Shown here in pieces: positions 1 to 64,000 of a stretch of DNA of 64,000 nt. A program made the position numbers and the translations under genes. Source of the stretch: Acidocella sp. (GTDB taxonomy: Bacteria; Pseudomonadota; Alphaproteobacteria; Acetobacterales; Acetobacteraceae). A model generated the notes under the pieces. The model saw only the letters and a list, made by a program, of their open reading frames with translations. It was not told where the DNA came from and made no database searches. The stretch spans positions 8,289 to 72,288 of the forward strand of contig DAIDJU010000189.1 in NCBI GenBank assembly GCA_027451225.1. Reading direction: 5' to 3'. The stretch's first letter is position 1. Each line of letters opens with the position of its first letter.

Positions 1-965
1 CCGGGAACACCGACGAAGCCGCAAGCCGGGGTGATGGCGACGAGGCCGGCAACCGCGCCGGAGACCGCGCCCAGCAGGCTCGGCTTGCCCTTCACGATCC
101 ACTCAACCAGCGTCCAGGAGACGACGGCGGCGGAGGTGGCGAGGTGGGTGTTGATCATGGCCATGCCAGCCTGACCGCCAGCGGTCAGAGCGGAACCGGC
201 GTTGAAGCCGAACCAGCCCACCCACAGCAGCGCGCCGCCGAGCATGGTGTAGCCCAGATCGGCCGGGGCCATGTTCTCGCGGCCATAGCCAGCGCGCTTG
301 CCGACCATGATGGCGGCGACCAGACCGGCCACGGCGGAGTTGATGTGCACCACGGTGCCGCCGGCGAAGTCCAGCACGCCCGCGACGTTGAGCAGACCGC
401 CCGGGCCCCACACCATGTGCGCCACCGGGCAGTACACGGCGATCAGCCAGATGCCCAGGAAGATCATGGCGGAGGAGAACTTCAGACGGTCAGCCGGGCC
501 GCCCAGGATGAGCACCGGGGTGATGATGGCGAAGGTGCACTGGAACATGGCGAACACGGTCTCGGGGATGGTGCCCGAGAGGCCGTTGAGGCCGGTGCCG
601 CTGAGCATGACGCGGGAGAGGCCGCCGACGAACGGCGCAAGCGGGCCGGAGCCGGCGGTGAAGGCCAGGCTGTAGCCGACGATGACCCACAGCACCGAGA
701 TGAGGCCGGTGGCGAAGAAGCACTGCATAAGCATCGCCAGGATGTTCTTACGGCGCAGCAGGCCGCCGTAATACAGCGCCAGCCCCGGCACCGTCATCAT
801 CAGCACGATCACCGAGGAGATCAGCATCCAGGCGGTGTCGCCCGAATTCAACGTGGGAGTGGTGCTCTGCGCCATGGCGGGCGCGGCACCCGCAACGAGC
901 ATCCCCAGACCTGCCGTGAGCGCCGCCAATTTCGATCGCTTACTCATCGAGTTCATGTTCCTCAT
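1..965 (-). CDS. amtB: Ammonium transporter (runs off left edge)
   Basis: Manual translation: signal-like N-terminus then NSGDTAWMLISS, GLALYYGG, DFAGGTVVH, WFGFNAGS Amt motifs; missing from ORF track because it is truncated. Confidence 0.95.
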   Translation of the reverse strand, partial: MRNMNSMSKRSKLAALTAGLGMLVAGAAPAMAQSTTPTLNSGDTAWMLISSVIVLMMTVPGLALYYGGLLRRKNILAMLMQCFFATGLISVLWVIVGYSLAFTAGSGPLAPFVGGLSRVMLSGTGLNGLSGTIPETVFAMFQCTFAIITPVLILGGPADRLKFSSAMIFLGIWLIAVYCPVAHMVWGPGGLLNVAGVLDFAGGTVVHINSAVAGLVAAIMVGKRAGYGRENMAPADLGYTMLGGALLWVGWFGFNAGSALTAGGQAGMAMINTHLATSAAVVSWTLVEWIVKGKPSLLGAVSGAVAGLVAITPACGFVGVP

Positions 966-1050
966 GTTTCTCTGCCTTGGCGGCCTGGAGCCTGAACAGA
1001 CCGGCAGAGCACTTTGTGGACGGCTCCAAAACGTGACGGATTAACGCAAA

Positions 1051-1066
1051 GCAAAGAGCGTGCCGA
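1051..1066 (-). promoter_or_regulatory. sigma54 -24/-12 promoter for amtB
   Basis: Minus strand TCGGCACGCTCTTTGC, GG-N10-GC spacing, about 85 bp upstream of amtB. Confidence 0.75.
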
Positions 1067-1126
1067 AGCCGGGAGCGCCCGGAATAAAATGATCGCGTAC
1101 CAGCCATACAAACCGCGCGACCCACA

Positions 1127-1166
1127 CGCCCAAATTATAGGCAGAACCTTGCCCAAAATTCCCCCA
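1127..1166. promoter_or_regulatory. Tandem NtrC-like enhancer sites
   Basis: CGCCC-AAATTAT-AGGCA (1127-1143) and TGCCC-AAAATTC half site (1150-1166), upstream of the sigma54 promoter. Confidence 0.5.
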
Positions 1167-1253
1167 AAGCAACCAATGCCGTATCCGCCCCGGGGGTTGG
1201 CGGCGCGGCGGGGCTCTGGCAGAGTACCGGCCTCACAACCAAAGAGGGGCGGC

Positions 1254-2438
1254 ATGACGACCACCCATGATATCGCGATTATCGGCGCCGGCCCGGTGGG
1301 CGGCACTCTGGCCCTGGCCCTGGCCGCGCGCGGCTGGCGCGTGCTGCTGGTGGACAAGGCCGACCTCTCCCCCATGGAGGACGCGGATTTCGACGGCCGC
1401 GCCTACGCCATCGCCGCGGGCAGCAAGACGGTGATGGACTGGGCGGACATCTGGGACAAACAGCCCTACGCCCCCTGCCCCATTCTCGATATCGACGTGA
1501 CCGACGGCAAACTCGGCCGCCCGCCCTCCCCGCTGAAGCTGCATTTCGACCACCGCGTCGTGGGCGAGGACCCGTTCGGCTGGATCATCGAGGCCCGCTC
1601 GATCCGCATCGCACTTAACAACAGGCTGCACGAGGCCGAGAACCTGACCCTGCGCGCCCCGGCCGAAGCCGTGGTGGAGCGCGGCGCCGAGCAAGTGCGC
1701 CTGAGCATCGGCGCGGAAGAGTTCACGGCCAAGCTGGTGGTCGCCGCCGAAGGGCGTAAATCCCCGCTGCGCGAGCAGGCCCGCATCGGCCTCACCCGCC
1801 TGCCGTACCATCAGACGGCGGTGATCTTCGCCATCGCCCACGAGAAACCGCATAACGGCGTGGCGCTGGAGCATTTCCTGCCCGGCGGCCCCTTTGCCGC
1901 ACTGCCGATGACCGGCACGCCCGAGCATCCCAACCTCTCCGCCGTGGTGTTCACCGAGCGCGACGCCACCGCGCAGAAGCTCTACGCCATGGAGCCGGAG
2001 CCCTTCCTGCACGAGGTGGAGAAGCGGCTGAACAACCGGCTGGGGGCGCTCGCCCTGGCCGGGCGGCGCTGGCTGTACCCGCTCTCGGCGCAATACGCCG
2101 CGCGGTATTACGACACGCGCCTCGTGCTGGTGGGCGATGCCGCGCATGGCGTACACCCCATCGCGGGCCAGGGGCTGAATCTCGGGTATCAGGACGCCGA
2201 GGCGCTGGTGCGGATTCTGGAGGGCGCGGAAGACCCCGGCGCTCCGGCGCTGCTGGCGCGCTATCAGGCGGCGCGGCGGCCCATCAACATGGCCATGCTG
2301 CTAGGCATGGACACGCTGGACCGGCTGTTCTCCACGAACTTCCCGCCCATCCGCCTGGCGCGCGACCTCGGCCTGGCGGCGGTGGAACGCATGCCCCGGC
2401 TGAAGAAACGCTTCATGCTGGCGGCCATGGGTCGGTGA
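1254..2438 (+). CDS. UbiH/UbiF/VisC-family FAD-dependent hydroxylase
   Basis: IIGAGPVG, VVAAEG, LVGDAAHGVHPIAGQGLNLG motifs; start at MTTTHD after GAGGGG. Confidence 0.9.
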   Translation: MTTTHDIAIIGAGPVGGTLALALAARGWRVLLVDKADLSPMEDADFDGRAYAIAAGSKTVMDWADIWDKQPYAPCPILDIDVTDGKLGRPPSPLKLHFDHRVVGEDPFGWIIEARSIRIALNNRLHEAENLTLRAPAEAVVERGAEQVRLSIGAEEFTAKLVVAAEGRKSPLREQARIGLTRLPYHQTAVIFAIAHEKPHNGVALEHFLPGGPFAALPMTGTPEHPNLSAVVFTERDATAQKLYAMEPEPFLHEVEKRLNNRLGALALAGRRWLYPLSAQYAARYYDTRLVLVGDAAHGVHPIAGQGLNLGYQDAEALVRILEGAEDPGAPALLARYQAARRPINMAMLLGMDTLDRLFSTNFPPIRLARDLGLAAVERMPRLKKRFMLAAMGR

Positions 2439-2445
2439 GGCGGTG

Positions 2446-2472
2446 GGTAAGGGGGCGAAACACTCCCTTACC
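2446..2472. terminator. Stem-loop after hydroxylase gene
   Basis: GGTAAGGG-N11-CCCTTACC; weak T tract. Confidence 0.4.
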
Positions 2473-2535
2473 ATTAAATTCCTCTTACTGCTGAAAAATT
2501 AGTCGCCCGGGCGGCTTGGCGGGTTACAAAGGCTT

Positions 2536-4302
2536 ATGCCTGTCACCCTCGTCGTCCTGCTTGCCGCTATTGTCATCGCCGTGCCCCTGGCGCGTTACGC
2601 CGGGCTGGGGAGCATCCTTGGCTATCTCGCGGCGGGCGTGGTCATCGGCCCCGCCTGCCTGGGGTTGGTGACGGACAGCCACGCCATAGGCGAAACCGCC
2701 GAGCTGGGCGTGACCATGCTGCTCTTCCTCATCGGGCTGGAACTGCGCCCGCACCGCTTGTGGATTTTGCGCAAGGCGATCTTCGGGCTGGGGCTCGGGC
2801 AGATGCTGCCCACGGCGCTTATCATCGGCGGGCTGACTTATCTCTGCGGCATCTCCATCGCCGACGCCGTGGTGCTGGGCATCGGCTTCGCGCTTTCCTC
2901 CACGGCCATCGTGCTGCCCATGCTCAACGAGCGCAAGCTGCTGCCCTCCATTCCGGGGCGCGACGCCTTCGCCGTGCTGCTGTTCCAGGACATGGCGGCC
3001 ATACCCGTGCTGGCCCTGCTGCCCATGCTGGCCCAGGGCGGCATGGCCGGGAATATCTCCTGGCTCGCGGTACTGCGCGGCGTTGCCGTGGTGGCGGGCA
3101 TATTGCTGGCGGGCACCATCGCCGTGCGCCCGCTCTTCCGCATGGTGGGCTACGCCAAGTCGCGCGAGTTGTTCACCGCCACGGCGCTGCTGCTGGTGGT
3201 GGGCACCGCCGCCCTGGCCGAATGGGCGGGGCTGTCCGCCTCGCTCGGCGCGTTCATGGCGGGTGTGATGGTCTCGGACTCGGAATACCGGCACGAGATC
3301 CAGGCCAATATCGAGCCCTTCGAGGGGCTGCTCCTCGGCTTCTTCTTCATCTCGGTCGGCATGTCGGCCGATATCGGGCTGCTGCTGAGCCACCCGGCGC
3401 TGGTCCTGGCGCTGGTCGCGGCGTTGGTGGCGTTGAAGGCGGCAATCGGCTTCGCCGTCAGCTATATCCGCCGCCGCCTCACGGGCTCGGCGCTGCGCTT
3501 TGGCCTCTCTCTCTCCGAGGGCAGCGAGTTCAGCTTCGTCCTCTTCGCCGCCGCGGTGGCGGACAAGGCGCTGGGCCAGTCTTTGGCGGACACGGCAACG
3601 CTGGTGGTCGCACTCTCGATGATGGCGACCCCGGTGCTCTTCGCCGCCGCGGAGCGCTTCGTGGTGCCCAAGCTGGAAGCCGCCAAGCCCAGGCCATTCG
3701 ACAAGATCTCCCCCGCCCCGGTGGACGAGGAAGTGCCGGTGATCATCTGCGGCTTCGGTCGGTTCGGGCAGATCACCGGGCGCGTGCTCTCGATGCAGCG
3801 CATCCGCTTCACCGCGCTGGACTGGAGCCAGGAGCAGGTGGACGTGGTGCGCCGCTTCGGCGGCAAGGTATTCTTCGGCGACCCGATGCGCGAGGAGGTG
3901 ATGCGCGCCGCCGGGGCCGAGGACGCGCGCGTCCTGGTCATCGCGCTGGACGACATGGAAGCCTCACTGGCCGTGGTGCAGATGGTGCGGCGCAAATTCC
4001 CGCATCTGCGTATCGCGGCACGGGCGCGCAACCGCCGCCATGTGCATCTGCTGATGGCGGCCGGGGTGGAGATCATCGTGCGCGAGACCTTCCACTCCAG
4101 CCTGCGCCTGACCGAGCTGCTGCTGGAGGAGCTGGACGTGCCGGAGGACCAGGCGCACCGGGCAATCGAGCTGTTCCGCGAGCATGACGAGAAGCTGCTG
4201 GCGGAGACCTATGCCGTCGCCGATGACGAGGAACAGCTGATCCAGACCGTGCAGGACGCGAACAGGGAGTTGCTGGACCTGTTCGAGTCCGACAAGAGCT
4301 AA
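2536..4302 (+). CDS. CPA2-family K+/H+ antiporter, KefB/KefC-like, with C-terminal KTN domain
   Basis: Multiple TM helices, GAFMAGVMVSDSEYRHE, then IICGFGRFGQ. Confidence 0.92.
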   Translation: MPVTLVVLLAAIVIAVPLARYAGLGSILGYLAAGVVIGPACLGLVTDSHAIGETAELGVTMLLFLIGLELRPHRLWILRKAIFGLGLGQMLPTALIIGGLTYLCGISIADAVVLGIGFALSSTAIVLPMLNERKLLPSIPGRDAFAVLLFQDMAAIPVLALLPMLAQGGMAGNISWLAVLRGVAVVAGILLAGTIAVRPLFRMVGYAKSRELFTATALLLVVGTAALAEWAGLSASLGAFMAGVMVSDSEYRHEIQANIEPFEGLLLGFFFISVGMSADIGLLLSHPALVLALVAALVALKAAIGFAVSYIRRRLTGSALRFGLSLSEGSEFSFVLFAAAVADKALGQSLADTATLVVALSMMATPVLFAAAERFVVPKLEAAKPRPFDKISPAPVDEEVPVIICGFGRFGQITGRVLSMQRIRFTALDWSQEQVDVVRRFGGKVFFGDPMREEVMRAAGAEDARVLVIALDDMEASLAVVQMVRRKFPHLRIAARARNRRHVHLLMAAGVEIIVRETFHSSLRLTELLLEELDVPEDQAHRAIELFREHDEKLLAETYAVADDEEQLIQTVQDANRELLDLFESDKS

Positions 4303-4366
4303 AACAACCTCAACGCGCCGCACGTTGCGTTCGGCAAAGCTGCCGCCCTTACCCAGCCCGAGCGGA

Positions 4367-5368
4367 TTAGGAGGGAAATGGCACCATGCAGCCCGAGGCT
4401 TCATCCCAAAGGGCATAGCTGGGGGCTTTGAAGGCCTCGCGCAGGGTGAGCACCCTTACCGCCTTCATCTCCTCGGCAAAATTATCCTGACAAGCCTGTA
4501 GACGATAGTTCGGGATGCCGGGGCGCAGGTGATGGATATGGTGCAAACCAATATCCGCGCTGAACCAGCGCATGATGCGCGGCAGTTTCAGATACGATGT
4601 CGCATGCAAGGACGCCTGATTGAAGGTCCAATCGCTCCCTCTCGTCCATTGCGCAGTCTCGAACCGATGCTGCACCGCGAACAGCCAGATGCCGATGATG
4701 GAGGCCATCGCCATGGCGGGCAGCTGCACCAGCGCAACACTCTTTGCGCCGAAAATGGCGATCAACGGCGCGAATATGCCCATGAGCGCGATGTTCAGCA
4801 GGTAAACGCTGCGGCGCTCGCGCCGGAAAGATGCAGGGGTATCAAAAGGCAAGCGGTACAGCAGGATGAAAATGACCGGCGGCAGCAGGAAGTGAATCAA
4901 CGCCGGATGATGCGATACACGGTACAGAAATTTCGCCCCGGGACGGAGAGCATCGTATTCCGCCAGTGTCAGGCAATCCGAAAAAAAGTCAGCCGGAATG
5001 CCACGATTATCGAGATCGTTCCAGCTTTTGTGATGCCGCGCATGCAGACGGCGCCAATAAACGAAGGGCGTCAACGTCACCAGGCTGCAGGCAACGCCGA
5101 CAATCTTGTTCATGCGGTGCGATGGAAACAGCGAGTTGTGGCCGCAATCATGCTGGAGCATGAAAATGCGGACGATCAGGCCGCTTGCCGGCAGGGCGAG
5201 TGCCAATGTTAACCAAACAGAAACATGCAAAGCCGCATACATCGCCGCGATACAGGCTATGTAGAGGCCAAATGCTGAAGCGGTCTGCCAAGCCGCGGCA
5301 CCGAACGCGGGGGTCTGGTAGGCGCGTAGCATCGACGGCTTAAGGTCTTCGGTCGGCGGGCACCGCAT
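4367..5368 (-). CDS. Membrane fatty acid desaturase
   Basis: Three His boxes HDCGH, HARHH, HHIHH; start uncertain (5368 or 5332); lower GC than flanks. Confidence 0.88.
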   Translation of the reverse strand: MRCPPTEDLKPSMLRAYQTPAFGAAAWQTASAFGLYIACIAAMYAALHVSVWLTLALALPASGLIVRIFMLQHDCGHNSLFPSHRMNKIVGVACSLVTLTPFVYWRRLHARHHKSWNDLDNRGIPADFFSDCLTLAEYDALRPGAKFLYRVSHHPALIHFLLPPVIFILLYRLPFDTPASFRRERRSVYLLNIALMGIFAPLIAIFGAKSVALVQLPAMAMASIIGIWLFAVQHRFETAQWTRGSDWTFNQASLHATSYLKLPRIMRWFSADIGLHHIHHLRPGIPNYRLQACQDNFAEEMKAVRVLTLREAFKAPSYALWDEASGCMVPFPS

Positions 5369-5561
5369 AACGACTTGAGTTCCTGGACTTTTTATATCAA
5401 CCCTGTATCCTTTGATGATCAAAGGCGGTCCAGGCAAATATTTATAGCTCCATAGGCCAGGATTCTTGGTGCAATGCAACCGCGGCTGCCTAAAAGATGC
5501 CATCCGGCCGGCGAGCGCATCCGTTGGAAAAAGCCGCCCCCGCGCCGAGGCTGTTATCTCA

Positions 5562-7385
5562 TCACTCTCCCAGCCCGCTCGCAATCGTCTTGAAAATCTG
5601 CGCCGGAAGCGTGCCGCCCAACACCTTGTTGGTGGGGGAGTTGTCGTCATTGCCCAGCCAGACGGCGATGACATCCCCCCCCGCATAGCCGATGAACCAG
5701 GCGTCGCGGTAATCCTGCGTCGTGCCGGTTTTGCCCGCGGTGTAGATGTTGGGAATGAACGCCGCCTTGCCGGTGCCGCCGGTCACCACGGCGCGCATCA
5801 TCTGCGCCACCGCCTGGGCTTGGCCGGCATCCACCACCGGCACCGGGGCCGGGTGCGGGGCGGGCGCGCCGTTGATGGTGGTGACGGCATAGGGCGTCAC
5901 CCGCTCACCGCCATTAAAGAAGGTGGCGTAAGCCCCGGCCATTTGCAGCACGCCCACGGCACCCGTGCCGAGCGCCATGGTCGCGTCGTCGGGGAAGTTA
6001 TCGTTAAGCCCCAGCAGCCGGGCGACGGCGATAACGCGCTTCGCCCCGCCCGCGCGCAGCAGGATGCGGATGGCGGCGGTGTTCATTGAATCCGCCAGCG
6101 CCTCGGTCATCGTCACCTCGCCCCGGTAACCGGCCTCGTAGTCATGCGGGTGGTAGCCGTGCAGATAGAGTGGACCGTCGAGCACGGTGTCGCCCGGCGA
6201 CATGCCCGCCCGCAGCCCCGCCAGCCAGACGATGGGCTTGATCGCCGAGCCAGTCTGCCGCCGCGCGAGTGTGGCCCGGTTATAGCCCTCGCGGTTGCCC
6301 ACCCCGCCGATGAGCGCGCGCACCGCCCCGGTCCTGGCCTCCAGCACCACCACCGCGCCCTGCGAGATGTTCAGCGCCGGGCCTTGCAGGGTAAGGGCGG
6401 CGTCCAGCGATGTCTCGGCGGCCTTTTGCAGTGCCGGGTTGAGCGTGGTGGCGAAGGTAATGTCCTCGCCCTCGGGGATCTGCGCGCTCTCCTGCTGCAT
6501 CACCCAGAGCGCGAACCAGGAGGTGCGAGAGACCGGCTGCGCCGCGGCGGCCAGTTGGGCCTCGGCCGTGTTCTCCTGCTCGGGGCTGATGGCCTGGGTG
6601 GCGACCATATCGTCCAGCACCTGGGTGGCGCGGTTGGCGGCGGCCTCGGGGTTGGCCAGCGGGTTGAGGCTGGAGGGCGCCTTGGGCAGCCCGGCCAGAA
6701 TGGCCGCCTGGGCGATGGAGAGCTGTGTCGCCGGAATACCAAAGTAAAGCCGGGCGGCGGCGTCCACGCCATACGCGCCCTCGCCCAGATACACGCGGTT
6801 GAGATAGATGCCGAGGATCTCGTCCGGCGTGTAGTGGCGGGTGAGCCAGAGGGCGAGCACCGCCTCCTGCACCTTGCGGCGGAAGGTGCGCTCATTGCCC
6901 AGGAACAGGGTTTTGGCCACCTGCTGGGTGATGCTGGACCCGCCCTGCATCACGCGGCGGTGGACGAGATCAGTCACCAAGGCGCGGGCGAGGCCCTGAG
7001 TGTCGAACGCGCCATGCTCGTAATAGCGCTTGTCCTCGATGGCGATAAACGCCGCAGGCACGTAGGGCGGCAAGGCAGAGGGCAGCACCACCTGGCCCGA
7101 GGCATCGCCAAACCGCGCGGCAAGCTGGCCCGAGGGGTCGAGCAGCCGGATGGCCGGGCGGCGCGGGGTGGTGACGGCGGTGGCGGGGTTCGGCATGTCC
7201 CAGGTGAACCAGAGCCCGGCCAGGAACAAAAACAGCCCGCCCCAGATGCCGCCGATGATCAGCAGCCGCGTCACCGCCCACCCCCGGCGCAGGTTGCGGG
7301 CGAGGGTTTTGGGCTTGGGGGCCGCTTGTGGCTTGCCCTTGGGCTTCGGCTGAGTGGCGGGCGGTTGCGGCTTGGCGCGGGGCAT
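5562..7385 (-). CDS. Bifunctional transglycosylase/transpeptidase (PBP1A family)
   Basis: IEDKRY, QGGSSITQQVAK, RKVQE, SAIK, SMN, KTGT motifs. Confidence 0.93.
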   Translation of the reverse strand: MPRAKPQPPATQPKPKGKPQAAPKPKTLARNLRRGWAVTRLLIIGGIWGGLFLFLAGLWFTWDMPNPATAVTTPRRPAIRLLDPSGQLAARFGDASGQVVLPSALPPYVPAAFIAIEDKRYYEHGAFDTQGLARALVTDLVHRRVMQGGSSITQQVAKTLFLGNERTFRRKVQEAVLALWLTRHYTPDEILGIYLNRVYLGEGAYGVDAAARLYFGIPATQLSIAQAAILAGLPKAPSSLNPLANPEAAANRATQVLDDMVATQAISPEQENTAEAQLAAAAQPVSRTSWFALWVMQQESAQIPEGEDITFATTLNPALQKAAETSLDAALTLQGPALNISQGAVVVLEARTGAVRALIGGVGNREGYNRATLARRQTGSAIKPIVWLAGLRAGMSPGDTVLDGPLYLHGYHPHDYEAGYRGEVTMTEALADSMNTAAIRILLRAGGAKRVIAVARLLGLNDNFPDDATMALGTGAVGVLQMAGAYATFFNGGERVTPYAVTTINGAPAPHPAPVPVVDAGQAQAVAQMMRAVVTGGTGKAAFIPNIYTAGKTGTTQDYRDAWFIGYAGGDVIAVWLGNDDNSPTNKVLGGTLPAQIFKTIASGLGE

Positions 7386-7466
7386 GGCGCAGAGGTGCCA
7401 AGCCTGCCGTTGGCGGTCAACGGGTTATTGCCCCGAACCGCCCCTTTGGGTTACGTGGAGGAGGTT

Positions 7467-7553
7467 GCGGGTGTGGCGGAATGGTAGACGCACCGGACTT
7501 AAAATCCGTTGGGGCTTTGCCCTGTGGGGGTTCGAGTCCCCCCACCCGCACCA
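7467..7553 (+). tRNA. tRNA-Leu (anticodon UAA)
   Basis: GCGGGTG acceptor stem, GGTAGAC D loop, CTTAAAA anticodon loop, long variable arm, TTCGAGT, encoded CCA. Confidence 0.95.
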
Positions 7554-7874
7554 TCCCCCCTCACACGCCTTCCGCGCAAGAGCAAATTATCGCTTGTGCA
7601 CAAACACATCAGCCTGGATTTCTAACGACCAGAAAACAAATGAACGCCTAAATAAAGATGCATAAACAAACCAAGAATTACTCTGATCACGATTAATTTA
7701 CACCACAAGAAATCAACGAATATTTTAAAAATATCACTGATGAATCCTAAGCCTTATCGTTATTGACACTGAATCAATGTTACAGTGTTTTTCGGCACGT
7801 TACATTTTCTTCATTGTCAAAAATCATCATGCCCCATAGTTAACTCAACTCGCTCGAGGACGCGGGGCATCATT

Positions 7875-9980
7875 ATGTTAGATTTTTTATACGAGCATAT
7901 CTCCGCCTTTTTATCCAAGCTCACCACCTCCCGGCGCGCAGGCATCGCGATGATGTTTGCCCTGAGCATGCCTATGCTTTTGGTGGTTACAGGATTGAGC
8001 GTAGATGTCGGCTACTGGTACCAGAACCAGACGGCACTGCAATCGGCGGCCGACGCGGCAGCCATGGCGGCGGCCATGAATGATTCCCGCCTTGGGCAGA
8101 GCACCAATGACAGCAAACGCCAGGCGGCTCTCCCTTACGCCAAATCCATGGCCGACGCCGCGACCAACCAGCAATTCGGTTTTGTCAGCGGCACGCCTGG
8201 AACTTCGCTTACGCTTGCCGCCAATATCGGCTCGGCGCAGACCGTCAACAGTGCGAGCGTCACCACGACAACCTACACGGCCACGGCCTCCGCGCCGCGC
8301 CCGGCCTTTTTCTCGTCTGTCAGCGGCCCTGGTTTCCAAGGGTTAAGCGCCGGCACGCAAAGCGCCAGCGCAACAGCCTCTCTCCTGACCACCACTTCGA
8401 ACAGCAGTGGCGGATGCCTGATAACACTCGGCACCACCGGCACCGACATTTACCTGACAGGCGGCGCCAAGATCGACGCCTCCGGCTGCACCGGCACCGG
8501 TATCGTCTCCAACTCGACATCCTCCTGCAACAGCAGCACCGGCACGGGATCAATCTCGGTCAACCCCTCGGCCACCATCGTCACCTCGTCGGTTGAGTCC
8601 GCCGGCTGCGTGTATGTAAACACCAATGGCGGCGCCAAGATCGTTAACGCCTCGGGCGGCGGCGCCAGTTACAGCACGGGCAGCGGCGCCGATCCCTACG
8701 CGACCCTCGCCGCCGCTGGTTTTCCCAAATGGCCAAGCCAGCCAAGCCAGCCGAGCCTCAGCAATACGGTCGCAACCTCGGCTTTTTCTCTTGGCTATGT
8801 GAAATCCTATTCCTACGCCTATGCCGGTTGCAGCCCCGATTACGCGGCACAATGCTGGCTCTACCCGTATGAGTTCAGCGGCGCCCTCAACCCCAATGTC
8901 GTCTCGCTCGAGTTGCGTGACGGCAGCGATGCCTCCAGTTACGATTCCACCTACGTGTTCACCAGCGGCTTCAAAACCAGCAACGGCACGCTGACCTTCG
9001 ACAGTACAAGTTCTATCCCCGCCACCTATTATTTCCAGGGTGCCACCAGCACCAAGAAGAACGTCACGACTCTCTCCGGCTACGGACTGGAACTCAGTTC
9101 TCCCACCATTACCTGGGGTAAGGGGGGCGTGTATTACTTCAATGGCGGCTGGGCGGTCGATGGCAGTTCCCCCACCATGACGGTGGGTACCAGCACCATG
9201 CTCTCCACCGCTTATAGCGGTGCCTCCAACGGCGCCACCTATCTGCAGGAAGGCAATATCACCTTCGGCGGCGGCACTTACTACTTCGATGGCGGGCTGG
9301 TGATCGGCGGCAGCGGCAACGTCACCTTCGGGCCGGGCATCTATTACATCGTCAACGGCCCCTTTTCCGTAACCAATGGCGGCACGCTCACCGCCAATGG
9401 CGCCACCTTCGTGCTCGAAGGCACATCCTATTATGCCTTCAACGGCGGCACCAACCTCACACTCTCAGCTCCCGTGGCTAACAGCGCCACCAACCCCACC
9501 AATTGCGTGCTGCCCTTCTCCTCCGGCAGCACCACGGGCACGCCCTATCCGCAAACCACCTACGCGATCGACAATACCCTCGTCACAGCCACACCGACTT
9601 ACGGCACGCCCATCACCACCAATGCCGGCTCCGGGTATCCGGGCAAGCCGTACCCGTGGGATGGCACTAACGGCAAAGGCATTTGCGGCGTACTGATTTA
9701 CCAGACACCGACCGACAGCTCGACCGACTACATCACCGAGGGCACGACCAACACGGTCAATGGCATCATCTACACCCCGGCAGCGGCACTCACCATGTCC
9801 GGCGCAGGCTCCATGAAGGCCGGCACCAATTCCGACGGCACAGCCGGAACACTTGCCATCATCTCCAACAGCATCTCGCTCACGGGCAGCGCCAACCTCA
9901 CGCTGTCCACGGGCTCCAGCACCTCGAATTACGGCCTGAGTTCCTCGACCACCACCAGCCAGATTCTGCTGACAAACTGA
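7875..9980 (+). CDS. TadG-like large minor pilin / putative adhesin (701 aa)
   Basis: RRAGIAMMFAL..SVDVG..LQSAADAAAMAAA Tad N-terminus; Ser/Thr/Gly-rich body with repeated GxYY motifs. Confidence 0.8.
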   Translation: MLDFLYEHISAFLSKLTTSRRAGIAMMFALSMPMLLVVTGLSVDVGYWYQNQTALQSAADAAAMAAAMNDSRLGQSTNDSKRQAALPYAKSMADAATNQQFGFVSGTPGTSLTLAANIGSAQTVNSASVTTTTYTATASAPRPAFFSSVSGPGFQGLSAGTQSASATASLLTTTSNSSGGCLITLGTTGTDIYLTGGAKIDASGCTGTGIVSNSTSSCNSSTGTGSISVNPSATIVTSSVESAGCVYVNTNGGAKIVNASGGGASYSTGSGADPYATLAAAGFPKWPSQPSQPSLSNTVATSAFSLGYVKSYSYAYAGCSPDYAAQCWLYPYEFSGALNPNVVSLELRDGSDASSYDSTYVFTSGFKTSNGTLTFDSTSSIPATYYFQGATSTKKNVTTLSGYGLELSSPTITWGKGGVYYFNGGWAVDGSSPTMTVGTSTMLSTAYSGASNGATYLQEGNITFGGGTYYFDGGLVIGGSGNVTFGPGIYYIVNGPFSVTNGGTLTANGATFVLEGTSYYAFNGGTNLTLSAPVANSATNPTNCVLPFSSGSTTGTPYPQTTYAIDNTLVTATPTYGTPITTNAGSGYPGKPYPWDGTNGKGICGVLIYQTPTDSSTDYITEGTTNTVNGIIYTPAAALTMSGAGSMKAGTNSDGTAGTLAIISNSISLTGSANLTLSTGSSTSNYGLSSSTTTSQILLTN

Positions 9981-10522
9981 TGCCAAACAGCTCTCCCCAA
10001 ACGCTACGCGCCAGGTTTGCCACCCTTCTCCGCGCCCGCTCCGCCGCCGCCGCGGTTGAGTTCGCACTGATGGGCCTTGCCACTTTCGCGTTTTTCTTCG
10101 CCATCCTCAATCTCGGCCTGCTGGGCTTCACGCTCTCAACGCTGCAACGCGCCGTGGAGATGGCCTCCCGCACCGCCGCGGTGAACGCCACTGTCGCGGG
10201 CAGCAGCACCGGCTCGGGCGTCTGCCCTACGGTTTCCGATGTTACCGGGTATTTCAATCGATATATGGGACACATGATCCCCAAGGTGGGAGCCGCCAAT
10301 GGGCCCACCCTGACCTTTTACACCAATGCCTCCGGCACACCGGCCTCTTTCAGCGGCCCATGGGTGAACAGCACCTCCGCCGCGCCCACCGGCACCTACA
10401 TCGCTCTTGGCGCCAGCTATACCTGGTCGCCAATCGGCTTCGCCGAATTGGCCTCGATCCCTCTCACCATCAAAACCATTGCTTTCGCCATGGGCTCGCC
10501 CTCATGCTCAAACGACGACTAG
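9980..10522 (+). CDS. TadE-like pseudopilin
   Basis: RSAAAAVEFAL plus hydrophobic helix; start overlaps tadG stop (TGATG). Confidence 0.8.
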   Translation: MPNSSPQTLRARFATLLRARSAAAAVEFALMGLATFAFFFAILNLGLLGFTLSTLQRAVEMASRTAAVNATVAGSSTGSGVCPTVSDVTGYFNRYMGHMIPKVGAANGPTLTFYTNASGTPASFSGPWVNSTSAAPTGTYIALGASYTWSPIGFAELASIPLTIKTIAFAMGSPSCSNDD

Positions 10523-11016
10523 CCCGCCCCTCCCATCTCGGGTGCCGCGGCAGCGTCACCGTCGAGTTCGCGCTGATCGCGACCTTCTTCCTTCTGCCCC
10601 TGTTTGGCGGCAGCGCGGACATGGTGGAGTACATCTCCGCCCGCGCCCAGCTCAACACCGCGCTGCAAGCCCTGTACTACTACGCCCTCACCAATCCCAC
10701 GGCGGGCACGAACAGCGCCAACACCGCGGCCGTCATGTCGCTGATGAGCAGCAAGCTGCATCCGCTTACCCTGGTCAGCTCCTCGGCCTCGTATAATTGC
10801 ATCGCCAATAGCGCCACCACGGTCACCTATGTCTCGCAATCCAGCACGGCAATCACCGCTTGTTCGGCAACGAGCAACTACACCGCCGCACAGCAGACAT
10901 TGCAGATCACAGTCACCTACACGGTGCGCACGTCCGTGCCATTCGTCATGCCGATGCCCTATCTGACCACCAATCCGCTGGTGATCACCCAGAGCGGCAC
11001 GGTTCAGGTGCAGTAG
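10504..11016 (+). CDS. TadE-like pseudopilin
   Basis: RGSVTVEFAL prepilin-like motif plus hydrophobic helix. Confidence 0.8.
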   Translation: MLKRRLARPSHLGCRGSVTVEFALIATFFLLPLFGGSADMVEYISARAQLNTALQALYYYALTNPTAGTNSANTAAVMSLMSSKLHPLTLVSSSASYNCIANSATTVTYVSQSSTAITACSATSNYTAAQQTLQITVTYTVRTSVPFVMPMPYLTTNPLVITQSGTVQVQ

Positions 11017-11032
11017 TAGTCGTTCCCCTGCT

Positions 11033-11046
11033 TTGCGCCAAATCAA
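11033..11046 (+). promoter_or_regulatory. Degenerate FNR-like box upstream of hypC
   Basis: TTGCG-CCAA-ATCAA, with TAAGAT -10-like hexamer at 11072-11077. Confidence 0.45.
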
Positions 11047-11098
11047 TGTTTTTCCCACCGCCGGACGCGAGTAAGATACGCATGGGGGTAGTGTAATC

Positions 11099-11329
11099 AT
11101 GTGTCTTGGTATTCCGATGCAGGTGGTGGCGATCGACGGCTTCAACGCCGAATGCGAGGCGCGGGGCGTCAAACGCACCGTCTCGCTGTTCATGATCGGC
11201 GAGAACGAGGTTGAGGTCGGCGATTACGTGATGGTCCATGTGGGCTACGCGCTGCGCAAGATGACACCCGAGGACGCCCGGCTGAGCTGGGAACTGTTCG
11301 ACGAAATCCTCGCGGCCGCCGGCGAATGA
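11099..11329 (+). CDS. hypC: Hydrogenase maturation chaperone HypC/HupF family
   Basis: MCLGIP N-terminus, GDYVMVHVGYA. Confidence 0.93.
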   Translation: MCLGIPMQVVAIDGFNAECEARGVKRTVSLFMIGENEVEVGDYVMVHVGYALRKMTPEDARLSWELFDEILAAAGE

Positions 11330-12426
11330 AAGAGGATTTCGCCGCCGCCAAGGGCTGGCTGGAGCGCATCAAAGAACTGCCCATCGAGCAGCCCGTGGCG
11401 GTGATGAATGTCTGCGGCGGGCATGAGCGCAGCCTGACGCAGCTCGGCCTGCGCGGCGTGCTGCCTGCCAACGTCAAGCTCATCCCCGGCCCCGGCTGCC
11501 CCGTCTGCGTCTGCCCCGAGGAAGATCTGGCCGACGCCATTGCCCTGGCGCTTACCGGCAAGGTCACGCTCGTCGCCTTTGGCGACATGCTGCGCGTGCC
11601 CATCAACGCCGCCAAGGGCGAGGTCCGCTCCTTGGCCGAGGCAAGGGCCAAAGGGGCGGATGTCCGCCCGATCAGCGCACCGCAGGAGGCCGTTTCCATC
11701 GCCGCCGCCGCTCCGGCCCGCCCGGTGGTGTTCTTCGCCGCCGGGTTCGAGACCACAACCGCCCCGGTGGCGGCCATGCTGGCCCAGGGCGTGCCGGAGA
11801 ACCTTTCCGTACTGCTCGCCGCGCGCCTCACCTGGCCGGCGGTGGACATGCTGCTGGCAAGCGGCGACGCGGCGCTGGACGCGCTGATCGCCCCCGGCCA
11901 TGTGGCGGCGGTCATGGGTGCTTCGGAATGGGGCTTCGTGGCCGAGCGTTATCATCTGCCCGTGGCGGTGGTCGGGTTCTCGGCCAATTCCCTGCTGGCG
12001 GCGTTGTATTCGGTGCTGCGGCAAAAGCTGGCGGGCAAGCCGTTCCTGGATAATTGCTACCCCGAGCTGGTCGCGCCCGAGGGCAATCAGCGCGCCCAAT
12101 CCCTGCTGGCCGAGGTGATGGAGGTGACGGACGCCAACTGGCGCGGCATCGGCGTCATCCCGCGCTCCGGCTTCTCCCTGCGCGGCGCCTGGAAGCGCTT
12201 TGATGCCCGCGCCCGCTTCGAGTTCTTCGCCCTGCCCCGCCGCCGCGCGGGCGAGATGCCCCCGGGCTGCGACTGCGCCGCCGTGGTGCTGGGCAAAAAA
12301 CAGCCGGACCAGTGCCGCCTGTTCGGCACCGCCTGCACGCCGCAAAATCCGGTGGGGCCGTGCATGGTCTCGGATGAAGGCGCCTGCCATATCTGGTGGC
12401 AGGGAGGCGTGCGGGCAGCGGCCTGA
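11326..12426 (+). CDS. hypD: Hydrogenase maturation protein HypD
   Basis: CGGH, GPGCPVC, PGHV, GPCMVSDEGAC. Confidence 0.95.
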   Translation: MKEDFAAAKGWLERIKELPIEQPVAVMNVCGGHERSLTQLGLRGVLPANVKLIPGPGCPVCVCPEEDLADAIALALTGKVTLVAFGDMLRVPINAAKGEVRSLAEARAKGADVRPISAPQEAVSIAAAAPARPVVFFAAGFETTTAPVAAMLAQGVPENLSVLLAARLTWPAVDMLLASGDAALDALIAPGHVAAVMGASEWGFVAERYHLPVAVVGFSANSLLAALYSVLRQKLAGKPFLDNCYPELVAPEGNQRAQSLLAEVMEVTDANWRGIGVIPRSGFSLRGAWKRFDARARFEFFALPRRRAGEMPPGCDCAAVVLGKKQPDQCRLFGTACTPQNPVGPCMVSDEGACHIWWQGGVRAAA

Positions 12427-12430
12427 CGCC

Positions 12431-14614
12431 TTGGCCTGCGAGCTGATCGAGCTGGGCGGCGTGGTGCAGGGGGTCGGGTTCCGCCCCTTCGTGTTCCGTC
12501 TGGCGCAACGGCTTGGCGTACAGGGATGGGTGCGCAACCGCGCGGGCGTAGTGGAGATCTGCGCCACCGCCGCGCCGGACGTATTGGAGAATTTCCGCAC
12601 CGCCCTGCTGGCCGAAGCCCCGCCCGCCGCCAGACCTGAACGCCGCACCGTTGCGCCGGGGGAGTTCACCGGCACCGGCTTCACCATTCAGGACAGCGCA
12701 TCGGGCGACGCCATCCAGGGCCTGCCGCCCGACCTCGCCCCCTGCCCGGACTGCCTGGCCGAGATGGCCGCCCCCGGACGCCGCCACCGCTACCCCTTCA
12801 TCAACTGCACCCAATGCGGGCCGCGCTACTCCATCATCCGCGCCCTGCCCTATGACCGCGCCAATACCGCGATGGCAGCCTTCCCCCTCTGCCCGGCCTG
12901 CGCGGCGGAGTATAAAAACCCGGCGGACAGGCGCTTCCACGCCGAGCCGGTGGCCTGCCCGGAATGTGGGCCGCGCCCGCGCTTCGGCGCGCTGGAGGGT
13001 GAAGCCGCCCTCACTGCCTGTCTCAAGGCCTTACGCGCGGGGCGGGTCGTCGCGGTGAAAGGCGTCGGCGGCTATCATCTGCTCTGCGATGCCGCGGACG
13101 AGACCGCCATAGCCCGACTGCGCGCCCGCAAGCACCGCCCCGCGAAACCCCTCGCCCTGCTGCTGCCCGAATCCCGCCTGGCCGATTACGTGGTGGCGAA
13201 TGAGACCGCCCTGGCCGCCCTGCGCGCCCCCGCCCGCCCGATCCTGCTGCTGCCCCAACGCCCCGGCCTGCCGGACGTCCTGGCCCCAGGCCTGAGCGAA
13301 CTTGGCGTGATGCTGCCGGATTCGCCGTTGCATCATCTGCTGGCCGAAGGTTTCGGCGCGGCATTGGTCGCCACCTCGGCCAACCGCTCCGGCGAGCCGA
13401 TGGTCACCACCGAGGCCCAGGCCGAGGCCGAACTGGCGGGCATCGCGGACGCCTTTTTGCACCATGACCGCGCCATAGAGCGCGCCGTGGACGATTCCGT
13501 GCTGCGGATCATCGACGGCGCGCCACGCATCCTTCGCGCCGGGCGGGGGCTGAGCCCCATCGAGATAAACCTGCCCTGCACGCTGGACCGCCCCGTGCTG
13601 GCGCTGGGCGGGCATATGAAATCCGCCATCACCTTGGCCTGGGGGGATAAGGCGGTGGTCTCGCCACATCTGGGCGAGTTGGACAGCGCCCCCGCCCAAG
13701 CCGGTTTTACGCGCATGGTGGCGGATATTCAGGCGCTTTACGGCGTGCGGGCGGAAGTGCTGCTGGCCGACGCGCATGAGGGCTATGCCAGCACACGCTG
13801 GGCCCGCGCCCAGGAGTTGCCGGTGGAGACAATCTGGCACCACCACGCCCATGCCAGCGCCGTAGCGGGCGAACATGGCATGGCGGAGCGTTTGGTCTTT
13901 ACTTGGGACGGCGTCGGCCTGGGGCCGGATGGCGCGCTCTGGGGCGGGGAGGTTCTGCTGGGCCGCCCCGGCCAATGGCGCGTGGCCGCAAGGCTGAGGC
14001 GGCTGCGCCTGCAAGGGGGTGACGCCGTCTCCCGCGCCCCCTGGCGCTCGGGTGCCGCCATGTGCTGGCAGGCGGGCATCGCCCCGCCCGAGGGGCTGGT
14101 GCCGGACGCCCTCGCCCAGACCGCCTGGATGCGCGGGCTGAATTGCCATGAAAGCGCCGCCGTGGGCCGGTTGTTCGATGGCGCGGCGGCTTTGCTCGGT
14201 CTGTGCCAGACCGCCAGCTATGAGGGCCAAGGCCCCGCGATGCTGGAAGCCCTGGCGGGAAAGCTGCCCGATGCAGCGCCTCTGCCGTTGCGGCTTGTCG
14301 ATGGCGTCTGGGAAGCCGATTGGGCCCCGCTGGTGCCGATGCTGCTGGACGCCACCCTGCCCCACCCCGAGCGCGCCGCGCGCTTCCACGCCGCGCTGGC
14401 GGCCACGGGGGCGGAAATGGCGCAATGTATTGGCGCAAATCTGGCCGGGCTGGCGGGCGGGGTGTTCCAGAACCGCCTCCTGACCGAAGCGCTGCTCGCC
14501 CGGTTGCGCGGTGCAGGGGTTACGGCGCATCTGGGGCGCGCAATTCCCTGCAACGATGCGGGCCTGAGCTTCGGCCAGGTGATTGAGTTTGGAGCACGGC
14601 AATGGATGAAATGA
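12431..14614 (+). CDS. hypF: Carbamoyltransferase HypF
   Basis: GVVQGVGFRP acylphosphatase domain, CxxC zinc fingers, KGVGGYH, HHHAH; TTG start inferred. Confidence 0.93.
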   Translation: MACELIELGGVVQGVGFRPFVFRLAQRLGVQGWVRNRAGVVEICATAAPDVLENFRTALLAEAPPAARPERRTVAPGEFTGTGFTIQDSASGDAIQGLPPDLAPCPDCLAEMAAPGRRHRYPFINCTQCGPRYSIIRALPYDRANTAMAAFPLCPACAAEYKNPADRRFHAEPVACPECGPRPRFGALEGEAALTACLKALRAGRVVAVKGVGGYHLLCDAADETAIARLRARKHRPAKPLALLLPESRLADYVVANETALAALRAPARPILLLPQRPGLPDVLAPGLSELGVMLPDSPLHHLLAEGFGAALVATSANRSGEPMVTTEAQAEAELAGIADAFLHHDRAIERAVDDSVLRIIDGAPRILRAGRGLSPIEINLPCTLDRPVLALGGHMKSAITLAWGDKAVVSPHLGELDSAPAQAGFTRMVADIQALYGVRAEVLLADAHEGYASTRWARAQELPVETIWHHHAHASAVAGEHGMAERLVFTWDGVGLGPDGALWGGEVLLGRPGQWRVAARLRRLRLQGGDAVSRAPWRSGAAMCWQAGIAPPEGLVPDALAQTAWMRGLNCHESAAVGRLFDGAAALLGLCQTASYEGQGPAMLEALAGKLPDAAPLPLRLVDGVWEADWAPLVPMLLDATLPHPERAARFHAALAATGAEMAQCIGANLAGLAGGVFQNRLLTEALLARLRGAGVTAHLGRAIPCNDAGLSFGQVIEFGARQWMK

Positions 14615-15597
14615 TTACCCTGGCCCACGGCAATGGCGGGCGGCGGATGCGCGCGCTGATCGAGGAAATTTTCGCCCCCGCCCTGGGCCGCCCGGATACT
14701 CAGGCCGACGCAGCCCCCATCGCCCTGCCGGAAGGCGAGATCATGGTCACCACCGATGGCTTCACCGTGCAGCCCGCGCGGTTTCCGGGCGGGGATATCG
14801 GGGCGCTGAGCGTGCATGGCGTGGTCAACGACCTCGCCGTCTCCGGCGCCACGCCGCTCTACCTCACCTTGGCGGCGCTGATCGAGGAAGGCACCTCCAT
14901 TGCACTGCTGCGCGAGTTGGTGGCCAGCCTGGGCAAGGCCGCGCGCGAGGCCGGGGTGCGTGTGGTGGCGGGCGACACCAAGGTATTGCCGCGCGGCCAG
15001 GGCGGCGGGGTGTATTTCACGCTCACGGGGCTAGGCGTGCGTACGCCCGGCTGCCCGCCGGGGCTGTCAGCCATTCGCCCCGGCGACAAGCTTCTGGTCA
15101 GCGGCCCGGTGGGTGATCATGGCATCGCGGTGATGCTGGCGCGGGAGGATTTCGGCCTGCGCGGCGATGTCCGCTCGGATGCGGCAACCGTGCTGCCCCT
15201 CACCCTCGCGCTGCTGCCGCTACCGGGGCTTCGCTTCATGCGCGACCCCACACGCGGCGGGCTGGCCACGGTGGCACATGAGATCGCCTTGGCCTTGAAG
15301 CTGGGGCTGGAACTTGAAGAAGCGGCCATTCCGGTGCGCGAGAGCACCCAGGCTGTATGCGCGATGCTGGGCTACGATCCGCTTTATCTGGCTTGCGAGG
15401 GCCGGGTGGTGGCGGTGCTGGCCCCGGAAGAGGCCGAAGCCGCGCTGGCCGCGTGGCAGGCCCTGCCTGGCGGGGCGGAGGCGGCGATCATCGGCACGAT
15501 TGGCGCGGCACCCGGCCCGGTGGTGCTGCGCACGCCGATCGGCGGCAGCCGCGTCCTGCCCGAGCTGGAAGAGGACGCGCTGCCCCGGATTTGCTAA
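14602..15597 (+). CDS. hypE: Hydrogenase maturation protein HypE
   Basis: LAHGNGG, TTDGF, RDPTRGG, terminal LPRIC. Confidence 0.95.
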
Positions 15598-16409
15598 GTC
15601 CCTTCGGAGAGCAACACCTTGGGCTTGGCCGTAGCACTTGCGGCGGTCACGCCCTGGCGCAGCCATTCCAACCACGCCTCCATCCCCTCGCCCGAGCGGG
15701 CCGAGAGGGTGAGGCACTCCATGCCCGGATGCACCTGCCGGGCAAAGCCCTGCGCGGTCTCCACCGAGAAATCGAGATAGGGGAGCAGATCCGCCTTGTT
15801 CAGCAGCATCAGGTCCGAGGCGTAGAACATGTCCGGGTATTTCAGCGGCTTGTCCTCGCCCTCGGTGGTGGAGAGCACCACCACCTTATGCGCCTCGCCA
15901 AGGTCGAACCCCGCCGGGCAGACGAGATTGCCGACATTCTCGATGAACAGCAGCCCGCCGCGCAAATCCGGCAGATGCTCCAGCGCATGGCCCACGCCGT
16001 GCGCGTCCAGATGGCAGCCCTTGCCGGTGTTGATCTGGTAGGCGGGCGCGCCGGTGGCGGCGATGCGGTCCGCATCCAGCCCGGTCTGCTGGTCGCCCTC
16101 GATCACGCCGATGGGGAATTCGCCTTTCAGCGCCTCGATGGTTTTCACCAGCAGCGTCGTCTTGCCCGAGCCGGGCGAGGAGACGAGGTTGATGACGAAA
16201 ATCCCCCGCCCGGCGAAGACGCGGCGATTGACATCGGCATGGCGCTGGTTGGCGGACATGATGTCCTGTTCCACCTGCACCATGCGGGTTTTGCTCAGGC
16301 CAGGAGCGTGGGCGTGTTCCGGCCCGTGATGATGGCCGTGATCGTGGTGATGATCATGTTCGTGGTCATGATCGTGGGAATGATCGCCGCAGCCGCAAAC
16401 GCCGCACAT
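15594..16409 (-). CDS. hypB: Ni-insertion GTPase HypB
   Basis: MCGVCGC, His-rich stretch, [26 protein letters not shown]. Confidence 0.95.
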
Positions 16410-16410
16410 G

Positions 16411-16752
16411 TTATGATACCTCCAGCTGCTTGACCCGCATCTGCTGGCCTTCGAGAATCTGTAATTGGTAGCTGCCGCAATTCGGGCAGCCATCGCCGTG
16501 GCGGCGCACCGCCACGCGGGTGGAACATTGCAGGCACCAAGCCTCGCCGTCCACCAGTTCGGTGACCAGCTCGGCGCCTTCGGCCAGCGTGCCGCGCGCC
16601 ACGATGGGGAAGTTGAACTTCATCGCCTCGGGCTCGATGGTCGCCAACGCACCGATCTCGAGCCACACCTTGTGCACCTTGCTGAAATGCTGTGCCGCGG
16701 CTTGGCTCTCGAGCGTCTGCACCAAGCCTTCACACAGCGACATTTCATGCAT
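16411..16752 (-). CDS. hypA: Ni metallochaperone HypA
   Basis: MHEMS N-terminus, two CxxC. Confidence 0.95.
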
Positions 16753-16921
16753 TCGACTCACCCAGGCGGATGAACTTGTCCTTCGTCGCCTCGCAGACCG
16801 GGCAGGTCCAGTCCTCGGGCAATGCCTCGAAGGCCGTGCCTGCCTCGACCTGCCAGACATCGTCGCCCTCGGCCGGGTCATACACATGCCAGCAGATGCG
16901 GCACTCCCAACGCTGGCTCAT
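16745..16921 (-). CDS. Rubredoxin, HoxR/HupI-like
   Basis: WECRICWHVYDP...LPEDWTCPVC. Confidence 0.92.
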   Translation of the reverse strand: MSQRWECRICWHVYDPAEGDDVWQVEAGTAFEALPEDWTCPVCEATKDKFIRLGESNA

Positions 16922-17697
16922 TGATACACGCCGCGCACGGCCCTGATGCGCTTGGCGGAATCGGCGATGTCGTCCAGCGCGGCGCAGGCCACGGCGGGGA
17001 TTTCGGCGATGTCCAGCGAGTTCAGGATGAGCTGGTTGGAGGCGTTGGAGAACTGCACCCACCATGTGGCGGCCAGATGCGTGGAGCGGATGCGGCAGGA
17101 GCCGTACCCGGCCGAGATGATGACGACATCGCCCTCGCCCAGCGTGCGCACCAGCCAGCTGAGATCGGCATCGGACATCGGCACGAGGTCGAGGTTGAAA
17201 TTATGCCGCTCACCCGTGGCGAGGAATTGCGCGCTGCGGGCGACGATCTCGGCCAGCACATGCGGGGCGTTGATCACGTCGTCCGGGATCGTCTCCGGGT
17301 CGGGCAGGTCCATCATCGGGGCGGCGGCGCGCTGGCGCAGCACCTGCGGCACATCGCCGACTTCCAGATAATCCACGCCCTCGCCACGCACGCGCCAGAG
17401 CCCGGCGAAGATGGTCTCCTCCACCTGCACATCCGGGCTGCCCATCGCCAGGGCCGAGACCTCGCCGGAGCCAAGCACGTCCTTGAGGAAACGCTGCGCC
17501 GCCGGGGAGGCCTCGAGCAGATCCAGCATTTGCGGCGCGCCGGGCTTGTAGGCGCTCAGCGCCCGCTCGATCCGCTCCAGCCAAATCTCACCGGCTTCGC
17601 GCAGCTCGGGATCATCGGGCAGCAACGGCGGGACATACTGCGTCACGCTGCTGGGCATGGGCAGATAGGCGGGGCCTTCTTCGTGCGTGGCGGACAT
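16918..17697 (-). CDS. Small-subunit maturation protein HyaF/HoxQ/HupH family
   Basis: NLDLVPMSDAD..LGEG..GYGSCRI..WWVQFSN; position in operon. Confidence 0.82.
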   Translation of the reverse strand: MSATHEEGPAYLPMPSSVTQYVPPLLPDDPELREAGEIWLERIERALSAYKPGAPQMLDLLEASPAAQRFLKDVLGSGEVSALAMGSPDVQVEETIFAGLWRVRGEGVDYLEVGDVPQVLRQRAAAPMMDLPDPETIPDDVINAPHVLAEIVARSAQFLATGERHNFNLDLVPMSDADLSWLVRTLGEGDVVIISAGYGSCRIRSTHLAATWWVQFSNASNQLILNSLDIAEIPAVACAALDDIADSAKRIRAVRGVYQ

Positions 17698-18083
17698 CAG
17701 GCGGCTTGCTCCGGCGTCATGATCTTGTTGAGTTCCTGGATATATTCCACCCAGTCGCGCATGCGGGGCAAGCTGAGCACCACCGCGCCGTCGCGCAGGA
17801 ACAGCAGGGTTGGGCGTACGCTGACCCTGAAGCGCACGGCAAGTTTTTTCTCCACATCGGGATTGATGACGCCGACACGGAAGCGGTTGGGAAACTCCTT
17901 CAGCAGCTCGGGCAACACCACGGCGAGATCGTCGATCTCGGGGTAGCGGGTGACATTGCCGGTGAAGAACAGGGCGGTGAGACCTTCGGCGGCGAAGGCG
18001 TCGACATCGTCCTGCTTCAGCTCGCTAATGCCAGGCATTTGCAACAGGCGGCGCAGAGAGGGTGAAAGCGTATCGGTATTCAT
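17697..18083 (-). CDS. Thioredoxin-like HyaE/HoxO/HupG
   Basis: RYPEIDDLAVVLPEL, PTLLFLRDG; ATGA overlap with upstream protease. Confidence 0.85.
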   Translation of the reverse strand: MNTDTLSPSLRRLLQMPGISELKQDDVDAFAAEGLTALFFTGNVTRYPEIDDLAVVLPELLKEFPNRFRVGVINPDVEKKLAVRFRVSVRPTLLFLRDGAVVLSLPRMRDWVEYIQELNKIMTPEQAA

Positions 18084-18640
18084 GCGAGACAACCTGATTC
18101 GTAATTTTCCAGCGCCACGGAATCCGGCCCCAGCGAGGCGGCGTCATCCCGCGCCGTGCGCGAGCGCGGTTCCACGCCAAAGCGCTTGAGATAGGCAAGG
18201 GTTTCGGCCAGCGCCGCGTCGATTTGCGCACGCACGGGCGCGGTGACGCTGCCGCCGTAATTCTCCAGATCCAGCGGCTGCACGCCGATGAGCCGGATAT
18301 GCAGCGGCAGCGTGTCCTTCAGCCGCGCGAGGCCCAACACGTCCACCATGCTGGTCTGGTGCAGGCTCATCTTCTTGGCGGTCAGGCATTGCGGCACGTC
18401 GTCATCGTCCACCAGCACCAGCTCGCCGGGTTCGCGCCCGAAATCCACCGCGTCCAGAATGATCAGCACATCCGTGTCCTCGACCAGCGGCAGCAGGGCC
18501 AAGCCCTGCGTGCCGCCATCGACGAGCTTCACGTTCTCGGGGAACACGTGGCGCGCATGCAGGGTTTCCACGGCGCGCACGCCGAAGCCCTCATCCGCCC
18601 AGAGGATATTGCCAACCCCGAGAATGGTGATGTTTTTCAT
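18080..18640 (-). CDS. hyaD: Hydrogenase maturation endopeptidase HyaD/HupD/HoxM
   Basis: ILGVGNILWADEGFG, VDGGTQG, SLHQ. Confidence 0.93.
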   Translation of the reverse strand: MKNITILGVGNILWADEGFGVRAVETLHARHVFPENVKLVDGGTQGLALLPLVEDTDVLIILDAVDFGREPGELVLVDDDDVPQCLTAKKMSLHQTSMVDVLGLARLKDTLPLHIRLIGVQPLDLENYGGSVTAPVRAQIDAALAETLAYLKRFGVEPRSRTARDDAASLGPDSVALENYESGCLA

Positions 18641-19338
18641 GACGATTTGCCATCCTTGAAGTAGCGCCAGCCGCTGATCATCGTGCTCACCATGGTCTGG
18701 CGGGACATCACGTCCTCGCGGATAACCAGATAGATATGCGCGATGACGAAGAGCAGGATGTACCACATGGCCAGATGATGCCAGGTGTGAACCTCCATGC
18801 TGCCGCCAAGCAGCGGGATCACCCAGGAGGTGAACAGCGTATGCGCCCAGCCGCCCGCACCCTCGCCATACAGCGCGAAGCCGGTGACGAGCTGGAAGAT
18901 CACGCCAAGCACGAAGACCGCGAAGATGGCCAGCTGCGCCACGGGGTTATGCCCGACCTCGCGCATCGGCTCGCTCTTCTGGAAGCCGTACCAGCGCAGT
19001 GTCTGGAACAGCTCGTGCCACCAGGATTTGCGCCACACCGCCAGGATAAAAATCTCCCTGGCGTAACGGTTGCCCACCAGCGCCCAATAGACGCGCAACA
19101 GAAAGCCGATGCCCAGGATATACGCGGCGGTGAAATGGATGAAGCGGATGTCACCCATGATGTAGTGGTGGAACGGCTCGCCCGCGATGAGCGGCCAGGC
19201 CGGGTTGCCGATGAGATAGCCGGTGGCGGCAAGGATGATGATGCAAGGCGCCGTCACCCAGTGCCAGAGCCGCACGGGAAGCTCATAGACATAGACGGGG
19301 GCATGCACCTCCGCTGTGTTGGTGTCGGGCGCGCTCAT
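18637..19338 (-). CDS. hyaC: Hydrogenase b-type cytochrome subunit
   Basis: PVRLWHW, RFIHF, GHNP, HTWHHL, HIY. Confidence 0.93.
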   Translation of the reverse strand: MSAPDTNTAEVHAPVYVYELPVRLWHWVTAPCIIILAATGYLIGNPAWPLIAGEPFHHYIMGDIRFIHFTAAYILGIGFLLRVYWALVGNRYAREIFILAVWRKSWWHELFQTLRWYGFQKSEPMREVGHNPVAQLAIFAVFVLGVIFQLVTGFALYGEGAGGWAHTLFTSWVIPLLGGSMEVHTWHHLAMWYILLFVIAHIYLVIREDVMSRQTMVSTMISGWRYFKDGKSS

Positions 19339-19340
19339 GG

Positions 19341-21128
19341 TCAGCGCACCTGCACGCGGACCAGCTCGCCGCCGTCCGGTGCCATCACATGGGTGGAGCA
19401 CGCCAGGCACGGGTCGAAGCTGTGCAGCGTGCGCAGGATTTCGAGCGGCTGGTTGGGGTTGGCCAGCGGCGTGCCGAGCAGCGAGGCCTCGAACGCGCCG
19501 ACATTGCCGGCCGGGTCCCGCGGGGAGCCGTTCCAGGTGGTGGGCACCACGGCCTGGTAGGACTCGATCTTCGCGTCCTTGATGTGCAGCCAATGGCCGA
19601 GCGCGCCGCGCGGGGCCTCGGCGAAGCCAACGCCCTTGACCTCGGACGGCCAGGTGCTCGGCTCCCAATTATCGGTGTTGGCGGTGGAGCTGTCGCCCGC
19701 CGCGATGGTGGCGATCAGGTGGTTGTAGCAATCCTTCAGCTTGTGCGCGGCCCAGCTGGCTTCCAGCGCGCGCGCAGCCGTGCGGCCCAGCGTGGTGAAC
19801 AGCGCGTTGAACGGCAGGCCGAGATCGGTGAGGAGCTTGTCCACCGGGTCCTTGAACTCGGCATTGCCCTGGGCGTAGCCAAGGGTGAAGCGCGAGAGCG
19901 GGCCGACCTCCATGGCTTGGCCGCGCCAGCGGGCGGCCTTGATGTAGGAGTATTTCGCCCCTTCATCGAGCTGCTGGATGTTGGTCTTGGTGCCGATCGT
20001 GTTGGGGCCAAGCTCAAAATTCGGCTCGGTGAGCCCCTCCCACGGGTGCAGGCCCTTCGACTCATCCGGGTATTTGTACCAGGAGTGATCGACGAATTCC
20101 TGCACCTGATCCGGGTCGGTGAGATCGACCGGCAGAATTTCGTTGAGATTGCCGTTGATGATAGCGCCGCGCGGGATCATCAGGTTGGTATAATCGTTGG
20201 CGTGGAGCGGGAACTCACCGTAGGAGATGATGTTCTTGCCCGCCAGGCCCTGGCCGTAATCCCAGTTCTTGTAGAAGCTGGCGATGGCCTTCACATCGGG
20301 GACATAGACCTGATCGACGAACTCGATGGTGCGGGAGATGATGTCCGCCACCAGATTGAGTTGGACGACATTGACCGGCGCGCCGGCGCCCATCTCGGCA
20401 TCCATGTTGATGGCGCAGGCCATGCCGCCCACCAGCCAGTTCGGGTGCGGGTTCTTGCCGCCGAACACGGTGTGGATCTTCACAACCTCGCGCTGGAAAT
20501 CAAGCGCTTCGAGATAATGCGCCGTGGCCATCAGATTAGCCTCGGGCGGCAGCAGATAGGCCGGGTTGCCCCAATAGCCGTTCATGAACGGGCCGAGCTG
20601 GCCGGAATCCACAAAGCGCTGCAGGCGGGCCTGAACATCCGAGAAATAGCCCGGCGAGGATTTGGCCCAGGGCGAGATGGACTGCGCCAGCGCGCTGGTC
20701 GCCTTCGGGTCGGCCTTCAGCGCGGAAATCACATCCACCCAGTCCAGCGCGTGCAGATGGTAGAAATGCACGAGATGGTCATGAATCCACAGCGTGAGCT
20801 GCATCATGTTGCGGATGGTGTTGGCATTCTCGGGGATCTTGATGCCCAGCGCGTTTTCCACCGCGCGCACCGAGGTGAGCGCGTGCGTGCCGGTACACAC
20901 GCCGCAGATGCGTTCGCAGAACGCCCAGGCGTCGCGCGGGTCGCGGCCCTTGAGGATGATCTCCAGCCCGCGCCACATGGTGCCGGTGGAAACCGCGTTG
21001 CGGATGATGTTGTTGCTGTCGAGGTTCACCTCGCAGCGCATATGGCCTTCGATGCGCGTAACCGGGTCCACCACCATGCGGCGGCCGGAATTGTCGAGCG
21101 TGAAACCGTTCGGCGTCTGCACGGTCAT
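19341..21128 (-). CDS. hyaB: [NiFe] uptake hydrogenase large subunit (HupL/HoxG/HyaB)
   Basis: [11 protein letters not shown]1 ERICGVC, L2 [11 protein letters not shown]. Confidence 0.97.
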
Positions 21129-22219
21129 TACTGCTTATCTCCCTCGCCCGGCTTGCGGGTAAAATGCTTCACGGCGCTGGCGCCTGCATGAGCAGCCACG
21201 CCGGCGAGCGCGGCGGCGGCGGCGGTGCCGCCGATCTGGTCGGCCGTGGCCTCGATGCCGAACCCGGCGCCGATATTGGCCAGACGCGAATAGAACGGCC
21301 CGTTATCCCAGAAATTCTCCTCGGAGCAGCCGATGCACCCATGGCCCGACTGGATGGGGAAGGACACGCCGCCATTCCAGCGCACGGTGGAGCAGGCGTT
21401 ATAGGTGGTCGGGCCCTTGCAGCCCATCTTGTACAGGCAGTAGCCCTTGCGCGCGCCCTCGTCGTCCCAGGACTGCACGAACTCGCCGGCATCGAAATGC
21501 GGGCGGCGGTAGCATTTGTCGTGGATGCGCTGGCCGTAGAACATGGCCGGGCGGCCGCGGCTGTCCAGCTCGGGCAGGCGGTCGAAGGTGAGGATGTAGG
21601 AGATCACGCCGGTCATCACCTCGGCGATGGGCGGGCAGCCCGGCACCTTGATGATCGGCTTGTCGGTGATCACCTTGTCGATGGGCACGGCCTGGGTGGG
21701 GTTGGGCTTGGCGGCCTGCACGCAGCCCCAGCTGGCGCACGCGCCCCAGGCGATCACGGCCTTGGCATTCGCCGCGACCGATTTCAGCCGCTCCACGAAC
21801 GGCTTGCCGCCGATGATGCAGTACATGCCGTCTTCGTTCAGCGGCGGGTTGCCCTCCACCGCCAGGATGTACTCGCCGGGATATTTGTTGGGAATCTCGT
21901 CGAGGATCGCTTCGGCGTCATGCCCTGCGGCGGTCATCAGCGTGTCATCGTAATCGAGCGAGATCATCTTCAGGATGACATCGGAGGAGAGCGGGTTGCC
22001 GGAGCGGATGAACGATTCCGAGCAGCAGGTACATTCCAGCCCATGCAGCCACAGCACCGGCAAGCGGGGCTTGGTTTCCATCGCATGGGCGATCTTGTCG
22101 GCATAAACCGGCTCAAGGCCCAGCGCCGCGGCCGTAAGGCTGCAGAACTTAAGAAAAGAGCGCCGGGATGTACCCTGCGCCCGCATCAGCTCGTAAAAAG
22201 TCTGAGGTTTATCCGCCAC
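21128..22219 (-). CDS. hyaA: [NiFe] hydrogenase small subunit, Tat-exported (HupS/HoxK/HyaA)
   Basis: SRRSFLK Tat motif, [19 protein letters not shown]-terminal anchor; GTG start after GGAGGGGGAG. Confidence 0.96.
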
Positions 22220-22330
22220 GCTGATTATCTCCCCCTCCATCAATCGGAGCGGCGTGCAACGGCAAATATGGGCGCCGTATACCCGCCGGCATAAGTGGTT
22301 ACCACTGGCCCGCTGCCAGCCGCGATTGCA

Positions 22331-22344
22331 TTGATTCAGATCAA
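22331..22344. promoter_or_regulatory. FNR/FixK-type box upstream of hydrogenase operon
   Basis: Perfect TTGAT-TCAG-ATCAA. Confidence 0.85.
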
Positions 22345-22540
22345 TCGATCCAGATCGGCAAGCTTCGTCCTCATGGGGACGCTCCGCAGTTTTGTTGTGC
22401 AACGCAACATGTTCTGCATCCCGCGCAAAGCTGGCAGGCGGATTATGGTCCACCGCCTTATGTCCAAGCGGGGGCGGATCGTTTATCACCCCTGGCGTAA
22501 AGCGGCCTGGAACGGGGCGGCTTTAGAATTTTGTTCTTAG

Positions 22541-24076
<1,536 letters not shown>

Positions 24077-24085
24077 GACTAAACG

Positions 24086-24118
24086 AACCTCGCGCGGTTA
24101 ACCCCGCGCGAGGTTTTT
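24086..24118. terminator. Intrinsic terminator between convergent genes
   Basis: AACCTCGCGCGG-N6-CCGCGCGAGGTT followed by TTT. Confidence 0.8.
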
Positions 24119-25558
24119 CATGACCGCATCGCGCTGCGCGGCCTTGGGGCTTGCAGCGTCGATCCGGGTCCAGCCGATCTCCCCCGTCTCCCATTCGCGC
24201 TGCCGCCGCAGCACATCAGCTCCGGCATCCGAGGCATCCCCGCGCCTGGCATCGAGCCGCGCGATCAGCACCTCATCCGGCGCGTCCAGCCAGACGCCCG
24301 TAAACGCCACGCCCAGACGCCCCGCCAGAGCCGCGGCGGCCTCGCGCTCCTCACGGCGCAGAAAGGCGGCATCCAGAATCACGCTATAGCCGGCGTCCAG
24401 CGCCGCCTCGGCCTGGGTCAGCAGTTCGGCATAGACCTTGGCGCTCATCTCCCGCGTATAGGCGCTCTCGGGCAGGCGGGTTTCCGGCGGCACGCCGCAC
24501 AGGGTCTTGCGCAGCACATCACTCCGCAGCACCCGCGCACCGGGCGCCGGGGGTAGTTCGGGCGCCACAGCCGCCGCCAAGGTGGATTTGCCCGAACCGC
24601 TGACGCCGCCAACGGCCAGCAGGCGCGGCGTGGCCGGGCGCAGCACCAGCGCCGCCAAAGCGAGATATGTTTTCCCTTCCTCCCCCCTGCCCTGCGCCGC
24701 CAGCACATGGGCGCGGATAACCGCCCGCACGGCGATGAACAGCTTCATCGCCGCCATGCCATCGGCCTCCTTGGCGCGATCGAGATAGCGGTTGAACACC
24801 AGGGCGGCGAAGCAGCTTTCGCCCCGGCGCAGCAAATCCATGAGCAAAAAGGCGAGGTCGTAAAGCGGGTCGATGCAGGCGAAATCGTCCGAGAACTCGA
24901 TGCAGTCGAACAGCAAAGGCCGGCCCTGCCAGAGCACGATATTGCCCAGATGCAAATCGCCATGACAGCGCCGTATGCCCGCGCCGCGGGCTGTCAGCAG
25001 AGCGGCGTGAGCCTCCACCGCCACGCGGCAGGCGGCGTTCACCTCGTCCACCAGCGCCGGGTCGAACCCCGCCTTGGCGAGGTTCTCCGCATTGCCCTCC
25101 ACTACCCCGCGCAACAACGCCGCGCCATCGCGCGGGGTGCGCTCAGCCGCTTGGTGGAAAGCAGCGATATTATCGGTGAGGTCGCGCAGCAACGGGGCAC
25201 TCAGCCGCCCCGCCTTGGCCAGGGAATCGAAGATATCCGCCTCGGCGAAGCGGCGCATCTCCAACACATAATCCACCGCCTCACCCGGCCCATCAAACTC
25301 CAGCCCGCCCGATGCCGCGCGGGTGATGGCGCGGACCCGGCGATAAAGCTGCGGCGCGGTGCGACGGTTCAGCGCCAGCTCGGCCTCGCAAAAGGCCTTG
25401 CGCCGGACCGGTGTAGAATAGTCGAGATAGGAGAACCTCACCGCACGCTTGAGCTTGTAGGCGGTGCCGGCATGCAGGAAGACGATGGAGATATGTGTCT
25501 CCGCCCGGGCCTCAGCACCCTGGGCGAGGTAGGCTATGACCTCGTCCTGGTCAGGCAC
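24098..25558 (-). CDS. Aminoglycoside-phosphotransferase-like plus P-loop kinase fusion (Rv2004c-like)
   Basis: ETHIS, AYKLKR, CHGDLHLGN, FDCIEF; C-terminal GGVSGSGKST. Confidence 0.88.
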   Translation of the reverse strand: MPDQDEVIAYLAQGAEARAETHISIVFLHAGTAYKLKRAVRFSYLDYSTPVRRKAFCEAELALNRRTAPQLYRRVRAITRAASGGLEFDGPGEAVDYVLEMRRFAEADIFDSLAKAGRLSAPLLRDLTDNIAAFHQAAERTPRDGAALLRGVVEGNAENLAKAGFDPALVDEVNAACRVAVEAHAALLTARGAGIRRCHGDLHLGNIVLWQGRPLLFDCIEFSDDFACIDPLYDLAFLLMDLLRRGESCFAALVFNRYLDRAKEADGMAAMKLFIAVRAVIRAHVLAAQGRGEEGKTYLALAALVLRPATPRLLAVGGVSGSGKSTLAAAVAPELPPAPGARVLRSDVLRKTLCGVPPETRLPESAYTREMSAKVYAELLTQAEAALDAGYSVILDAAFLRREEREAAAALAGRLGVAFTGVWLDAPDEVLIARLDARRGDASDAGADVLRRQREWETGEIGWTRIDAASPKAAQRDAVMKNLARG

Positions 25559-27392
25559 GGTCCGTCCAGGGCGGGATCCTGGCGGCCAGCTCGTCCAGCT
25601 TGGCGCCCGAGATCGTCTCGTCCTTCAACAGTTCCTTCGCCGCCTCGCGCAACACGGGCATGTTCGCCTGCAAGATGGCGCGGGAGCGGTTGAAAGCATG
25701 CTCCACCAGATCGTGGATGGCGGCATCGATGGTCGCTGCCGTCTGCTCCGAGTATTGGCGCGGCCGCCAATCCGGCACGCCGGTGGGGCCGAGCAGATGC
25801 TGCGTCTCCGGCTCGTAGGTCATCTGGCCGAGTTTATCGTCCATGCCGAAGCGCACGACCATGGAGCGGGCGATGTCCGTGGCGCGGGCCAGATCGTCCG
25901 ACGCGCCGGTGGACACTTCGGGGAAGATCAGCGACTCCGCCGCCCGCCCGCCCAGCAGCACGGTCATGCGGTTCATCAGCTCGGCGCGGCTCATCAGGAA
26001 ACGATCCTCGCCCGGACGCTGGATGGTATAGCCCAACGCCGCCAGCCCGTGCGGGATGATGGAGATTTTCTGTACCTTGTCACTCTCGGGCAGGGCCATG
26101 GCGGTGATGGCGTGGCCCAGCTCGTGATGCGCCACCACCTCGCGTTCCTTGGGCACCAGCAGGCGGGTGCGCTTCTCCAGCCCGGCGATGATCCGCTCCA
26201 CCGCCTCGGTAAAATCCTCCAGCGTCACGGCCTCGGCTTGGCGGCGGGTGGCCAGCAATGCCGCCTCGTTCACCAGATTGGCGAGATCAGCGCCCGTGAA
26301 ACCCGGAGTAAGGGCCGCGATTTCCTCGGGCGAGATGCCCGGGGCGAGCTTCACCTTGTGCATGTGCAGATTGAGGATCTGCACGCGCCCGGCCTTGTCC
26401 GGCCGGTCCACCAATATCTGCCGGTCGAACCTTCCGGCGCGCAGCAAGGCGGGGTCGAGAATCTCGGGCCGGTTGGTGGCGGCCAGCAGCACCACGCCGG
26501 AGGAGGGGTCGAACCCGTCCATCTCGGCGAGGAGCTGGTTCAGCGTCTGCTCTTTTTCATCGTTGCCGCCGCCGGGGATCGCGGCGTTGCGGGCGCGGCC
26601 CAGGGAGTCCAGCTCGTCGATGAAGATGATCGCCGGGGCGGATTTGCGGGCCTGGTCGAACAAATCGCGCACGCGCGCCGCCCCCACGCCGACAAACATC
26701 TCCACGAATTCGGAGCCGGAGATGGAGAAGAACGGCACATTCGCCTCGCCCGCCACGGCGCGGGCCAGCAGGGTTTTGCCCGTGCCCGGCGGGCCGACCA
26801 GCAGCACACCCTTGGGGATATGCGCGCCGAGCCGGCCATAAGCGGCGGGGTCTTTCAGGAAGTCCACGACCTCCTTCAGCTCGGCCTTGGCTTCCTCCAC
26901 CCCGGCGACATCCTTGAACCGTACCGCCACGTCGCTCTCGGCATAGACCCGCGCGCGGCTCTTGCCGACGGCCAGCACGCCGCCAGCCCCGCCCATGCGC
27001 CCACCCAGCAGCATGTACCAAAGCCCGCCGAACAGCAGCAGCGGAGCCAGCCAGCCGAGCAAATTGGAAAGGAAACCCGGTGCCGGTTCACCGGAAAACG
27101 TGACCTTCTGCTTGGCCAGATCCTGCGCCAGAGCGGGGTCAACGCGGTCGGTCTCGAACTGGGTCGGCTGGCCGGGGGCGGCGTTCTTCAGCGTGCCGGT
27201 GATCTGGCTCTCGCCGACCATCAGATTATCCACCTGCCCGGCCTGCAACAGGGACTGGAACTGGCTGTAGGGGATGATTTTCACCTGCTGCTGCGCCTCG
27301 CGGCTCAATGCCGAGAACACCAGCAGCGAGATCAGCACCGCGGCGAGGACAAAGCCAAAACGTGAAACGTTGTCATTAGTCTCTTTCGCCAC
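25551..27392 (-). CDS. ftsH: ATP-dependent zinc metalloprotease FtsH (probably an accessory paralog)
   Basis: Two TM segments, GPPGTGKT, IIFIDELD, AATNRPE, HELGH. Confidence 0.95.
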   Translation of the reverse strand: MAKETNDNVSRFGFVLAAVLISLLVFSALSREAQQQVKIIPYSQFQSLLQAGQVDNLMVGESQITGTLKNAAPGQPTQFETDRVDPALAQDLAKQKVTFSGEPAPGFLSNLLGWLAPLLLFGGLWYMLLGGRMGGAGGVLAVGKSRARVYAESDVAVRFKDVAGVEEAKAELKEVVDFLKDPAAYGRLGAHIPKGVLLVGPPGTGKTLLARAVAGEANVPFFSISGSEFVEMFVGVGAARVRDLFDQARKSAPAIIFIDELDSLGRARNAAIPGGGNDEKEQTLNQLLAEMDGFDPSSGVVLLAATNRPEILDPALLRAGRFDRQILVDRPDKAGRVQILNLHMHKVKLAPGISPEEIAALTPGFTGADLANLVNEAALLATRRQAEAVTLEDFTEAVERIIAGLEKRTRLLVPKEREVVAHHELGHAITAMALPESDKVQKISIIPHGLAALGYTIQRPGEDRFLMSRAELMNRMTVLLGGRAAESLIFPEVSTGASDDLARATDIARSMVVRFGMDDKLGQMTYEPETQHLLGPTGVPDWRPRQYSEQTAATIDAAIHDLVEHAFNRSRAILQANMPVLREAAKELLKDETISGAKLDELAARIPPWTDRA

Positions 27393-27423
27393 GTTGGGCC
27401 TCCCCAGTGCCGCCGCGCGGCGT

Positions 27424-27891
27424 TCAGCCCTTCAGCTTGCCCGTCGCCACGGCGCGGACGATATCGGCGCGGCTGACAATGCCGATCACCTTGCCTTCCT
27501 TCAACACGGGCACGCGCTTGATATGGTGCTGCGCCAGCAAATCCACAATTTCCGCCACGGCAGTATCTTCGACGACGCTGACCACGTCGCGCGTCATCAG
27601 GTCTTCGGCGGTGCGCTTTTCCTGCTTCAGATATTCCACGAAATCGGGCGCCAGATCCTCGCCCTCGGCCAGCATTTGCAGCCACCAGGCGCGGCGGTCC
27701 TCCTCATGCGCGCCCAGCCGGCGCATCAGGTCCTGCTCGCTGACCATGCCGAGCAGCTTGCCCGCGGCGTCCACCACCGGGGCCGCGCTGATTCCATGCT
27801 CGGCCAACACACCCGCCACCTTCGACACATTGTCGAACGGGTGCACCACCACGGGGGTGCGGTTCATGATATCGGCTGCCGTCACGGTCAT
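27424..27891 (-). CDS. CBS-pair protein
   Basis: Two CBS repeats (ISAAPVVD..GMVS; IKRVPVL..GIVSRADI). Confidence 0.9.
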   Translation of the reverse strand: MTVTAADIMNRTPVVVHPFDNVSKVAGVLAEHGISAAPVVDAAGKLLGMVSEQDLMRRLGAHEEDRRAWWLQMLAEGEDLAPDFVEYLKQEKRTAEDLMTRDVVSVVEDTAVAEIVDLLAQHHIKRVPVLKEGKVIGIVSRADIVRAVATGKLKG

Positions 27892-27946
27892 TTTAACTCA
27901 TCCCTGTGTTTATGGCCGGACATTGCCACGCGCCGCCCGTACCGCA

Positions 27947-27960
27947 TTGATTTCTATCAA
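27947..27960. promoter_or_regulatory. FNR/FixK-type box upstream of CBS-ftsH-kinase operon
   Basis: Perfect TTGAT-TTCT-ATCAA, centre about 62 bp from CBS start. Confidence 0.85.
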
Positions 27961-27989
27961 CCGGAACGAGCGGACGCCAGAGACATTAA

Positions 27990-28132
27990 GAGACTGTTCC
28001 ATAAGCCTACTCTGGCGGCCGTCTGGTCGCGATTTTCTGCGCGCCGGTGCTCACGTACCTTAAGTACGCTCCGCTCCGGTGCTCGAAAATCACGCCCAGA
28101 CGACTCACCAGAGCGACTTCTGAAACAGTCTC
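27990..28132. repeat. 143-bp palindromic element, RPE-1-like / MITE-like
   Basis: Terminal inverted repeats GAGACTGTT/AACAGTCTC, central CGTAC-CTTAA-GTACG, open frames on both strands; second copy at 41216. Confidence 0.75.
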
Positions 28133-28136
28133 TGAC

Positions 28137-28503
28137 TTATAGGCCAAGCACGGCGGTCTCGGCCTCGGTAAACAGACGAGAACGGGTGAGGAAACGCTTT
28201 CCCGTACCGTTCTCCAGCGAAAACATGCCACCGATCCCCTCGACCACGTCGATGATCAGCTGGGTATGTTTCCAGTATTCGAACTGCGAGGGGCTCATAT
28301 AGAACTCCGCGCCGCCGATCTCGCCGAGCTTCACGTCGTCCGGGCTCAGCAGGTAATCGCCGACCGGATAACACATCGGCGCGGACCCGTCGCAACAGCC
28401 GCCTGACTGATGAAACAGAACCGCGCCGTATTTCGCCTGAAGCTGGGCAATCAGCTCCAGCGCGGGCTCTGTCGCCAGAACCCGCACTGGAACCGTGCCG
28501 GCC

Positions 28504-28523
<20 letters not shown>
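28137..28523 (-). CDS. DUF779-family protein
   Basis: [17 protein letters not shown], directly behind aldehyde dehydrogenase. Confidence 0.88.
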
Positions 28524-30036
<1,513 letters not shown>

Positions 30037-30116
30037 GTCTGTTTCCTCGTTATGTTTACGAAAGCGGATACGTCCTCCGGCCTGTTCACGTGGGACAGAC
30101 CTTGGCCAGCTTCAAG

Positions 30117-30131
30117 GCAAGACCCGTGCCA
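30117..30131 (-). promoter_or_regulatory. sigma54 -24/-12 promoter of aldehyde dehydrogenase
   Basis: Minus strand TGGCACGGGTCTTGC, consensus match. Confidence 0.88.
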
Positions 30132-30196
30132 AACTTGCCAAACACAGAAAAACCCTCGCCGACATGGAATATAATGCATGCTCCCAGGGCGATTTG

Positions 30197-30240
30197 CCTG
30201 TTTTGCCACGCCCCGAAATGTCACGCTGTACCAAAACAGG
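30197..30240. promoter_or_regulatory. Candidate enhancer for AcoR-like activator
   Basis: Inverted repeat CCTGTTTTG-N26-CAAAACAGG upstream of the sigma54 promoter. Confidence 0.45.
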
Positions 30241-30336
30241 ACAGACTGCTAATATGTTTGCGTTGGCGCCGTACCCAGGCCAACCTTTAAAACCGAAAGA
30301 CGCTGCACAATAAAGCAAGAAGCGTCCAACAAAACC

Positions 30337-32271
30337 ATGGGACAGGAAACCGCTAAGGCCATGCAGCCATTCTCACTATCCGCTAGGGCAGAAGCGTTGA
30401 ACCATTTTGCAGCAGCCCCCGGGGGCGTTGATCCCGGGGATATCAGCCGGTCCTGGCAGCGCTGCCGAACGGCCGGGCTGACGCCAGAGCAAAACCGGCG
30501 GGACGATCCGCACCTGACCCACGCCGAACGGCGCGTAGCCGCCGACCGGCGCGCCACGCTGGTGACGCAGGCGCGGCCAGTAATGGATTATTTCTATAGC
30601 CAAATCAAAGACTCCGGCTGCGTTATGCTGCTCTCGGACGAGAACGGCTATTTGCTGGATTCCGCCGGCGACGCCGATTTCTGCACCCGCGCGGCCCAGG
30701 TGGCGCTCAGCCCTGGCGCCTCCTGGGCCGAGGAAGCGCGCGGCACCAATGCCATCGGCACAGCGCTCATCGAGCGCAAGCCGATCGTGGTGACGGGCGC
30801 CGAGCATTACCTGCGCCACAACAACTTCCTCGCCTGCGCCGCCGCCCCCCTCACCGAGCCAAACGGCCAGCTCCTCGGCGCCATCGACATCTCCTGCGAC
30901 GCCAGGCGCTACCACCCGCACACCTTCGGGCTGGTGCGCGCTGCGGCACAGATGATCGAAAAACGCATCTTCGAGCTGAATTTCATCCACCAGACCAAGC
31001 TGCGCTTTCATATGTCCAGCAACTGCCTGGGCAGCCTGATGGAAGGCGCGGTGGCGATCGGCGAGGATGGGCGTCTTCTGGGCGCCAATCGCCCTGGCTT
31101 TGCCATGCTGGGGCTGAAACATGAGGATATCGGCAAGCGCGACATTTGCACCCTGTTCGACCTGAGCATCCCCGAGCTGATGTCGCTCGGCCTGCGCTCG
31201 CAAACCGAGGCTGCGGGCGTGCGGTTGCGTAATGGCGAGTTGCTCTACCTCACCGTGGAGCAGATGCGCGCACCAGTGATCCGCCGCCCAACCGCCCCGG
31301 TGGCGGACGCGCAGCAGCCCGACGCCCTGACCGAGCTGGACACCGGCGATGCCCGTGTTTCCAAGGCCATTGGCCAGCTCCGCCGGGTGCTGGGGCGCAA
31401 GGTGCCCATCCTGCTCAAGGGCGATACCGGGGCGGGCAAGGATTTCTTCGCCCGCGCCATCCACTCCGCCGGGCCGCGCGCCAACGGACCATTCGTGGCC
31501 GTGAACTGCGCCGCCCTGCCGGAGACGCTGATCGAGTCCGAGCTGTTCGGCCACGCCCCCGGCGCCTTTACCGGCGCGCGCAAGGAGGGCTCGCCAGGGC
31601 GCATCCGCGAGGCGCATGGCGGCACGCTGTTCCTGGATGAGATCGGCGACATGCCGCTGGCGATGCAGACCCGCCTGCTGCGCGTGCTGGAGGAAGGCAC
31701 GGTCACCCCCATCGGCGGCAAGCCGGTGCCGGTGGATTTCCTGCTCATCTCCGCCACCCATGCGGATTTCACGGCCCGCATCGCGGCCAAGACCTTCCGC
31801 TCCGACCTGTATTACCGGCTGAACGGGCTTTCCGTCTCGCTGCCGCCCGTGTGCGAGCGCACGGACCTGCCCGCGCTGATCGAGCGCATTCTGGCGCGCG
31901 AGGCGACCTCGCGCGGCGGTCCTCCCCCCACCCTCTCGCCAGAACTGGCCGAGGCCTTCGCCAGCTATTCATGGCCTGGCAATCTGCGTCAGCTCGCCGG
32001 CGTCCTGCGGACCGCCTGCCTGATGCTGGATGAGAGTGAGAACGTGTTGCACATGCACCATCTCAGCGAGGAAGCTCTGCGCGAACTCACCACCAAACGC
32101 CAAGCCACGGTGATGGTGGAAGCCGCGGGCTCCACGCTGCGGGAACAGTCGGACGCAATGATCGCCGCCGCCGTGGCCGAGGCGGGCGGCAATATCGCCG
32201 CCGCCGCGCGCAACCTGGGCATCAGCCGCAACACGCTGTACCGCCGCCTGGGCAACGTGCGCGAGCATTAA
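30337..32271 (+). CDS. sigma54-dependent activator, GAF-AAA-Fis (AcoR-like)
   Basis: GTNAIGTAL GAF, GDTGAGKD, GAFTGA, FLDEIGD, WPGNLRQL, HTH LGISRNTLYRRL. Confidence 0.93.
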   Translation: MGQETAKAMQPFSLSARAEALNHFAAAPGGVDPGDISRSWQRCRTAGLTPEQNRRDDPHLTHAERRVAADRRATLVTQARPVMDYFYSQIKDSGCVMLLSDENGYLLDSAGDADFCTRAAQVALSPGASWAEEARGTNAIGTALIERKPIVVTGAEHYLRHNNFLACAAAPLTEPNGQLLGAIDISCDARRYHPHTFGLVRAAAQMIEKRIFELNFIHQTKLRFHMSSNCLGSLMEGAVAIGEDGRLLGANRPGFAMLGLKHEDIGKRDICTLFDLSIPELMSLGLRSQTEAAGVRLRNGELLYLTVEQMRAPVIRRPTAPVADAQQPDALTELDTGDARVSKAIGQLRRVLGRKVPILLKGDTGAGKDFFARAIHSAGPRANGPFVAVNCAALPETLIESELFGHAPGAFTGARKEGSPGRIREAHGGTLFLDEIGDMPLAMQTRLLRVLEEGTVTPIGGKPVPVDFLLISATHADFTARIAAKTFRSDLYYRLNGLSVSLPPVCERTDLPALIERILAREATSRGGPPPTLSPELAEAFASYSWPGNLRQLAGVLRTACLMLDESENVLHMHHLSEEALRELTTKRQATVMVEAAGSTLREQSDAMIAAAVAEAGGNIAAAARNLGISRNTLYRRLGNVREH

Positions 32272-32308
32272 GGAACACGCCCAAAAAATTCCGGGTTATT
32301 TTCAACTT

Positions 32309-32322
32309 TTGATTTGTATCAA
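32309..32322 (+). promoter_or_regulatory. FNR/FixK-type box with no protein gene downstream
   Basis: Perfect TTGAT-TTGT-ATCAA between convergent genes. Confidence 0.85.
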
Positions 32323-32356
32323 GGAACGGATCCGCGAAGAGAGGCATCTATTGGTC

Positions 32357-32419
32357 ATCCCAAAGCGGATACACTCCCCAGACTTGGCCCTGCCGCGAGA
32401 AATCGTGGCAGGGTTTTTT
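32357..32419 (+). ncRNA. Candidate FNR-activated sRNA, SuhB/MmgR (alpha-r8)-like
   Basis: ATCC/GGAT 5' hairpin, unpaired CACTCCCCAGACTT, terminator CCCTGCCGCG-AGAAAT-CGTGGCAGGG-T6; 5' end inferred from FNR -41.5 geometry. Confidence 0.7.
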
Positions 32420-32523
32420 CTTGGAGCACACCAAATAATAAGTTTTTATATCAGAATGTAATTTCTGGTGATTTTACCTTGATGTAACAAAAATTTTTGG
32501 TGCAGCTTTTCTCAAAAATCCGC

Positions 32524-32557
32524 AAAAACGCCGCCCTCTATATACGAAGGCGGCGTT
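32524..32557 (-). terminator. Intrinsic terminator of hemN
   Basis: AACGCCGCC-N13-GGCGGCGTT with T run on minus strand. Confidence 0.7.
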
Positions 32558-32574
32558 ACAAAACTTTCAAAACA

Positions 32575-33939
32575 TCAAACCGCAGCGGAATGACGCGGCG
32601 TTTCAGCGCTGGCCTGCTTCAGATAAACATCGAACAGCGCAGCAACATTACGCACGAAGGGACGTCCGCGCTCGGTCACGCGCAGGTACTCGCCATCCCA
32701 CTCCACCAGCCCATCGGCGGCAAAACCGCTGAGCGGCGCAGCATCTTCGAGAAGAGGCGCAGGGTCTGTTCCCATGGCTTTGGCAAGAGCGGGGATGTTC
32801 AACTCCAGATCGCACATGATGCGCTCGATCGCAGCACGGCGCACGCGGTCATCTACGCTCAGCGCCACACCGCGCACCACGGGCAAGCGCCCCTCGTTGA
32901 TCGCCGCCTCGTAGGCGGGCACGCCGGTGGCGTTCTGCACATAGCCCTGCGGCAGCGCGCCGATGGAAGATGCGCCGAGCCCGAGCAGCACGGGTGTGGC
33001 GTCGGTGGTGTAGCCCTGGAAATTGCGGTGCAGCGCCTTATCCTCCACGGCGATGGCCATGGGGTCGTCCGGCCGGGCGTAATGGTCCAGCCCGACGGGG
33101 ATGTAACCGCCCTCCTGCTCCAGCACTTGGCGGATCATCTGCTCCTGGGCGAGGCGCGCTTGCGCCCCCGGCAGCGCGGCTTCGGGGATCAGCTTCTGGT
33201 GTTTCTTCATCCAGGGCACATGGGCGTAACCGAACACGGCGGCGCGGTCAGCCCCCAGCGCCAAAGCCTGGCGCGCGGTGCGGGCCACGGATTCGGTGGT
33301 CTGGTGCGGCAGGCCATAGATCAGGTCGAGATTGAGCGAGGTGACGCCCAGCCCGCGCAACGCCTTGGCCGCGGCCTCGGTCTCCTCGAAGCTCTGGTGC
33401 CGGCCGATGGCCTCCTGCACCGCCTCGTCGAAATCCTGCACGCCGAGGCTGGCGCGGTTCACGCCCATCAGGCGCAGCGCGTCCAGGCACTCTGGCGTCA
33501 GCGTGGTCGGGTCGATCTCGATGGCCACCTCGGCGTCCGCGCGCAGATGAAAGCGCTTGCGGACATGGTCCATGATGCCGGTCAGGCAATCTTCCGGCAT
33601 GGCGGTGGGCGTGCCCCCGCCCCAATGCACCTGGGTGACCGTGGCGCGGCGGCCGATCAGGTCGGCCAGCAGATCCAGCTCGCGCGCGAGCTGCATGGCA
33701 TAGGCGCGCTTGGGCCGGTCATTGCGCACCACGCTGGTGTTGCAGCCGCAATACAGGCAGAGCCGGTCGCAGAAGGGAATGTGGATATAAAGGGAGATCG
33801 CCGCATCAGCGGGCAGTTCAGCCAGCCATTGCGCATAGGTCTCGGCGCCAATGCCGGGGTGGAAATGCGGCGCGGTGGGGTAGCTTGTATAGCGCGGTAC
33901 GCGCCCATGGTAGCGGGCGATCAGCTCGGCATCGGTCAT
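32575..33939 (-). CDS. hemN: Oxygen-independent coproporphyrinogen III dehydrogenase
   Basis: PRYTSYPTA, YIHIPFCDRLCLYCGC radical SAM motif, GGGTP, HRNFQGYTT. Confidence 0.96.
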   Translation of the reverse strand: MTDAELIARYHGRVPRYTSYPTAPHFHPGIGAETYAQWLAELPADAAISLYIHIPFCDRLCLYCGCNTSVVRNDRPKRAYAMQLARELDLLADLIGRRATVTQVHWGGGTPTAMPEDCLTGIMDHVRKRFHLRADAEVAIEIDPTTLTPECLDALRLMGVNRASLGVQDFDEAVQEAIGRHQSFEETEAAAKALRGLGVTSLNLDLIYGLPHQTTESVARTARQALALGADRAAVFGYAHVPWMKKHQKLIPEAALPGAQARLAQEQMIRQVLEQEGGYIPVGLDHYARPDDPMAIAVEDKALHRNFQGYTTDATPVLLGLGASSIGALPQGYVQNATGVPAYEAAINEGRLPVVRGVALSVDDRVRRAAIERIMCDLELNIPALAKAMGTDPAPLLEDAAPLSGFAADGLVEWDGEYLRVTERGRPFVRNVAALFDVYLKQASAETPRHSAAV

Positions 33940-33973
33940 GGGCTGTCCATGAACCGGCGCCGGGCTTCTCACA

Positions 33974-33987
33974 TTGATTCACGTCAA
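33974..33987. promoter_or_regulatory. FNR box upstream of hemN, overlapping the cysK stop
   Basis: TTGAT-TCAC-GTCAA (one mismatch). Confidence 0.8.
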
Positions 33988-34898
33988 GCGGGCAGGAAAT
34001 CCGGCACCGAGAGATAGCGCTCGCCGGTATCGTAATTGAAGCCCAGGATACGGCTGCCGGCGGGCAGCTCGGGCAGCTTCTTGGCGATGGCCGCCAACGT
34101 GGCACCGGAGGAAATGCCGACGAGCAGCCCCTCGGTGGCGGCGGAGCGGCGGGCGAATTCCTTGGCGTCCTCGCCTTCCACCTGGATCACGCCGTCGATG
34201 GCGGAAAGATGCAGGTTAGCGGGGATGAACCCGGCGCCGATGCCCTGGATGGGATGCGGTGCGGGCGAGCCGCCGGAGATGACCGGCGAGGCGGCGGGCT
34301 CCACGGCGTACACTTTCAGGTTCGGCCAATGGGGCTTCAGCGTCTCGGCCACGCCGGTGATGTGCCCGCCCGTGCCGACGCCGGAGATGATGACGTCCAG
34401 CCCCTCGGGAAAGTCGGCCAGGATCTCCTGCGCCGTGGTGCTGGCATGGATGGCGATATTGGCCGGATTTTCAAACTGCTGTGGGATGAAGGCGCCGGGG
34501 TTCTGCTCGGCCAGCTCGGCGGCGCGGGCGATGGCGCCCTTCATGCCCTTCTCGCGCGGGGTGAGGTCGAAGGTCGCGCCGTAAGCCTGCATCAGGCGGC
34601 GGCGCTCGATGGACATGCTCTCCGGCATTACCAGAATGAGCTTATACCCCTTCACCGCCGCCACCAGGGCAAGGCCCACGCCGGTATTGCCGGAAGTCGG
34701 CTCGATGATCAGCCCGCCCGGCTTGAGCGCGCCGGAGGCCTCGGCCGCCTCGATCATGGCCAGGGCGATACGGTCCTTGATCGAGCCGCCGGGATTAGTG
34801 CGCTCGGACTTTACCCAGACATTCGCCTCGGGGAACAGGCGGCCCAGGCGGATATGCGGGGTTTTCCCAATGGTTTCGAGAACGCTGTTAACCGGCAT
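33984..34898 (-). CDS. cysK: Cysteine synthase A
   Basis: [31 protein letters not shown]. Confidence 0.95.
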
Positions 34899-35009
34899 AC
34901 CATCTCTCCATAATTCTTATAGATTTATTGCGCCGTTCCGGGAGCCGCGCAAGCCCTGGCCCGAGCTAACCATAAAAGCTCGCACCTGTCAGGCTATAGC
35001 CAGGCGCCA

Positions 35010-35057
35010 AAACGCAGATCGCCGCGGGGCATTCCGCACCCGCGGCGATCTGCGTTT
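35010..35057 (-). terminator. Long hairpin terminator after Hint-protein gene
   Basis: 19-bp perfect stem AAACGCAGATCGCCGCGGG / CCCGCGGCGATCTGCGTTT. Confidence 0.75.
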
Positions 35058-35074
35058 ATTTTCGGTATGTGCGA

Positions 35075-36418
35075 TTAAGCAGCCCTGAATTCTCTCCCGC
35101 GCCCATTGAGACGGGCCCGCAGCCCCGCAGGCAGCTGGCGGGCGGATTTGGCGCGAGGGTAATCCATCTCGATGATCGGCTCCACCGGGGCGGAGCGCTC
35201 ATCCCAATTATGGAAGTTCATACGGTCGATATTATCGACGAACGACTCCGTCGGCGCGCCCTCGGCCAGCAACAGCTCATGCGCCTCAAGCTCGACATGA
35301 TAATAGTTGAAGGCCTCAGGCACGTCATGCTCGCGTGTGATGCCGGGGCAACCAACCAGCGCCGAAGCCTGCACCAGAATACCGTCGAGGAACATGGCAT
35401 GATCCGGCGAAACCAGCAGGTCACGCACAGGCAGGTTATCACCCAGTGCCCCGGCGGCGATGCGGATGGGGAATGCACGCAGCGGATCGGCGAAAACGGT
35501 GGAAACGCGGCTCACGCCGAGCCAGCGGACCTCCGCCACACGGCCATCGGCCAGGCGCAGACGAGTACCAGGCACCACATCCTGCACCTCGATCTCCCCA
35601 TCCTCGGCGGCAAGGCGCGTGCCAGCGCAGAAGCAGGGATAAGTGTACCCGGAAGAGGTCGAAGTCAGCGCGATGGTGTTGGAGGTGGAGGTGTTGTTCC
35701 ACCCCGTCGTCCCGGCAGCCAGCGTAACGGTGCCCAAATTGCTGCCGCCACTGCTGGCGTTCGACAGCTCATATAGCGTCTGGCCGCTGCTGTTGGTTTT
35801 GCCGGTATCGATCAGGTAGAGCGTCTGACCGCCTTCGCTGATCGTATCGCCATACGTAAAGTTCTGGAGCGTCAGCCCTGAAGTCCATTGGGGGATAGAA
35901 AGCAGGTTACCAGTGCCCGAAAACACGATCGTGGCCGAGGGACCGCTGCCGGTAAACGTCAAGGTCGCGGAACCGCCAAGCGTCACAGTGCCGGAACCGC
36001 CGATCGGAGAATTGTCGGTGAGGCTGGTGCTGGTGAGCAGCAGGTTCTGCCCCGAAGCCAGCGTCAGCGTGCCGGAATTGGTGACCGTGCCACCGGAAAT
36101 CGTCGCGGTGCCCGTACCGGACATCGTCAGATCGCTGGACAACGTGGTGTTGGATGCCAGTTTGATCGTCGACCCGGCGTCGATTTCCAAAGCTGTTGTC
36201 GCCGAAAGCGTGTAGGCGCCGGAGAAAGACACTGTCGCGCCATTTGTAATGGTCAGACTGGCAACATTGGCGCTGCTCGTGAGTACAACCGTGGCGCTCG
36301 TGTTGAATGCATACACATTGCCGTTATTGCCCGGCGTCGTATTCGGGCTCCAGTTCGTCGCCAGGCTGAAGGTCGTACCGTCACCAGCGCCAGTCCAATA
36401 TACCGTAGCCACAAACAT
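35075..36418 (-). CDS. Hint_2 (BIL-type) domain protein with Thr/Ser/Gly-rich beta-repeat N-terminus
   Basis: PCFCAGTRL..VRWLG..LLVSPDHAM..YYHVELEAHELLLAEGAPTES; start may be GTG 36412 given AAGGAG spacing. Confidence 0.88.
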   Translation of the reverse strand: MFVATVYWTGAGDGTTFSLATNWSPNTTPGNNGNVYAFNTSATVVLTSSANVASLTITNGATVSFSGAYTLSATTALEIDAGSTIKLASNTTLSSDLTMSGTGTATISGGTVTNSGTLTLASGQNLLLTSTSLTDNSPIGGSGTVTLGGSATLTFTGSGPSATIVFSGTGNLLSIPQWTSGLTLQNFTYGDTISEGGQTLYLIDTGKTNSSGQTLYELSNASSGGSNLGTVTLAAGTTGWNNTSTSNTIALTSTSSGYTYPCFCAGTRLAAEDGEIEVQDVVPGTRLRLADGRVAEVRWLGVSRVSTVFADPLRAFPIRIAAGALGDNLPVRDLLVSPDHAMFLDGILVQASALVGCPGITREHDVPEAFNYYHVELEAHELLLAEGAPTESFVDNIDRMNFHNWDERSAPVEPIIEMDYPRAKSARQLPAGLRARLNGRGREFRAA

Positions 36419-36691
36419 TCTCCTTAAAACGAAATACAGCCGCCTGGCGGCCGACTAAAGCGACGTCGTTCCGCCCCCAACCCGAGGTAAAATTACAAAC
36501 AATTTATTTACATATTGGTAATGCACGCTTAGAGCAGCATCTATTTCCCCGCAACAGCCTCGCCAAAGCATCACAATTTTTTGACTTTTTACTTTTGTAG
36601 GTGTTGTTTTTAGACGAAACTACTTTTCGTCACTACAGCACCCCAGATCCAACGGCAAGCGCATTAAAATCAAGAAATGTTGCAGCCAACC

Positions 36692-36725
36692 AAAAACCCC
36701 CTCCAGCGTCGGCTGGAGAGGGTTT
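36692..36725 (-). terminator. Intrinsic terminator after DUF934
   Basis: AAACCCCCTCCAGC-GTCG-GCTGGAGAGGGTTT (one mismatch), T run on minus strand. Confidence 0.7.
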
Positions 36726-36755
36726 CAATTACCCGAATATGCTGCCGAGAAGCGC

Positions 36756-37136
36756 CTACCCCTCTAGCGCCCGCCCCAGGCTGCGGCGCAGCAACTGGCC
36801 CGGCTGGCGATGCTCGCGCAGCGCTGCGGCGAATTGCGCCGGGCTGTGCTCGGGCGGCGTGGCGAAGGAGGTGAAGCCGCAGGAGATCAACGCCGCGAAC
36901 TGGTCGGGGATGAAATGCCCGACGGCCCGCAAATCGCCCTTATAGCCCAGGCGCTCGCGCAGGGTGCGGGCCAGGGTGAAGCCGCGGCCATCGCGGAATT
37001 TGGGGAACTCGATCTCGACCAGCATTGCCTCAGGCAGCTGAGCGGCGATGTCCTCGATCTTCGCATCCGGCGTCAGGCGCAGCCCGGTAACACCCGCATC
37101 CGGGATTTCCTCACCCTTGGTGTTAACGAGCGGCAT
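36756..37136 (-). CDS. DUF934-family protein
   Basis: IEFPKFRDGRGFTLARTLRERLGYKGDLRAVG, behind sulfite reductase. Confidence 0.88.
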   Translation of the reverse strand: MPLVNTKGEEIPDAGVTGLRLTPDAKIEDIAAQLPEAMLVEIEFPKFRDGRGFTLARTLRERLGYKGDLRAVGHFIPDQFAALISCGFTSFATPPEHSPAQFAAALREHRQPGQLLRRSLGRALEG

Positions 37137-39117
37137 TGACGGCCTCCTTGAACGGCGCCGCGCCGAGGCGGCGATAGGTCTCGATGAAGTTTTCGCCCGG
37201 CTGGCGCTGGGCCACATAGGCGGTCACGATCGCGTCGATGGCATCGGGCACCTTGGCGGTGGGCACGGCCGGGCCGACGATGGCGCCGATGGCGGCATTC
37301 TCGTCCGCCGCACCGCCGAGGGTGATCTGGTACACCTCCTCGCCGTTCCGATCGACGCCCAAGAGCCCGATATGCCCGACATGGTGATGCCCGCAGGCGT
37401 TGATGCAGCCCGAGATATTCACATAGAGCGTGCCGATCTCCTGCTCGCGCCCGGCGAAACGCTCGGCCAGGCGCTGCGCCACGGGGATGGAGCGGGCCGT
37501 GGCCAGGGCGCAGTAATCCATGCCCGGGCAGGCGATGATGTCCGAGATCAGCCCGACATTGGCCGAAGCCAGCCCCGCCTTCACCAGCCCCTGATACAGG
37601 GCGTAGAGATCATCCTTGGCGACATGCGGCAGAACGAGGTTCTGCACATGGCTGACGCGGATCTCGCCCAGCGAGTATTTGTCGGCCAGGTCCGCCACCG
37701 CGTCCATCTCATCGGCGCTGGCGTCGCCAGGGATGCCGCCAACCGGCTTCAGCGAAATCTGCGCCGAGATATAGCCCGGCGCGCGGTGCGCGTGCGTATT
37801 CCGCCGCACCCAGGCGGCGAAGGCCGCATCCCCGGCCAGGGCTTGCTCCAGCGCGCCGCCATCCTGACGGGTGAATTCCGGCACGGGGAAGCGCGCGGCC
37901 ACGGCGGCGACCAGCTCCGGCGTCAGCACGCAGTAATCGGGCGGCAATGCCGCGTACTCATCCTCGACCATCTGGATGAAGGCTTCCGGCTTCATCTCAC
38001 GGATCAGGATCTTGATCCGCGACTTATACATATTATCACGCCGGCCGAGCGCGTTATAGACGCGCAGAACCGCCTCGTTATAGCGCAGCAGCTCGGCCAG
38101 CGGCACGTCGTCGCGCAGCTTGATCGCCACATAGGGCGTGCGGCCCAGACCGCCACCGGCGAAGATGCGGAACACCGGCTCACCGGCTTCGTTCTTATGC
38201 ACCTCGATGCCAATGTCATGCACGCGCACGGCGGCGCGGTCATGCGGCGCGCCGGTGATGGCGATCTTGAACTTGCGCGGCAGGTAGGTGAACTCGGGGT
38301 GATCCGTGGACCACTGGCGCAGGATCTCGGCATAGAGGCGCGGGTCGATCACCTCATCCGCCGCAGCACCGGCATACTCATCCGTCGTCACGTTGCGGAT
38401 GCAGTTGCCGGAGGTCTGGATGCCGTGCAGATCGGCCTCGGCCAGCACCGCGAGGGCAGCCGGGGTGTCCTCCAACCGCAGCCAGTTGAACTGGATGTTC
38501 TGGCGGGTGGTGAAATGGCCGTAGCCGCGGTCGAAATGCCGGGCGACATACGCGAACTGACGGAGCTGCGTGGCGCTGAGCACGCCGTAGGGAATGGCGA
38601 TGCGCAGCATGTAGGCGTGCAGTTGCAGATACAGCCCGTTCATCAGGCGCAGCGGCTTGAACTCATCCTCGGAGAGTTCACCCGCACGGCGGCGCGCCAC
38701 CTGCTCGCCGAATTCGCGCGCGCGCTGGCGCAGGAAGTCGCGGTCATATTCGTCGTAATGGTAAATCCCGGCATGGGGCGAGGTGGAACTGGCCGAGGGC
38801 AGCGGGGGCAGCTTGCCCGCGCCATCGCGCCACGGGCCTGCGGGCAGGTCGGCCCGCACCGAAGGGCCGCGCGCGCGGATCTGCTCGCGATGCGCCACCG
38901 GCACCAACTTACCTTCCTCGCGCGTGGCCTCCACGGCCCGCACCTCCACCACATGCGCCGCCACGTCGGCTGGCTGCGCCGCCGCCAGCGCGCCGGGCAG
39001 GGCCGCGTCGTCGTAAGCCGCCGCTTCATCCACATGCTCCGCCCAGCCTTGCGCTCCAGCGAACCAGACGGACACGCCATCGCGCAGGCGGTTGGCGGTG
39101 ATCACATGCAAAGACAT
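37123..39117 (-). CDS. Sulfite reductase hemoprotein (CysI-like) with N-terminal DUF2849-like domain
   Basis: VITANRLRDG..REQIRARGPS N-domain; LRLMNGLYLQLHAYMLR, TTRQNIQ, ACPGMDYC, ISGCINACG. Confidence 0.88.
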   Translation of the reverse strand: MSLHVITANRLRDGVSVWFAGAQGWAEHVDEAAAYDDAALPGALAAAQPADVAAHVVEVRAVEATREEGKLVPVAHREQIRARGPSVRADLPAGPWRDGAGKLPPLPSASSTSPHAGIYHYDEYDRDFLRQRAREFGEQVARRRAGELSEDEFKPLRLMNGLYLQLHAYMLRIAIPYGVLSATQLRQFAYVARHFDRGYGHFTTRQNIQFNWLRLEDTPAALAVLAEADLHGIQTSGNCIRNVTTDEYAGAAADEVIDPRLYAEILRQWSTDHPEFTYLPRKFKIAITGAPHDRAAVRVHDIGIEVHKNEAGEPVFRIFAGGGLGRTPYVAIKLRDDVPLAELLRYNEAVLRVYNALGRRDNMYKSRIKILIREMKPEAFIQMVEDEYAALPPDYCVLTPELVAAVAARFPVPEFTRQDGGALEQALAGDAAFAAWVRRNTHAHRAPGYISAQISLKPVGGIPGDASADEMDAVADLADKYSLGEIRVSHVQNLVLPHVAKDDLYALYQGLVKAGLASANVGLISDIIACPGMDYCALATARSIPVAQRLAERFAGREQEIGTLYVNISGCINACGHHHVGHIGLLGVDRNGEEVYQITLGGAADENAAIGAIVGPAVPTAKVPDAIDAIVTAYVAQRQPGENFIETYRRLGAAPFKEAVNAAR

Positions 39118-39374
39118 CTTAAAGCTTCCCACATTCAAACCCTGGCGCCAGATAAAGATTTTTTCCGCCTCGTCCAGAGCGGGACGGCAATTTCATGGGA
39201 AATAATTTTTTAGAAACTCAAGTTATATAGCCGCCGAAAAGTATTTTTTTCTCATGCGCCAGATCACGAGAAAAACCACACAAGAAAATATAAAACCGGA
39301 GAGCATGCTTACCAGTGGCACAAAACGCGCAGGGAGAGGATGCGAAATGCGCTTAGTTCATTATATTACAACGC

Positions 39375-39800
39375 ATGACAATTATCCTTAACCCCGCCAT
39401 GCTGGCGGCTTCCCTCGCTGGCGGCGTGGTCATCGGCATCGCCTCCGCCGGGCTGCTGCTCGTCAATGGCCGCATCGCCGGCATCAGCGGCATTTTCTCC
39501 CGGGCCACCAAGCCCGGCGGCGCCGCTTGGCAATGGGCTTTCCTGGCCGGGCTGCTGGTCGCCGGAGCAGGCGCCGCCCTGGCCAAGCCCCCCCTGCCCG
39601 CCGCCATCACCGGCCAGAGCCTGCCCCTGCTGGCCCTGGCCGGGCTGCTCACCGGGCTCGGCACCAACCTGGGCGGCGGCTGCACCAGCGGGCATGGCGT
39701 ATGCGGCTTGGCCCGCCTCTCCCCGCGCTCCCTCACGGCGGTGCTGGTGTTTATGGGCGTGGCGGGGCTGACCGTGTTCATCCAGAGGCATGTGCTGTGA
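39375..39800 (+). CDS. YeeE/YedE-family sulfur transport membrane protein
   Basis: GRIAGISG, GGGCTSGHGVCG. Confidence 0.88.
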   Translation: MTIILNPAMLAASLAGGVVIGIASAGLLLVNGRIAGISGIFSRATKPGGAAWQWAFLAGLLVAGAGAALAKPPLPAAITGQSLPLLALAGLLTGLGTNLGGGCTSGHGVCGLARLSPRSLTAVLVFMGVAGLTVFIQRHVL

Positions 39801-40207
39801 TGCGCGTATTTTCCGCCTTCGCCTTCGGGCTGCTGTTCGGGCTTGGCCTGCTGCTCTCGGGCATGACCGACCCGGACCGGGTGAAAGCCTTCCTCGATGT
39901 CGCCGGGGCCTGGAACCCGGCCTTGGCGCTGGTGATGGGCGGGGCCATCGCCGTTGCCCTGCCCGCCTTTGCCCTGGCCCGGCGCACTCAAAACAGCGTG
40001 CTGGGCGAGGCCATCACCCTGCCCGCCAACCGCCGGATCGACGCCCGCCTGCTCACCGGCGCCACCATTTTCGGGCTGGGCTGGGGGCTGGCCGGAATCT
40101 GCCCCGGCCCCGGCTTGGTGCTGGCCGGGCATCTTGCCCCCGGCGCGCTGGCCTTCGTTGCGGCGCTGTATCTCGGCACGCGGCTGGCCGAGCGGTTCCG
40201 CGGCTGA
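39800..40207 (+). CDS. YeeE/YedE-family membrane protein, second half
   Basis: SGMTDP..FLD, FGLGWGLAGICPGP; TGATG overlap. Confidence 0.85.
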   Translation: MRVFSAFAFGLLFGLGLLLSGMTDPDRVKAFLDVAGAWNPALALVMGGAIAVALPAFALARRTQNSVLGEAITLPANRRIDARLLTGATIFGLGWGLAGICPGPGLVLAGHLAPGALAFVAALYLGTRLAERFRG

Positions 40208-40280
40208 CCCGTTTACAGCGGGTCAAGCGGCATACTAGTTTTTACCGTGGCCGATCGGGGCCGCAGCAGGACGACCGAAC

Positions 40281-41216
40281 ATGGGTATCAACGAGCAAAA
40301 GCCCGGGCTGCAACAGGCGGCGCAGAGCACGGCGGCGGATCTCGCCGGGGTGGTGGCGGGCTTACGCCTCTCCCGCGAGGTGACGCATAAGATCCGCCAT
40401 CGCGGCCAGATCCGCGAGCTGCCCTCGCGCGCAGCGCTTGAGAAAATCCGCGACGGGCTGTTCGCCGCCCTCTTCCCCAGCCATTACGGCTGTCCCGACC
40501 TCACCGACGAGACCATCGACTACTTCGTCGGCCATACGCTGTCTCAATCTCTCACCGCGCTCACCGAGCAAGTGCGGCGTGACCTGCTATTCCTGCCCCC
40601 CGGCCATGCCGAAACCCCGGCCGAGGAACGGGCCGCCGCCATCGTACGCGACCTTGCGGCGCAACTCCCCTGCCTGCGCGGCATGCTGGCCGAAGACCTG
40701 ATGGCCGCCTATCAGGGCGACCCGGCCGCAACCTCGATGGCCGAGGTGCTGCTGGCCTATCCAGGCATGCGCGCCATTATCCACCACCGTCTGGCGAATG
40801 TGTTGCACACGCTCGGCGCGCCGCTGGTGGCGCGGCTGCTGGCGGGCATCTCCCAGGCCGAGACCGGCATCGACATCCACCCCCAGGCGCAAATCGGCCC
40901 GCGCTTCTTCATCGACCACGGCACCGGCGTGGTGATCGGCCAGACCGCCATCATCGGCGAGAATGTGCGGCTGTACCAGCATGTCACGCTCGGGGCGAAA
41001 CGCTTTACCGAGGACGAGAACGGCATGCTGGTGAAGGGCGAGCCCCGCCACCCGATCATCGAGGATAATGTCGTGATCTATGCGGGCGCGACCGTGCTGG
41101 GGCGCATCACCGTGGGGCACGGCTCCACCATTGGCGGCAATGTGTGGCTTACCCAGAGCGTGCCGCCGGGCAGCGTCATCACCCAGGCGCAAAGCCGGCT
41201 CTCGAACGAGGCTTAG
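40281..41216 (+). CDS. cysE: Serine O-acetyltransferase (EpsC-type)
   Basis: GDPAA, YPG, GIDIHP, FIDHGTGVVIG, RHP. Confidence 0.92.
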   Translation: MGINEQKPGLQQAAQSTAADLAGVVAGLRLSREVTHKIRHRGQIRELPSRAALEKIRDGLFAALFPSHYGCPDLTDETIDYFVGHTLSQSLTALTEQVRRDLLFLPPGHAETPAEERAAAIVRDLAAQLPCLRGMLAEDLMAAYQGDPAATSMAEVLLAYPGMRAIIHHRLANVLHTLGAPLVARLLAGISQAETGIDIHPQAQIGPRFFIDHGTGVVIGQTAIIGENVRLYQHVTLGAKRFTEDENGMLVKGEPRHPIIEDNVVIYAGATVLGRITVGHGSTIGGNVWLTQSVPPGSVITQAQSRLSNEA

Positions 41217-41314
41217 AGACCGTTTCAGACGTCGTTCCGGCGATGATTTTTGCGCACCGGCGCGCGGAAAATCGCGCCCAGACGGCCACCAGAGTGGATT
41301 TGTGAAACAGTCTC
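41216..41314. repeat. Internally deleted, inverted copy of the 27990 palindromic element
   Basis: GAGACCGTTTCAGA...GAAAATCGCGCCCAGACGGCCACCAGAGT...GAAACAGTCTC aligns with the reverse complement of 27990-28132. Confidence 0.8.
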
Positions 41315-41671
41315 CTAACCCACACCTTCGGCGGGCACGATGACCGTGCGGGTGCGGTTGGCGGGGTCGAACCGCACGGGCACGACCTGCCCCGGCTGCA
41401 ACGCCCGGGCGTGACGCTTCGAAAATGGGATTTGCAGCAGAACTTCGAAATGCGCGCCATCACGCGGGGCGACATCCAGCCGCACCAGCGCCTCCGGGTG
41501 GACGCTGCCGCGCGGCTTCGTCTCCTGCACACTCAACACAACAGCCCGCCCCGGTATGCCGGACGCAAGGATCTGCCGATCGCCGCCACGGCGGAAGTAA
41601 CCTCCCCCGCCAACAAGCAGGATCAGGAGTCCCACGCCAATCGCCAAAACCACGATTACCTCATTGGACAT
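41315..41671 (-). CDS. Hypothetical membrane-anchored protein (DUF3592-like)
   Basis: N-terminal TM then PGQVVPVRFDPANR. Confidence 0.6.
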   Translation of the reverse strand: MSNEVIVVLAIGVGLLILLVGGGGYFRRGGDRQILASGIPGRAVVLSVQETKPRGSVHPEALVRLDVAPRDGAHFEVLLQIPFSKRHARALQPGQVVPVRFDPANRTRTVIVPAEGVG

Positions 41672-41827
41672 TGTTCACCTTCTGCCCGTACAGGGCCGAT
41701 GATGACCTGTTCCCCTGAAAAATGCAACGAAATCGAAACATTTTAAGCGGCGTAAATTCAGCGGAAGCTTTGCGCAACCAAGCTGAGACTTTACCACATT
41801 AAATTGGAAAACCAGGGAGGAGCCGCG

Positions 41828-41920
41828 TGGCGGAGGAGATGGGATTCGAACCCACGATACGCCTTGACAGCGTATAACGGTTTAGCAAACCGCCGCCTTC
41901 AGCCTCTCGGCCACCCCTCC
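41828..41920 (-). tRNA. tRNA-Ser (anticodon GCU)
   Basis: GGAGGGG acceptor stem, TTGCTAA anticodon loop, long variable arm, TTCGAAT, CCA. Confidence 0.95.
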
Positions 41921-42072
41921 GTGCACGGCCAAAGCAGGCATATTCGCCTACCCCGCGTAGCACCTTCATAAGCGGCAGCGGCGGGAAGGTAAAGCCTCCC
42001 TGGCGCGCAATCCGCCACAAACAAGCAAGTATCTGAATTTATTTGTTTTGCGCTCGATTGAGCCTCCCGCTT

Positions 42073-42106
42073 TGCTGCATTGCAAAATTTTTCTTGCACC
42101 GCAGCA
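42073..42106. promoter_or_regulatory. Paired PhaR/AniA-like operator sites over sRNA promoter
   Basis: TGCTGCATTGCA-N10-TGCACCGCAGCA inverted pair, each fitting TGCRNYGCASMA as I recall it. Confidence 0.55.
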
Positions 42107-42129
42107 TAAATTAGCATACAGAAATAAAT

Positions 42130-42207
42130 GCAGGGTGAGTTTCTCCCCTGTTTCTTGGACGTTTCCTCCCTAAACTTGGCGGCGCTACATTAGCGCCGCC
42201 TTTTTTT
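42130..42207 (+). ncRNA. mmgR: MmgR/SuhB (alpha-r8)-family sRNA
   Basis: CAGGG/CCCTG hairpin, TTTCCTCCCTAAACTT core, GGCGGCGCTA-CAT-TAGCGCCGCC-T7; convergent with N-formylglutamate amidohydrolase. Confidence 0.8.
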
Positions 42208-43081
42208 ATTCGGCGGCAGCGCAATAGCTTGGGCCGGCGGCGCCCCAGAGACGCATGGCATCGGCCATATCCCGCAGAAAACCGCTCAAGCGCTCCTGTA
42301 CCTGGGGAAAGCGGGCGTTGTAGGCGAATTGCCGCTCATGCATGTACAACCCGCGTGCGACTTCAAGCTGCACCACCTGCACACCCTCGCGCGGGCGGCC
42401 GTAATGGCGGGTGATGAAGCCCCCGGCATAGGGATCGTTGCGGCGGACGGAAAAGCCATGCCCGGTGAGCAGGGACTCGATATACGCGGTCCAGGCCGGC
42501 GTGCAGCTTGTGCCATGGCCGTCCCCCAGCACGATATCGGGGCGGTTGTGGCTTCGCCCGGGCGGGGTGGGCATGGAATGGCAGTCCAGCACCAGACAAT
42601 GGCCGAATTCGGCCTGGGTTTCCTCGATCAGCGTGGCCAGCGTCTCGTGGAAGGGCTGCCAGCAATTGCGCACGCGCGCCTCGGCTTCGGCAAAATTCAG
42701 CTTGCGGGCGTAAATCGGCTCGCCCGTGCCGACAATCCGCGCGATCGTCCCCAGCCCCGCCGCCACGCGCGGGCTGTGGCGGTTCACGTAATCGGGCAGT
42801 TCGTCTGCGAACATGCCGGGGTCCAACTCCCAGGGCTCGCGGTTGGCGTCGCACCAGGCGCGCGGGAATTCCGCCGCCAGCAGCGGCAGCCCCAAAGCGG
42901 GGCCAGCGCCGAACAGCTCCTCCACGAAACTGTCCTCCGAGCGGCGGATGGCCTGCGCGTCCAACCGCGCCTGGGCCAGGAATTCCTCCCCATAATACCG
43001 CCCCGAATGCGGCGAGGTAAGCACCAGAGCGGCACTCTGGCGTTTGGGCCGCAGCAATGTGAAGGGCGACAAATCTTTCAT
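42206..43081 (-). CDS. N-formylglutamate amidohydrolase family
   Basis: TSPHSGR, DANR, DCHSMP, RNDPYAGG, VQLEVAR. Confidence 0.9.
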   Translation of the reverse strand: MKDLSPFTLLRPKRQSAALVLTSPHSGRYYGEEFLAQARLDAQAIRRSEDSFVEELFGAGPALGLPLLAAEFPRAWCDANREPWELDPGMFADELPDYVNRHSPRVAAGLGTIARIVGTGEPIYARKLNFAEAEARVRNCWQPFHETLATLIEETQAEFGHCLVLDCHSMPTPPGRSHNRPDIVLGDGHGTSCTPAWTAYIESLLTGHGFSVRRNDPYAGGFITRHYGRPREGVQVVQLEVARGLYMHERQFAYNARFPQVQERLSGFLRDMADAMRLWGAAGPSYCAAAE

Positions 43082-43136
43082 GGCTCGTCCCCATTCAACC
43101 AGCCCGGGGGAGCAGGAGCAAGCTAATTGCCTGTCA

Positions 43137-44585
43137 TCACCCTCCCGCGCCGAGCAGGGCTCGGTGCAGCCGCCGCGCCATCGCCCCCATGCGGCGCGGG
43201 GCAAAAACCAGTGCCACCAAGGTGAAGGCACCGCCCGCAACCGCCACGCTCACGCCGAATTGAGCCACCAGCCCCAGCCCCGGCAACGCCCGCAGCACCG
43301 CCCAGGCCGCCAGCCTTGCCGCCGCCAGCGCCGCGGCGGGCAGGATCAGCAGCCGCAGCACCGCCCCCGCCTGACGCTCCAGCCCCTGGCGCAGCGCCAG
43401 GGCGAACAACCCCAGCCCCAGCACGCCCCGCGCCGCCAGCGCCCAGGCCAGCGCCAAAAGCCCGTAAGGAGCCGCGAACCACGCCGCGGCGGCGATGGTG
43501 GCGGCATTGGCCCAGGCATAGCGCGAGACCAGCCGCGTGCGTCCGGCGCTGGTGAGCAGCGGGTTGACCACGCTGTACAGCGCCGCCGCCGGCGCCATGA
43601 GCGTCAGCACCGCGAAGACCGGCACCGCCGCCGCCCAGCGCGGCCCGAACATCAGCAACACGATGGGCTTGGCCGCCGCCCCGCACACCGCCGCCACAAA
43701 AAAGATGACCATACTGAGCAGGTCGAGCATCTGCCGGGCGGTCTCGAAGCGCCGGGCGGAGTCATGCCGCACCGCCACCAGCACCGGCATGAACACGTTG
43801 CGCGCGGGGGTGAAGGCGATCTCCTGCAATACCTCGAACAAGCGCTGGGCGATGCGGAACTCGCCTAGCGCGACCACCGGCATGCGCAGCCCCGCCAGCA
43901 TCACATAGCCCGTGGCGGCGATGTAATCGACGAACCCGGCCTGCATCAACGGGAAGGAGAAGCGAAAGCCCTCGCGCAGCACGGGCCAGGAAGGCGGGCG
44001 CGGCGGCGCCCAGCCCGCGGCGGTGGACGCCGCCACGGCATAGAACACCACCCCCGCCATGCGCTGCGCGACGAGTGCGGCCACCCCATGCCCGGCAAAA
44101 GCGCAGGGCAGCGCCACCGCCCCGCCGATAACCGTGCCGCCCAGCGAGATCAGCCCCACCGTGCGGAAGCGGAATTGCGTGGCCAGCCGCGCCGAGGGCA
44201 CAACGAGAAACGCCGTCAGCAGCACGTTCAGCCCCATGATCCGCAGCACCGGCGCCAGCACGGGCTGGCCGTATAGCGCGGCGAATCCAGGTGCCAGGGC
44301 AAAGAGCAGCGCCATGAACAGCAGCGAGGCCAGGAACTGGCTCCAGAACGCCGCCGCCTCCACGTTCATGTCACCCGGGCTGGCCTGCACCTGCTCCCCC
44401 GCCCCGCTATTGGCGACGAGCCGCGCCAGATCGGAAATCGCGGAGGCGATGGCGATGAGCCCCACCACCGAGGCCGGCACCACGCGCAGCAGCAGCCCGA
44501 GCACGATAAAACCCAGCCCGCGCTCGGCCAGCACCGTGGCGAAGCCCCATGCCGCCCCGCGCGCCGCCCCCCGCGCCAGATTCAT
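43137..44585 (-). CDS. Wzx/MOP-family oligosaccharide flippase
   Basis: About 12 hydrophobic segments, LLMFGPRWAAAVP. Confidence 0.75.
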   Translation of the reverse strand: MNLARGAARGAAWGFATVLAERGLGFIVLGLLLRVVPASVVGLIAIASAISDLARLVANSGAGEQVQASPGDMNVEAAAFWSQFLASLLFMALLFALAPGFAALYGQPVLAPVLRIMGLNVLLTAFLVVPSARLATQFRFRTVGLISLGGTVIGGAVALPCAFAGHGVAALVAQRMAGVVFYAVAASTAAGWAPPRPPSWPVLREGFRFSFPLMQAGFVDYIAATGYVMLAGLRMPVVALGEFRIAQRLFEVLQEIAFTPARNVFMPVLVAVRHDSARRFETARQMLDLLSMVIFFVAAVCGAAAKPIVLLMFGPRWAAAVPVFAVLTLMAPAAALYSVVNPLLTSAGRTRLVSRYAWANAATIAAAAWFAAPYGLLALAWALAARGVLGLGLFALALRQGLERQAGAVLRLLILPAAALAAARLAAWAVLRALPGLGLVAQFGVSVAVAGGAFTLVALVFAPRRMGAMARRLHRALLGAGG

Positions 44586-44592
44586 GCGCGCT

Positions 44593-45825
44593 TCACCCCG
44601 CCAGCCACAGCGCCGCAAGCGCTGCCAGCAGGGCCGGCGGCATCACCACCGTGCCCAGGCGCAAAAACCGCCAGGCGGATACACTGAGCCCGTGCTTGCG
44701 CAGCGCCGTCAGCCATAGCAGCGTGGCGAGCGAGCCGGTGATGGAGAGGTTCGGGCCGAGATCCACCCCGATCAGCGCCGCGCCGGTCACGGCTGTTCCC
44801 GCCTGCCCCAGCGCATGCCCGGCCAACAGCCCCGTGGGCAGGTTGTTCACCAGATTGCTCAACCCCGCGAGCCCCAGCCCCACGGCCCAGAACCCGCCGC
44901 CCGGCGCATGCGCCACCCATTGGCCAAGCCGCCCCGCCAGTCCCAACCGGTCCAGCGCCCCGACCATCACGAACAGCCCGGCCACCAGCGGCAACACGCC
45001 CCAGGACATCTCCCGCGCCAGACGCCAAACCGGCTGGCGCGTGAACAAAGCCACCAGCGCGGCAGTACCCAGCCCGGCGCAGAGCGTCGGCAACCCCAGC
45101 CGCCAGCCCAGCCCCGAGGCGGTGAGCAGCAACCCCGCCATTCCGCCCAGCCCGGCCAGGGTCAGCTTGCCGCCGCGCGAGAGAGGGGCCACCGCCTCCG
45201 GCACCGCAAAACGCTGGCGCAGGCCGTCCCGCTGGGTGAACCAAAGCGCCAGGAAGGTGACGGCGATGGCCGCCACCGAGGCCAGCCCGAACGCCCCCAG
45301 CCAATGGCGCAAATCCGGCAAGGCTGCGCCGAACACCACGAGATTGGCGGGGTTGGAGATCGGCAGCACGAAGGAGGCGGCATTGGCGACAAAGGCGCAG
45401 ATCAGCAGATAAGGCAGCCGGTTCGCGGCCCTCACCGCCCCGGCCATGGCCGCCACGGCGGGGGTGAAGACGACGGCCGTGGCATCGTTGGAGAGAAACA
45501 CCGTGACCATCACCGCCATGGCGTAAATCAGCACGAACAGCCGCAGCGCCGAGCCATCGGCCGCGCGCGCCACCAGCCCCGCCGCCCAGGTGAACACGCC
45601 CTGGTCGGCCGCCAACTCGGCCAACAGCATCATGCCGGTGAGGAACAGATACACATCGCCCCCCTGCCCCATCGCCGCCAGCGCTGCGCGCGGCGGCAAT
45701 GCGCCACTCAACACCAGCAACACCGCCCCCGCCAGGGCGGGCACCCATTCGCGCATCCCCCAGGGCCGGATGAGCACGCACCCTAAACTGGCCAGCACCA
45801 CGCCCCATACGGCAAGCGCGCTCAT
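44593..45825 (-). CDS. ArsB/NhaD-family permease
   Basis: FLSNDATAVVFTP, ANAASFVLPISNPANL, NNLP, GPNLSITGSLATLLW. Confidence 0.85.
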   Translation of the reverse strand: MSALAVWGVVLASLGCVLIRPWGMREWVPALAGAVLLVLSGALPPRAALAAMGQGGDVYLFLTGMMLLAELAADQGVFTWAAGLVARAADGSALRLFVLIYAMAVMVTVFLSNDATAVVFTPAVAAMAGAVRAANRLPYLLICAFVANAASFVLPISNPANLVVFGAALPDLRHWLGAFGLASVAAIAVTFLALWFTQRDGLRQRFAVPEAVAPLSRGGKLTLAGLGGMAGLLLTASGLGWRLGLPTLCAGLGTAALVALFTRQPVWRLAREMSWGVLPLVAGLFVMVGALDRLGLAGRLGQWVAHAPGGGFWAVGLGLAGLSNLVNNLPTGLLAGHALGQAGTAVTGAALIGVDLGPNLSITGSLATLLWLTALRKHGLSVSAWRFLRLGTVVMPPALLAALAALWLAG

Positions 45826-46988
45826 AGCCGCGCCAGCCGGCAATAGCCCAGCGCCAGCAGCGGCAGCACCACCCCCACATCGCACAAGCCTGACCAGCCG
45901 CCATGCAGCAGCAGCGCGCCGGTAACCGCCGAACCCGCCGCCCCGCCGACGAAGAACATGGCGATGAACAGCCCGTTCAGCCGCGAGCGGAGCTCCGCCG
46001 CCTCCGCATAAATGGCCCTCTGGCCCACGATCAGGCTGGTCTGCACCCCGGCATCGAGCAGCATGGCGGCCAGGGCCAGCACCAGCGCCGAGCGCAAAAC
46101 CCCGCCCGCCCAGGCCACGCCAAACGCCACGGCGATGGAAGCCAGCCCACCATAGGTGGCGGCCCGGCCATGCCCCCGGTCGGCCAAGCTACCCGCGATG
46201 GGCGCGACCAACGCCCCCGCCGCCCCCGCCAGCCCGAACAGCGCGATGCCCCGCTGGGTGAAACCGAGATCATGCGCCAGGAACAGCGGCGCACCGGTCC
46301 AGAACAGCGAGAAGGCGGCGAAGCAGGCCGATTGCACCGCTCCACGCTGGCGCAGAATCCGCACCTTGAACGGCAAGGCGAACAGCGAGGCCAGCAGCGC
46401 GCCATAACCCTGCCGCGCATCCGGCGCGCGCCGGGGCAGCGTGCGGCGCAGCAGCAGCGCCAGCGCGGCCATCAGCCCCGCCGAGAGGAAGAACACCACC
46501 CGCCAGCCAAACGCGGCGGTAATGGCCGATGAGACCGGCCGGGCGAGCAATATGCCCATCAGCAGCCCGCTCATCACCGTGCCGACCACCCGCCCGCGCG
46601 ATTGCTCAGGCGCCATATGCGCGGCCAGCGGCACCAGCATCTGCACCGCCACCGAGGTTACCCCCACCGCCGCCCCGGCCAGCAGCATCTCCCCGCCCGA
46701 GCGCGCCAGCCCCGCCAGCAGCAGCGGCGGCATGCAGGCGGCGATGGTGCACACCACCAGCCGCCGGTTCTCCACGATGTCCCCCAACGGGACCAGCAGC
46801 AGCAGCCCCGCCGCATAGCCAAGCTGCGTGCAGCTCATGATCAGGCTCGCCGCGCGCGGGCTCATATGCACATCCGGCCCGATCAGCCCGATCAGCGGCT
46901 GCACATAATAGATATTCGCGACCACCACGGCGCAGGAGACCGCCAGCAACGCGACCATGGCCCGTCCGGGGCTTTGTGAAACTTGCAT
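45822..46988 (-). CDS. MFS transporter
   Basis: VANIYYVQP, PLGDIVENRRL, GTVMSGL, GWRVVF. Confidence 0.88.
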   Translation of the reverse strand: MQVSQSPGRAMVALLAVSCAVVVANIYYVQPLIGLIGPDVHMSPRAASLIMSCTQLGYAAGLLLLVPLGDIVENRRLVVCTIAACMPPLLLAGLARSGGEMLLAGAAVGVTSVAVQMLVPLAAHMAPEQSRGRVVGTVMSGLLMGILLARPVSSAITAAFGWRVVFFLSAGLMAALALLLRRTLPRRAPDARQGYGALLASLFALPFKVRILRQRGAVQSACFAAFSLFWTGAPLFLAHDLGFTQRGIALFGLAGAAGALVAPIAGSLADRGHGRAATYGGLASIAVAFGVAWAGGVLRSALVLALAAMLLDAGVQTSLIVGQRAIYAEAAELRSRLNGLFIAMFFVGGAAGSAVTGALLLHGGWSGLCDVGVVLPLLALGYCRLARL

Positions 46989-47070
46989 AACCCTGACTTA
47001 ACGGCGGCGAAGATTTCTGCAATGCAGGCGTGGGCGCCCATGCCGCGCCGCAGCCTGACGGGGAGACAAA

Positions 47071-47907
47071 ATGGATTTCGTGCACGCCGTATTCTTCGCG
47101 ATTCTGCAGGGGGCGACGGAGCTTTTCCCCGTCAGCAGCCTGGGCCATGCCGTGGTCGTGCCCGCCTTGCTGCATTGGGGCATCGACCAGTCCAGCCCGG
47201 ACTTCCTGCCCTTTCTGGTGATGCTGCATCTGGGCACCGCCATCGGCCTGCTCGCCTATTTCTATGCCGACTGGCTGGCCATGGCGCGCGGCGTTCTGGG
47301 CATCGGCTATCAGGCTGAAGTCGCCGCCACGCGCGACCTGCTGCTCAAGCTCGTCATCGCCACCATTCCGGCCGTGCTGATCGGCGCGGTGCTGAAGAAG
47401 CCGATCGCGCATCTCTTCGGCAATCCGCTCATCGCCTCGCTGTTTCTCGTCGCCAATGCCGGGGTGCTGCTGCTGGGCGAGCGTCTGCGCAGCCGCGCCG
47501 CCCTGCGCGGCGGGCAGCTCTCCAACCTGGACGCGCTGATCATCGGCCTGTTCCAGTGCCTCGCCTTCCTGCCCGGCATCTCGCGCTCGGGCTCGGCCAT
47601 CATCGGCGGGCTGCAGCGGGGCATCAACCACGAGGACGCGGCGCATTTCTCCTTCCTCATGGGTACGCCGGTGATCCTGGCCGCCAGCGTGGTCGAGATC
47701 CCCAAGCTGCTGCGCGCGCATGAGCTGCATGAGCTGTTCGGCGTCTCGCTGCTGGCCGCCGTGGTGGCGGGCGTGGTGGCCTACGCCAGCACGGCCTTCC
47801 TGATGCGCTATTTCAAGCAGCATGATTCCTGGGCGCTGAAGCCCTTCGCCTGGTATTGCGCGGCCTTCGGCGCGGGCAGCTTCGGCCTGCTGGCGCTGGG
47901 GCTGTAA
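47071..47907 (+). CDS. uppP: Undecaprenyl-diphosphate phosphatase
   Basis: QGATELFPVSSLGH, LPGISRSG. Confidence 0.93.
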   Translation: MDFVHAVFFAILQGATELFPVSSLGHAVVVPALLHWGIDQSSPDFLPFLVMLHLGTAIGLLAYFYADWLAMARGVLGIGYQAEVAATRDLLLKLVIATIPAVLIGAVLKKPIAHLFGNPLIASLFLVANAGVLLLGERLRSRAALRGGQLSNLDALIIGLFQCLAFLPGISRSGSAIIGGLQRGINHEDAAHFSFLMGTPVILAASVVEIPKLLRAHELHELFGVSLLAAVVAGVVAYASTAFLMRYFKQHDSWALKPFAWYCAAFGAGSFGLLALGL

Positions 47908-47911
47908 ACCC

Positions 47912-48658
47912 ATGCGCCGCCTGCTCACCGCCCTCGCCTTGGCCCTGCCTTTGGCCGCCCAGGCCAAGGTAAACCTCGCCGAAGCGCCCATCGACCGGCT
48001 GAACCTGCCCGTCTGGCACCAGCATTGGGAGGCCTCGCTGGAGGACGCCCGCACCCACCCGGACGCCAAAATCGTCTGGCTGGGCGACTCCATAACCTAT
48101 TACTGGCAGCGCCATGGCGGGCATGGGTATGACGATATCCTGCCCATCTGGAACCAGTATTATGCCCCCTACGGCGCGCTGGATTTTGGCTTCATCGGGG
48201 ACACCACCGCCAGCCTGATCTGGCGGCTGGATAACGGGCAGGTCGAGGGGCTGCACCCGCAACTCGCCATCATCCTCATCGGGGCCAACAACTTCGGCAA
48301 GGTGCATTGGGATTCGGCGATGACCATCCCCGGCATCGAGGCCGTGGTGGAGAACACGCATCGCCGCCTGCCCGGCGCGCATATCCTGCTGCTGGGCGTG
48401 CTGCCCTCCATCCGCTCACCCTGGGTGGACGCACAGACGCGGACAACCAACACCGCCCTGGCCGCGCATTACGCCGGAAGCCAGACTGTCAGCTTCATGG
48501 ATGTCGGCCATCTGCTGCAAACCGATGGGCATACCGATGCGAGCCTATTCGTGGACCCGCATCTGACCCCGCCGGAGCCGCCCTTGCACCCCGATGCCGA
48601 GGGCATGCGGCGCATCGCCGAGGCTCTGGCCCCGGTGGTGCGGGAATATGTGCGCTAA
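47912..48658 (+). CDS. Secreted SGNH/GDSL esterase
   Basis: Signal peptide, LGDSIT, GANN, DxxH-like LHP. Confidence 0.85.
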   Translation: MRRLLTALALALPLAAQAKVNLAEAPIDRLNLPVWHQHWEASLEDARTHPDAKIVWLGDSITYYWQRHGGHGYDDILPIWNQYYAPYGALDFGFIGDTTASLIWRLDNGQVEGLHPQLAIILIGANNFGKVHWDSAMTIPGIEAVVENTHRRLPGAHILLLGVLPSIRSPWVDAQTRTTNTALAAHYAGSQTVSFMDVGHLLQTDGHTDASLFVDPHLTPPEPPLHPDAEGMRRIAEALAPVVREYVR

Positions 48659-49275
48659 CCGCGTACGGCGGCGATAAACGCCCGGATCAACTCCGGGGAT
48701 TTCTTCCCCGGCGCGGTCTCCACGCCGGAGGAGACATCCACCCCCGGCGCGCCTGTCTGGGCGATGGCCTCGGCCACGTTCCCCGGGTTCAGCCCGCCCG
48801 CCAGCAACCAGGGCTTGGCGGGGCGGAAGGTGGAGAGCAGCGCCCAATCGGCCTTCACCGCGTTGCCGCCAGGCCTTGTCGCCCCCGGCGGCGGCTTGGC
48901 TTCCACCACATAGCCATCGGCATATTCGTCATCGGCGGGGAAATCCGCCGCACTTGCCACGCCGAGCTGGCGCCAGACGGGGCGACCGAACCGGTCGCGC
49001 AGCGCCGGTATGGCTGTCGCCGAGGCATGGATCTGCAATACGTCCAGCGAGACGCTTTGCAGCACCGCGTCGATCTCGTCGAAGCCGGGATTCACGAACA
49101 GCCCCACGCGCAGCGGGCCGCCCTCGGCACGGGCGGAAAGCAGCGCCGCCTCAGCCGGGGTGACATAGCGCGGCGAGGGCGGGAAAAACACAAAGCCCAG
49201 ATAATCCGCGCCCGACTGCACCGTGGCGTCGAACGCCTCGGGGCTGTTGATGCCGCAGATTTTGACCTTGGTCAC
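48655..49275 (-). CDS. trpF: Phosphoribosylanthranilate isomerase
   Basis: VKICGI, LLAGGLNPGNV, VDVSSGVE. Confidence 0.95.
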   Translation of the reverse strand: MTKVKICGINSPEAFDATVQSGADYLGFVFFPPSPRYVTPAEAALLSARAEGGPLRVGLFVNPGFDEIDAVLQSVSLDVLQIHASATAIPALRDRFGRPVWRQLGVASAADFPADDEYADGYVVEAKPPPGATRPGGNAVKADWALLSTFRPAKPWLLAGGLNPGNVAEAIAQTGAPGVDVSSGVETAPGKKSPELIRAFIAAVRG

Positions 49276-49955
49276 GCGATGCTCGCGGCGATCGCCGCCG
49301 CCGCAGCAGCCGGGTCCGCAGCCCCCGTGATCGGGCGGCCGACCACGATATAATCCGCCCCGGCGGACACGGCCTCCTCCGGCGTCATTACCCGCGCCTG
49401 ATCGCCGATTTCTGCCCCTTTGGGGCGGATGCCCGGCACGACCAGCACCGGCTTCTCGCCAAAGGCATCGCGCAGGCGGGAAATCTCATGCGCCGAACAG
49501 ACCAGCCCGTCCGCGCCGCTCTCCAGCGCGAGGCGCGCCAGACGCAGCACCTGCTGCGCCGGACCGCCGGAAACGCCGGTGGCCGCCAGGGCCTCGGTAT
49601 CCAGGCTGGTCAGCACCGTCACGGCCAGGATCTTCGGGCGCTTCGCCCCTTCCGAGGCCGCCTTCGCCGCCGCCTCGATCATTTTCGCGCCGCCACCCGC
49701 ATGGATGGTCAGCATATCCGCCCCCAGCGGCAGCAGCGAGCGCACCGCCCCCGCCACGGTGTTGGGGATGTCATGCAGTTTGAGGTCCAGGAACACCGGA
49801 TTGCCCTGCGCCGCCTGGGCAAAGCCCTGCGGCCCATGGCGGAGGAAGAATTCCAGCCCCAGCTTCACCAGCCCGCAATGCGGAGAGAGGCCGCGCACAA
49901 GCTCTTGCGCCCGGTCCAGCTCGGGCGTGTCGATCGCGGCGATAAGTCGTTTCAT
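49272..49955 (-). CDS. pyrF: Orotidine-5'-phosphate decarboxylase
   Basis: DLKLHDIPNT, VTVLTS, PGIRP, VGRPI. Confidence 0.95.
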   Translation of the reverse strand: MKRLIAAIDTPELDRAQELVRGLSPHCGLVKLGLEFFLRHGPQGFAQAAQGNPVFLDLKLHDIPNTVAGAVRSLLPLGADMLTIHAGGGAKMIEAAAKAASEGAKRPKILAVTVLTSLDTEALAATGVSGGPAQQVLRLARLALESGADGLVCSAHEISRLRDAFGEKPVLVVPGIRPKGAEIGDQARVMTPEEAVSAGADYIVVGRPITGAADPAAAAAAIAASIA

Positions 49956-50230
49956 GGTGTATCCTGTGTCGGGGGAAGCTGCGCTTCCAGTTCGGCCACG
50001 CGCTTCTCCGCGCGCTTGGCCCGGCGGCTGACGCGGAAGCGGTGGGGCAGATGAAAGATCAGCCCGGCGACAAAGCCGATGCCCAACGCGCCGACCAGCA
50101 CGCCGCCCAGGGGCAAAGGCATGCCGCCGAACGGCCAGAAACTCACCGGAGTGAAATCGCGGTTGGAGAGCAGCAGGATCACCAGCGCGACGACAAGAAC
50201 AAAGCCGGCGATGGTTTTGAGAATAGTCAG
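49952..50230 (-). CDS. LapA-family small membrane protein
   Basis: Two TM segments plus coiled tail between ihfB and pyrF; start uncertain (CTG 50230 or GTG 50182). Confidence 0.7.
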
Positions 50231-50553
50231 CTTTCCGCTCCGACATTCTTTTTGCCCTTGGCCGGGGCGGGTGCGGGCTTGTTGATGCGCTCGCGCAGCT
50301 CCTTGCCGGCTTTGAAGAAGGGCACGGATTTTTGCGCCACCTGCACTGTCTCGCCAGTGCGCGGGTTGCGCCCGGCGCGGGCCTGGCGGCTCTTCACGGT
50401 AAAGGCGCCGAAGCCGCGCAGCTCCACACGCTCGCCGCGCGCTAACGCGGCTGTCATTTCATCGAACAGCGCGGATACGATGCGCTCAACCTCGGCCACG
50501 GTCAGATGAGGGTTATCTTCCGCCAGCCCGGCGATTAGTTCAGAACGTGTCAT
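50227..50553 (-). CDS. ihfB: Integration host factor beta
   Basis: [35 protein letters not shown]. Confidence 0.93.
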
Positions 50554-50647
50554 AAAGCCCTCCCACCCCGCGTAACGATGCCAAAACCGCGGCGGCGGGT
50601 CAATAAACGATTGCCATAGGTAGGTTTTTCCGCACGAAGGGGATTGC

Positions 50648-50801
50648 GGAGCCGCCCTGGCCGTTGGCGTGTACATCCTCCCAAGGCCTGCTTGTGCAGG
50701 TGGGCGCCAGATAACCGGACCAATGGCCCGGCCAGAGCCAGCTCCCGAGGGAGATGCTTAACGGCCCTGGGGATGATTTGCCTGACGAACCGGGCAGCTC
50801 C
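50648..50801 (-). ncRNA. ssrS: 6S RNA
   Basis: Closing stem GGAGCTGCCC / GGGCGGCTCC, internal GGGAGCTG..GGCGCCCACCT typical of alphaproteobacterial 6S, directly behind zapA. Confidence 0.8.
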
Positions 50802-50854
50802 AGCCTTCTACTTAGGCGCGGAGCGCCAGCGGCGCAATGTGTTCCGTGCGCGGG

Positions 50855-51196
50855 TCAGCCGTCCAAAAGGTCGGCGGCGATCTCTTCCGCCCGGGCGGCC
50901 ACGCGGCGCAGCCGGGCGCGGCGCTGCTCGTCGGCGGGGGCTGGTTTGGCGGCCTGCGCCTCGGCCACCCGGAGCTCGGCGGCGGCCAGCGCGCTGCGCA
51001 GGTCGTGCAGTTCGTCGGCCAGCAGCAGCGAGGCCAGCATCAGCAGCCGCGCCTCGCCGGACTGCCCGCCAATCGCCTTGATGCTGGTGATCCGCTGTTC
51101 GATCTCGCTGGCCATCTGGCCAAGATGCTCTTCCTGCCCGTCCTCGCAGCCGACGGTGTAGGCGAAACCGTTTATGCGTATGGTGACCTGGGCCAT
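50855..51196 (-). CDS. zapA: Cell division protein ZapA
   Basis: VTIRING..CEDGQEEHL..LMLASLLLADEL. Confidence 0.9.
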   Translation of the reverse strand: MAQVTIRINGFAYTVGCEDGQEEHLGQMASEIEQRITSIKAIGGQSGEARLLMLASLLLADELHDLRSALAAAELRVAEAQAAKPAPADEQRRARLRRVAARAEEIAADLLDG

Positions 51197-51200
51197 GGCG

Positions 51201-51392
51201 TCACTCCGTCGTTTCGGGCGGGGGGACCTCATCGAACGTTGCGCGCAGGCGCGTGATCACCTGATCCAGCCCCTCGGCCAGCACGGCGCGGTCGAGGGCC
51301 TCACCGCCAGCAGGCTTGGACAGGCTGGCGATCTTACGCAGCGCGGCTTCGATACGGTCCAGGATTTCGTCTTCTGATTCAGACTCAGACAT
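51201..51392 (-). CDS. Small helical protein upstream of zapA
   Basis: 63 aa amphipathic ORF ending 4 bp before zapA. Confidence 0.6.
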   Translation of the reverse strand: MSESESEDEILDRIEAALRKIASLSKPAGGEALDRAVLAEGLDQVITRLRATFDEVPPPETTE

Positions 51393-51464
51393 GCGACTAT
51401 AGAACATGACCGCGCCGTGAGCGGTCAAGGCAAGGTTTAATGTCCCGAACATGATTGCATCGCA

Positions 51465-51869
51465 ATGAGTTTGCCTCCCGCGGTCATCGTGCATGGGTTG
51501 CCCGACCTTCATGCCGCCCTGGCCCCCGGCCTTCCCGTCACCCTGCTCTCCGCCCCTGGTGCCGCGTTGTATGCGGGCGGGCTGTGGTGGCGCGAAGTGC
51601 TGGCGGCGGCGGACTATACCGGCCCGGCGCTGCTCGATTGCGGCCCCGCCCCCGGCCGCGCCTGGGAGGCGCTGAAGCTCGGCCTGCCCGGCGCGATACT
51701 CGCCCCCTGCCCGGCCTGGGACCAGGTGGCAGACTACGCCGCCACGCAAGGCGCGCTGCTGCTCCCCGCCCCGCCTCCGGCGCTGGATTTGGCCGCTGCC
51801 GGGGCGGGCAAACGACTTACGGCGTGGCTGACCGGGGATTTTTTGCATATTCACGCCCCGGCACCATGA
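51465..51869 (+). CDS. Hypothetical protein
   Basis: 134 aa ORF with host-like codon use upstream of aldolase. Confidence 0.6.
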   Translation: MSLPPAVIVHGLPDLHAALAPGLPVTLLSAPGAALYAGGLWWREVLAAADYTGPALLDCGPAPGRAWEALKLGLPGAILAPCPAWDQVADYAATQGALLLPAPPPALDLAAAGAGKRLTAWLTGDFLHIHAPAP

Positions 51870-51985
51870 TTTGGCCGCATTTTTTGAGCTTTTGTGCCGT
51901 CACAACGCTCCAAAAGGGCGGATGACATCCGCCGAGCCATCGGCTACAGGGCGCACGGTTACATTTAATCATAGGTTGGGAAAAA

Positions 51986-52900
51986 ATGGCGATCACGCAG
52001 ACCGTTAAGCAGATCCTCTCGCATTACGAGAGCGACAACCCCGGCACCAAGGCGAATCTGGCCCGCATTCTGATGCAGGGCAAGCTCGGCGGCACCGGCA
52101 AGCTGGTGATCCTGCCGGTGGACCAGGGCTTCGAGCATGGCCCGGCCCGCTCCTTCGCCCCCAACCCCGCCGCCTATGACCCGTACTACCACTACCAGCT
52201 CGCCATCGATGCCGGGCTCTCCGCCTATGCCGCCCCGCTGGGCATGCTGGAAGTCGGCGCCGCCGAGTTCGCCGGGCAGATCCCGACCATCCTGAAGGTC
52301 AACTCCTCCAACTCGCTGGCCACCGACAAGAACCAGGCCATCACCGGCTCCGTGTCCGACGCGCTGCGCCTGGGCTGCTCGGCCATCGGCTTCACCATCT
52401 ATCCGGGCTCCGAATTCGCCTTCGACCTGATGGAAGAACTGCGCGAGATGGCCGAAGAGGCCAAGGCCGCCGGCCTCGCCGTGGTTGTGTGGTCCTACCC
52501 GCGCGGCCCGATGCTGGACAAAGCCGGCGAGACCGCCTTCGACATCTGCGCCTATGCCGCGCACATGGCCGCGCTGATGGGCGCGCACATCATCAAGGTG
52601 AAGCCCCCCACGGACGTGATCTCCCTGGAAGCCGCCAAGAAGACCTATGCCGGGATCGACGGCTCCACCATGGCCAAGCGCGTGCAGCATGTCGTGCAGT
52701 CCTGCTTCGCGGGCAAGCGCGTCGTCGTGTTCTCGGGCGGCGAGGCCAAGAGCCTGGACGCGCTGTATGAGGAAATCCGCGGCCTGCGCGATGGCGGCGC
52801 GAACGGCTCCATCATCGGCCGCAACACCTTCCAGCGCCCGCGCGAGGAAGCCCTGGAACTGCTGGGCAAGATCATCGACATCTATCTCGGCAAGTTCTGA
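51986..52900 (+). CDS. fbaB: Class I fructose-bisphosphate aldolase
   Basis: ILPVDQGFEHGP, WSYPRG, IIKVK, GSIIGRN. Confidence 0.93.
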   Translation: MAITQTVKQILSHYESDNPGTKANLARILMQGKLGGTGKLVILPVDQGFEHGPARSFAPNPAAYDPYYHYQLAIDAGLSAYAAPLGMLEVGAAEFAGQIPTILKVNSSNSLATDKNQAITGSVSDALRLGCSAIGFTIYPGSEFAFDLMEELREMAEEAKAAGLAVVVWSYPRGPMLDKAGETAFDICAYAAHMAALMGAHIIKVKPPTDVISLEAAKKTYAGIDGSTMAKRVQHVVQSCFAGKRVVVFSGGEAKSLDALYEEIRGLRDGGANGSIIGRNTFQRPREEALELLGKIIDIYLGKF

Positions 52901-52961
52901 TTTCCACGCCGTGGCGAAACGCGCCGGCTTCGCTGGCGCGCCGCTGCGGTGCTAGTGTCAT

Positions 52962-52990
52962 GGGGGGCTTCGGCCCCCCGTTTGCGTTTT
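52962..52990 (+). terminator. Terminator after aldolase
   Basis: GGGGGGC-TTCG-GCCCCCC then T-rich tail. Confidence 0.7.
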
Positions 52991-53004
52991 AAGGATTTGC
53001 GTTC

Positions 53005-53631
53005 GTGACCGAGACCGATTGCCGCCTCTACCTCATCACCCCGCCCGTTTTGCCCAAGGACTTCGAGGCCCAGCTCGCCGCCGCCCTCGACGCCGGGGAC
53101 GTGGCCGCCCTGCAACTGCGCCTGAAAGACGTGCCGGATGATGTGATCGCCCGCACGGTGGATAGACTGCGGCCCATCGTCCAGAGCCGGGATGTCGCCT
53201 TCATCCTCAACGACCGCCCGGACTTGGCCGTGAAGCTCGGCTGCGACGGCGCGCATGTCGGCCAGACGGACACGCCCATCAAGCAGGCGCGCAAGATCCT
53301 GGGGGACCTGATACTCGGCGTGACCTGCCATAACTCCCGCCATCTGGCGATGGAGGCGGCGGAAGCCGGGGCGGATTACGTGGCCTTCGGCGCGTTCTTC
53401 CCCACCGCCACCAAGGAGCCGCCGGAGATGGCGGAGATCGAGACGCTGCAGATCTGGGCGGAGACGATGGAAGTCCCCTGCGTGGCCATCGGCGGCATCA
53501 CGGCGGAAAACTGCGCGCCGCTGGTGAAGGCCGGGGCGGAGTTCCTGGCCGTGGTCGGCGCGGTGTGGAACCACCCCGGCGGCCCTGCCGCGGGCGTTCA
53601 GGCGATGCTCAAGGCCATCGCCGCAGCTTAA
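53005..53631 (+). CDS. thiE: Thiamine-phosphate synthase family
   Basis: [30 protein letters not shown]. Confidence 0.88.
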
Positions 53632-54002
53632 CGGCAATCATTGCCCTTGAGGGTGAAGCTGGCCACTTTGCCGTCCTTCAGGGCGAAGGTGATCTCGCAG
53701 GACCAGACCTGGATATCCTGCGGGAAGGACTGCATATACCCCCCGTAATACGGCCCCCAATACGGCCCGTACCAGGGCCCGAATCCGCCCATGCCGACGC
53801 CGTTCGGAATCACTTCGGCATGGCTGTGGACATAAGCGAGATACTGGATGCCATCCACGGTGATCTGCTTGTCCGGCACCCCCATAGACTGCACAAGGCT
53901 CGCCTCCGGCGCGCCGATATAGGCGGCCAGGCGCGATTGCAGGCTCGGCCCATGGGCGCAGGCGGCAAGAGCTAACGGCAAGGCGAGAACGGCACGGCGC
54001 AT
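53628..54002 (-). CDS. Hypothetical lipoprotein
   Basis: Lipobox LAAC; Gly/Tyr/Pro-rich insert. Confidence 0.7.
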
Positions 54003-54061
54003 GGGTAAATCTCCTCAGCGCCAGGATATAACCCCGGCACGTAACAGCTTGATGACGTTCG

Positions 54062-55018
54062 TCAAGGCAACCACAAAATATCGGCGATCCGCTGCGCGCC
54101 CGTGGCCAGCATGGCCAGCCGGTCGAACCCCAGCGCGATGCCCGAACAGACCGGAAGCGCTGCCACGGCGGCAAGGAACTCCTCATCCATCGGCCAGTCC
54201 TCGCCATACAGGGCATGCCGCCGCGCGCGGTCGGCGATGAAACGCGCCCGCTGCTCCTCGGCATCCGTCAGCTCGACGAACGCGTTAGCCAGCTCGATGC
54301 CGCAAACATACAGCTCGAACCGCTCCGCCACGCGCGGGTCATCCGGGCATTTGCGCGCCAGCGCCGCCTGGGCGGCGGGCCAATGGGTCAGGAAGGTCGG
54401 GCGCTCGCGGCCCAGATGCGGCTCGATCCGCTCCAGCAGCAGGCGGAAGAACAGATCCTCCCAATCCTCGCCCTCGCGCAGTTTCGCGCCAGCCTGGGCG
54501 GCCAGGGCGGGCGCGTCATCGGCGGTGGCCAGTACATCGGCGCCCACATAGCGCTGGAAGGCCTCGGCCACGGTGAGGAATTCCGGCTCGTCCAGCCGGG
54601 TGGTGATGCCCCGGCACGTGACCTCGGGCGGCAGGGTGGCGCGCAGGAGGGCGAAGGTTTCGTCCATCAGCGCCTGCATGTCAGCGCCCAGCGAGTACCA
54701 TTCCAGCATGGTGAACTCAGGGGCGTGGGTGTCCGACCATGGTTCGTCGCGCCAGACGCGGGCGAGCTGGAAGATCGGCCCGGAGCCGCCCGCCAGCAGC
54801 TTCTTCATGGCGAATTCAGGCGAGGTGTTCAGCCATTTATCGCCCGCCGGACGGGCGCGCAGATGCACCTCCTCGCCGGGCGCCGCCACGGCGTAAGGGG
54901 TTTCCACCTCGGCATAGCCGCGCGCGGTGAAGAAGGCGCGCACGGCGGCGGCCAAGCGCTGGCGGCGGAGGAGACGGGGAAAACGGTCGGGCAGTGTCTG
55001 CCAGGGTTGAGAGCGCAT
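54062..55018 (-). CDS. epmA: EF-P beta-lysylation ligase (GenX/PoxA)
   Basis: LNTSPEFAMKKLL, HAPEFTMLEWY, ELANAF, GIALGFDRL. Confidence 0.93.
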   Translation of the reverse strand: MRSQPWQTLPDRFPRLLRRQRLAAAVRAFFTARGYAEVETPYAVAAPGEEVHLRARPAGDKWLNTSPEFAMKKLLAGGSGPIFQLARVWRDEPWSDTHAPEFTMLEWYSLGADMQALMDETFALLRATLPPEVTCRGITTRLDEPEFLTVAEAFQRYVGADVLATADDAPALAAQAGAKLREGEDWEDLFFRLLLERIEPHLGRERPTFLTHWPAAQAALARKCPDDPRVAERFELYVCGIELANAFVELTDAEEQRARFIADRARRHALYGEDWPMDEEFLAAVAALPVCSGIALGFDRLAMLATGAQRIADILWLP

Positions 55019-55041
55019 GGCGCACGTTCTACATCACGCCG

Positions 55042-56010
55042 ATGCCGGATGGTATTTCTCCCAAACCCCGCACGCTGCGCCGCCCCGACGAGCTGGCCCG
55101 CGCCGGGCTGCTGCCCCAGAACCGCGTCGCCGAGGCCGAGGCCGTCGCCGCGCGCTACGCCATTGCCGTGCCGCCAGCGCTGGCGGCACTCATCGAGTCG
55201 CCGGACGATCCGCTGGGGCTGCAATTCATCCCCAGCGCCGCCGAGCTGATCACCGCCGCGCATGAGAGCACGGACCCCATCGCCGACGAAGCGCTTTCGC
55301 CCATCCCCGGCATCGTCCACCGCTACCCGGACCGCGCGCTGCTGAAGCCCCTGCTGGCCTGCCCCGTCTATTGCCGGTTCTGCTTCCGGCGCGAGCAGGT
55401 GGGGCCGGATGGCGGGGTGCTCTCGGCCGAGGCGCTGGAGGCGGCCTATGCCTATGTCGCGGCGCATCCTGGCATCCGCGAGGTGATTCTGACCGGCGGC
55501 GACCCGCTGATGCTCTCCCCGCGCCGCCTGGGCGAAATGCTGCGCCGGATGGAAGCCATTCCGCATGTGGAGCTGCTGCGCATCCATAGCCGCGTGCCGG
55601 TGGCCGATCCGGCCCTGGTGAACGAGGCGCTGCTGGCGGCGCTGGAGATCGAGAAGCCACTCTATATCGCGGTACACAGCAACCATGCGCGGGAGCTGAC
55701 GGCGGAAGCGACGGAAGCCTGCCGCAAACTCTCGCGGCTGGGTATTCCGCTACTGGGCCAGACCGTGTTGCTGGCAGGCGTGAACGACAGCGAAACGGCC
55801 CTGGCCGATCTGTTCCGCGCCATGCTGCGCGCACGGATAAAACCCTATTACCTGCACCAGCTGGACCCCGCCCCCGGCACCGCGCGCTTCCATGTGGAAC
55901 CGGAACGCGGCCGGGAGATCCTGCGCAACCTGCGCGGCAAGATCAGCGGCACGGCGTTTCCGACTTATATCCTCGATCGTCCCGGGGGGCTGGGGAAAGT
56001 GCCGCTGTAG
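55042..56010 (+). CDS. epmB: Lysine 2,3-aminomutase for EF-P modification
   Basis: HRYPDR, CPVYCRFCFRR, LTGGDP, PYYLHQLD. Confidence 0.92.
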   Translation: MPDGISPKPRTLRRPDELARAGLLPQNRVAEAEAVAARYAIAVPPALAALIESPDDPLGLQFIPSAAELITAAHESTDPIADEALSPIPGIVHRYPDRALLKPLLACPVYCRFCFRREQVGPDGGVLSAEALEAAYAYVAAHPGIREVILTGGDPLMLSPRRLGEMLRRMEAIPHVELLRIHSRVPVADPALVNEALLAALEIEKPLYIAVHSNHARELTAEATEACRKLSRLGIPLLGQTVLLAGVNDSETALADLFRAMLRARIKPYYLHQLDPAPGTARFHVEPERGREILRNLRGKISGTAFPTYILDRPGGLGKVPL

Positions 56011-56158
56011 GAGGCAACGCTCCACTCTGGACACAGACCGCCGCACTGAAACGAAAACCTCACGGCCGCGTCAGGCGCAGCCCTCCCCTCTTCCGTCCAG
56101 AGACGTGAATATGCCAAGCTCATTTTAAAGCCCCTTCAAGTAAGAGCGGAGTTATGCG

Positions 56159-57061
56159 GTGAATGAAATACACGCCCCCATAGTCACGTATATGGGACAA
56201 TCTGTTTCTGTACGAACCAATGAAACAGTGCTCAACGCTCTCCTCAGGGCTGGGATTGAGGTGCCGTTTTCCTGCAAGGCTGGCAGCTGCCACACATGCT
56301 TATTGAAATGCCTGGAAGGCGACCTCCCTGAGCGGACACAACGCGGCCTCTCCGAAAGTTTGCGGGCCAAATCTTACTTCATGCCTTGCCGATGCAAGCC
56401 TGCGGGCGACATGCATCTGGCCCCCGCCAGTGCAGACGATCTTCTGACCGAGGAGACTGGCGCTCCCCCTCTGCCTGAAACCCCGCCCGCGACAGGCCCC
56501 GCGGCCCCAGAAATCCCCTACCCGGACACCGACCCCGCCCTATGGATGGAGCTGCAACAAGGCGGCGACAAAGTCCGAAAAGTTTTAGAAGATTTCTACG
56601 ACATGGTCTACGCTGACGACCAGCTCGCCCCCTTCTTCGATAACGTTAAAAAAGAACATGTAACCGACAAGCAATACACGTTTATGAAACGCTGCCTGCT
56701 CGGAGAAAAAGTCTATTTTGGCAATCGCCCGCGCAATGCCCATCACTGGATGATCATCTCAGATGAATTGATGGATCACCGGCAGGCGCTCATGCTGAAA
56801 GCATTGCTTGCAAATGGGCTCACCCAAGATCAAGTCGATCGCTGGGTACCTTTCGAGGAACATTTCCGTGGCGACATCGTCAAAAAAGAGACCTGGCCTA
56901 AACGCGTTGGCGACCAGGATGTCGCCTTCGAAGGGTTTGGCCGAGAAGTTTTTTCGATAGATTTAATATGTGATTATTGCCACTCCGAAATCCCCGCCGG
57001 CACCAGCGTGGTGGTGCATCATCGCCGTGGACTTGTGAGCTGCCCCAGCTGCGCCGGCTGA
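56159..57061 (+). CDS. [2Fe-2S] ferredoxin - truncated globin - Cys4 ribbon fusion protein
   Basis: C39-x4-C44-x2-C47..C77; FYDMVYADDQLAPFF..KQ..RNAH; CDYC..CPSC. Confidence 0.8.
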   Translation: MNEIHAPIVTYMGQSVSVRTNETVLNALLRAGIEVPFSCKAGSCHTCLLKCLEGDLPERTQRGLSESLRAKSYFMPCRCKPAGDMHLAPASADDLLTEETGAPPLPETPPATGPAAPEIPYPDTDPALWMELQQGGDKVRKVLEDFYDMVYADDQLAPFFDNVKKEHVTDKQYTFMKRCLLGEKVYFGNRPRNAHHWMIISDELMDHRQALMLKALLANGLTQDQVDRWVPFEEHFRGDIVKKETWPKRVGDQDVAFEGFGREVFSIDLICDYCHSEIPAGTSVVVHHRRGLVSCPSCAG

Positions 57062-57086
57062 ACACTTCTAAATAGCGCAACCCTTG

Positions 57087-57105
57087 GGGGGCTTGATAAG
57101 CCCCC
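57087..57105. terminator. Hairpin between convergent genes
   Basis: GGGGGCTT-GAT-AAGCCCCC; no clear T tract. Confidence 0.5.
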
Positions 57106-59618
57106 TAAAACCGCGCCGAAACCGCCGCCTCCAGGCTCTGCGCCGACCAGTTGCCCGAAAAGCGGCCGTTATAGCCGATATCCAGCGCCCAATCGCCCCT
57201 GGCCATGCGCAGCCCCACCCCGGCTACGCCGGAAACCGGCGACAATCCCTGCGGGTTGAGGGCGAAGGCCGTGCCGTCCTGCGTGCTCAACCCCAACTCC
57301 GCGCCAGGGTTGCCCAAACTCCCCTCGACGCCGAAGGTAACGCGCGGGGTGATGACGATATGTGAAGCCGTAACATAGCTGCGCCCCAGGTTCAGGTGCA
57401 GGAACGGCGTGACCGTGGTGCCGGATGACGCGCCGCCATTCAGCGCGAAGGCCTGTTGCGCGGCCCCTTCCGCCAGCCCGCCCATGGCCACACGGGTTAC
57501 ACGCAGCCCGGCGGCGGGGCTGATCTCCCAGCCCTGCCACGCCAGCGGCAGCGCCGCCTGCGCCGCGATGGAGAGTACATTGCCAGTCTCCCGCGCCACC
57601 GCAGCGCCCGCGCCCGTCTGGCGGGTGGTGTTGGCGTTCACGATGCCGTCCAGCACCGCGGCACTCAGCACGAACGCCCCCACCGGCTGGTTGGCGTAGA
57701 GGCCAAGGCGGACCGTCTCCAGATCGGCGGTTCCCGTGCCTTTGCCGCGCAGGGCGGCGTCGTCATACCCGGCGGCCAGGCCGATCCGCCCACCTGTCGC
57801 GGGGATGGCGCGGTCCACACCCGCCAGGAATCCGCCGCCGGTCATGTTGAAGCCATCGGTGGCGAGGTTGGAGCCCGCCGCCTCCACCCAGCCGCCGGCG
57901 GCGCAGAACCCGCTGGCGATGGCCGAGGCGATCCCCGCCTTGCCGCCGCCCTGGGCCGGAATGTTCTTGCACCCCGCCCCCGCCCCTGGCGCCATGGCAT
58001 GGCCGAGCAGCAGATCATCCATGGTCTGGGCATCCAGCGTCATGGCCTGGGAGAGGTCGGGCAGCAGCCCCGCCCCCTGCGGCGCCACGGTGAAGTTGCT
58101 GTTCACCAGCAACCGCGCCGCCAGCGGACTCATGGAGAGGGAAAGCGGCTGCACGCCTTGCTCCACCTGGGCGAAACTGCCGGTCAGCCCGCCATCGGCT
58201 TCCAGAAACTGGTAGCTCGCGGGGGTATAGGTGCCCGGCGCCAGCACATAGGTAAGCGTGCCGCCCAGCTTGATGGTGCCGCTGACGGTGAAGCTGGAAA
58301 CCTGCCCAGGCTCCACCAGCACCACGAGCGCGCCGGTGTCGCTCTGGGTAAAATTACCGTTCAGCCGCAGCGGCGCGGTGGCCAGCCCGGCGGAGAAGCT
58401 GCCGTTATTCACCATCTGCGCCACACTCCAGGTGCCGGTGCCCGCCCAGGCCGCGCCTTGCGCCACGGTCAGCGACCCGCCATTGGAAAAGCCGGTAATG
58501 CCGGTGGCCAGCGTGCCGTTGCCGGTGAGCGAGATGCTGCTCGCCGTGCCGTTGCCTGCAATATCGCCACTAATCTGCGCCCCGGTGCCGAGCGTGATGC
58601 TGCTGGCCCCGCGCGAGAGGCTGATGGCGTTGCCGCCCCCAGTGGCGATGACGCTGCCGGTATCGACGATCTCCACCGCGCCGTTGGCGATAATGCCGGT
58701 CGCCCCGGCGATGGTCCCGGCATTGTTCAACGTGTCGCCCTTGGTCAGCCTCACCCCGGCGGCGGCACCGGTGATCAGCCCGGTATTCTCCACCACCCCG
58801 CCGCGCCCGGTATCCACCACGCCGTCGATACCACCCGCGATGGTGCCGCTATTGCTGACCGAGGACGCGCCGGTGAGATACACACCAAAATCCGGCCCGC
58901 TGATCAGCCCGGCATTGGTGATGCGCGAGCCGTCGCCCCCCGCATACACGCCGGAATACCCGCCCAGCAGCCGCCCGGAGGCGGTGTTGGTGAGCGAGCC
59001 GCCGGAATAGAGCGAGACGGCATCGCCCGTGCTGGCGGAAATCTGGCCGCTATTGGTCACGCTGCCCAGACCATTGCCCGTGTAAACGCCAATATGCCCG
59101 CCAAAGATGCTGCCGGTATTGGCAACGCTGCCGCCGCGGTTGAGGCTGACGCCATCGAACCCCGCGCTGATGCTGCCGCTATTGCTCACCTCGCCAGCCC
59201 CGCCATTCACCACCACGCCGTAGCGCGTGGCGCTGATGCCGCCGCTATTGGCCACACTGCCCGCCGCCCACATCTCCACCGCGTTATGGCCCGAGACGCT
59301 GCCGGTATTGCTCACACTGCCGCCCGCCCCCAGCCAGATGCCCGCGCCATTGGCGTCCCGCACCTGCCCGGCATTGCTGAGCTGGGCTGGGCTCATGTCC
59401 CACAGCGCCGCCCAGCTCTGGCTGCTCACGGTCACGCCGCTGGCGATGCTCACCCCCGCATTGCCATATCCAGCGAGGTTCACCGGAGCGTAATGGCTGG
59501 TGGAGATCACGCTCTGCGCGGCGGCCGGGGCGGCGAGCCCCATGGCGGCGGGCAGAACCAGCAGCGGCGCAGCGGCGCAATGGCGCGCCAGGGCAATGCC
59601 GGTGGAGGACGTGTTCAT
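57105..59618 (-). CDS. Type Va autotransporter, beta-helical adhesin-like passenger
   Basis: Signal peptide, repeated SVxNxGxIxG units, C-terminal barrel ending AAVSARF. Confidence 0.85.
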   Translation of the reverse strand: MNTSSTGIALARHCAAAPLLVLPAAMGLAAPAAAQSVISTSHYAPVNLAGYGNAGVSIASGVTVSSQSWAALWDMSPAQLSNAGQVRDANGAGIWLGAGGSVSNTGSVSGHNAVEMWAAGSVANSGGISATRYGVVVNGGAGEVSNSGSISAGFDGVSLNRGGSVANTGSIFGGHIGVYTGNGLGSVTNSGQISASTGDAVSLYSGGSLTNTASGRLLGGYSGVYAGGDGSRITNAGLISGPDFGVYLTGASSVSNSGTIAGGIDGVVDTGRGGVVENTGLITGAAAGVRLTKGDTLNNAGTIAGATGIIANGAVEIVDTGSVIATGGGNAISLSRGASSITLGTGAQISGDIAGNGTASSISLTGNGTLATGITGFSNGGSLTVAQGAAWAGTGTWSVAQMVNNGSFSAGLATAPLRLNGNFTQSDTGALVVLVEPGQVSSFTVSGTIKLGGTLTYVLAPGTYTPASYQFLEADGGLTGSFAQVEQGVQPLSLSMSPLAARLLVNSNFTVAPQGAGLLPDLSQAMTLDAQTMDDLLLGHAMAPGAGAGCKNIPAQGGGKAGIASAIASGFCAAGGWVEAAGSNLATDGFNMTGGGFLAGVDRAIPATGGRIGLAAGYDDAALRGKGTGTADLETVRLGLYANQPVGAFVLSAAVLDGIVNANTTRQTGAGAAVARETGNVLSIAAQAALPLAWQGWEISPAAGLRVTRVAMGGLAEGAAQQAFALNGGASSGTTVTPFLHLNLGRSYVTASHIVITPRVTFGVEGSLGNPGAELGLSTQDGTAFALNPQGLSPVSGVAGVGLRMARGDWALDIGYNGRFSGNWSAQSLEAAVSARF

Positions 59619-59854
59619 GGAAGGTGATCCTTGGGCCGGGCGGCTTTTTGCAACCCTTCACAACTACAGGCTGACTTCAGCCTAGAACCGCACCGGTGAA
59701 TGGCGCGTTAATCTCCCGGCCTCCCCCAACCGGAATCGCTATTTTCCCGTTAACCTTTGGGCCGCGCGCCTGGGGGTGGCTTGCCCAAATCGCCCTGGCG
59801 GCGTAAGCCCGCGCCTCACGATCATTCAAGTTTTCAATCGGCAGGGCATAACCC

Positions 59855-60421
59855 ATGAAGCAGCAGGCTAACCTTATCCGCGCCGGGCAGGTCATCGAAC
59901 ACGAGGGCCAGCGCTGGACCGTGCTGAAGCAGCAGATCATCACCCCCGGCAAGGGCGGCGCCTTCATCCAGGTGGAAATGCGCAACCTGAAGACCGGCAA
60001 CAAGACCAACGAGCGCTGGCGCACCGCCGACACCGTCGAGCGCCTGACCACCGAGGACCGGGACTTCACCTATTCCTACACCGATGGCGAGAACCTCGTG
60101 CTGATGGATCCCGAGACCTTCGAGCAGTTCATGGTTCCTGCCTCCATCCTGGGCGAGTCCGCGCCCTTCCTGCAGGACAACATGGCCGTCATCGTGGCGC
60201 TGGTCGAAGGCGATCCGGTCGGCATCACCCTGCCGCCGCAGGTGACGCTGGAAGTCGTCGAGGCCGACCCGGTGGTGAAGGGGCAGACCGCCTCCTCCTC
60301 CTACAAGCCCGCCAAGCTCTCCAACGGCGTGAAGACGCTGGTGCCGCCCTTCATCGAGGCCGGCGAGCGCATCGTGGTGCGCACCGAGGACGGCAGCTAC
60401 GTGGAACGCGCCAAGGGCTGA
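59855..60421 (+). CDS. efp: Elongation factor P
   Basis: TPGKGGA (Lys-type loop), SSSYKPA, VPPFI. Confidence 0.96.
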   Translation: MKQQANLIRAGQVIEHEGQRWTVLKQQIITPGKGGAFIQVEMRNLKTGNKTNERWRTADTVERLTTEDRDFTYSYTDGENLVLMDPETFEQFMVPASILGESAPFLQDNMAVIVALVEGDPVGITLPPQVTLEVVEADPVVKGQTASSSYKPAKLSNGVKTLVPPFIEAGERIVVRTEDGSYVERAKG

Positions 60422-60431
60422 TCTCCACCAC

Positions 60432-60452
60432 GAGGGGGCCAACGGCCCCCTC
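60432..60452 (+). terminator. Hairpin after efp
   Basis: GAGGGGGCC-AAC-GGCCCCCTC. Confidence 0.6.
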
Positions 60453-60483
60453 ACTTCATTGCGACAGTTTTTATTAGGAGTGC

Positions 60484-61317
60484 ATGGCCATGATGCCACG
60501 TCTTTCCCCGCACATGACCGTGATGCACGCCGCGGCGAACAAGGCCGCGAAGCGCCTGCTGCGCGATTTCATGGAAGTTGAAAACCTGCAGGTTTCCGTG
60601 AAGGGGCCTGGGGATTTCGTCAGCCAGGCGGATATGCGCGCCGAAGCCTCGATCCGCGAGGATCTGGAGAAGGCCCGCCCGGGCTACGCCTTCCTGATGG
60701 AAGAGTCCGGCGCCTCGGGCTCCGAGAAATGGGCCTGGCGCTGGGTTGTCGATCCGCTGGACGGCACCACCAACTTCCTGCACGGCATCCCGCATTGGGC
60801 GATCTCGATCGCGCTGGAGAAGCGCCTGCCGGATGGCAATACCGAGATCCATGCCGGGCTGGTCTACTGCCCGGTGAATGGCGAGATGTTCTGGGCCGAG
60901 AAGGGTGTCGGCGCGTATCTCAACGATAAGCGCCTGCGCGTCTCCGCCCGGCGCGATCTCAAGGACGCGCTGTTCGCCACCGGCATTCCCTTCGCCGTCT
61001 CCGCCTCGCGCAGCCGCCTCTCCTTCGCCCGCACGCTGGGCACGCTGATGCCGCAGGTGGCGGGCATCCGCCGCTTCGGCTCGGCGGCGCTGGACCTCGC
61101 CTGGGTCGCGGCCGGGCGTTACGACGGGTATTGGGAAACCGGCATCCACGCCTGGGACATCGCGGCGGGCATGCTGATCGTGCGCGAGGCCGGCGGCTAC
61201 GCCACCGATGCCGAGGGCAAGGACGAGATCTCCAGCACCGTGGTTGCGGCGAACCCGCATATGCACCCCAAATTGCTGGAAGTGGTGCAGGACGGTCTGG
61301 CGGCGGCCAAGGCTTGA
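60484..61317 (+). CDS. suhB: Inositol monophosphatase family
   Basis: WVVDPLDGTTNF, RRFGSAALDL, WDIAAG; exact start uncertain. Confidence 0.92.
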   Translation: MAMMPRLSPHMTVMHAAANKAAKRLLRDFMEVENLQVSVKGPGDFVSQADMRAEASIREDLEKARPGYAFLMEESGASGSEKWAWRWVVDPLDGTTNFLHGIPHWAISIALEKRLPDGNTEIHAGLVYCPVNGEMFWAEKGVGAYLNDKRLRVSARRDLKDALFATGIPFAVSASRSRLSFARTLGTLMPQVAGIRRFGSAALDLAWVAAGRYDGYWETGIHAWDIAAGMLIVREAGGYATDAEGKDEISSTVVAANPHMHPKLLEVVQDGLAAAKA

Positions 61318-61440
61318 CGCTCGGGCCATTTGTCTTTCTGCCGATGGAAACGGATAAATGGCTCCAGCGCATTGTTTTGCGCGCATCTTCACGTGATGGG
61401 GTGTTTCCACCCCATCACGATCTGCTCTAAGGTTTCCGCC

Positions 61441-62076
61441 GTGAAGCGAATTTTGCTCCTGGCAGGTCTTTCGGCAATGGCGGCTCCCGGCGCGCAGGCG
61501 CAGGTAACGGTGAACGCGGCGGCGTTGCAGCAGCTTGCTGGCGTTCCCCCCGCCCCGCCGCCCGTTGCCACCCCCAAGCCGACGCCCATGGCCCCCGCGC
61601 CGCATATCGTGCAGCATCACCACACGGCTCCGGCGCCCGTGGCGGCCAAGCCCGCCGCGCTCTCGCCCCCGCCGCTGCCTCAGGGCGCGCCGCCTTTGCC
61701 CCAAAATGCCGCCCCGGCCACGCTCAAGGCGGCCCCGCCGCCGCCCGCCACCCCCGCGCAGGTGGTGAAGGCGCTGGCCCCGGTGCATCTCAGCTTCGCC
61801 CCCGGCAGCGCCGATCTGCCCGCCAATGCCGGCAGCGCGCTGCGGCCCTTCTGCCATGAGGGCGGGATGATCAGCATCGACGCCCACGCCCCGCCCAACC
61901 CCACCGACCCCTCGGCGGCCATGCGGCTTTCGCTCTCCCGCGCCTTGGCGGTGAAGGCCGTGCTCGCCGCCTGCGGCGTGCCGGTGCAGAATATCGTGCC
62001 CCGCGCCATGGGCGCCGCCCCCGGGCACGCCGACGACCAGACGATTGTGGCCGCAGGCACGGGAGCCGAGCAATGA
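61441..62076 (+). CDS. Secreted Pro-rich protein with OmpA-like C-terminal domain
   Basis: Signal peptide, Pro/Ala linker, FAPGSADL..RLSLSRALAV. Confidence 0.7.
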   Translation: MKRILLLAGLSAMAAPGAQAQVTVNAAALQQLAGVPPAPPPVATPKPTPMAPAPHIVQHHHTAPAPVAAKPAALSPPPLPQGAPPLPQNAAPATLKAAPPPPATPAQVVKALAPVHLSFAPGSADLPANAGSALRPFCHEGGMISIDAHAPPNPTDPSAAMRLSLSRALAVKAVLAACGVPVQNIVPRAMGAAPGHADDQTIVAAGTGAEQ

Positions 62077-63209
62077 CCAAGCCCACCAACTACCTGATCC
62101 GGATGATCCTGTTCTGCGTGGTGGTTTACAGCGTCGCAGCACTGGTCTCACCGCAGCTCGCGCGCTTCTACATGGCCAATCCGGTGATCAACACGGTCAT
62201 CGTGGTGGTGGAGCTGTTCGGCGTGGTCTGGAACATCCGCCAGGTGCAGCGCCTGTACCCCGAGCTCGCGTGGGTCGAGGATTTCCGCCGCCACCGCGAG
62301 CGGCTGGAACAGGCCGCTCCGCCCGTGCTGCTGGCCCCGATGGCCCGCATGCTGCACGGCCGCGCCGATGGCGAGCGCCGCATCACCCTCTCCGGCCCGG
62401 CGATGCGCACGATCCTGGACGGCGTCTCCGTCCGCCTGGATGAAAGCCGCGACCTCTCCCGCTACGTGACCGGGGTGATGATCTTCCTCGGCCTGCTCGG
62501 CACGTTCTGGGGCCTGCTGCGCACGGTGAGTTCGGTGGCCGAGGTTATCAACGGCATGAGCCTCGCGGGCGGGGATGTGAACGGCATGTTCGCCCAGCTC
62601 AAGGGTGGCCTCGCCGGGCCGCTGGCGGGCATGGGCACGGCGTTCTCGTCCTCCATGTTCGGCCTCTCCGGCGCGCTGATCCTGGGCTTTCTGGACCTCA
62701 CCGCCGGGCAGGCGATGAACCGCTTCTTCAACGAGCTGGAGGAGTGGCTGGCGGGTGTCACCCGGCTTTCCACCGGCGCGCTGGCGGGCGATGGCGAAGG
62801 CAACATCCCCGTCTATGTACAGGCCCTGCTGGAGCAAACGGCCGAGAACATGGATCAGCTCCAGCGCCTGCTGGCGCGGGGCGAGGAAGGGCGCATCCAG
62901 AGCCACGCCGCCGTGGTGGCGATGACCGAGCGCCTCACCAATCTTTCCGACACACTGCGCATCAACCAGCAACTCATGGAACGGATCGCCAGCGTGCAGA
63001 CCGAGCTGGCCCCGGCACTTGCCCGCGTCGCCGAGCCCAAGCCCGCCGATGAGGTGGCGCGCGCTCACTTGCGCAATATCGAGCTGCTGCTCTCCCGCCT
63101 GCTCACCGAGAGCGAACAGGGCCGCGCCCAGAACCTCTCCGAACTGCGTAGCGATTTGAAGGTGCTGACCCGCACCGTCGCCGGGCTGGCGGACAGCGCC
63201 CGCGCATGA
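62073..63209 (+). CDS. MotA/TolQ/ExbB-family channel protein with long C-terminal tail
   Basis: FLGLLGTFWGL and GMGTAFSSSMFGL helices. Confidence 0.82.
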   Translation: MTKPTNYLIRMILFCVVVYSVAALVSPQLARFYMANPVINTVIVVVELFGVVWNIRQVQRLYPELAWVEDFRRHRERLEQAAPPVLLAPMARMLHGRADGERRITLSGPAMRTILDGVSVRLDESRDLSRYVTGVMIFLGLLGTFWGLLRTVSSVAEVINGMSLAGGDVNGMFAQLKGGLAGPLAGMGTAFSSSMFGLSGALILGFLDLTAGQAMNRFFNELEEWLAGVTRLSTGALAGDGEGNIPVYVQALLEQTAENMDQLQRLLARGEEGRIQSHAAVVAMTERLTNLSDTLRINQQLMERIASVQTELAPALARVAEPKPADEVARAHLRNIELLLSRLLTESEQGRAQNLSELRSDLKVLTRTVAGLADSARA

Positions 63210-64000
63210 AGCGGCGGCGCGGCACGGATAACGGGCTGGAAGCCTGGCCGGGCTATGTGGATGCGCTTTCCACCCTGCTCATGGTCATTATCTTCGTGCT
63301 GCTGGTGTTCGTGCTGGCCGAAGCGTTCCTCTCCTCGGCACTGTCCGGCTCCAACAACACCATCGATAAGCTGAAGCAGCAGATCGCCGAGCTGACGCAG
63401 AGCCTCTCGATGGAAACCACCAAGGACGCGACGCTGAGCCAGGAGCTGGCGGCGCTGAACGCGCAGCTCGCCAGCGCGCAGGCGGCCAATGCCAGCCTCA
63501 CCCAGCAGCTCTCCACCGACACCTCCACCATCGGCACGTTGCAGGATTCGCAGAAATCGCTCCAGGCCCAGCTTTCGGACGCCCAGGCCCAGGCGGCTTC
63601 GGCAACCGGGCGCATCTCGGCCTTGCAGACGCAGATGGAAGCCATCGCCGGCACGCCGGACATGCAGCAGAAACTGGCGGACGCGCAGAAACTCTCCACC
63701 CAGGACGAAGCGCAGATCGCCCTGCTGAACCAGCAGATGGCCGCCCTGCGCGCGCAGCTCGCCGCGTTGCAGACGGCGCTCGACGCTTCCCAGGCCGCCG
63801 ACAAGGCCGACAAGGTGCAGATCGTGGATCTTGGCAAGCAGCTCAACGAGGCACTGGCCCGCAAGGTGGAGGAGTTACAGCAATATCAGAGCGTGTTCTT
63901 CCGCACGCTGTCCGAAAGCCTGAAGGGCGAGAAGAACATCAAGGTCGTAGGCGACCGCTTCGTGTTCGAGAGCGACGTGCTCTTCCCCGTGGACGAGGCG
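63206..64000 (+). CDS. MotB-like protein with long coiled coil (runs off right edge)
   Basis: WPGYVDALSTLL TM with Asp, heptad stalk, FVFESDVLF start of OmpA-like domain. Confidence 0.82.
   Translation, partial: MKRRRGTDNGLEAWPGYVDALSTLLMVIIFVLLVFVLAEAFLSSALSGSNNTIDKLKQQIAELTQSLSMETTKDATLSQELAALNAQLASAQAANASLTQQLSTDTSTIGTLQDSQKSLQAQLSDAQAQAASATGRISALQTQMEAIAGTPDMQQKLADAQKLSTQDEAQIALLNQQMAALRAQLAALQTALDASQAADKADKVQIVDLGKQLNEALARKVEELQQYQSVFFRTLSESLKGEKNIKVVGDRFVFESDVLFPVDEA

Follow-up and report, generated by a model that had tools for sequence, protein, structure and literature searches.

Organization of the locus

ORF calls and Pfam matches across the window (the whole 64-kb stretch of Acidocella DNA that was analysed) place an FNR box, a CBS-pair gene, ftsH and an APH/AAA_33 fusion-kinase gene in this order on the minus strand. 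Acidocella is an acid-loving soil and water bacterium. The locus comprises the following features:

27947..27960, minus strand: FNR/FixK-type box TTGAT-N4-ATCAA, sequence TTGATAGAAATCAA, centred 62.5 bp 5' of the CBS ATG
27892..27946, minus strand: promoter/leader from the box to the CBS start, with the ribosome-binding site GGGATGAG
27424..27891, minus strand: CBS-pair protein gene, 155 aa (two Pfam CBS domains, alignment, AF2, Foldseek)
25551..27392, minus strand: accessory ftsH, 613 aa (Pfam, NCBIfam, alignment, trees)
24098..25558, minus strand: two-headed kinase gene, 486 aa (Pfam, alignment, AF2, Foldseek)
24086..24115, strand not assigned: G+C-rich hairpin, common to the kinase end and a convergent CoA-transferase gene

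A 31-bp gap containing a GGGGAGG ribosome-binding site separates the CBS gene from ftsH, and the ORF coordinates of ftsH and the kinase gene overlap by 8 nt (GTGCCTGA). The perfect box and the three co-oriented genes with these junctions, first described in a sequence-only reading of the window, are all present. Their layout fits a single transcript, on which the three genes would be co-transcribed. No good sigma-70 -10 element is recognisable between the box and the CBS start. The other neighbours of the operon in the window are DUF779/ExaC and CoA-transferase genes (Pfam, NCBIfam).

The same reading ended the operon at a strong terminator. The hairpin has 12 pairs, nine of them G-C, with a folding energy of -28.4 kcal/mol within a 56-nt stretch on the operon strand; the kinase stop codon (24098-24100) lies inside its loop. 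The convergent succinyl-CoA:acetate CoA-transferase gene ends at 24076, so that both genes share the structure. Read along the plus strand, the hairpin runs into a clean T-run (TTTTT), whereas the operon-strand tail is just CGTTTAGTCT; the description is therefore reasonable as regards the stem but less apt for the tail.

The window FtsH is an accessory protease

Pfam identifies FtsH_ext (residues 16-103), AAA, AAA_lid_3 and Peptidase_M41 domains in the window FtsH, which combines two transmembrane helices (recognised by visual inspection of the sequence) and a periplasmic domain with an AAA module and an M41 zinc protease. It scores 749.5 bits against NCBIfam TIGR01241, above the cut-off of 600, and 553 bits against the E. 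coli-type equivalog PRK10733, below the cut-off of 1008. The alignment reveals invariant AAA motifs, namely GPPGTGKT (200-207), DE (259-260), the pore loop F233-G237 and the arginine fingers R318/R321, together with the invariant zinc-protease residues H423-E424-x-x-H427 (HEXXH) and D500. With all catalytic motifs intact, the enzyme is predicted to be fully catalytic.

The sequence-only reading would fall if this were the only ftsH in the genome. A separate housekeeping ftsH exists elsewhere, in two pieces at the ends of contigs C69 (profile positions 2-425) and C175 (positions 379-598) whose products are 53% and 39% identical to the window FtsH, so this objection does not apply. All five genus genomes tested carry one FtsH of ~881-890 bits and one of ~735-752 bits.

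FtsH trees, which had been proposed as a check of the same reading, place the window copy in a well-supported accessory clade, separate from the housekeeping clade (100/100). Accessory copies from Acidocella form a monophyletic group (100/100), which clusters, again with 100/100 support, with the lower-scoring second copies of five named genomes. This clade brings together Alpha-, Beta- and Gammaproteobacteria and records from Planctomycetota, Spirochaetales and Myxococcales; among its members are copies flanked by ClpG-like, sHSP20, DegP, Trx, PsiE and M48 genes, from heat-resistance islands resembling that of Pseudomonas aeruginosa FtsH2 (PaFtsH2). Accessory FtsH proteases have been described chiefly in heat-resistance islands, cyanobacteria and plastids. 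The window copy shows two traits of the accessory 'FtsH2' xenologues: it coexists with a housekeeping FtsH, and it belongs to a separate clade incongruent with the species phylogeny (in a tree without PaFtsH2). Because PaFtsH2 is absent from the tree, the link to it runs through the copies with island-like neighbours. The island context itself (clpG, shsp20, trx, cls) is lacking around the Acidocella copy, whose window neighbours are the CBS, kinase, DUF779/ExaC and CoA-transferase genes, and neither a ClpG-like nor an sHSP20 gene turned up in those Acidocella loci that were surveyed with the three queries.

The box belongs to a genome-wide FNR-type regulon

The window holds three perfect boxes and one with a single mismatch, against 0.75 expected, and none of 100 shuffles reached four. 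Genome-wide, nine perfect boxes (0.23 expected) and 46 one-mismatch sites (9.8 expected) are found. The perfect boxes adjoin cydAB, NiFe hydrogenase genes, hemB/mntH, hsp20, a flavin reductase gene, a 2OG oxygenase gene and the fnr gene itself; hemN has a one-mismatch box. The regulator encoded by this boxed gene (P0004) combines cNMP_binding and HTH_Crp_2 domains with a C-x2-C-x7-C cluster and a central Cys, a pattern that we take to be of the FnrN type. A second CRP/FNR paralogue in the genome is cysteine-less and FixK-like with the same recognition helix, and could be the true box binder in place of P0004.

In an alignment of nine upstream regions, the box is the sole conserved block and the rest of the promoter/leader is unconserved. 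It is kept in all 20 loci that carry the three genes together (15 perfect, five with one mismatch), with its centre 60.5-78.5 bp from the CBS start in 19 of them. The box of the earlier reading is genuine and part of a genome-wide FNR-type regulon. As judged from the sequence, the operon is most likely switched on by low oxygen, with the regulator acting as an activator.

Given the company that the FtsH keeps, one might instead see a unit for heat or proteotoxic stress that resembles the TLPQC/LHR islands, with the box answering a non-oxygen signal or serving as a repressor site. Pointing this way are the clade membership (100/100) shared with copies that have ClpG-like, sHSP20, DegP, Trx and PsiE genes as neighbours, the boxed hsp20 gene and the existence of a cysteine-less regulator paralogue. 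We nevertheless find this explanation distinctly improbable: the Acidocella copy has none of the island genes as neighbours, the remaining boxed genes (cydAB, hemN, hydrogenase, fnr) are well-known targets of low-oxygen control, and the distance of the box centre from the start codon suits an activating position better than a repressing one. The last argument draws on what is known of class II FNR promoters.

A CBS pair with a conserved helical insert

The first protein of the operon contains two CBS domains (Pfam, E 1.7e-31) separated by a conserved helical insert of 35 residues (~58-92) with the motif RRAWWL..LAEGE.LAP.F..Y, in which W69, W70, L71, E76, G77, F84 and Y87 are invariant in the alignment. 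The AF2 monomer model has a pLDDT of 84.4, with the poorly ordered insert at 58-66. Foldseek returns generic CBS pairs, with M. tuberculosis Rv2626c/HRP1 among the top matches (27-28% identity, E 6.6e-13) but ranked between 4esy and MJ0100; in phmmer, Rv2626c/HRP1 ranks 13th (E 6.2e-12) and matches through the second CBS domain only. The HRP1 chains have 122-133 residues, compared with 155 in the Acidocella protein, and lack the insert. These comparisons show no specific relationship to Rv2626c/HRP1 beyond the CBS-pair fold and so give orthology no support.

These properties bear on an interpretation built on the sequence-only reading, in which the three genes form a dedicated dormancy module functionally equivalent to proteins of the DosR regulon, with the CBS protein as an adenylate-sensing FtsH adaptor or substrate and the kinase regulating both. 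Partner-binding segments are often conserved yet poorly ordered in a monomer, and the strongly conserved, poorly ordered insert is compatible with such a role. The likeness to Rv2626c, which the reading had pointed to, is generic: HRP1 does stand among the top structural matches, but its identity is on par with that of unrelated CBS pairs. On all the evidence, including the gene distribution described below, we judge a dedicated module of this kind unlikely.

A two-headed kinase

The third gene encodes APH (residues 120-272) and AAA_33 (313-455) domains (Pfam) in one chain with catalytic residues intact, as expected of an APH/AAA_33 fusion. The AF2 model (pLDDT 92.7, pTM 0.92) has an N-terminal half with an APH/choline-kinase-like fold and a C-terminal half with a P-loop gluconokinase/PNK-like fold, and the alignment identifies K35/K37, HGDLHxxN, D218 and GxxGxGKS as invariant. 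Foldseek matches of the two halves to small-molecule kinases range from E 1.6e-6 to 1e-4 at 11-26% identity. The family is large (7652 matches among 8000 scored candidates) and bears the database name 'bifunctional aminoglycoside phosphotransferase/ATP-binding protein'.

This name, the Pfam APH match and the title of a paper cited in the excerpted text of PMC9036649, which credits Rv2004c with streptomycin resistance, could suggest an aminoglycoside-resistance enzyme; weak matches to the anti-phage models for CBS and AAA proteins in NCBIfam could likewise cast the three genes as an anti-phage defence system. The APH match, however, is weak and partial (E 3.6e-10), and true APH enzymes do not outrank sugar and choline kinases in fold similarity; the APH(2'') structures stand below them at 14-15% identity. 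PADLOC returned no match for the CBS protein or the kinase and generic AAA similarity only for FtsH, and the genomic context is respiratory and metabolic, not mobile. We consider resistance or defence highly improbable.

Outside Acidocella, the kinase gene lies next to a tandem universal stress protein (USP) gene in 38 of 45 Acetobacteraceae loci, and ftsH was found beside it in none of 40 loci from other genera of the family.

The three genes are conserved together but separable

The full CBS-ftsH-kinase arrangement occurs in 20 of 31 Acidocella loci and was not found outside the genus, where neither a CBS nor a kinase gene adjoins any of 80 FtsH relatives. The neighbourhood conservation sought after the sequence-only reading accordingly holds within one genus, always with the box, and stops at its border. 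Partial arrangements also exist in the genus: ftsH alone, ftsH-kinase, CBS-ftsH, and kinase with an ftsH remnant. Loci with ftsH alone retain the box in four of six cases (L226 and L227 lack it), L030 has neither CBS gene nor box, and L218 lacks the kinase. The kinase is kept in L034, where ftsH has decayed to a remnant, and kinase remnants lie beside ftsH in L228. The ftsH-kinase tblastn matches abut or overlap in nine of the first ten loci fetched, the tenth being L034, and the ORF coordinates of L030, L032, L033 and L035 show the same 8-nt overlap as the window. In some loci with all three genes the match is split, for the kinase in L041 and L211 and for ftsH in L224, which may reflect frameshifts or faulty assembly.

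Such separability within the genus speaks against an obligatory partnership of all three genes, and the fixed unit implied by the earlier reading did not survive this survey. Retention of all three genes and the box in 20 loci favours a dedicated dormancy module, but ftsH occurs without the CBS gene in L030, L219-221 and L225-227, and in L131, from another genus, the CBS gene accompanies the kinase where ftsH is missing. The mycobacterial parallel to such a module also presupposes an APH/AAA_33 architecture for Rv2004c. In its favour, the linkage of the kinase family to tandem USP genes in other genera has a counterpart in M. tuberculosis, where the DevR-controlled USP gene Rv2005c is reported, in the excerpted text of PMC3177182, in one operon with Rv2004c (Rv2005c-Rv2004c-Rv2003c).

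The same sub-combinations would be expected if the genes were uncoupled passengers of the FNR regulon, co-regulated yet functionally independent as a spare protease, a nucleotide-binding stress protein and a metabolite kinase. This alternative is a real, if less probable, possibility. It accommodates the kinase loci outside the genus, where a USP gene is the partner and ftsH adjoins the kinase in none of 40, the resemblance of the kinase domains to choline/ethanolamine kinase, maltokinase, MTR kinase and gluconokinase, and the different origins indicated by the kinase and FtsH trees. It sits less easily with the 8-nt ftsH/kinase overlap in the window and the abutting or overlapping matches in nine other loci, a pattern of translational coupling, or with the remnants that persist beside the partner gene in L228 and L034, which imply that the ftsH-kinase pair stayed together for long.

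A model for the operon

We consider it probable that the locus is a lineage-specific operon of Acidocella (Acetobacteraceae), in which an accessory FtsH from a horizontally spread 'FtsH2-like' clade has been wired into an FNR/FixK-type low-oxygen regulon. The operon joins familiar components in a novel arrangement and does not represent a new class of system. As oxygen becomes scarce, the FnrN-type regulator (C-x2-C-x7-C plus central Cys) would bind the TTGAT-N4-ATCAA box, or the cysteine-less FixK-like paralogue with the same recognition helix might do so in its place, and the bound regulator would activate a single CBS-ftsH-kinase transcript. The extra FtsH would increase turnover capacity for membrane and cytoplasmic proteins while the cell changes over to cytochrome bd, hydrogenase and oxygen-independent haem synthesis. 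Adenylate status is the signal that the CBS pair most likely reports. The kinase, putatively coupled in translation to FtsH, would act as a double kinase of the small-molecule type whose relatives partner a universal stress protein elsewhere. Targets of the CBS protein and the kinase, and contact of either with FtsH, are speculative.

A more ambitious synthesis, which we think has a small chance of being correct, would make FtsH a low-oxygen remodelling protease gated by CBS/energy status and the double kinase, and would make the kinase and an adenine-nucleotide-binding partner a widely conserved, unrecognised hypoxia-survival pair recruited independently by unrelated regulators. If so, a tandem USP would fill the partner role in most lineages, as the CBS pair would in Acidocella, with independent recruitment by DosR in mycobacteria and by FNR in Acidocella.

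Under the preferred reading of a low-oxygen accessory protease, a conserved operator would tie a member of the 'FtsH2' clade to oxygen limitation and thereby provide a concrete condition for a substrate search. The same control would extend to the double kinase, whose family is large and uncharacterised; together with the near-constant USP neighbour elsewhere, this makes double-kinase function experimentally approachable in a harmless, cultivable acidophile.

Comparison with known systems

Like the FNR/FnrN/FixK regulons of Proteobacteria with their class II FNR-dependent promoters, the Acidocella regulon has the consensus box TTGAT-N4-ATCAA, includes a regulator that bears an N-terminal cysteine cluster and whose gene has its own box, and covers the canonical targets cydAB, hemN and uptake hydrogenase. 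We found no ftsH as a target of these regulons in the literature searched.

To our knowledge, FtsH is not part of the DosR set of M. tuberculosis, and we take Rv2004c to be a protein of the APH/AAA_33 fusion family. Both the DosR regulon and the Acidocella set, the latter by predicted regulation, are hypoxia-regulated and include a stand-alone CBS pair, an hsp20-type chaperone and flavin/nitroreductase-like proteins. Their regulators differ, NarL-type DosR in M. tuberculosis versus CRP/FNR-type in Acidocella, and the likeness of the CBS proteins is generic only. Rv2626c (HRP1) is described as a CBS pair and DosR/DevR regulon member in the excerpted texts of PMC3177182 and PMC5483032. The kinase-USP pairing of Acetobacteraceae mirrors the arrangement reported for Rv2005c-Rv2004c in the first of these excerpts.

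The CBS protein has the Bateman-module fold of adenine-nucleotide-binding CBS-pair regulators (AcuB with AMP/ADP/ATP, CBSX1/2, MJ0100), to which it adds the 35-residue insert. The CBS domain of an archaeal site-2 protease (PDB 5g5r) provides a precedent for a CBS pair attached to a membrane metalloprotease. The N-terminal kinase fold is shared with maltokinase, 5-methylthioribose kinase, homoserine kinase II and glucosamine kinase, and the C-terminal fold with P-loop gluconokinase and polynucleotide kinase; the catalytic loop, metal-binding Asp and P-loop of these families are kept, and no solved structure has both folds fused.

The closest published counterpart of the protease is FtsH2 of P. 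aeruginosa clone C, a xenologue on the island PACGI-1/TLPQC according to the excerpted texts of Kamal et al. 2019 (PMC6629908) and PMC10850787, the former of which describes conditional expression in late stationary phase. Both PaFtsH2 and the Acidocella enzyme are second FtsH proteins beside a housekeeping copy, both have intact catalytic motifs and both fall in clades incongruent with the species phylogeny; clade mates of the Acidocella copy have ClpG-like, sHSP20 and Trx neighbours like those of the published island. Conditional expression, published for PaFtsH2, would be expected of the Acidocella copy, which in place of island genes is accompanied by CBS-pair and double-kinase genes and an FNR box.

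Organization of the CBS-ftsH-kinase operon

The operon was described in the sequence-only reading as an FNR box followed by genes for a CBS protein, FtsH and a kinase. Its coordinates proved exact for the box (a TTGAT-N4-ATCAA site of the FNR/FixK type), the three genes, and the 31-bp and overlapping junctions, with every gene on the minus strand.

27960..27947, minus strand: perfect FNR box TTGATAGAAATCAA, centred 62.5 bp before the CBS ATG
27891..27424, minus strand: CBS-pair protein, 155 aa (ORF list and translation), a pair of CBS domains in Pfam
27392..25551, minus strand: FtsH, 613 aa (ORF list and translation), full Pfam architecture of FtsH_ext, AAA, AAA_lid_3 and Peptidase_M41
25558..24098, minus strand: kinase, 486 aa, in Pfam an APH-type region at residues 120-272 and then an AAA_33 P-loop kinase domain at 313-455
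24086-24115: 12-pair hairpin whose loop holds the kinase stop codon

The 31-bp gap between the CBS gene and ftsH contains a GGGGAGG ribosome-binding site, and the start of the kinase gene overlaps the stop of ftsH within GTGCCTGA. The FtsH scores 749.5 bits, above the NCBIfam FtsH cut-off of 600. The hairpin at 24086-24115 is common to the operon and a convergent succinyl-CoA:acetate CoA-transferase gene, and has the better T-run on the other strand. Directly upstream of the FNR box, 27989-28133 is occupied by a palindromic repeat of ~145 bp that resembles a MITE or REP element and has inverted ends of 17 nt. The repeat is dispersed, with 21 matches in the same genome, including four more near-full-length copies on contigs C134, C95, C78 and C131 and several of half length. 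Because of this repeat, the upstream region in the window does not align with those of relatives.

The operon encodes a second FtsH of an accessory clade

A profile search of the same genome recovered the window ftsH and two contig-end pieces. The piece on C69 covers profile positions 2-425 (652 bits) and shares 53% identity with the window FtsH; the piece on C175 covers positions 379-598 and shares 39%. We read these pieces as a single housekeeping ftsH apparently split by an assembly gap. Five of five genomes of the genus, one of them a single closed contig, carry one copy of ~881-890 bits and one of ~735-752 bits. The sequence-only reading had supposed a dedicated FtsH, and both the own-genome search and the five genus genomes identify the window copy as a second ftsH beside a separate housekeeping gene.

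The best 80 FtsH relatives outside the genus are 50-67% identical and come from many phyla. In each of five named genomes among these (Mesorhizobium, Brucella pseudogrignonensis, Pseudomonas frederiksbergensis, Bradyrhizobium iriomotense and Marinobacter halodurans), two FtsH copies are present, and the one related to the window protein has the lower score. Two trees were built, a quick one of 103 rows, from which one locus was left out because it has no ORF of 480 aa, and a careful one on a 50-row subset. The trees agree that the Acidocella accessory copies form one group (100/100) whose sister is the Mesorhizobium accessory copy, followed by a copy from an Acetobacteraceae MAG, and that this group is nested in a 100/100 clade with all five named accessory copies. 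Housekeeping copies form a separate 100/100 clade on a long branch. The accessory clade also holds copies neighboured by genes for a ClpG-like disaggregase, sHSP20, DegP, thioredoxin, PsiE and M48 protease (neighbours were clustered by BLAST, with Pfam run on cluster representatives). The ATPase and protease catalytic residues are all invariant in an alignment of 30 FtsH sequences.

FNR boxes mark a putative low-oxygen regulon

The window contains three perfect sites and one with a single mismatch, against 0.75 expected, and a count of four was reached in none of 100 shuffles. Across the whole 2.6-Mb assembly there are nine perfect boxes, compared with 0.23 expected from base composition, and 46 one-mismatch boxes, compared with 9.8. 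Pfam searches of flanking ORFs identified the neighbours of the perfect boxes.

Perfect FNR boxes in the genome and their neighbours
27960..27947 in the window: before the CBS-ftsH-kinase operon
22331-22344 in the window: NiFe uptake-type hydrogenase large and small subunit genes (19341-22489, minus strand), in the intergenic region common with the succinyl-CoA:acetate CoA-transferase gene, which is divergent at this end
32309 in the window: intergenic, heading a candidate small RNA
Elsewhere in the genome: cytochrome bd oxidase genes cydAB
Elsewhere in the genome: hemB and an Nramp transporter gene
Elsewhere in the genome: hsp20 gene
Elsewhere in the genome: flavin reductase gene
Elsewhere in the genome: 2OG-Fe(II) oxygenase gene
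Elsewhere in the genome: CRP/FNR-family regulator gene (fnr), at its own 5' end

The gene hemN is abutted by a one-mismatch box. The box falls inside the ORF listed for the hydrogenase small subunit, whose GTG start (22489) is therefore probably placed too far upstream. The boxed CRP/FNR regulator has a C-x2-C-x7-C motif near its N-terminus and one central cysteine, which we take to be the FnrN-type Fe-S pattern. A second CRP/FNR paralogue (contig C106, locus L229:1012-1710) is 37% identical, lacks the N-terminal cysteine cluster (FixK-like), and has a nearly identical recognition helix. The boxed gene set has the composition of a classical low-oxygen regulon, in which the operon is included by virtue of its own box.

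The fnr gene (contig C80, locus L023:3018-4603) is directly followed by a gene for a 234-aa protein with a CBS pair and a BON domain, 35% identical to the CBS protein of the operon; a similar CBS-BON gene occurs in L131, a locus from another genus.

The candidate FNR-dependent small RNA, ~60-70 nt, lies at 32309-32425 on the plus strand of the window, between hemN and a convergent sigma-54 activator gene. About 35 nt beyond the perfect box (32309-32322) comes a highly conserved body, which has a small hairpin on its 5' side, a single-stranded C-rich segment ACACUCCCC, and a strong terminator consisting of a hairpin and a T-run (-36 kcal/mol, z -4.1). Of 63 genomes in the genus, 29 carry the candidate, frequently ~5 kb away from the CBS-ftsH-kinase operon; among 12 copies that were aligned, box and body are invariant, the spacer varies, and two terminator pairs show compensatory changes. 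An Rfam search returned no family for it, and by position we consider it analogous to enterobacterial FnrS. Rfam also places a 6S RNA (50645-50803, minus strand) and an mmgR/suhB-type small RNA (42138-42214, plus strand) in the window, and a gene for a 447-aa Hint-domain protein lies near hemN (35075-36418, minus strand).

Box and accessory ftsH form the stable association

Close homologues bear source names, among them A. aromatica and A. aquatica, that point to Acidocella as the genus. Of its 63 genomes, 32 carry the accessory FtsH (at least 72% identity). We examined 31 loci, comprising 30 from these genomes (G208 and G228 were left out) and one decayed locus, L034. The neighbourhood described in the sequence-only reading is conserved in part: the full CBS-ftsH-kinase triad is kept in 20 of the 31 loci, every time with a box ahead of the CBS gene (perfect in 15, with one mismatch in five), and the other 11 loci are without the full triad. 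The box is centred 60.5-78.5 bp before the CBS start in 19 of the 20 triad loci and 177.5 bp before it in L224. Three triad loci give split matches, for the kinase in L041 and L211 and for ftsH, in two frames, in L224, which may be frameshifts or assembly errors; in a further triad locus, L214, the kinase is cut by the contig end. L224 (genome G224, contig C6) also carries five FNR-type sites, three perfect and two with one mismatch, which are spread over the ~1 kb that precedes the CBS gene and the interval between CBS and ftsH.

Acidocella loci without the full triad
L030: ftsH-kinase, without CBS gene and without box
L223: ftsH-kinase, contig begins inside ftsH
L228: ftsH, with remnants of the kinase gene
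L218: CBS-ftsH without kinase, no box beyond a one-mismatch site between CBS and ftsH
L219, L220, L225: ftsH alone, one-mismatch box at 60.5-66.5 bp
L221: ftsH alone, perfect box at 281.5 bp
L226, L227: ftsH alone, without box
L034: kinase beside a 58-residue ftsH remnant

In an alignment of nine upstream regions, the sole conserved block is the box and the three bases after it. Taken together with the combinations of genes found in the genus, this identifies the box and the accessory ftsH as the stable association, with the CBS and kinase genes as frequent but dispensable companions.

Outside the genus, the 4 kb around ftsH contain no CBS or kinase homologue in any of the 80 FtsH relatives. 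A box with at most one mismatch lies within 350 bp upstream in five of the 80, compared with ~1.5 expected from the density in those loci, and is perfect in one of the five (L092, at 53.5 bp). An orthologue-grade CBS pair (54% identity), with FNR-like sites upstream, was found in one of 40 kinase loci fetched from other genera of Acetobacteraceae, L131 (genome G170). The interval between CBS gene and kinase in this locus (L131:2607-4098) holds two short ORFs that partly match ATP synthase alpha/beta (288 aa) and gamma (252 aa) and may be broken genes.

The kinase has another neighbour outside the genus and two intact active sites

Kinases of this family occur in 88 of 150 other Acetobacteraceae genomes (E <=1e-30). 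No ftsH lies near the kinase in any of 40 loci fetched from other genera of Acetobacteraceae, and the kinase likewise has no ftsH or CBS neighbour in five loci that belong to the class but to other families, nor in one locus at a contig end. A gene for a tandem universal stress protein (USP, ~291 aa) directly follows the kinase gene in 38 of 45 loci (L127-L166 and L036-L040), and MarR and pirin genes often lie beyond this pair, as identified by Pfam on representatives. The kinase-USP linkage does not hold in the operon's own genome, where the USP orthologue is unlinked (contig C53) with no box upstream; we also considered a second kinase copy on C120 running on into C53, for which no overlap was found.

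In a kinase tree of 57 rows, built without split or truncated copies and with N-terminal over-extensions trimmed, a single 100% clade unites the 39 kinases from the other Acetobacteraceae loci that were fetched. On the opposite side of that branch are the Acidocella kinases and their second paralogues, together with the L131 kinase and five kinases from other families. This split argues that the kinase of the operon is not simply the family's vertical orthologue.

The structure model of the kinase is confident (pLDDT 92.7, pTM 0.92). Its N-terminal half matches the folds of choline/ethanolamine kinase-family proteins, mycobacterial maltokinase, methylthioribose kinase, homoserine kinase II, glucosamine kinase and APH enzymes, and its C-terminal half those of gluconokinase and polynucleotide kinase, all at 11-26% identity. 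Among solved structures, the only match by sequence was a marginal one to glucokinase (E 0.0055). Across 60 homologues, neither active site is disrupted (K35/K37, E60, HGDLHxxN, D218 and GxxGxGKS). Given these fold matches and active sites, we read the protein as a double kinase, probably with small-molecule substrates; a protein substrate is conceivable. Under the database name 'bifunctional aminoglycoside phosphotransferase', the literature search returned resistance surveys only.

The CBS protein is a predicted Bateman module

The CBS protein is modelled as a standard Bateman module (pLDDT 84.4), in which a conserved 35-residue helical insert is predicted with low confidence. In the structural comparison the protein comes closest to a Sphaerobacter CBS domain, HRP1/Rv2626c, MJ0100 and nucleotide-bound AcuB. 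Since the E-values of these matches lie within one order of magnitude, the likeness to Rv2626c is generic.

Discussion

Most likely, the operon is transcribed as one unit under FNR/FixK activation and provides extra protease of the FtsH2 type when oxygen is limiting. A search of RNA runs turned up none for the 4-kb stretch. Under such a mechanism, oxygen limitation would lead to activation of the operon by FNR or FixK and hence to additional protease, with the CBS protein as a putative adenylate-responsive accessory and the double kinase as a translationally coupled partner. An anti-phage defence system was also considered and rejected, as PADLOC gives nothing beyond AAA similarity. Our literature searches found no FNR- or FixK-controlled ftsH and, for Acidocella, nothing on a CBS-ftsH-kinase operon.

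The sequence-only reading had likened the operon to the DosR regulon of M. tuberculosis. Rv2004c presumably shares the APH/AAA_33 architecture, and two pointers agree with this: in a protein atlas, a look-alike cluster is commonest in Actinomycetota, and the title of one paper reportedly ties Rv2004c to streptomycin resistance. Published work bears out part of the parallel. Two papers place Rv2004c in the DosR regulon (PMC5483032) and in one operon with the USP gene Rv2005c (PMC3177182, Table 1), an arrangement echoed by the kinase-USP pairing in other genomes.

The accessory FtsH has its own precedent. One study (PMC6629908) describes FtsH2 of P. aeruginosa clone C as a xenologue, in a clade not congruent with the species phylogeny, flanked by cls, clpG, shsp20 and trxA. 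The placement of the Acidocella accessory copies matches this picture, with the P. aeruginosa protein itself outside the sequences of our tree. Set beside these systems, the novelty is an accessory FtsH inside an FNR regulon, a combination of known kinds rather than a new class of system.

What the first reader, a model, noticed from the sequence alone, without database searches (positions are those of the whole stretch)
32309..32419. Candidate oxygen-responsive sRNA behind a perfect FNR box
Seen: perfect TTGAT-N4-ATCAA in a gap between two convergent genes, so it has no protein gene to drive. A -41.5 spacing puts the start at 32357, exactly where an ATCC/GGAT hairpin begins, followed by an unpaired CACTCCCCAGACTT and a 10-bp terminator with T6. 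Its core CTCCCCAGACTTGGC is 13/15 identical to the core of the MmgR-like sRNA at 42166-42180. Known: FNR class II sites sit near -41.5; SuhB/alpha-r8 sRNAs carry an anti-SD core before the terminator. Inference: a roughly 63-nt SuhB-family paralog wired to low oxygen, which I do not know to be described.
Basis: partly seen in the sequence, partly recalled or inferred. Interest (0 to 1): 0.8.

Follow-up and report, generated by a model that had tools for sequence, protein, structure and literature searches.

The report
FNR-box-driven small RNA beside hemN
A roughly 63-nucleotide regulatory RNA gene sits behind a low-oxygen (FNR-type) promoter next to the haem gene hemN and is kept across the acid-loving genus Acidocella; it looks like a diverged sibling of a known alphaproteobacterial RNA, so it is a well-supported and testable addition to known kinds, not a new kind.

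Summary
Comparison with relatives supports a real gene. The window comes from an Acidocella close to A. aromatica. The unit is box, 22-nt spacer, weak -10, 5' hairpin, CUCCCC single strand, terminator. I found it in 18 loci downstream of hemN, with HemN identity 66-92%. Seven were found through HemN alone (one as two near-identical contigs) and ten through an RNA 18-mer that excludes the box. Every copy keeps TTGA-N6-TCAA 47-48 nt before the hairpin's first base. The spacer, the flanks and the upstream gene change. The terminator stem shows compensatory changes.

The best reading is a class II FNR/FixK-type promoter (centre -41.5) driving a trans-acting anti-Shine-Dalgarno sRNA. Expression, FNR binding, Hfq dependence and targets are all untested.

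Kinship with alphaR8/SuhB/MmgR is suggestive only. RF00519 is the only family to hit the sRNA interval in all eight copies tested (best by E-value in each), but at 19-30 bits (gathering score 41). The family 10-mer UUUCCUCCCU is matched 6/10. My model's best non-self hit in the window is the canonical mmgR. That copy sits by the FGase gene with a PhaR-like operator.

Verdict: a new sRNA family of a known kind.

The parts
32309..32322 (.). FNR/FixK-type box TTGATTTGTATCAA, centred 41.5 nt upstream of the predicted start
   Evidence: It is perfect TTGAT-N4-ATCAA in 16 of 18 family loci and has one mismatch (GTCAA half-site) in L084 and L111. The box always starts 47-48 nt before ATCC.
32323..32344 (+). 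22-nt promoter spacer of fixed length and free sequence
   Evidence: Mean pairwise identity is 0.57 (minimum 0.27) in the seven loci (the window plus six found through HemN), against 0.90 for the box and 0.96 for the 5' part of the RNA.
32345..32350 (+). weak -10-like hexamer CATCTA (CACATA, CATAAA or CATAAG in relatives), with no -35 element
   Evidence: In L097 and L105 a 1-nt deletion lies between the hexamer and ATCC, so the box-to-hexamer distance is kept. The overlapping hexamer TCTATT (32347-32352) is an alternative, which would move the start by 2-3 nt.
32357..32419 (+). predicted sRNA, about 63 nt, from the predicted +1 (uncertain by about 3 nt) to the end of the T-tract
   Evidence: Fold (z = -4.1). 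Covariance model R1 self-score is 89.9 bits, and 66-96 bits in 16 relatives. No plausible reading frame.
32357..32370 (+). 5'-terminal 4-bp hairpin, ATCC-CAAAGC-GGAT
   Evidence: The stem is invariant in all 18 loci, so there is no covariation to prove it. The loop differs in L111 (GCTCAA).
32371..32385 (+). single-stranded C-rich stretch ACACUCCCCAGACUU, the presumed anti-Shine-Dalgarno seed
   Evidence: Unpaired in the minimum-energy and centroid folds. ACACUCCCCA is invariant in the seven loci (the window plus six found through HemN). L111 has ACUUUCCCAAACUG instead.
32388..32419 (+). Rho-independent terminator: 10-bp stem, 6-nt loop, T6
   Evidence: Three stem pairs show changes on both sides across the family, and 93% of cells are paired against 21-45% when the partners are slid.
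42138..42214 (+). canonical alphaR8/MmgR copy, listed as the comparator and presumed paralog; it is not part of the unit itself
   Evidence: RF00519 at 52.6 bits. It lies next to the FGase gene 42206-43240. A PhaR-like operator core, TGCACCGCAGCAT, is at 42095-42107. It is the best non-self hit of model R1, at 19.3 bits and E = 0.015.

Best explanation
The interval 32309-32419 is a self-contained gene for a small RNA of about 63 nt.

How it is probably switched on. A CRP/FNR-family activator that recognises TTGAT-N4-ATCAA binds at -41.5. The most likely candidate is an FnrL/FnrN-type [4Fe-4S] oxygen sensor. Bound there, it takes the place of a -35 element, which is the class II arrangement. 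It recruits RNA polymerase to a weak -10, so the RNA is made when oxygen is scarce, together with the neighbouring hemN and probably the NiFe hydrogenase and the CBS/FtsH-like operon, which carry the same box.

What the transcript looks like. It starts at or within about 3 nt of A32357 with a 4-bp 5' hairpin. It then exposes ACACUCCCCAGACUU and ends at a strong intrinsic terminator with a U-tail.

What it probably does. It most likely acts in trans, probably with Hfq. The CUCCCC stretch would pair with Shine-Dalgarno regions (GGGGAG) of target mRNAs and repress them during oxygen limitation.

Where it probably came from. It is probably a diverged sibling of the alphaR8/MmgR RNA, with a re-tuned seed and a new promoter.

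Shown: the sequence anatomy, the conservation pattern, the fixed spacing, the terminator covariation and the sub-threshold reciprocal similarity to alphaR8. Inferred: transcription, the activator and its signal, Hfq, the mode of action, the targets and common descent with alphaR8.
For: 1. Anatomy and chance.

2. Footprint in loci found through HemN alone. These are L081-L084, L086 and L087, with HemN identity 70-92%. Mean pairwise identity with the window is 0.90 for the box, 0.57 for the spacer and 0.96 for the RNA 5' 29 nt. It is 0.45 for the upstream flank and 0.33 for the downstream flank.

3. A test that did not select for the box. A metagenome scan used an 18-mer lying inside the RNA. 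Ten of its 22 hits are this RNA, and all ten carry a perfect TTGAT-N4-ATCAA at the same distance.

4. Spacing. The box start lies 48 nt before ATCC in 15 loci and 47 nt in 3. In L097 and L105 the missing base lies downstream of the -10-like hexamer.

5. Changing neighbours. The upstream gene on the same strand differs between loci: a sigma-54 activator, a CBS/BON protein, DUF2189 or OmpW. The unit still always lies convergent to the 3' end of hemN.

6. Terminator. Compensatory changes occur at three stem pairs.

7. Link to alphaR8. RF00519 hits the sRNA interval in all 8 copies tested and has the lowest E-value there. All hits are full-length (model 1-77), at 19.4-30.5 bits. Model R1, run with filters off, ranks the canonical mmgR second in the window at 19.3 bits (E = 0.015), while other terminators score 12.4 bits or less.

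8. A suitable regulator exists in the lineage. L111 carries a diverged copy of the RNA. About 0.9 kb away it encodes an FNR-type protein with C-X2-C-X7-C and an ETVSR recognition helix. GoxR is a characterised FNR-type regulator in another member of the Acetobacteraceae (PMC9429829).

9. Precedent. In Caulobacter, the alphaR8 siblings SisA-D have unrelated promoters and repress targets through an anti-SD 10-mer with Hfq (PMC12559287).
Against: - There is no expression data of any kind. The start site is inferred to within about 3 nt.
- The -10 is weak. An overlapping hexamer (TCTATT) would put the box at about -43.5.
- No FNR-like gene was spotted in the window itself, though the check was a crude motif scan.
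- The 5' hairpin never varies, so covariation cannot confirm it.
- No credible target was found. The best window-wide duplexes are at background level. The one 8-bp match to a real ribosome-binding site, that of the FtsH-like gene, is not conserved in L088 or L098.
- RF00519 scores are well below the gathering score and the alphaR8 10-mer is not kept. Part of the similarity is terminator plus U-run, so convergence on a C-rich anti-SD motif is possible.
- The ten metagenome copies were selected with an 18-mer, so their invariance in that stretch is by construction.
- The loci are related by descent, so they are not independent observations.
Confidence: 0.7

Rival explanations
1. The RNA is a real FNR-box-driven sRNA but is not related by descent to alphaR8/MmgR. 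On this view the shared CUCCC-N-A-N-ACUUGG stretch and the hairpin, single strand, terminator layout are convergent. C-rich anti-Shine-Dalgarno seeds are common in alphaproteobacterial sRNAs.
For: RF00519 scores are 19-30 bits against a gathering score of 41. The defining 10-mer UUUCCUCCCU is matched at only 6/10 positions. The 5' hairpin shares nothing with that of mmgR. A terminator plus a U-run contributes bits to any such model.
Against: The best-hit relation is reciprocal and specific. No other terminator in the regions searched reached E <= 10 against RF00519. Model R1 ranks mmgR about 7 bits above every other terminator in 64 kb. The diverged L111 copy keeps the other half of the 10-mer (CUUUCC, then CAAACU). 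Together, the two variants cover the alphaR8 core.
Confidence: 0.35
2. The box is read by a different CRP/FNR-family member, not by an oxygen-sensing FNR. Candidates are FixK under FixLJ, or a Dnr/NnrR-type nitric-oxide sensor. The signal would then be indirect, or would not be oxygen itself.
For: TTGAT-N4-ATCAA is shared by FNR, FixK and relatives (established knowledge of the family). No regulator gene lies in the window.
Against: Co-occurrence with boxes in front of hemN and an uptake hydrogenase is typical of low-oxygen regulons. FnrL/FnrN-type proteins with the Fe-S cysteine motif lie next to hemN in L111 and L113.
Confidence: 0.2
3. No separate RNA exists. The hairpin plus T6 is merely the terminator or 3' UTR of the upstream sigma-54 activator gene, and the box is an orphan or roadblock site.
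For: The terminator lies 117 nt after the activator's stop codon, and that gene has no other obvious terminator.
Against: The unit persists unchanged where the upstream gene is a CBS/BON protein, DUF2189 or OmpW. The 29 nt before the terminator are 96% conserved, while true 3' flanks are 33-45% conserved. The spacing between box, -10-like hexamer and hairpin is fixed.
Confidence: 0.04
4. The unit acts in cis. FNR-driven transcription converging on hemN modulates the hemN 3' end by interference or read-through antisense RNA, and the RNA product itself is unimportant.
For: The unit is always convergent with hemN, 30-250 nt from its stop codon. In L111 the sRNA terminator is the only hairpin after hemN.
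Against: The terminator is strong. In the window hemN has its own terminator (32527-32561), so the transcripts need not overlap. Strict conservation of the RNA 5' sequence is not explained by interference.
Confidence: 0.05

Closest known systems
alphaR8 / SuhB / MmgR sRNA family (Rfam RF00519); includes S. meliloti MmgR, Sphingopyxis SuhB and Caulobacter SisA-D
   Same: About 60-80 nt long. A weak 5' hairpin, then a single-stranded C-rich anti-SD stretch, then a Rho-independent terminator. The stretch CUCCC-N-A-N-ACUUGG is shared with the window's own canonical copy. Extra siblings at other loci with unrelated promoters are known (PMC12559287). The two are reciprocal best sub-threshold matches.
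   Different: It scores below the Rfam gathering score in all 8 copies tested. The defining 10-mer UUUCCUCCCU is replaced by UACACUCCCC. The 5' hairpin sequence differs. It is not next to the FGase gene. Its promoter carries an FNR box, whereas the canonical copy has a PhaR/AniA-type operator (PMC12542648).
FnrS (Enterobacteria), with AniS (Neisseria) and PcrZ (Rhodobacter, PrrA/FnrL-dependent): sRNAs switched on by FNR-type regulators at low oxygen
   Same: Same predicted logic. An FNR-type site upstream of a small, terminator-ended, stand-alone RNA gene adds a repressing arm to an activator regulon. FnrS is described in PMC8595263 and PMC11572966. AniS and PcrZ are cited from my own knowledge.
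   Different: There is no sequence or structure similarity: no FnrS or other family hit appeared in the permissive Rfam search. The RNA is much shorter than FnrS (about 122 nt). The lineage is different (acidophilic Acetobacteraceae). No experimental evidence exists here.
Class II FNR-dependent promoters (box centred near -41.5)
   Same: A perfect consensus box, no -35 element, a weak -10, and fixed box-to-start geometry in all copies. The same geometry is seen at the neighbouring hemN promoter.
   Different: The start site and activator binding are not measured. The -10 hexamer is poor and ambiguous by 2 nt.

Membership tests
alphaR8 / SuhB / MmgR (RF00519) | Scores at or above Rfam's gathering score (41 bits) against the family covariance model | tested here: not met
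   Window copy 19.6 bits. Seven other copies 19.4-30.5 bits. The canonical copy at 42138 scores 52.6 bits.
alphaR8 / SuhB / MmgR (RF00519) | Internal single-stranded 10-mer 5'-UUUCCUCCCU-3', said to be common to all alphaR8 RNAs (PMC12559287) | tested here: not met
   The aligned stretch is UACACUCCCC, 6/10 identical. Only CUCCC is kept. The L111 variant keeps CUUUCC instead.
alphaR8 / SuhB / MmgR (RF00519) | Weak hairpin upstream of the single-stranded core, and a Rho-independent terminator downstream | tested here: met
   Fold, consensus fold, terminator scan, terminator covariation.
alphaR8 / SuhB / MmgR (RF00519) | Primary copy lies next to an N-formylglutamate amidohydrolase gene (siblings may lie elsewhere) | tested here: not met
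   The candidate lies between a sigma-54 activator gene and hemN. The FGase-linked position is occupied by the canonical copy at 42138-42214. This does not exclude sibling status.
alphaR8 / SuhB / MmgR (RF00519) | Hfq association and repression of targets through the C-rich core | not testable with these tools
   Needs Hfq co-immunoprecipitation or RIL-seq, plus reporter assays.
FNR-activated sRNAs (functional class: FnrS, AniS) | FNR-type consensus site at an activating position upstream of a stand-alone sRNA gene | tested here: met
   The box is centred 41.5 nt before the predicted start and is kept at fixed spacing in 18 loci. The start itself is inferred.
FNR-activated sRNAs (functional class: FnrS, AniS) | Induction at low oxygen that depends on the FNR-type regulator | not testable with these tools
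   No expression data are available.
FnrS (Rfam family) | Sequence and structure match to the family model | tested here: not met
   No FnrS hit even at E <= 10 in the 401-nt search.
Class II FNR promoter | An FNR/FixK-type regulator with the E--SR recognition helix is encoded in the genome | tested here: inconclusive
   None was seen in the 64-kb window by a crude motif scan. One is present 0.9 kb from the diverged copy in L111, and another next to hemN in L113.

The most novel reading that the evidence does not exclude
Acidocella carries a genus-wide, oxygen-wired sibling of the alphaR8/MmgR riboregulator with a re-tuned seed (CUCCCC in place of UUUCCUCCCU). On this reading one ancestral anti-SD RNA has split into two. 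One copy reports carbon and PHB status through a PhaR operator. The other reports oxygen limitation through an FNR box. It would be the first alphaR8-type sibling with a defined transcription-factor input other than PhaR/NtrC/LysR-type control. It would also be a natural system for studying how sRNA paralogs diverge in both promoter and seed.
Probability: 0.4. Interest if true: 0.6.

Novelty: new member of a known kind. Interest (0 to 1): 0.5.

Why it matters
Nothing is known about riboregulation in acidophilic Acetobacteraceae. alphaR8 is among the most widespread alphaproteobacterial sRNA families, yet the inputs and division of labour of its siblings are largely open (PMC12559287).

This site offers a compact and clearly delimited case. 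It has a perfect FNR box, fixed geometry, an invariant seed, and a canonical sibling with a different operator 10 kb away in the same window. The hypothesis can therefore be tested directly with a northern blot, a box mutant and a seed mutant.

If confirmed, it adds a repressing RNA arm to the FNR regulon of an aerobic, iron-reducing acidophile. It would also give an example of promoter and seed diverging together after sRNA duplication. It does not reveal a new mechanism.

Tried and rejected
1. Exact-protein look-ups of the window's HemN, tried with two start codons, found nothing. The source genome is not in that collection.

2. The single genome-contig scan with HemN returned only relatives at 67% identity or less, none from Acidocella. 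None carries the RNA, either by a core-motif regex or by model R1. The RNA is therefore not a general partner of hemN in Alphaproteobacteria. It is also absent downstream of hemN in Acidisoma (L110) and in L113.

3. Twelve of the 22 hits of the metagenome 18-mer scan are unrelated sequences and were set aside.

4. Target search. A sliding duplex scan of the whole window gave only background-level hits; the best, -26.6 kcal/mol, lies inside a coding region. A scan of translation-initiation regions found an 8-bp match (CUGGGGAG) on the ribosome-binding site of the FtsH-like gene. That match is not conserved in L088 or L098, so I rejected it.

5. Small-protein reading. The ORFs listed at 32309 and 32314 start inside the box, upstream of the predicted start site. 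The transcript has no start codon preceded by a ribosome-binding site.

6. A motif scan for an FNR-like gene in the window found none.

7. No other Rfam family fits the RNA. On its strand, the other hits overlapping it at E <= 10 are generic terminator-type matches well below their gathering scores.

8. The original papers on GoxR and MmgR are not held in the library.

Full report
**Observation**

The window has TTGATTTGTATCAA at 32309-32322. It lies in the gap between two convergent genes. One encodes a GAF/MimR_N-type sigma-54 activator (30337-32271, +). The other is hemN (32575-33939, -; Radical_SAM plus HemN_C).

The genome has 66% G+C, so a perfect TTGAT-N4-ATCAA is expected 0.01 times per window. 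Three are present. The TTGA-N6-TCAA core occurs four times against 0.33 expected.

The other three boxes sit in promoter-like positions. They lie upstream of the NiFe hydrogenase small-subunit gene (22331), a CBS-domain gene followed by an FtsH-like gene (27947), and hemN itself (33974). The motif therefore behaves as a working operator in this organism.

- ATCC/GGAT hairpin at 32357-32370.
- Unpaired ACACTCCCCAGACTT at 32371-32385.
- A 10-bp G+C-rich stem at 32388-32413, then T6.
- Fold energy -27.5 kcal/mol, z = -4.1.
- The 15-mer at 32374-32388 matches 42166-42180 at 13/15 positions.
- The RNA at 42138-42214 is a true RF00519 (suhB/mmgR) hit at 52.6 bits.

**Source organism and relatives**

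HemN is 92% identical to that of Acidocella aromatica, and the best-scoring hits that carry an organism name are nearly all Acidocella. CysK, the aldehyde dehydrogenase and the activator are 92-97% identical to their A. aromatica counterparts. The window is from a close relative of that species.

None of its 80 hemN loci carries the RNA. I therefore fetched contigs that encode HemN homologues found by protein search.

**Phylogenetic footprint**

In six loci chosen only through HemN (70-92% identity), the same unit lies downstream of hemN on the opposite strand. With the window they make the seven loci compared here. Ungapped mean pairwise identities by segment are as follows.

| Segment | Mean pairwise identity |
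|---|---|
| Upstream flank | 0.45 |
| Box | 0.90 |
| 22-nt spacer | 0.57 |
| -10 region | 0.72 |
| First 29 nt of the RNA | 0.96 |
| Terminator | 0.62 |
| Downstream flank | 0.33 |

I then ran a metagenome scan with an 18-mer lying entirely inside the RNA (AAAGCGGATACACTCCCC), so it could not select for a box. It gave 22 hits. Ten are this RNA, and all ten have a perfect TTGAT-N4-ATCAA at the same distance.

Model R1 found a more diverged copy in an Acidocella MAG (L111 and L112, HemN 66% identical). Its box is TTGATTTAGGTCAA. It keeps the same hairpin stem with a different loop, and its core is ACUUUCCCAAACUG.

Across the 18 loci, the box starts 48 nt before ATCC in 15 and 47 nt before it in 3. 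In L097 and L105 the missing base lies between the -10-like hexamer and ATCC, so the distance from box to hexamer is preserved.

The upstream gene on the same strand varies: the sigma-54 activator, a CBS/BON protein, DUF2189 or OmpW. The unit stays. This rules out a simple 3' UTR or terminator of the upstream gene.

The terminator stem shows changes on both sides at three pairs. Of its cells, 93% are paired, against 21-45% when the partners are slid. The 5' hairpin never varies, so its structure is neither supported nor contradicted by covariation.

**Promoter model**

A hexamer occupies -12 to -7 relative to A32357. It reads CATCTA here and CACATA, CATAAA or CATAAG in relatives. There is no -35 element, and the box centre falls at -41.5. 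This is the classical class II FNR arrangement (established knowledge). The overlapping hexamer TCTATT would move the start 2-3 nt downstream.

The neighbouring hemN promoter has the same geometry: box, 22 nt, CATGGA, 6 nt, then the A of the ATG.

No FNR-like gene was seen in the window by a crude scan. L111 carries the diverged RNA. About 0.9 kb away it encodes a protein with cNMP_binding and HTH_Crp_2 domains, a C-X2-C-X7-C motif and an ETVSR helix. L113 has a similar gene beside hemN. An FNR-type iron-sulfur regulator, GoxR, is known in Gluconobacter, another member of the Acetobacteraceae (PMC9429829). I cannot tell from sequence whether the protein acting here is an oxygen-sensing FNR or a FixK/Dnr-type relative.

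**Relation to alphaR8/MmgR**

According to PMC12559287, alphaR8 RNAs share three things:
- a Rho-independent terminator;
- a single-stranded 10-mer, UUUCCUCCCU, downstream of a weak hairpin;
- usually, a position next to an FGase gene.

The same paper reports that siblings elsewhere in the genome have unrelated promoters, and that SisA represses targets through the 10-mer with Hfq.

The window's canonical copy meets all of these. It scores 52.6 bits, it abuts the FGase gene at 42206-43240, and its sequence contains the 10-mer. Its promoter contains TGCACCGCAGCAT (42095-42107). That is the core of the PhaR/AniA site of S. meliloti mmgR (PMC12542648).

The candidate shares the architecture and the stretch CUCCC-N-A-N-ACUUGG. 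RF00519 hits the sRNA interval in all eight copies tested and has the lowest E-value there. The hits are always full-length, at 19.4-30.5 bits. In the other direction, my model R1, run over the whole window with filters off, ranks the canonical mmgR second (19.3 bits, E = 0.015). All other terminators score 12.4 bits or less.

Against membership, every score is below the gathering score of 41, and the 10-mer is matched at only 6/10 positions. The L111 variant keeps the other half of the 10-mer (UUUCC). I read this as weak support for descent from alphaR8.

I therefore do not file the RNA as a member of RF00519. I call it alphaR8-like and a probable diverged sibling, with about even odds.

**Function**

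The most likely mode of action is trans-acting repression, by pairing of the invariant CUCCCC stretch with Shine-Dalgarno regions. It would be switched on by the FNR-type regulator. That matches the logic of FnrS in enterobacteria (PMC8595263, PMC11572966), with which there is no sequence similarity.

I could not identify targets. Window-wide duplex scores are at background level. The one 8-bp match to a real ribosome-binding site, that of the FtsH-like gene, is not conserved. Only 64 kb of the genome was available, so this says little either way.

**Novelty**

I found no match at gathering level in Rfam 15 and no paper on sRNAs in Acidocella. I also found no report of an FNR- or FixK-controlled alphaR8 sibling. 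Both underlying ideas are established: alphaR8 siblings with separate promoters, and FNR-activated sRNAs.

Verdict: a new sRNA family of a known kind, well supported as a gene by comparative evidence and unproven in expression and function. Interest is 0.5.

Noticed in passing
window 42095-42214 (+), and 42206-43240 (-): The canonical alphaR8/MmgR (RF00519, 52.6 bits) sits in the family's classical position next to an FGase gene. Its promoter contains TGCACCGCAGCAT, identical to the core of the S. meliloti mmgR PhaR/AniA operator. A second TGC-N3-GCA element lies at about 42076-42086.
   Followed up: partly
window 33939-33987 (-): The hemN box (TTGACGTGAATCAA on the minus strand) has the same 48-nt box-to-start geometry as the sRNA. 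This puts the predicted start on the A of the hemN ATG (33939), so the FNR-dependent hemN mRNA may be leaderless. No alternative in-frame start exists before the conserved N-terminus. In L081 the box (3964) and the ATG (4013) are offset by one nucleotide more.
   Followed up: partly
window 22331-22344 and 27947-27960: Two further perfect FNR boxes. One lies upstream of the NiFe hydrogenase small-subunit gene (minus strand) and is divergent from an acetyl-CoA hydrolase/transferase gene. The other lies 56 nt upstream of a CBS-domain gene (27424-27891, -) that is followed by an FtsH-like protease gene (25551-27392, -). In several relatives (L086, L090, L091, L097) a CBS/BON gene lies directly upstream of the sRNA.
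   Followed up: partly
window 32430-32520; promoter-like site 32462-32435 (-): An AT-rich stretch lies between the sRNA terminator and the hemN terminator (32527-32561). It contains a sigma-70-like match on the minus strand (ATTACA-16-TATTAT) that would fire antisense through the sRNA gene. The stretch aligns only with L081 and is not conserved further.
   Followed up: no
L111 7347-8108 (-); L113 4131-4895 (+): FnrL/FnrN-type regulators (C-X2-C-X7-C, a central Cys and an ETVSR recognition helix) are encoded close to hemN in Acidocella-like MAGs. In L113 the gene is also next to cytochrome bd oxidase genes. L113 has IS-like debris and no sRNA downstream of hemN.
   Followed up: partly
window 10360-22489: A large uptake-hydrogenase cluster: HypD, HypF, a HypE-like AIRS protein, a HypB/CobW-type GTPase, HupH, HyaE, and the large and small NiFe subunits. 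It sits in an acidophilic heterotroph and is apparently under the same box as the sRNA.
   Followed up: no
window 50645-50803 (-); 7467-7550 (+); 41831-41920 (-): A 6S RNA (74.2 bits) and two long-arm tRNAs were detected by Rfam.
   Followed up: no
L092, L100, L102, L103, L106, L108: The 18-mer used for the metagenome scan also occurs in an unrelated conserved context (GGAATCCGCCAGAAAGCGGATACACTCCCCCGCTCATGGG) in soil or rhizosphere contigs. It has no box, no ATCC hairpin and no terminator there, so it is not this RNA. What it is remains unknown.
   Followed up: no

Follow-up and report, generated by a model that had tools for sequence, protein, structure and literature searches.

What does a plant-type ferredoxin do when it is fused to a truncated haemoglobin (trHb)? 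To our knowledge, most truncated haemoglobins have a single domain and no recognised partner, and the nature of their in vivo reductant is a long-standing open question. The issue is raised by one open reading frame in the window, the whole 64-kb stretch of Acidocella DNA that was analysed here. A sequence-only reading had taken the encoded protein for a fusion of three cofactor modules and had proposed an intramolecular electron path from an Fe-S cluster to haem. We favour, with a probability of roughly one half, a soluble redox haemoprotein in which the ferredoxin (Fer2) domain would be the built-in electron entry for the haem of a group I trHb, the protein being a reductase-less end-member of its family. 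What is new is the family behind the gene, which comprises four architectures, including a complete NAD(P)H-to-haem chain in one protein.

Table 1. Coordinates of the fusion gene, its modules and its flanking elements in the window
Feature	Position	Strand	Source
Complete ORF, 300 aa + stop (Fer2 / linker / trHbN / Cys4 knuckle)	56159..57061	+	ORF call, Pfam, AlphaFold2, Foldseek
Conserved block CCAGAGAC(G/A)TGAATATGCCAAGC, 40 nt 5' of the start; candidate promoter/operator	56097..56119	+	A. aromatica comparison
GGAG, Shine-Dalgarno-like, 7 nt 5' of GTG	56148..56151	+	direct sequence reading
Plant-type [2Fe-2S] ferredoxin domain, residues 1-95	56159..56443	+	Pfam Fer2, PDB 1iue, Foldseek
Predicted [2Fe-2S] ligand codons	C39 56273-56275; C44 56288-56290; C47 56297-56299; C77 56387-56389	+	predicted ligands
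Pro-rich low-confidence linker, residues 96-122	56444..56524	+	pLDDT, alignment with L and XL forms
Group I (N-type) truncated haemoglobin domain, residues 123-245	56525..56893	+	Pfam Bac_globin, HbN alignment, Foldseek
Proximal His195 codon	56741-56743	+	HbN alignment
C-terminal beta-rich module with Cys4 knuckle, residues 246-300	56894..57058	+	conservation, AlphaFold2, sub-threshold profile matches
Cys4 codons (C271, C274, C295, C298)	56969-56971; 56978-56980; 57041-57043; 57050-57052	+	
11-bp GC-rich hairpin between the fusion gene and a convergent autotransporter gene	57084..57108	.	RNA fold

The start codon is GTG, which is kept together with its surroundings in the orthologue from Acidocella aromatica (WP_183267371.1, 295 residues). 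In the source annotation of the window, the product is shortened to 216 residues, which hides the ferredoxin domain. One might argue that only this globin and knuckle is made, from Met85, and that the ferredoxin-like region is what remains of a foreign gene and is not translated: the database product (P0004) has only 216 residues, the full 300-residue sequence is absent from the record, and globin-knuckle proteins that lack Fer2 do exist (L085). We regard this as very unlikely. Residues 1-84 are translated, because their dN/dS against A. aromatica is 0.074 (26.5 synonymous versus 8.5 non-synonymous changes). Additionally, all four cluster ligands are intact, a GGAG precedes the GTG by 7 nt, annotation of the orthologue begins at this GTG too, and initiation at Met85 would begin within the ferredoxin fold. 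Upstream, the conserved block in Table 1 is the sole well-conserved intergenic stretch between the window and A. aromatica and is a candidate promoter or operator by that comparison; a sigma-70 consensus scan near the gene returned no promoter. Downstream, the hairpin (-24.2 kcal/mol; z = -3.9 against shuffles) is likely a bidirectional terminator, which a consensus terminator scan did not call because it has no T-run.

The composition of the gene differs from that of its surroundings. Its GC content is 54.8% (0.50-0.61 in 300-nt windows and 0.50 in the globin part) against a window mean of 65.6%, and its GC3 is 0.60 versus 0.84-0.93 in the four flanking genes. The low GC claimed earlier was therefore right in direction, but the size given for it, 38-50%, did not hold. 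Such atypical composition is consistent with acquisition from a lower-GC donor and in keeping with the foreign origin that had been suggested. The gene separates epmAB from efp, which are linked in function, and looks inserted there. Its dS relative to the A. aromatica orthologue is 2-3 times that of the flanking genes, and its dN/dS of 0.09 over the whole gene marks strong purifying selection, which acts on the Fer2 and globin parts alike (0.07-0.09) and is relaxed in the linker (0.36). The deviant GC3, the raised dS and the insertion-like position could also describe a decaying, horizontally acquired gene without current function. With an intact frame, such a low dN/dS, every ligand conserved and the same locus occupied in A. 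aromatica, we consider decay extremely unlikely, and a pseudogene or relic reading was rejected on the dN/dS values of the whole gene and of residues 1-84.

Of the three modules proposed earlier, the ferredoxin and the globin passed both the Pfam cut-offs and the comparison of predicted folds. Pfam Fer2 (PF00111) covers residues 13-81 (E = 5e-14; 52.3 bits against a cut-off of 21), the N-terminal domain matched the PDB ferredoxin 1iue (E = 8e-12), and in Foldseek the predicted model of the N-terminus matched more than 40 plant-type and cyanobacterial ferredoxins of beta-grasp fold (TM 0.7-0.82). The plant-type cysteine pattern that had been noticed is C39-x4-C44-x2-C47-x29-C77 and is invariant among 120 homologues. 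Threshold, fold and ligand set all identify a plant-type ferredoxin, the cluster itself being predicted. For the globin, Pfam Bac_globin (PF01152) covers residues 135-227 (E = 2e-8; 34.9 bits against a cut-off of 21), and an ungapped alignment to Mycobacterium tuberculosis HbN bore out the motifs claimed for it exactly: the GG motif is G135-G136, F146 and Y147 are B9 and B10, F160 is CD1, K171 and Q172 are E10 and E11, and H195, in RNAHH, is the proximal F8 residue. H195, Y147, F160 and Q172 are invariant among the 120 homologues. The best PDB sequence match of the globin was Chlamydomonas THB1 (4xdi; E = 1.4e-9), HbN (1idr) being matched as well. AlphaFold2 modelled the 300-residue protein with a mean pLDDT of 88.6 (92-98 over most of the globin, 50-73 in the linker), and the predicted globin adopts the 2-on-2 fold on which the earlier proposal depended (Paramecium trHb 1dlw, TM 0.89, rmsd 1.8 Å; HbN 1idr, TM 0.81). 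The pTM of this short-form model is only 0.63, so the packing of the domains is uncertain. By profile threshold, fold and pocket residues, the domain is a group I truncated haemoglobin, and binding of haem b is predicted.

The globin shares with HbN, THB1 and the Tetrahymena and Paramecium trHbs the 2-on-2 fold (TM 0.81-0.89), the Gly-Gly motif, TyrB10, PheCD1, LysE10, GlnE11 and HisF8. However, those globins are single-domain proteins served by separate reductases, whereas the globin of the window is fused between a ferredoxin and a Cys4 knuckle. A near-invariant F-helix motif of the family's own, RPRNAHHWM, and a conserved pre-A segment, PxPDPALW, set it apart from these relatives; Lys E10 is conserved within the family.

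The third cofactor of the earlier label fared less well. In the C-terminal CxxC-x20-CxxC module, C271 and C274 are invariant among the homologues, C295, C298 and H287 are at least 90% conserved, and the beta-strands are predicted with a pLDDT of 79-95. No named-family threshold, whether for zinc ribbons, TRASH or rubredoxin-type domains, was reached: Zn_ribbon_9 scored 20-21 bits against 29.1 over residues 271-298, TRASH 13-17.5 against 27 and DUF6510 12.6-17.2 against 26.4, and the remaining sub-threshold or generic matches were to L24e, FYVE, LIM, RING and generic Zn ribbons. Rubredoxins carry CxxCG and CPxCG motifs with flanking aromatics. These hallmarks are invisible in the CDxC...SCxxCA consensus, no rubredoxin family or structure is among the matches listed, and the rubredoxin reading is not supported. 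Nonetheless, the module might be a third centre that carries electrons or senses metals, with iron bound in a rubredoxin-like manner or a different metal that is redox-active or sensed. The two CxxC knuckles and His287 are kept across all architectures of the family, no globin of the family lacks the module, even where Fer2 is missing, and TRASH, a predicted metal-binding domain, is its commonest weak Pfam match (13 of 33 members). Against this, every match lies under its curated threshold, and those listed are structural Zn sites. We consider a third redox or sensing centre improbable. By its sequence, the fourth module of the chain resembles a generic knuckle of the Zn(Cys)4 kind and is not established as a third redox cofactor; its role is most probably structural, with a Zn site packed on the globin or docking it.

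The rarity implied for this architecture did not hold either. The family is present in at least 276 species genomes, and automatic annotation has already given its members names like "ferredoxin/truncated hemoglobin YjbI". In the full-text literature (with subscription-only globin censuses outside its scope), we found no experimental characterisation of, or paper on, a Fer2-trHb or reductase-trHb architecture or a Roadblock protein together with a truncated haemoglobin; a "novel hemoglobin" of Acinetobacter (PMC11836069) is a flavohaemoglobin derivative unrelated to the family. Of 87 representatives that contain the globin-ribbon pair, family-derived HMMs sorted about 30 into an XL form (Fer2-FAD-NAD-trHb-C4, about 520 residues), which is the most diverse class, about 20 into an L form (Fer2-degenerate FAD barrel-trHb-C4, about 380 residues) and 9 into the S form of the window (Fer2-linker-trHb-C4), which has several independent origins; a fourth architecture is trHb-C4 alone. 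The reductase module that the earlier reading suggested looking for was found in the XL relatives between ferredoxin and globin. Gallionella MFY9259759.1 is one XL homologue. These relatives exceed the Pfam cut-offs for Fer2, FAD_binding_6, NAD_binding_1 and Bac_globin, with the FAD and NAD domains following Fer2 and preceding the globin, and hold the motifs RSYS(L/I)AS and GTGTGL(S/A)P. In the L forms, a confidently predicted six-strand barrel is retained and RxYS is lost. The insert has no Pfam FAD_binding_6 match even at E up to 10, a PRK05713 (NCBIfam) match spans Fer2 and half of the barrel, and Foldseek aligned barrel and Fer2 over about 195 columns with BenC (1krh), GcoB (5ogx), CarAd (7c3a) and T4moF (4wqm) at E = 3e-12 to 3e-10. 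In alignment with the L and XL forms, the linker of the window's protein stands where these relatives hold the FAD barrel, with or without the NAD domain. S forms nest separately within the L and XL clades, which indicates that the reductase has been lost repeatedly while Fer2 was kept. The earlier suspicion that a longer protein with a reductase was shortened to give this one is thus borne out by the 520- and 380-residue relatives, because of which we place it as a probable reduced end-member of the family that has lost its flavin and NAD module.

The Fer2-FAD-NAD oxygenase reductases (BenC, MmoC/MMOR, T4moF, GcoB and CarAd; PRK05713) share the order of an N-terminal plant-type Fer2, an FNR-type barrel and an NAD domain, and they are the best sequence and fold matches of the XL and L forms. 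The XL module matches reductases of the PRK05713, BenC and MmoC types at E = 4e-53 to 1e-37, although even XL relatives, with all three domains present, score under the equivalog cut-offs. The protein of the window lies outside this group, as its PRK05713 match rests on the Fer2 part only (residues 10-89; 62 bits against a cut-off of 338). Oxygenase reductases pass electrons to a separate oxygenase, whereas the acceptor trHb is fused in this family, and the window's form lacks the FAD and NAD domains. Similarly, flavohaemoglobins (Hmp/FHP) resemble the XL relatives in fusing a globin to its own FNR-superfamily reductase, and the Hmp reductase is a weak match of the XL module (PRK13289; E = 6e-21). 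However, Hmp has an N-terminal 3-on-3 globin and a C-terminal reductase without an Fe-S centre, whereas the family has an N-terminal reductase, a [2Fe-2S] centre in the chain and a 2-on-2 globin. With such a globin and neither an FAD nor an NAD domain, the window's protein is not a flavohaemoglobin.

Given the reductase-bearing relatives, the path from Fe-S cluster to haem proposed earlier is a natural reading of the sequence, and it is the best-supported mechanism. We infer cofactor loading, the direction of electron flow and the substrate from these comparisons, and any chemistry on NO, O2 or sulfide, as suggested earlier, is putative. In Fer2-FAD-NAD reductases, the [2Fe-2S] centre is the electron exit. 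The [2Fe-2S] ferredoxin domain would accordingly be placed to feed electrons to the b-type haem of the trHb; in the fullest form of the family, they would run from NAD(P)H through FAD and [2Fe-2S] to haem within a single polypeptide. As its flavin and NAD module has been lost, the window's protein would draw them from an unlinked enzyme of the ferredoxin-NAD(P)+ reductase type. A pocket with TyrB10 and GlnE11, as in HbN, serves O2 stabilisation and NO dioxygenation. The reduced haem, in this pocket typical of O2-stabilising N-type trHbs, would bind O2. The protein may then turn over NO as an NO dioxygenase-type enzyme, with the ferredoxin domain re-reducing the ferric haem in every cycle, or its haem may report the O2, NO or redox state. 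The Heterosigma nitrate reductase-trHb fusion NR2-2/2HbN and the Legionella trHb-ferredoxin reductase operon are precedents for an N-type trHb coupled to an FNR-type donor, and both have been read as NO dioxygenase systems (PMC3820574). Their partners are a Mo-cofactor/cytochrome b5/FAD nitrate reductase and a separately encoded reductase, respectively; unlike the window's protein, neither has a ferredoxin domain or a Cys4 knuckle. Because the FAD/NAD module was repeatedly lost, catalysis of a high-flux, self-sufficient kind seems dispensable, a pattern no less suited to a sensor than to an enzyme.

The gene context also bears on this choice. No FNR/CRP box or NsrR site was found near the fusion gene of the window, and no NO-related gene adjoins it. 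Among the relatives, in 58 of 80 genome loci, the family gene is the last member of a signalling-like cassette of a Ras-like GTPase, an ABC-ATPase/phosphatase and a Roadblock protein. These observations count against our best explanation. The genes directly upstream encode a hypothetical protein, an ATP_bind_1/Ras-like GTPase, an ABC_tran+PTP protein, a conserved 134-residue protein and Robl_LC7; the family gene is co-oriented and contiguous with them, overlaps or abuts the Roadblock stop codon, and keeps this linkage whether the form is S, L or XL. Polaromonas (L005) is one cassette-bearing example. Only three of the 58 cassette-positive loci have a neighbour of the Crp/Fnr family. The cassette was not recognised as a defence system, as PADLOC matched only its generic ABC-ATPase part (mad3) and nothing system-specific. 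A sensor role is therefore a serious rival to NO dioxygenase chemistry, and the context speaks for sensing no less than for detoxification.

As a sensor rather than an enzyme, the protein would be a haem-based O2, NO or redox input, or a redox-gated partner, of the Ras-like GTPase and Roadblock/LC7 switch with its ABC-ATPase/DSP-phosphatase. The Fe-S domain (together with FAD and NAD domains in XL forms) would set or read the redox state of the haem, and the Cys4 knuckle would dock partner proteins. Haem proteins have been proposed to feed such switches before: HGbRL is a globin-Roadblock fusion (PMC4476040), and the P450 CvnE is an accessory, proposed sensory input of actinobacterial G-protein systems (PMC13343842). 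HGbRL and CvnE resemble the family in that most relatives' genes are contiguous with Roadblock/LC7 and Ras-like GTPase genes, but the HGbRL globin is 3-on-3 and the haem fold of CvnE is a P450, both unlike a truncated globin. A conservon comprises a CvnA kinase, a CvnB Roadblock, a CvnC DUF742 protein and a CvnD GTPase; no histidine kinase (CvnA) or DUF742 protein (CvnC) was detected in the relatives' loci, where the ABC-ATPase/DSP-phosphatase stands instead, placing them outside the conservons. In THB1, the haem is hexacoordinate through Lys and His, and such coordination is common among globins that sense or switch. THB1 as best PDB match and the conserved Lys E10 also speak for a sensor. 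Against it, no cassette component occurs in the 64-kb window or beside the three closest relatives (L014-L016), and the full NAD(P)H-FAD-FeS chain of the XL forms exceeds usual sensor needs. Moreover, Pfam found no fused output domain (MCP, GGDEF, kinase or Roadblock) in the window's protein, which, with its truncated globin, falls outside the globin-coupled sensors. A sensor would thus be possible but less probable than the ferredoxin-fed haemoprotein, and the Acidocella copy would then be an orphan acting on partners encoded elsewhere, or re-purposed.

We consider it possible, though not the likeliest reading, that both strands are joined: the family, as a class of self-sufficient trHbs not described before, would be the native O2, NO or redox input of a proteobacterial small-GTPase/Roadblock/phosphatase switch, and the Acidocella protein a horizontally transferred, reductase-less orphan of it. 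Such a switch would be a Gram-negative counterpart of the actinobacterial G-protein systems and their accessory P450.

For the trHbs at large, the family gives a genetic answer to the question of the reductant: a plant-type [2Fe-2S] donor, and in the fullest forms a whole NAD(P)H-FAD-FeS chain. With the chain fused, electron transfer to a 2-on-2 haem within one molecule can be measured directly in one recombinant protein, and the series of XL, L, S and globin-knuckle forms is a natural domain-deletion set. The tight linkage to GTPase and Roadblock genes in many Proteobacteria suggests that a redox haemoprotein takes part in a signalling system not studied so far.

By sequence, the window's protein belongs genuinely to both the 2Fe-2S ferredoxin (Fer2) and the group I truncated haemoglobin (trHb) superfamilies, and it is a variant of the globin fused to its own redox partner. 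The ORF proposed in the sequence-only reading was correct; it starts with GTG, and GGAG lies 7 nt 5′ of the start. The sole product on record for the window, database entry P0004, lacks the whole ferredoxin domain, and the full 300-aa sequence was not found in the searched collection. Against the A. aromatica orthologue, the gene had a dN/dS of 0.09 (0.074 in the 84 codons upstream of Met85, 0.077 in the globin and 0.36 in the linker), which indicates that the gene is functional and that the ferredoxin part is translated. The value upstream of Met85 and the annotation of the orthologue place the true start at the GTG; on this sequence evidence, P0004 was called from the wrong start, which conceals the ferredoxin domain. 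RefSeq carries a 284-aa version of the orthologue, starting probably at the equivalent of internal Met12. A 23-nt block 40 nt 5′ of the start is kept between both Acidocella genomes compared, and a strong hairpin (-24.2 kcal/mol, z = -3.9) lies between the gene and the convergent autotransporter gene. None of the FNR/CRP-type palindromes of the window lies near the globin gene.

In Pfam, residues 13-81 matched the 2Fe-2S ferredoxin domain (E 5e-14; 52 bits, cut-off 21) and residues 135-227 a bacterial-like (truncated) globin (E 2e-8; 35 bits, cut-off 21). The best PDB sequence matches were, for the ferredoxin part, plant-type ferredoxins (1iue, E 8e-12) and, for the globin part, group I truncated haemoglobins (THB1 4xdi, HbN 1idr). 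The AlphaFold2 model, built from 120 homologues, had a mean pLDDT of 88.6, with a pTM of only 0.63 for this short form and low confidence for the Pro-rich linker (residues 96-122). In Foldseek, the globin of this model superposed on Paramecium trHb 1dlw (TM 0.89, rmsd 1.8 A), and the N-terminal part matched many [2Fe-2S] ferredoxins at a TM of ~0.8. In an alignment with M. tuberculosis HbN that needed no gaps, Phe146/Tyr147 fell at B9/B10, Phe160 at CD1, Val168 at E7, Lys171/Gln172 at E10/E11 and His195 at F8, confirming the globin residues first assigned by hand. The ferredoxin cysteines C39, C44, C47 and C77, together with Tyr147, Phe160, Gln172 and His195, are invariant in the 120 homologues. 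Two extra ferredoxin-domain cysteines, C51 and C79, are at least 90% conserved family-wide; they lie four residues past the third ligand and two past the fourth, outside the canonical plant-type ligand set, and may serve in a disulfide, as an alternative ligand or in cluster tuning. The almost invariant RPRNAHHWM around the proximal His differs from the F-helix region of other N-type truncated haemoglobins and has a second His (H196) and Trp197 adjoining the proximal one.

The Cys4 module is always joined to the globin in this family, whether or not Fer2 is present, with C271 and C274 invariant and C295, C298 and His287 at least 90% conserved across the 120 homologues. A Pfam C4 zinc-ribbon match at residues 271-298 was sub-threshold. 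The three cofactors of the sequence-only reading stay putative. The Cys4-module profile gave no match above threshold; its weak matches were TRASH, L24e, FYVE, LIM, RING and generic zinc ribbons, and no rubredoxin was among the matches listed. The economical reading of these sequences would be a Zn(Cys)4 knuckle with a structural role, which may also act as a docking surface.

Positions of features in the window and in loci of relatives (L numbers), and architectures of the family
Feature	Sequence	Position	Details
Fer2-trHb ORF	window	56159-57061 (+)	300 codons, GTG start
P0004	window	56411-57061	216 aa, Met85 start
C51	window	56309-56311	
C79	window	56393-56395	
RPRNAHHWM	window	56726-56752	residues 190-198
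epmA/epmB to efp	window	54062-60421	
Ser/Thr/Gly-rich protein	window	7785-9980 (+)	731 aa
Thr/Ser-rich protein	window	35075-36418 (-)	447 aa
TTGAT-N4-ATCAA palindromes	window	22331, 27947, 32309	perfect
TTGAT-N4-ATCAA palindrome	window	33974	one mismatch
Bac_globin gene	L008 (Corticibacter populi)	6729-7178	149 aa, single-domain
Cassette	L005	4474-10169	hypothetical protein; Ras-like GTPase; ABC-type ATPase-DSP/PTP phosphatase fusion; 134-aa protein; Roadblock/LC7
Cassette	L011	4699-9865	
Cassette	L012	4585-10089	
Cassette	58 of loci L014-L093		
FNR-type box	L012	4527	TTGATCTGGATCAA
FNR-type box	L035	4585	TTGATCCCAATCAT
XL form			about 520-550 aa; Fer2, FAD_binding_6, NAD_binding_1, trHb, Cys4
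L form			about 370-400 aa; NAD domain gone, insert a degenerate barrel
S form (window)			about 280-325 aa; linker only in insert position
XS form	L085		globin and Cys4 alone, for example 203 aa in L085

A word-indexed search returned 181 relatives, and when a single genome was scanned for each species, at least 276 genomes had relatives, from Acetobacteraceae, Comamonadaceae, Marinobacter, Thiohalomonadaceae, Gallionella, Kangiella and Wenzhouxiangella, with a few in Cyclobacteriaceae and Myxococcota. Four architectures were defined from full ORFs rebuilt in 80 loci and then aligned. The intervening FAD/NAD module that the sequence-only reading suspected in a longer protein is present in the XL relatives, in which four named domains pass Pfam cut-offs and the motifs RSYS(L/I)AS and GTGTGL(S/A)P occur. 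The L-form insert is confidently predicted as six strands and a helix, and the RxYS flavin motif is absent from this form in the alignment. Its Fer2 and barrel align in Foldseek to BenC 1krh, GcoB 5ogx, CarAd 7c3a and T4moF 4wqm (E 3e-12 to 3e-10, about 195 columns), and NCBIfam PRK05713 is matched through Fer2 and a half barrel (E 1e-20). An exhaustive HMMER search of 1.84 billion 50%-identity clusters with the globin-Cys4 part gave 76 representatives at E up to 1e-30; family-derived HMMs found the globin-Cys4 pair in 87 representatives (about 30 XL, about 20 L, 9 S and 19 globin-Cys4 only, many of the last probably fragments). A neighbour-joining tree built on the globin-Cys4 core places S forms separately inside L clades, including the window's, and inside XL clades. 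As this tree is distance-based and midpoint-rooted, we infer the direction of change; the most economical reading would be that the flavin and NAD module was lost repeatedly and the ferredoxin kept. Two other globin arrangements were seen: in C. populi, the Bac_globin gene lies downstream of a two-component system and 0.8 kb upstream of the L-form gene, placing two truncated globins in one neighbourhood, and the representative search also matched giant proteins with 5-12 tandem truncated-globin stretches (P0158, 1882 aa; P0214, 1386 aa; P0237, P0241, P0227 and P0228), unrelated to the Cys4 family.

The low GC content of the gene was upheld in direction (54.8% GC and GC3 0.60, against GC3 0.84-0.93 in four neighbours and a window mean of 65.6% GC), but the 38-50% initially given was overstated. 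A. aromatica has the same order of epmA, epmB, Fer2-trHb gene, convergent 837-aa autotransporter and efp, with 88-99% identity in the flanking proteins and 85% in the Fer2-trHb protein. The dS of the gene (0.83) exceeds that of its flanks by a factor of two to three, and the A. aromatica copy (GC3 0.71) is also under its own genome's GC. These values would fit an older transfer from a donor of lower GC content, with amelioration still under way. A more distant Acidocella copy (66% identity) occupies a different locus. The EF-P modification genes epmA and epmB, listed on opposite strands with 5′ ends overlapping by 25 bases, are parted from the functionally linked efp by the low-GC Fer2-trHb gene and the autotransporter-like ORF. 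Of the window's lowest-GC stretches, the other two encode, by eye only, a Ser/Thr/Gly-rich protein whose N-terminal membrane segment resembles TadG/TadE and a Thr/Ser-rich protein whose C-terminal half looks Hint (intein-like).

We then considered how the protein might work, inferring cofactors, electron transfer and substrate from sequence, predicted structure and comparative genomics. In BenC/MmoC-type reductases, electrons pass from NAD(P)H to FAD, to [2Fe-2S] and to the acceptor, and the fused haem is the only candidate acceptor in XL proteins. From this order and this sole candidate, the window's ferredoxin domain is best read as a built-in electron entry to the haem, which a separately encoded reductase would now supply. 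In HbN, O2 is stabilised and NO dioxygenation supported by this same TyrB10/GlnE11/PheCD1 pocket. Given the HbN-type pocket and the precedent for trHbs coupled to FNR-type donors (PMC3820574), we favour a putative Fe-S-fed truncated haemoglobin, at a probability of about 0.5. If the protein is an enzyme, NO dioxygenase-type turnover would be the most likely chemistry.

A redox- or gas-sensing role is a serious alternative, if a tentative one. Small GTPases are regulated by Roadblock proteins, and the globin gene comes last in a conserved cassette of co-oriented genes, with both components, in 58 of 80 genome loci. All three of the S, L and XL forms occur with the cassette, and in Polaromonas there is a 4-base overlap between the globin gene and the Roadblock stop codon. 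Besides a hypothetical protein, the cassette encodes a small Ras-like GTPase (matching ATP_bind_1, Ras and Roc), an ABC-type ATPase joined to a DSP/PTP phosphatase, a very well conserved 134-aa protein (63-93% identical across the S, L and XL classes) and a Roadblock/LC7 protein, with two weakly Roadblock-like proteins following at times. FNR-type boxes stand at the cassette head in two loci and in none of the other cassette loci examined. A globin-Roadblock fusion, HGbRL, is known (PMC4476040), and the accessory haem protein of actinobacterial G-protein systems, P450 CvnE, is a proposed sensory input (PMC13343842). It is this linkage, the Roadblock-GTPase regulation and these precedents that make sensing worth weighing; however, no cassette component lies within the 64-kb window or beside the three closest relatives.

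Several known identities were rejected. Flavohaemoglobins differ in globin class and domain order, and the Fe-S centre is extra in the Fer2-trHb protein; a complete BenC-type reductase would have an FAD/NAD module where the window's protein has only a linker; and the protein does not qualify as a globin-coupled sensor in the defined sense. Database names are automatic only ('2Fe-2S iron-sulfur cluster-binding protein', 'ferredoxin/truncated hemoglobin YjbI'), and a full-text literature search, covering sources other than subscription-only globin censuses, found no paper on the fusion, the XL form or the cassette, which looks like a G-protein-type system of Proteobacteria that has yet to be described. 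The Fer2-trHb proteins offer a direct handle on the reduction of truncated haemoglobins, a natural series of forms shortened step by step and a way into a GTPase/Roadblock system that is still unstudied.
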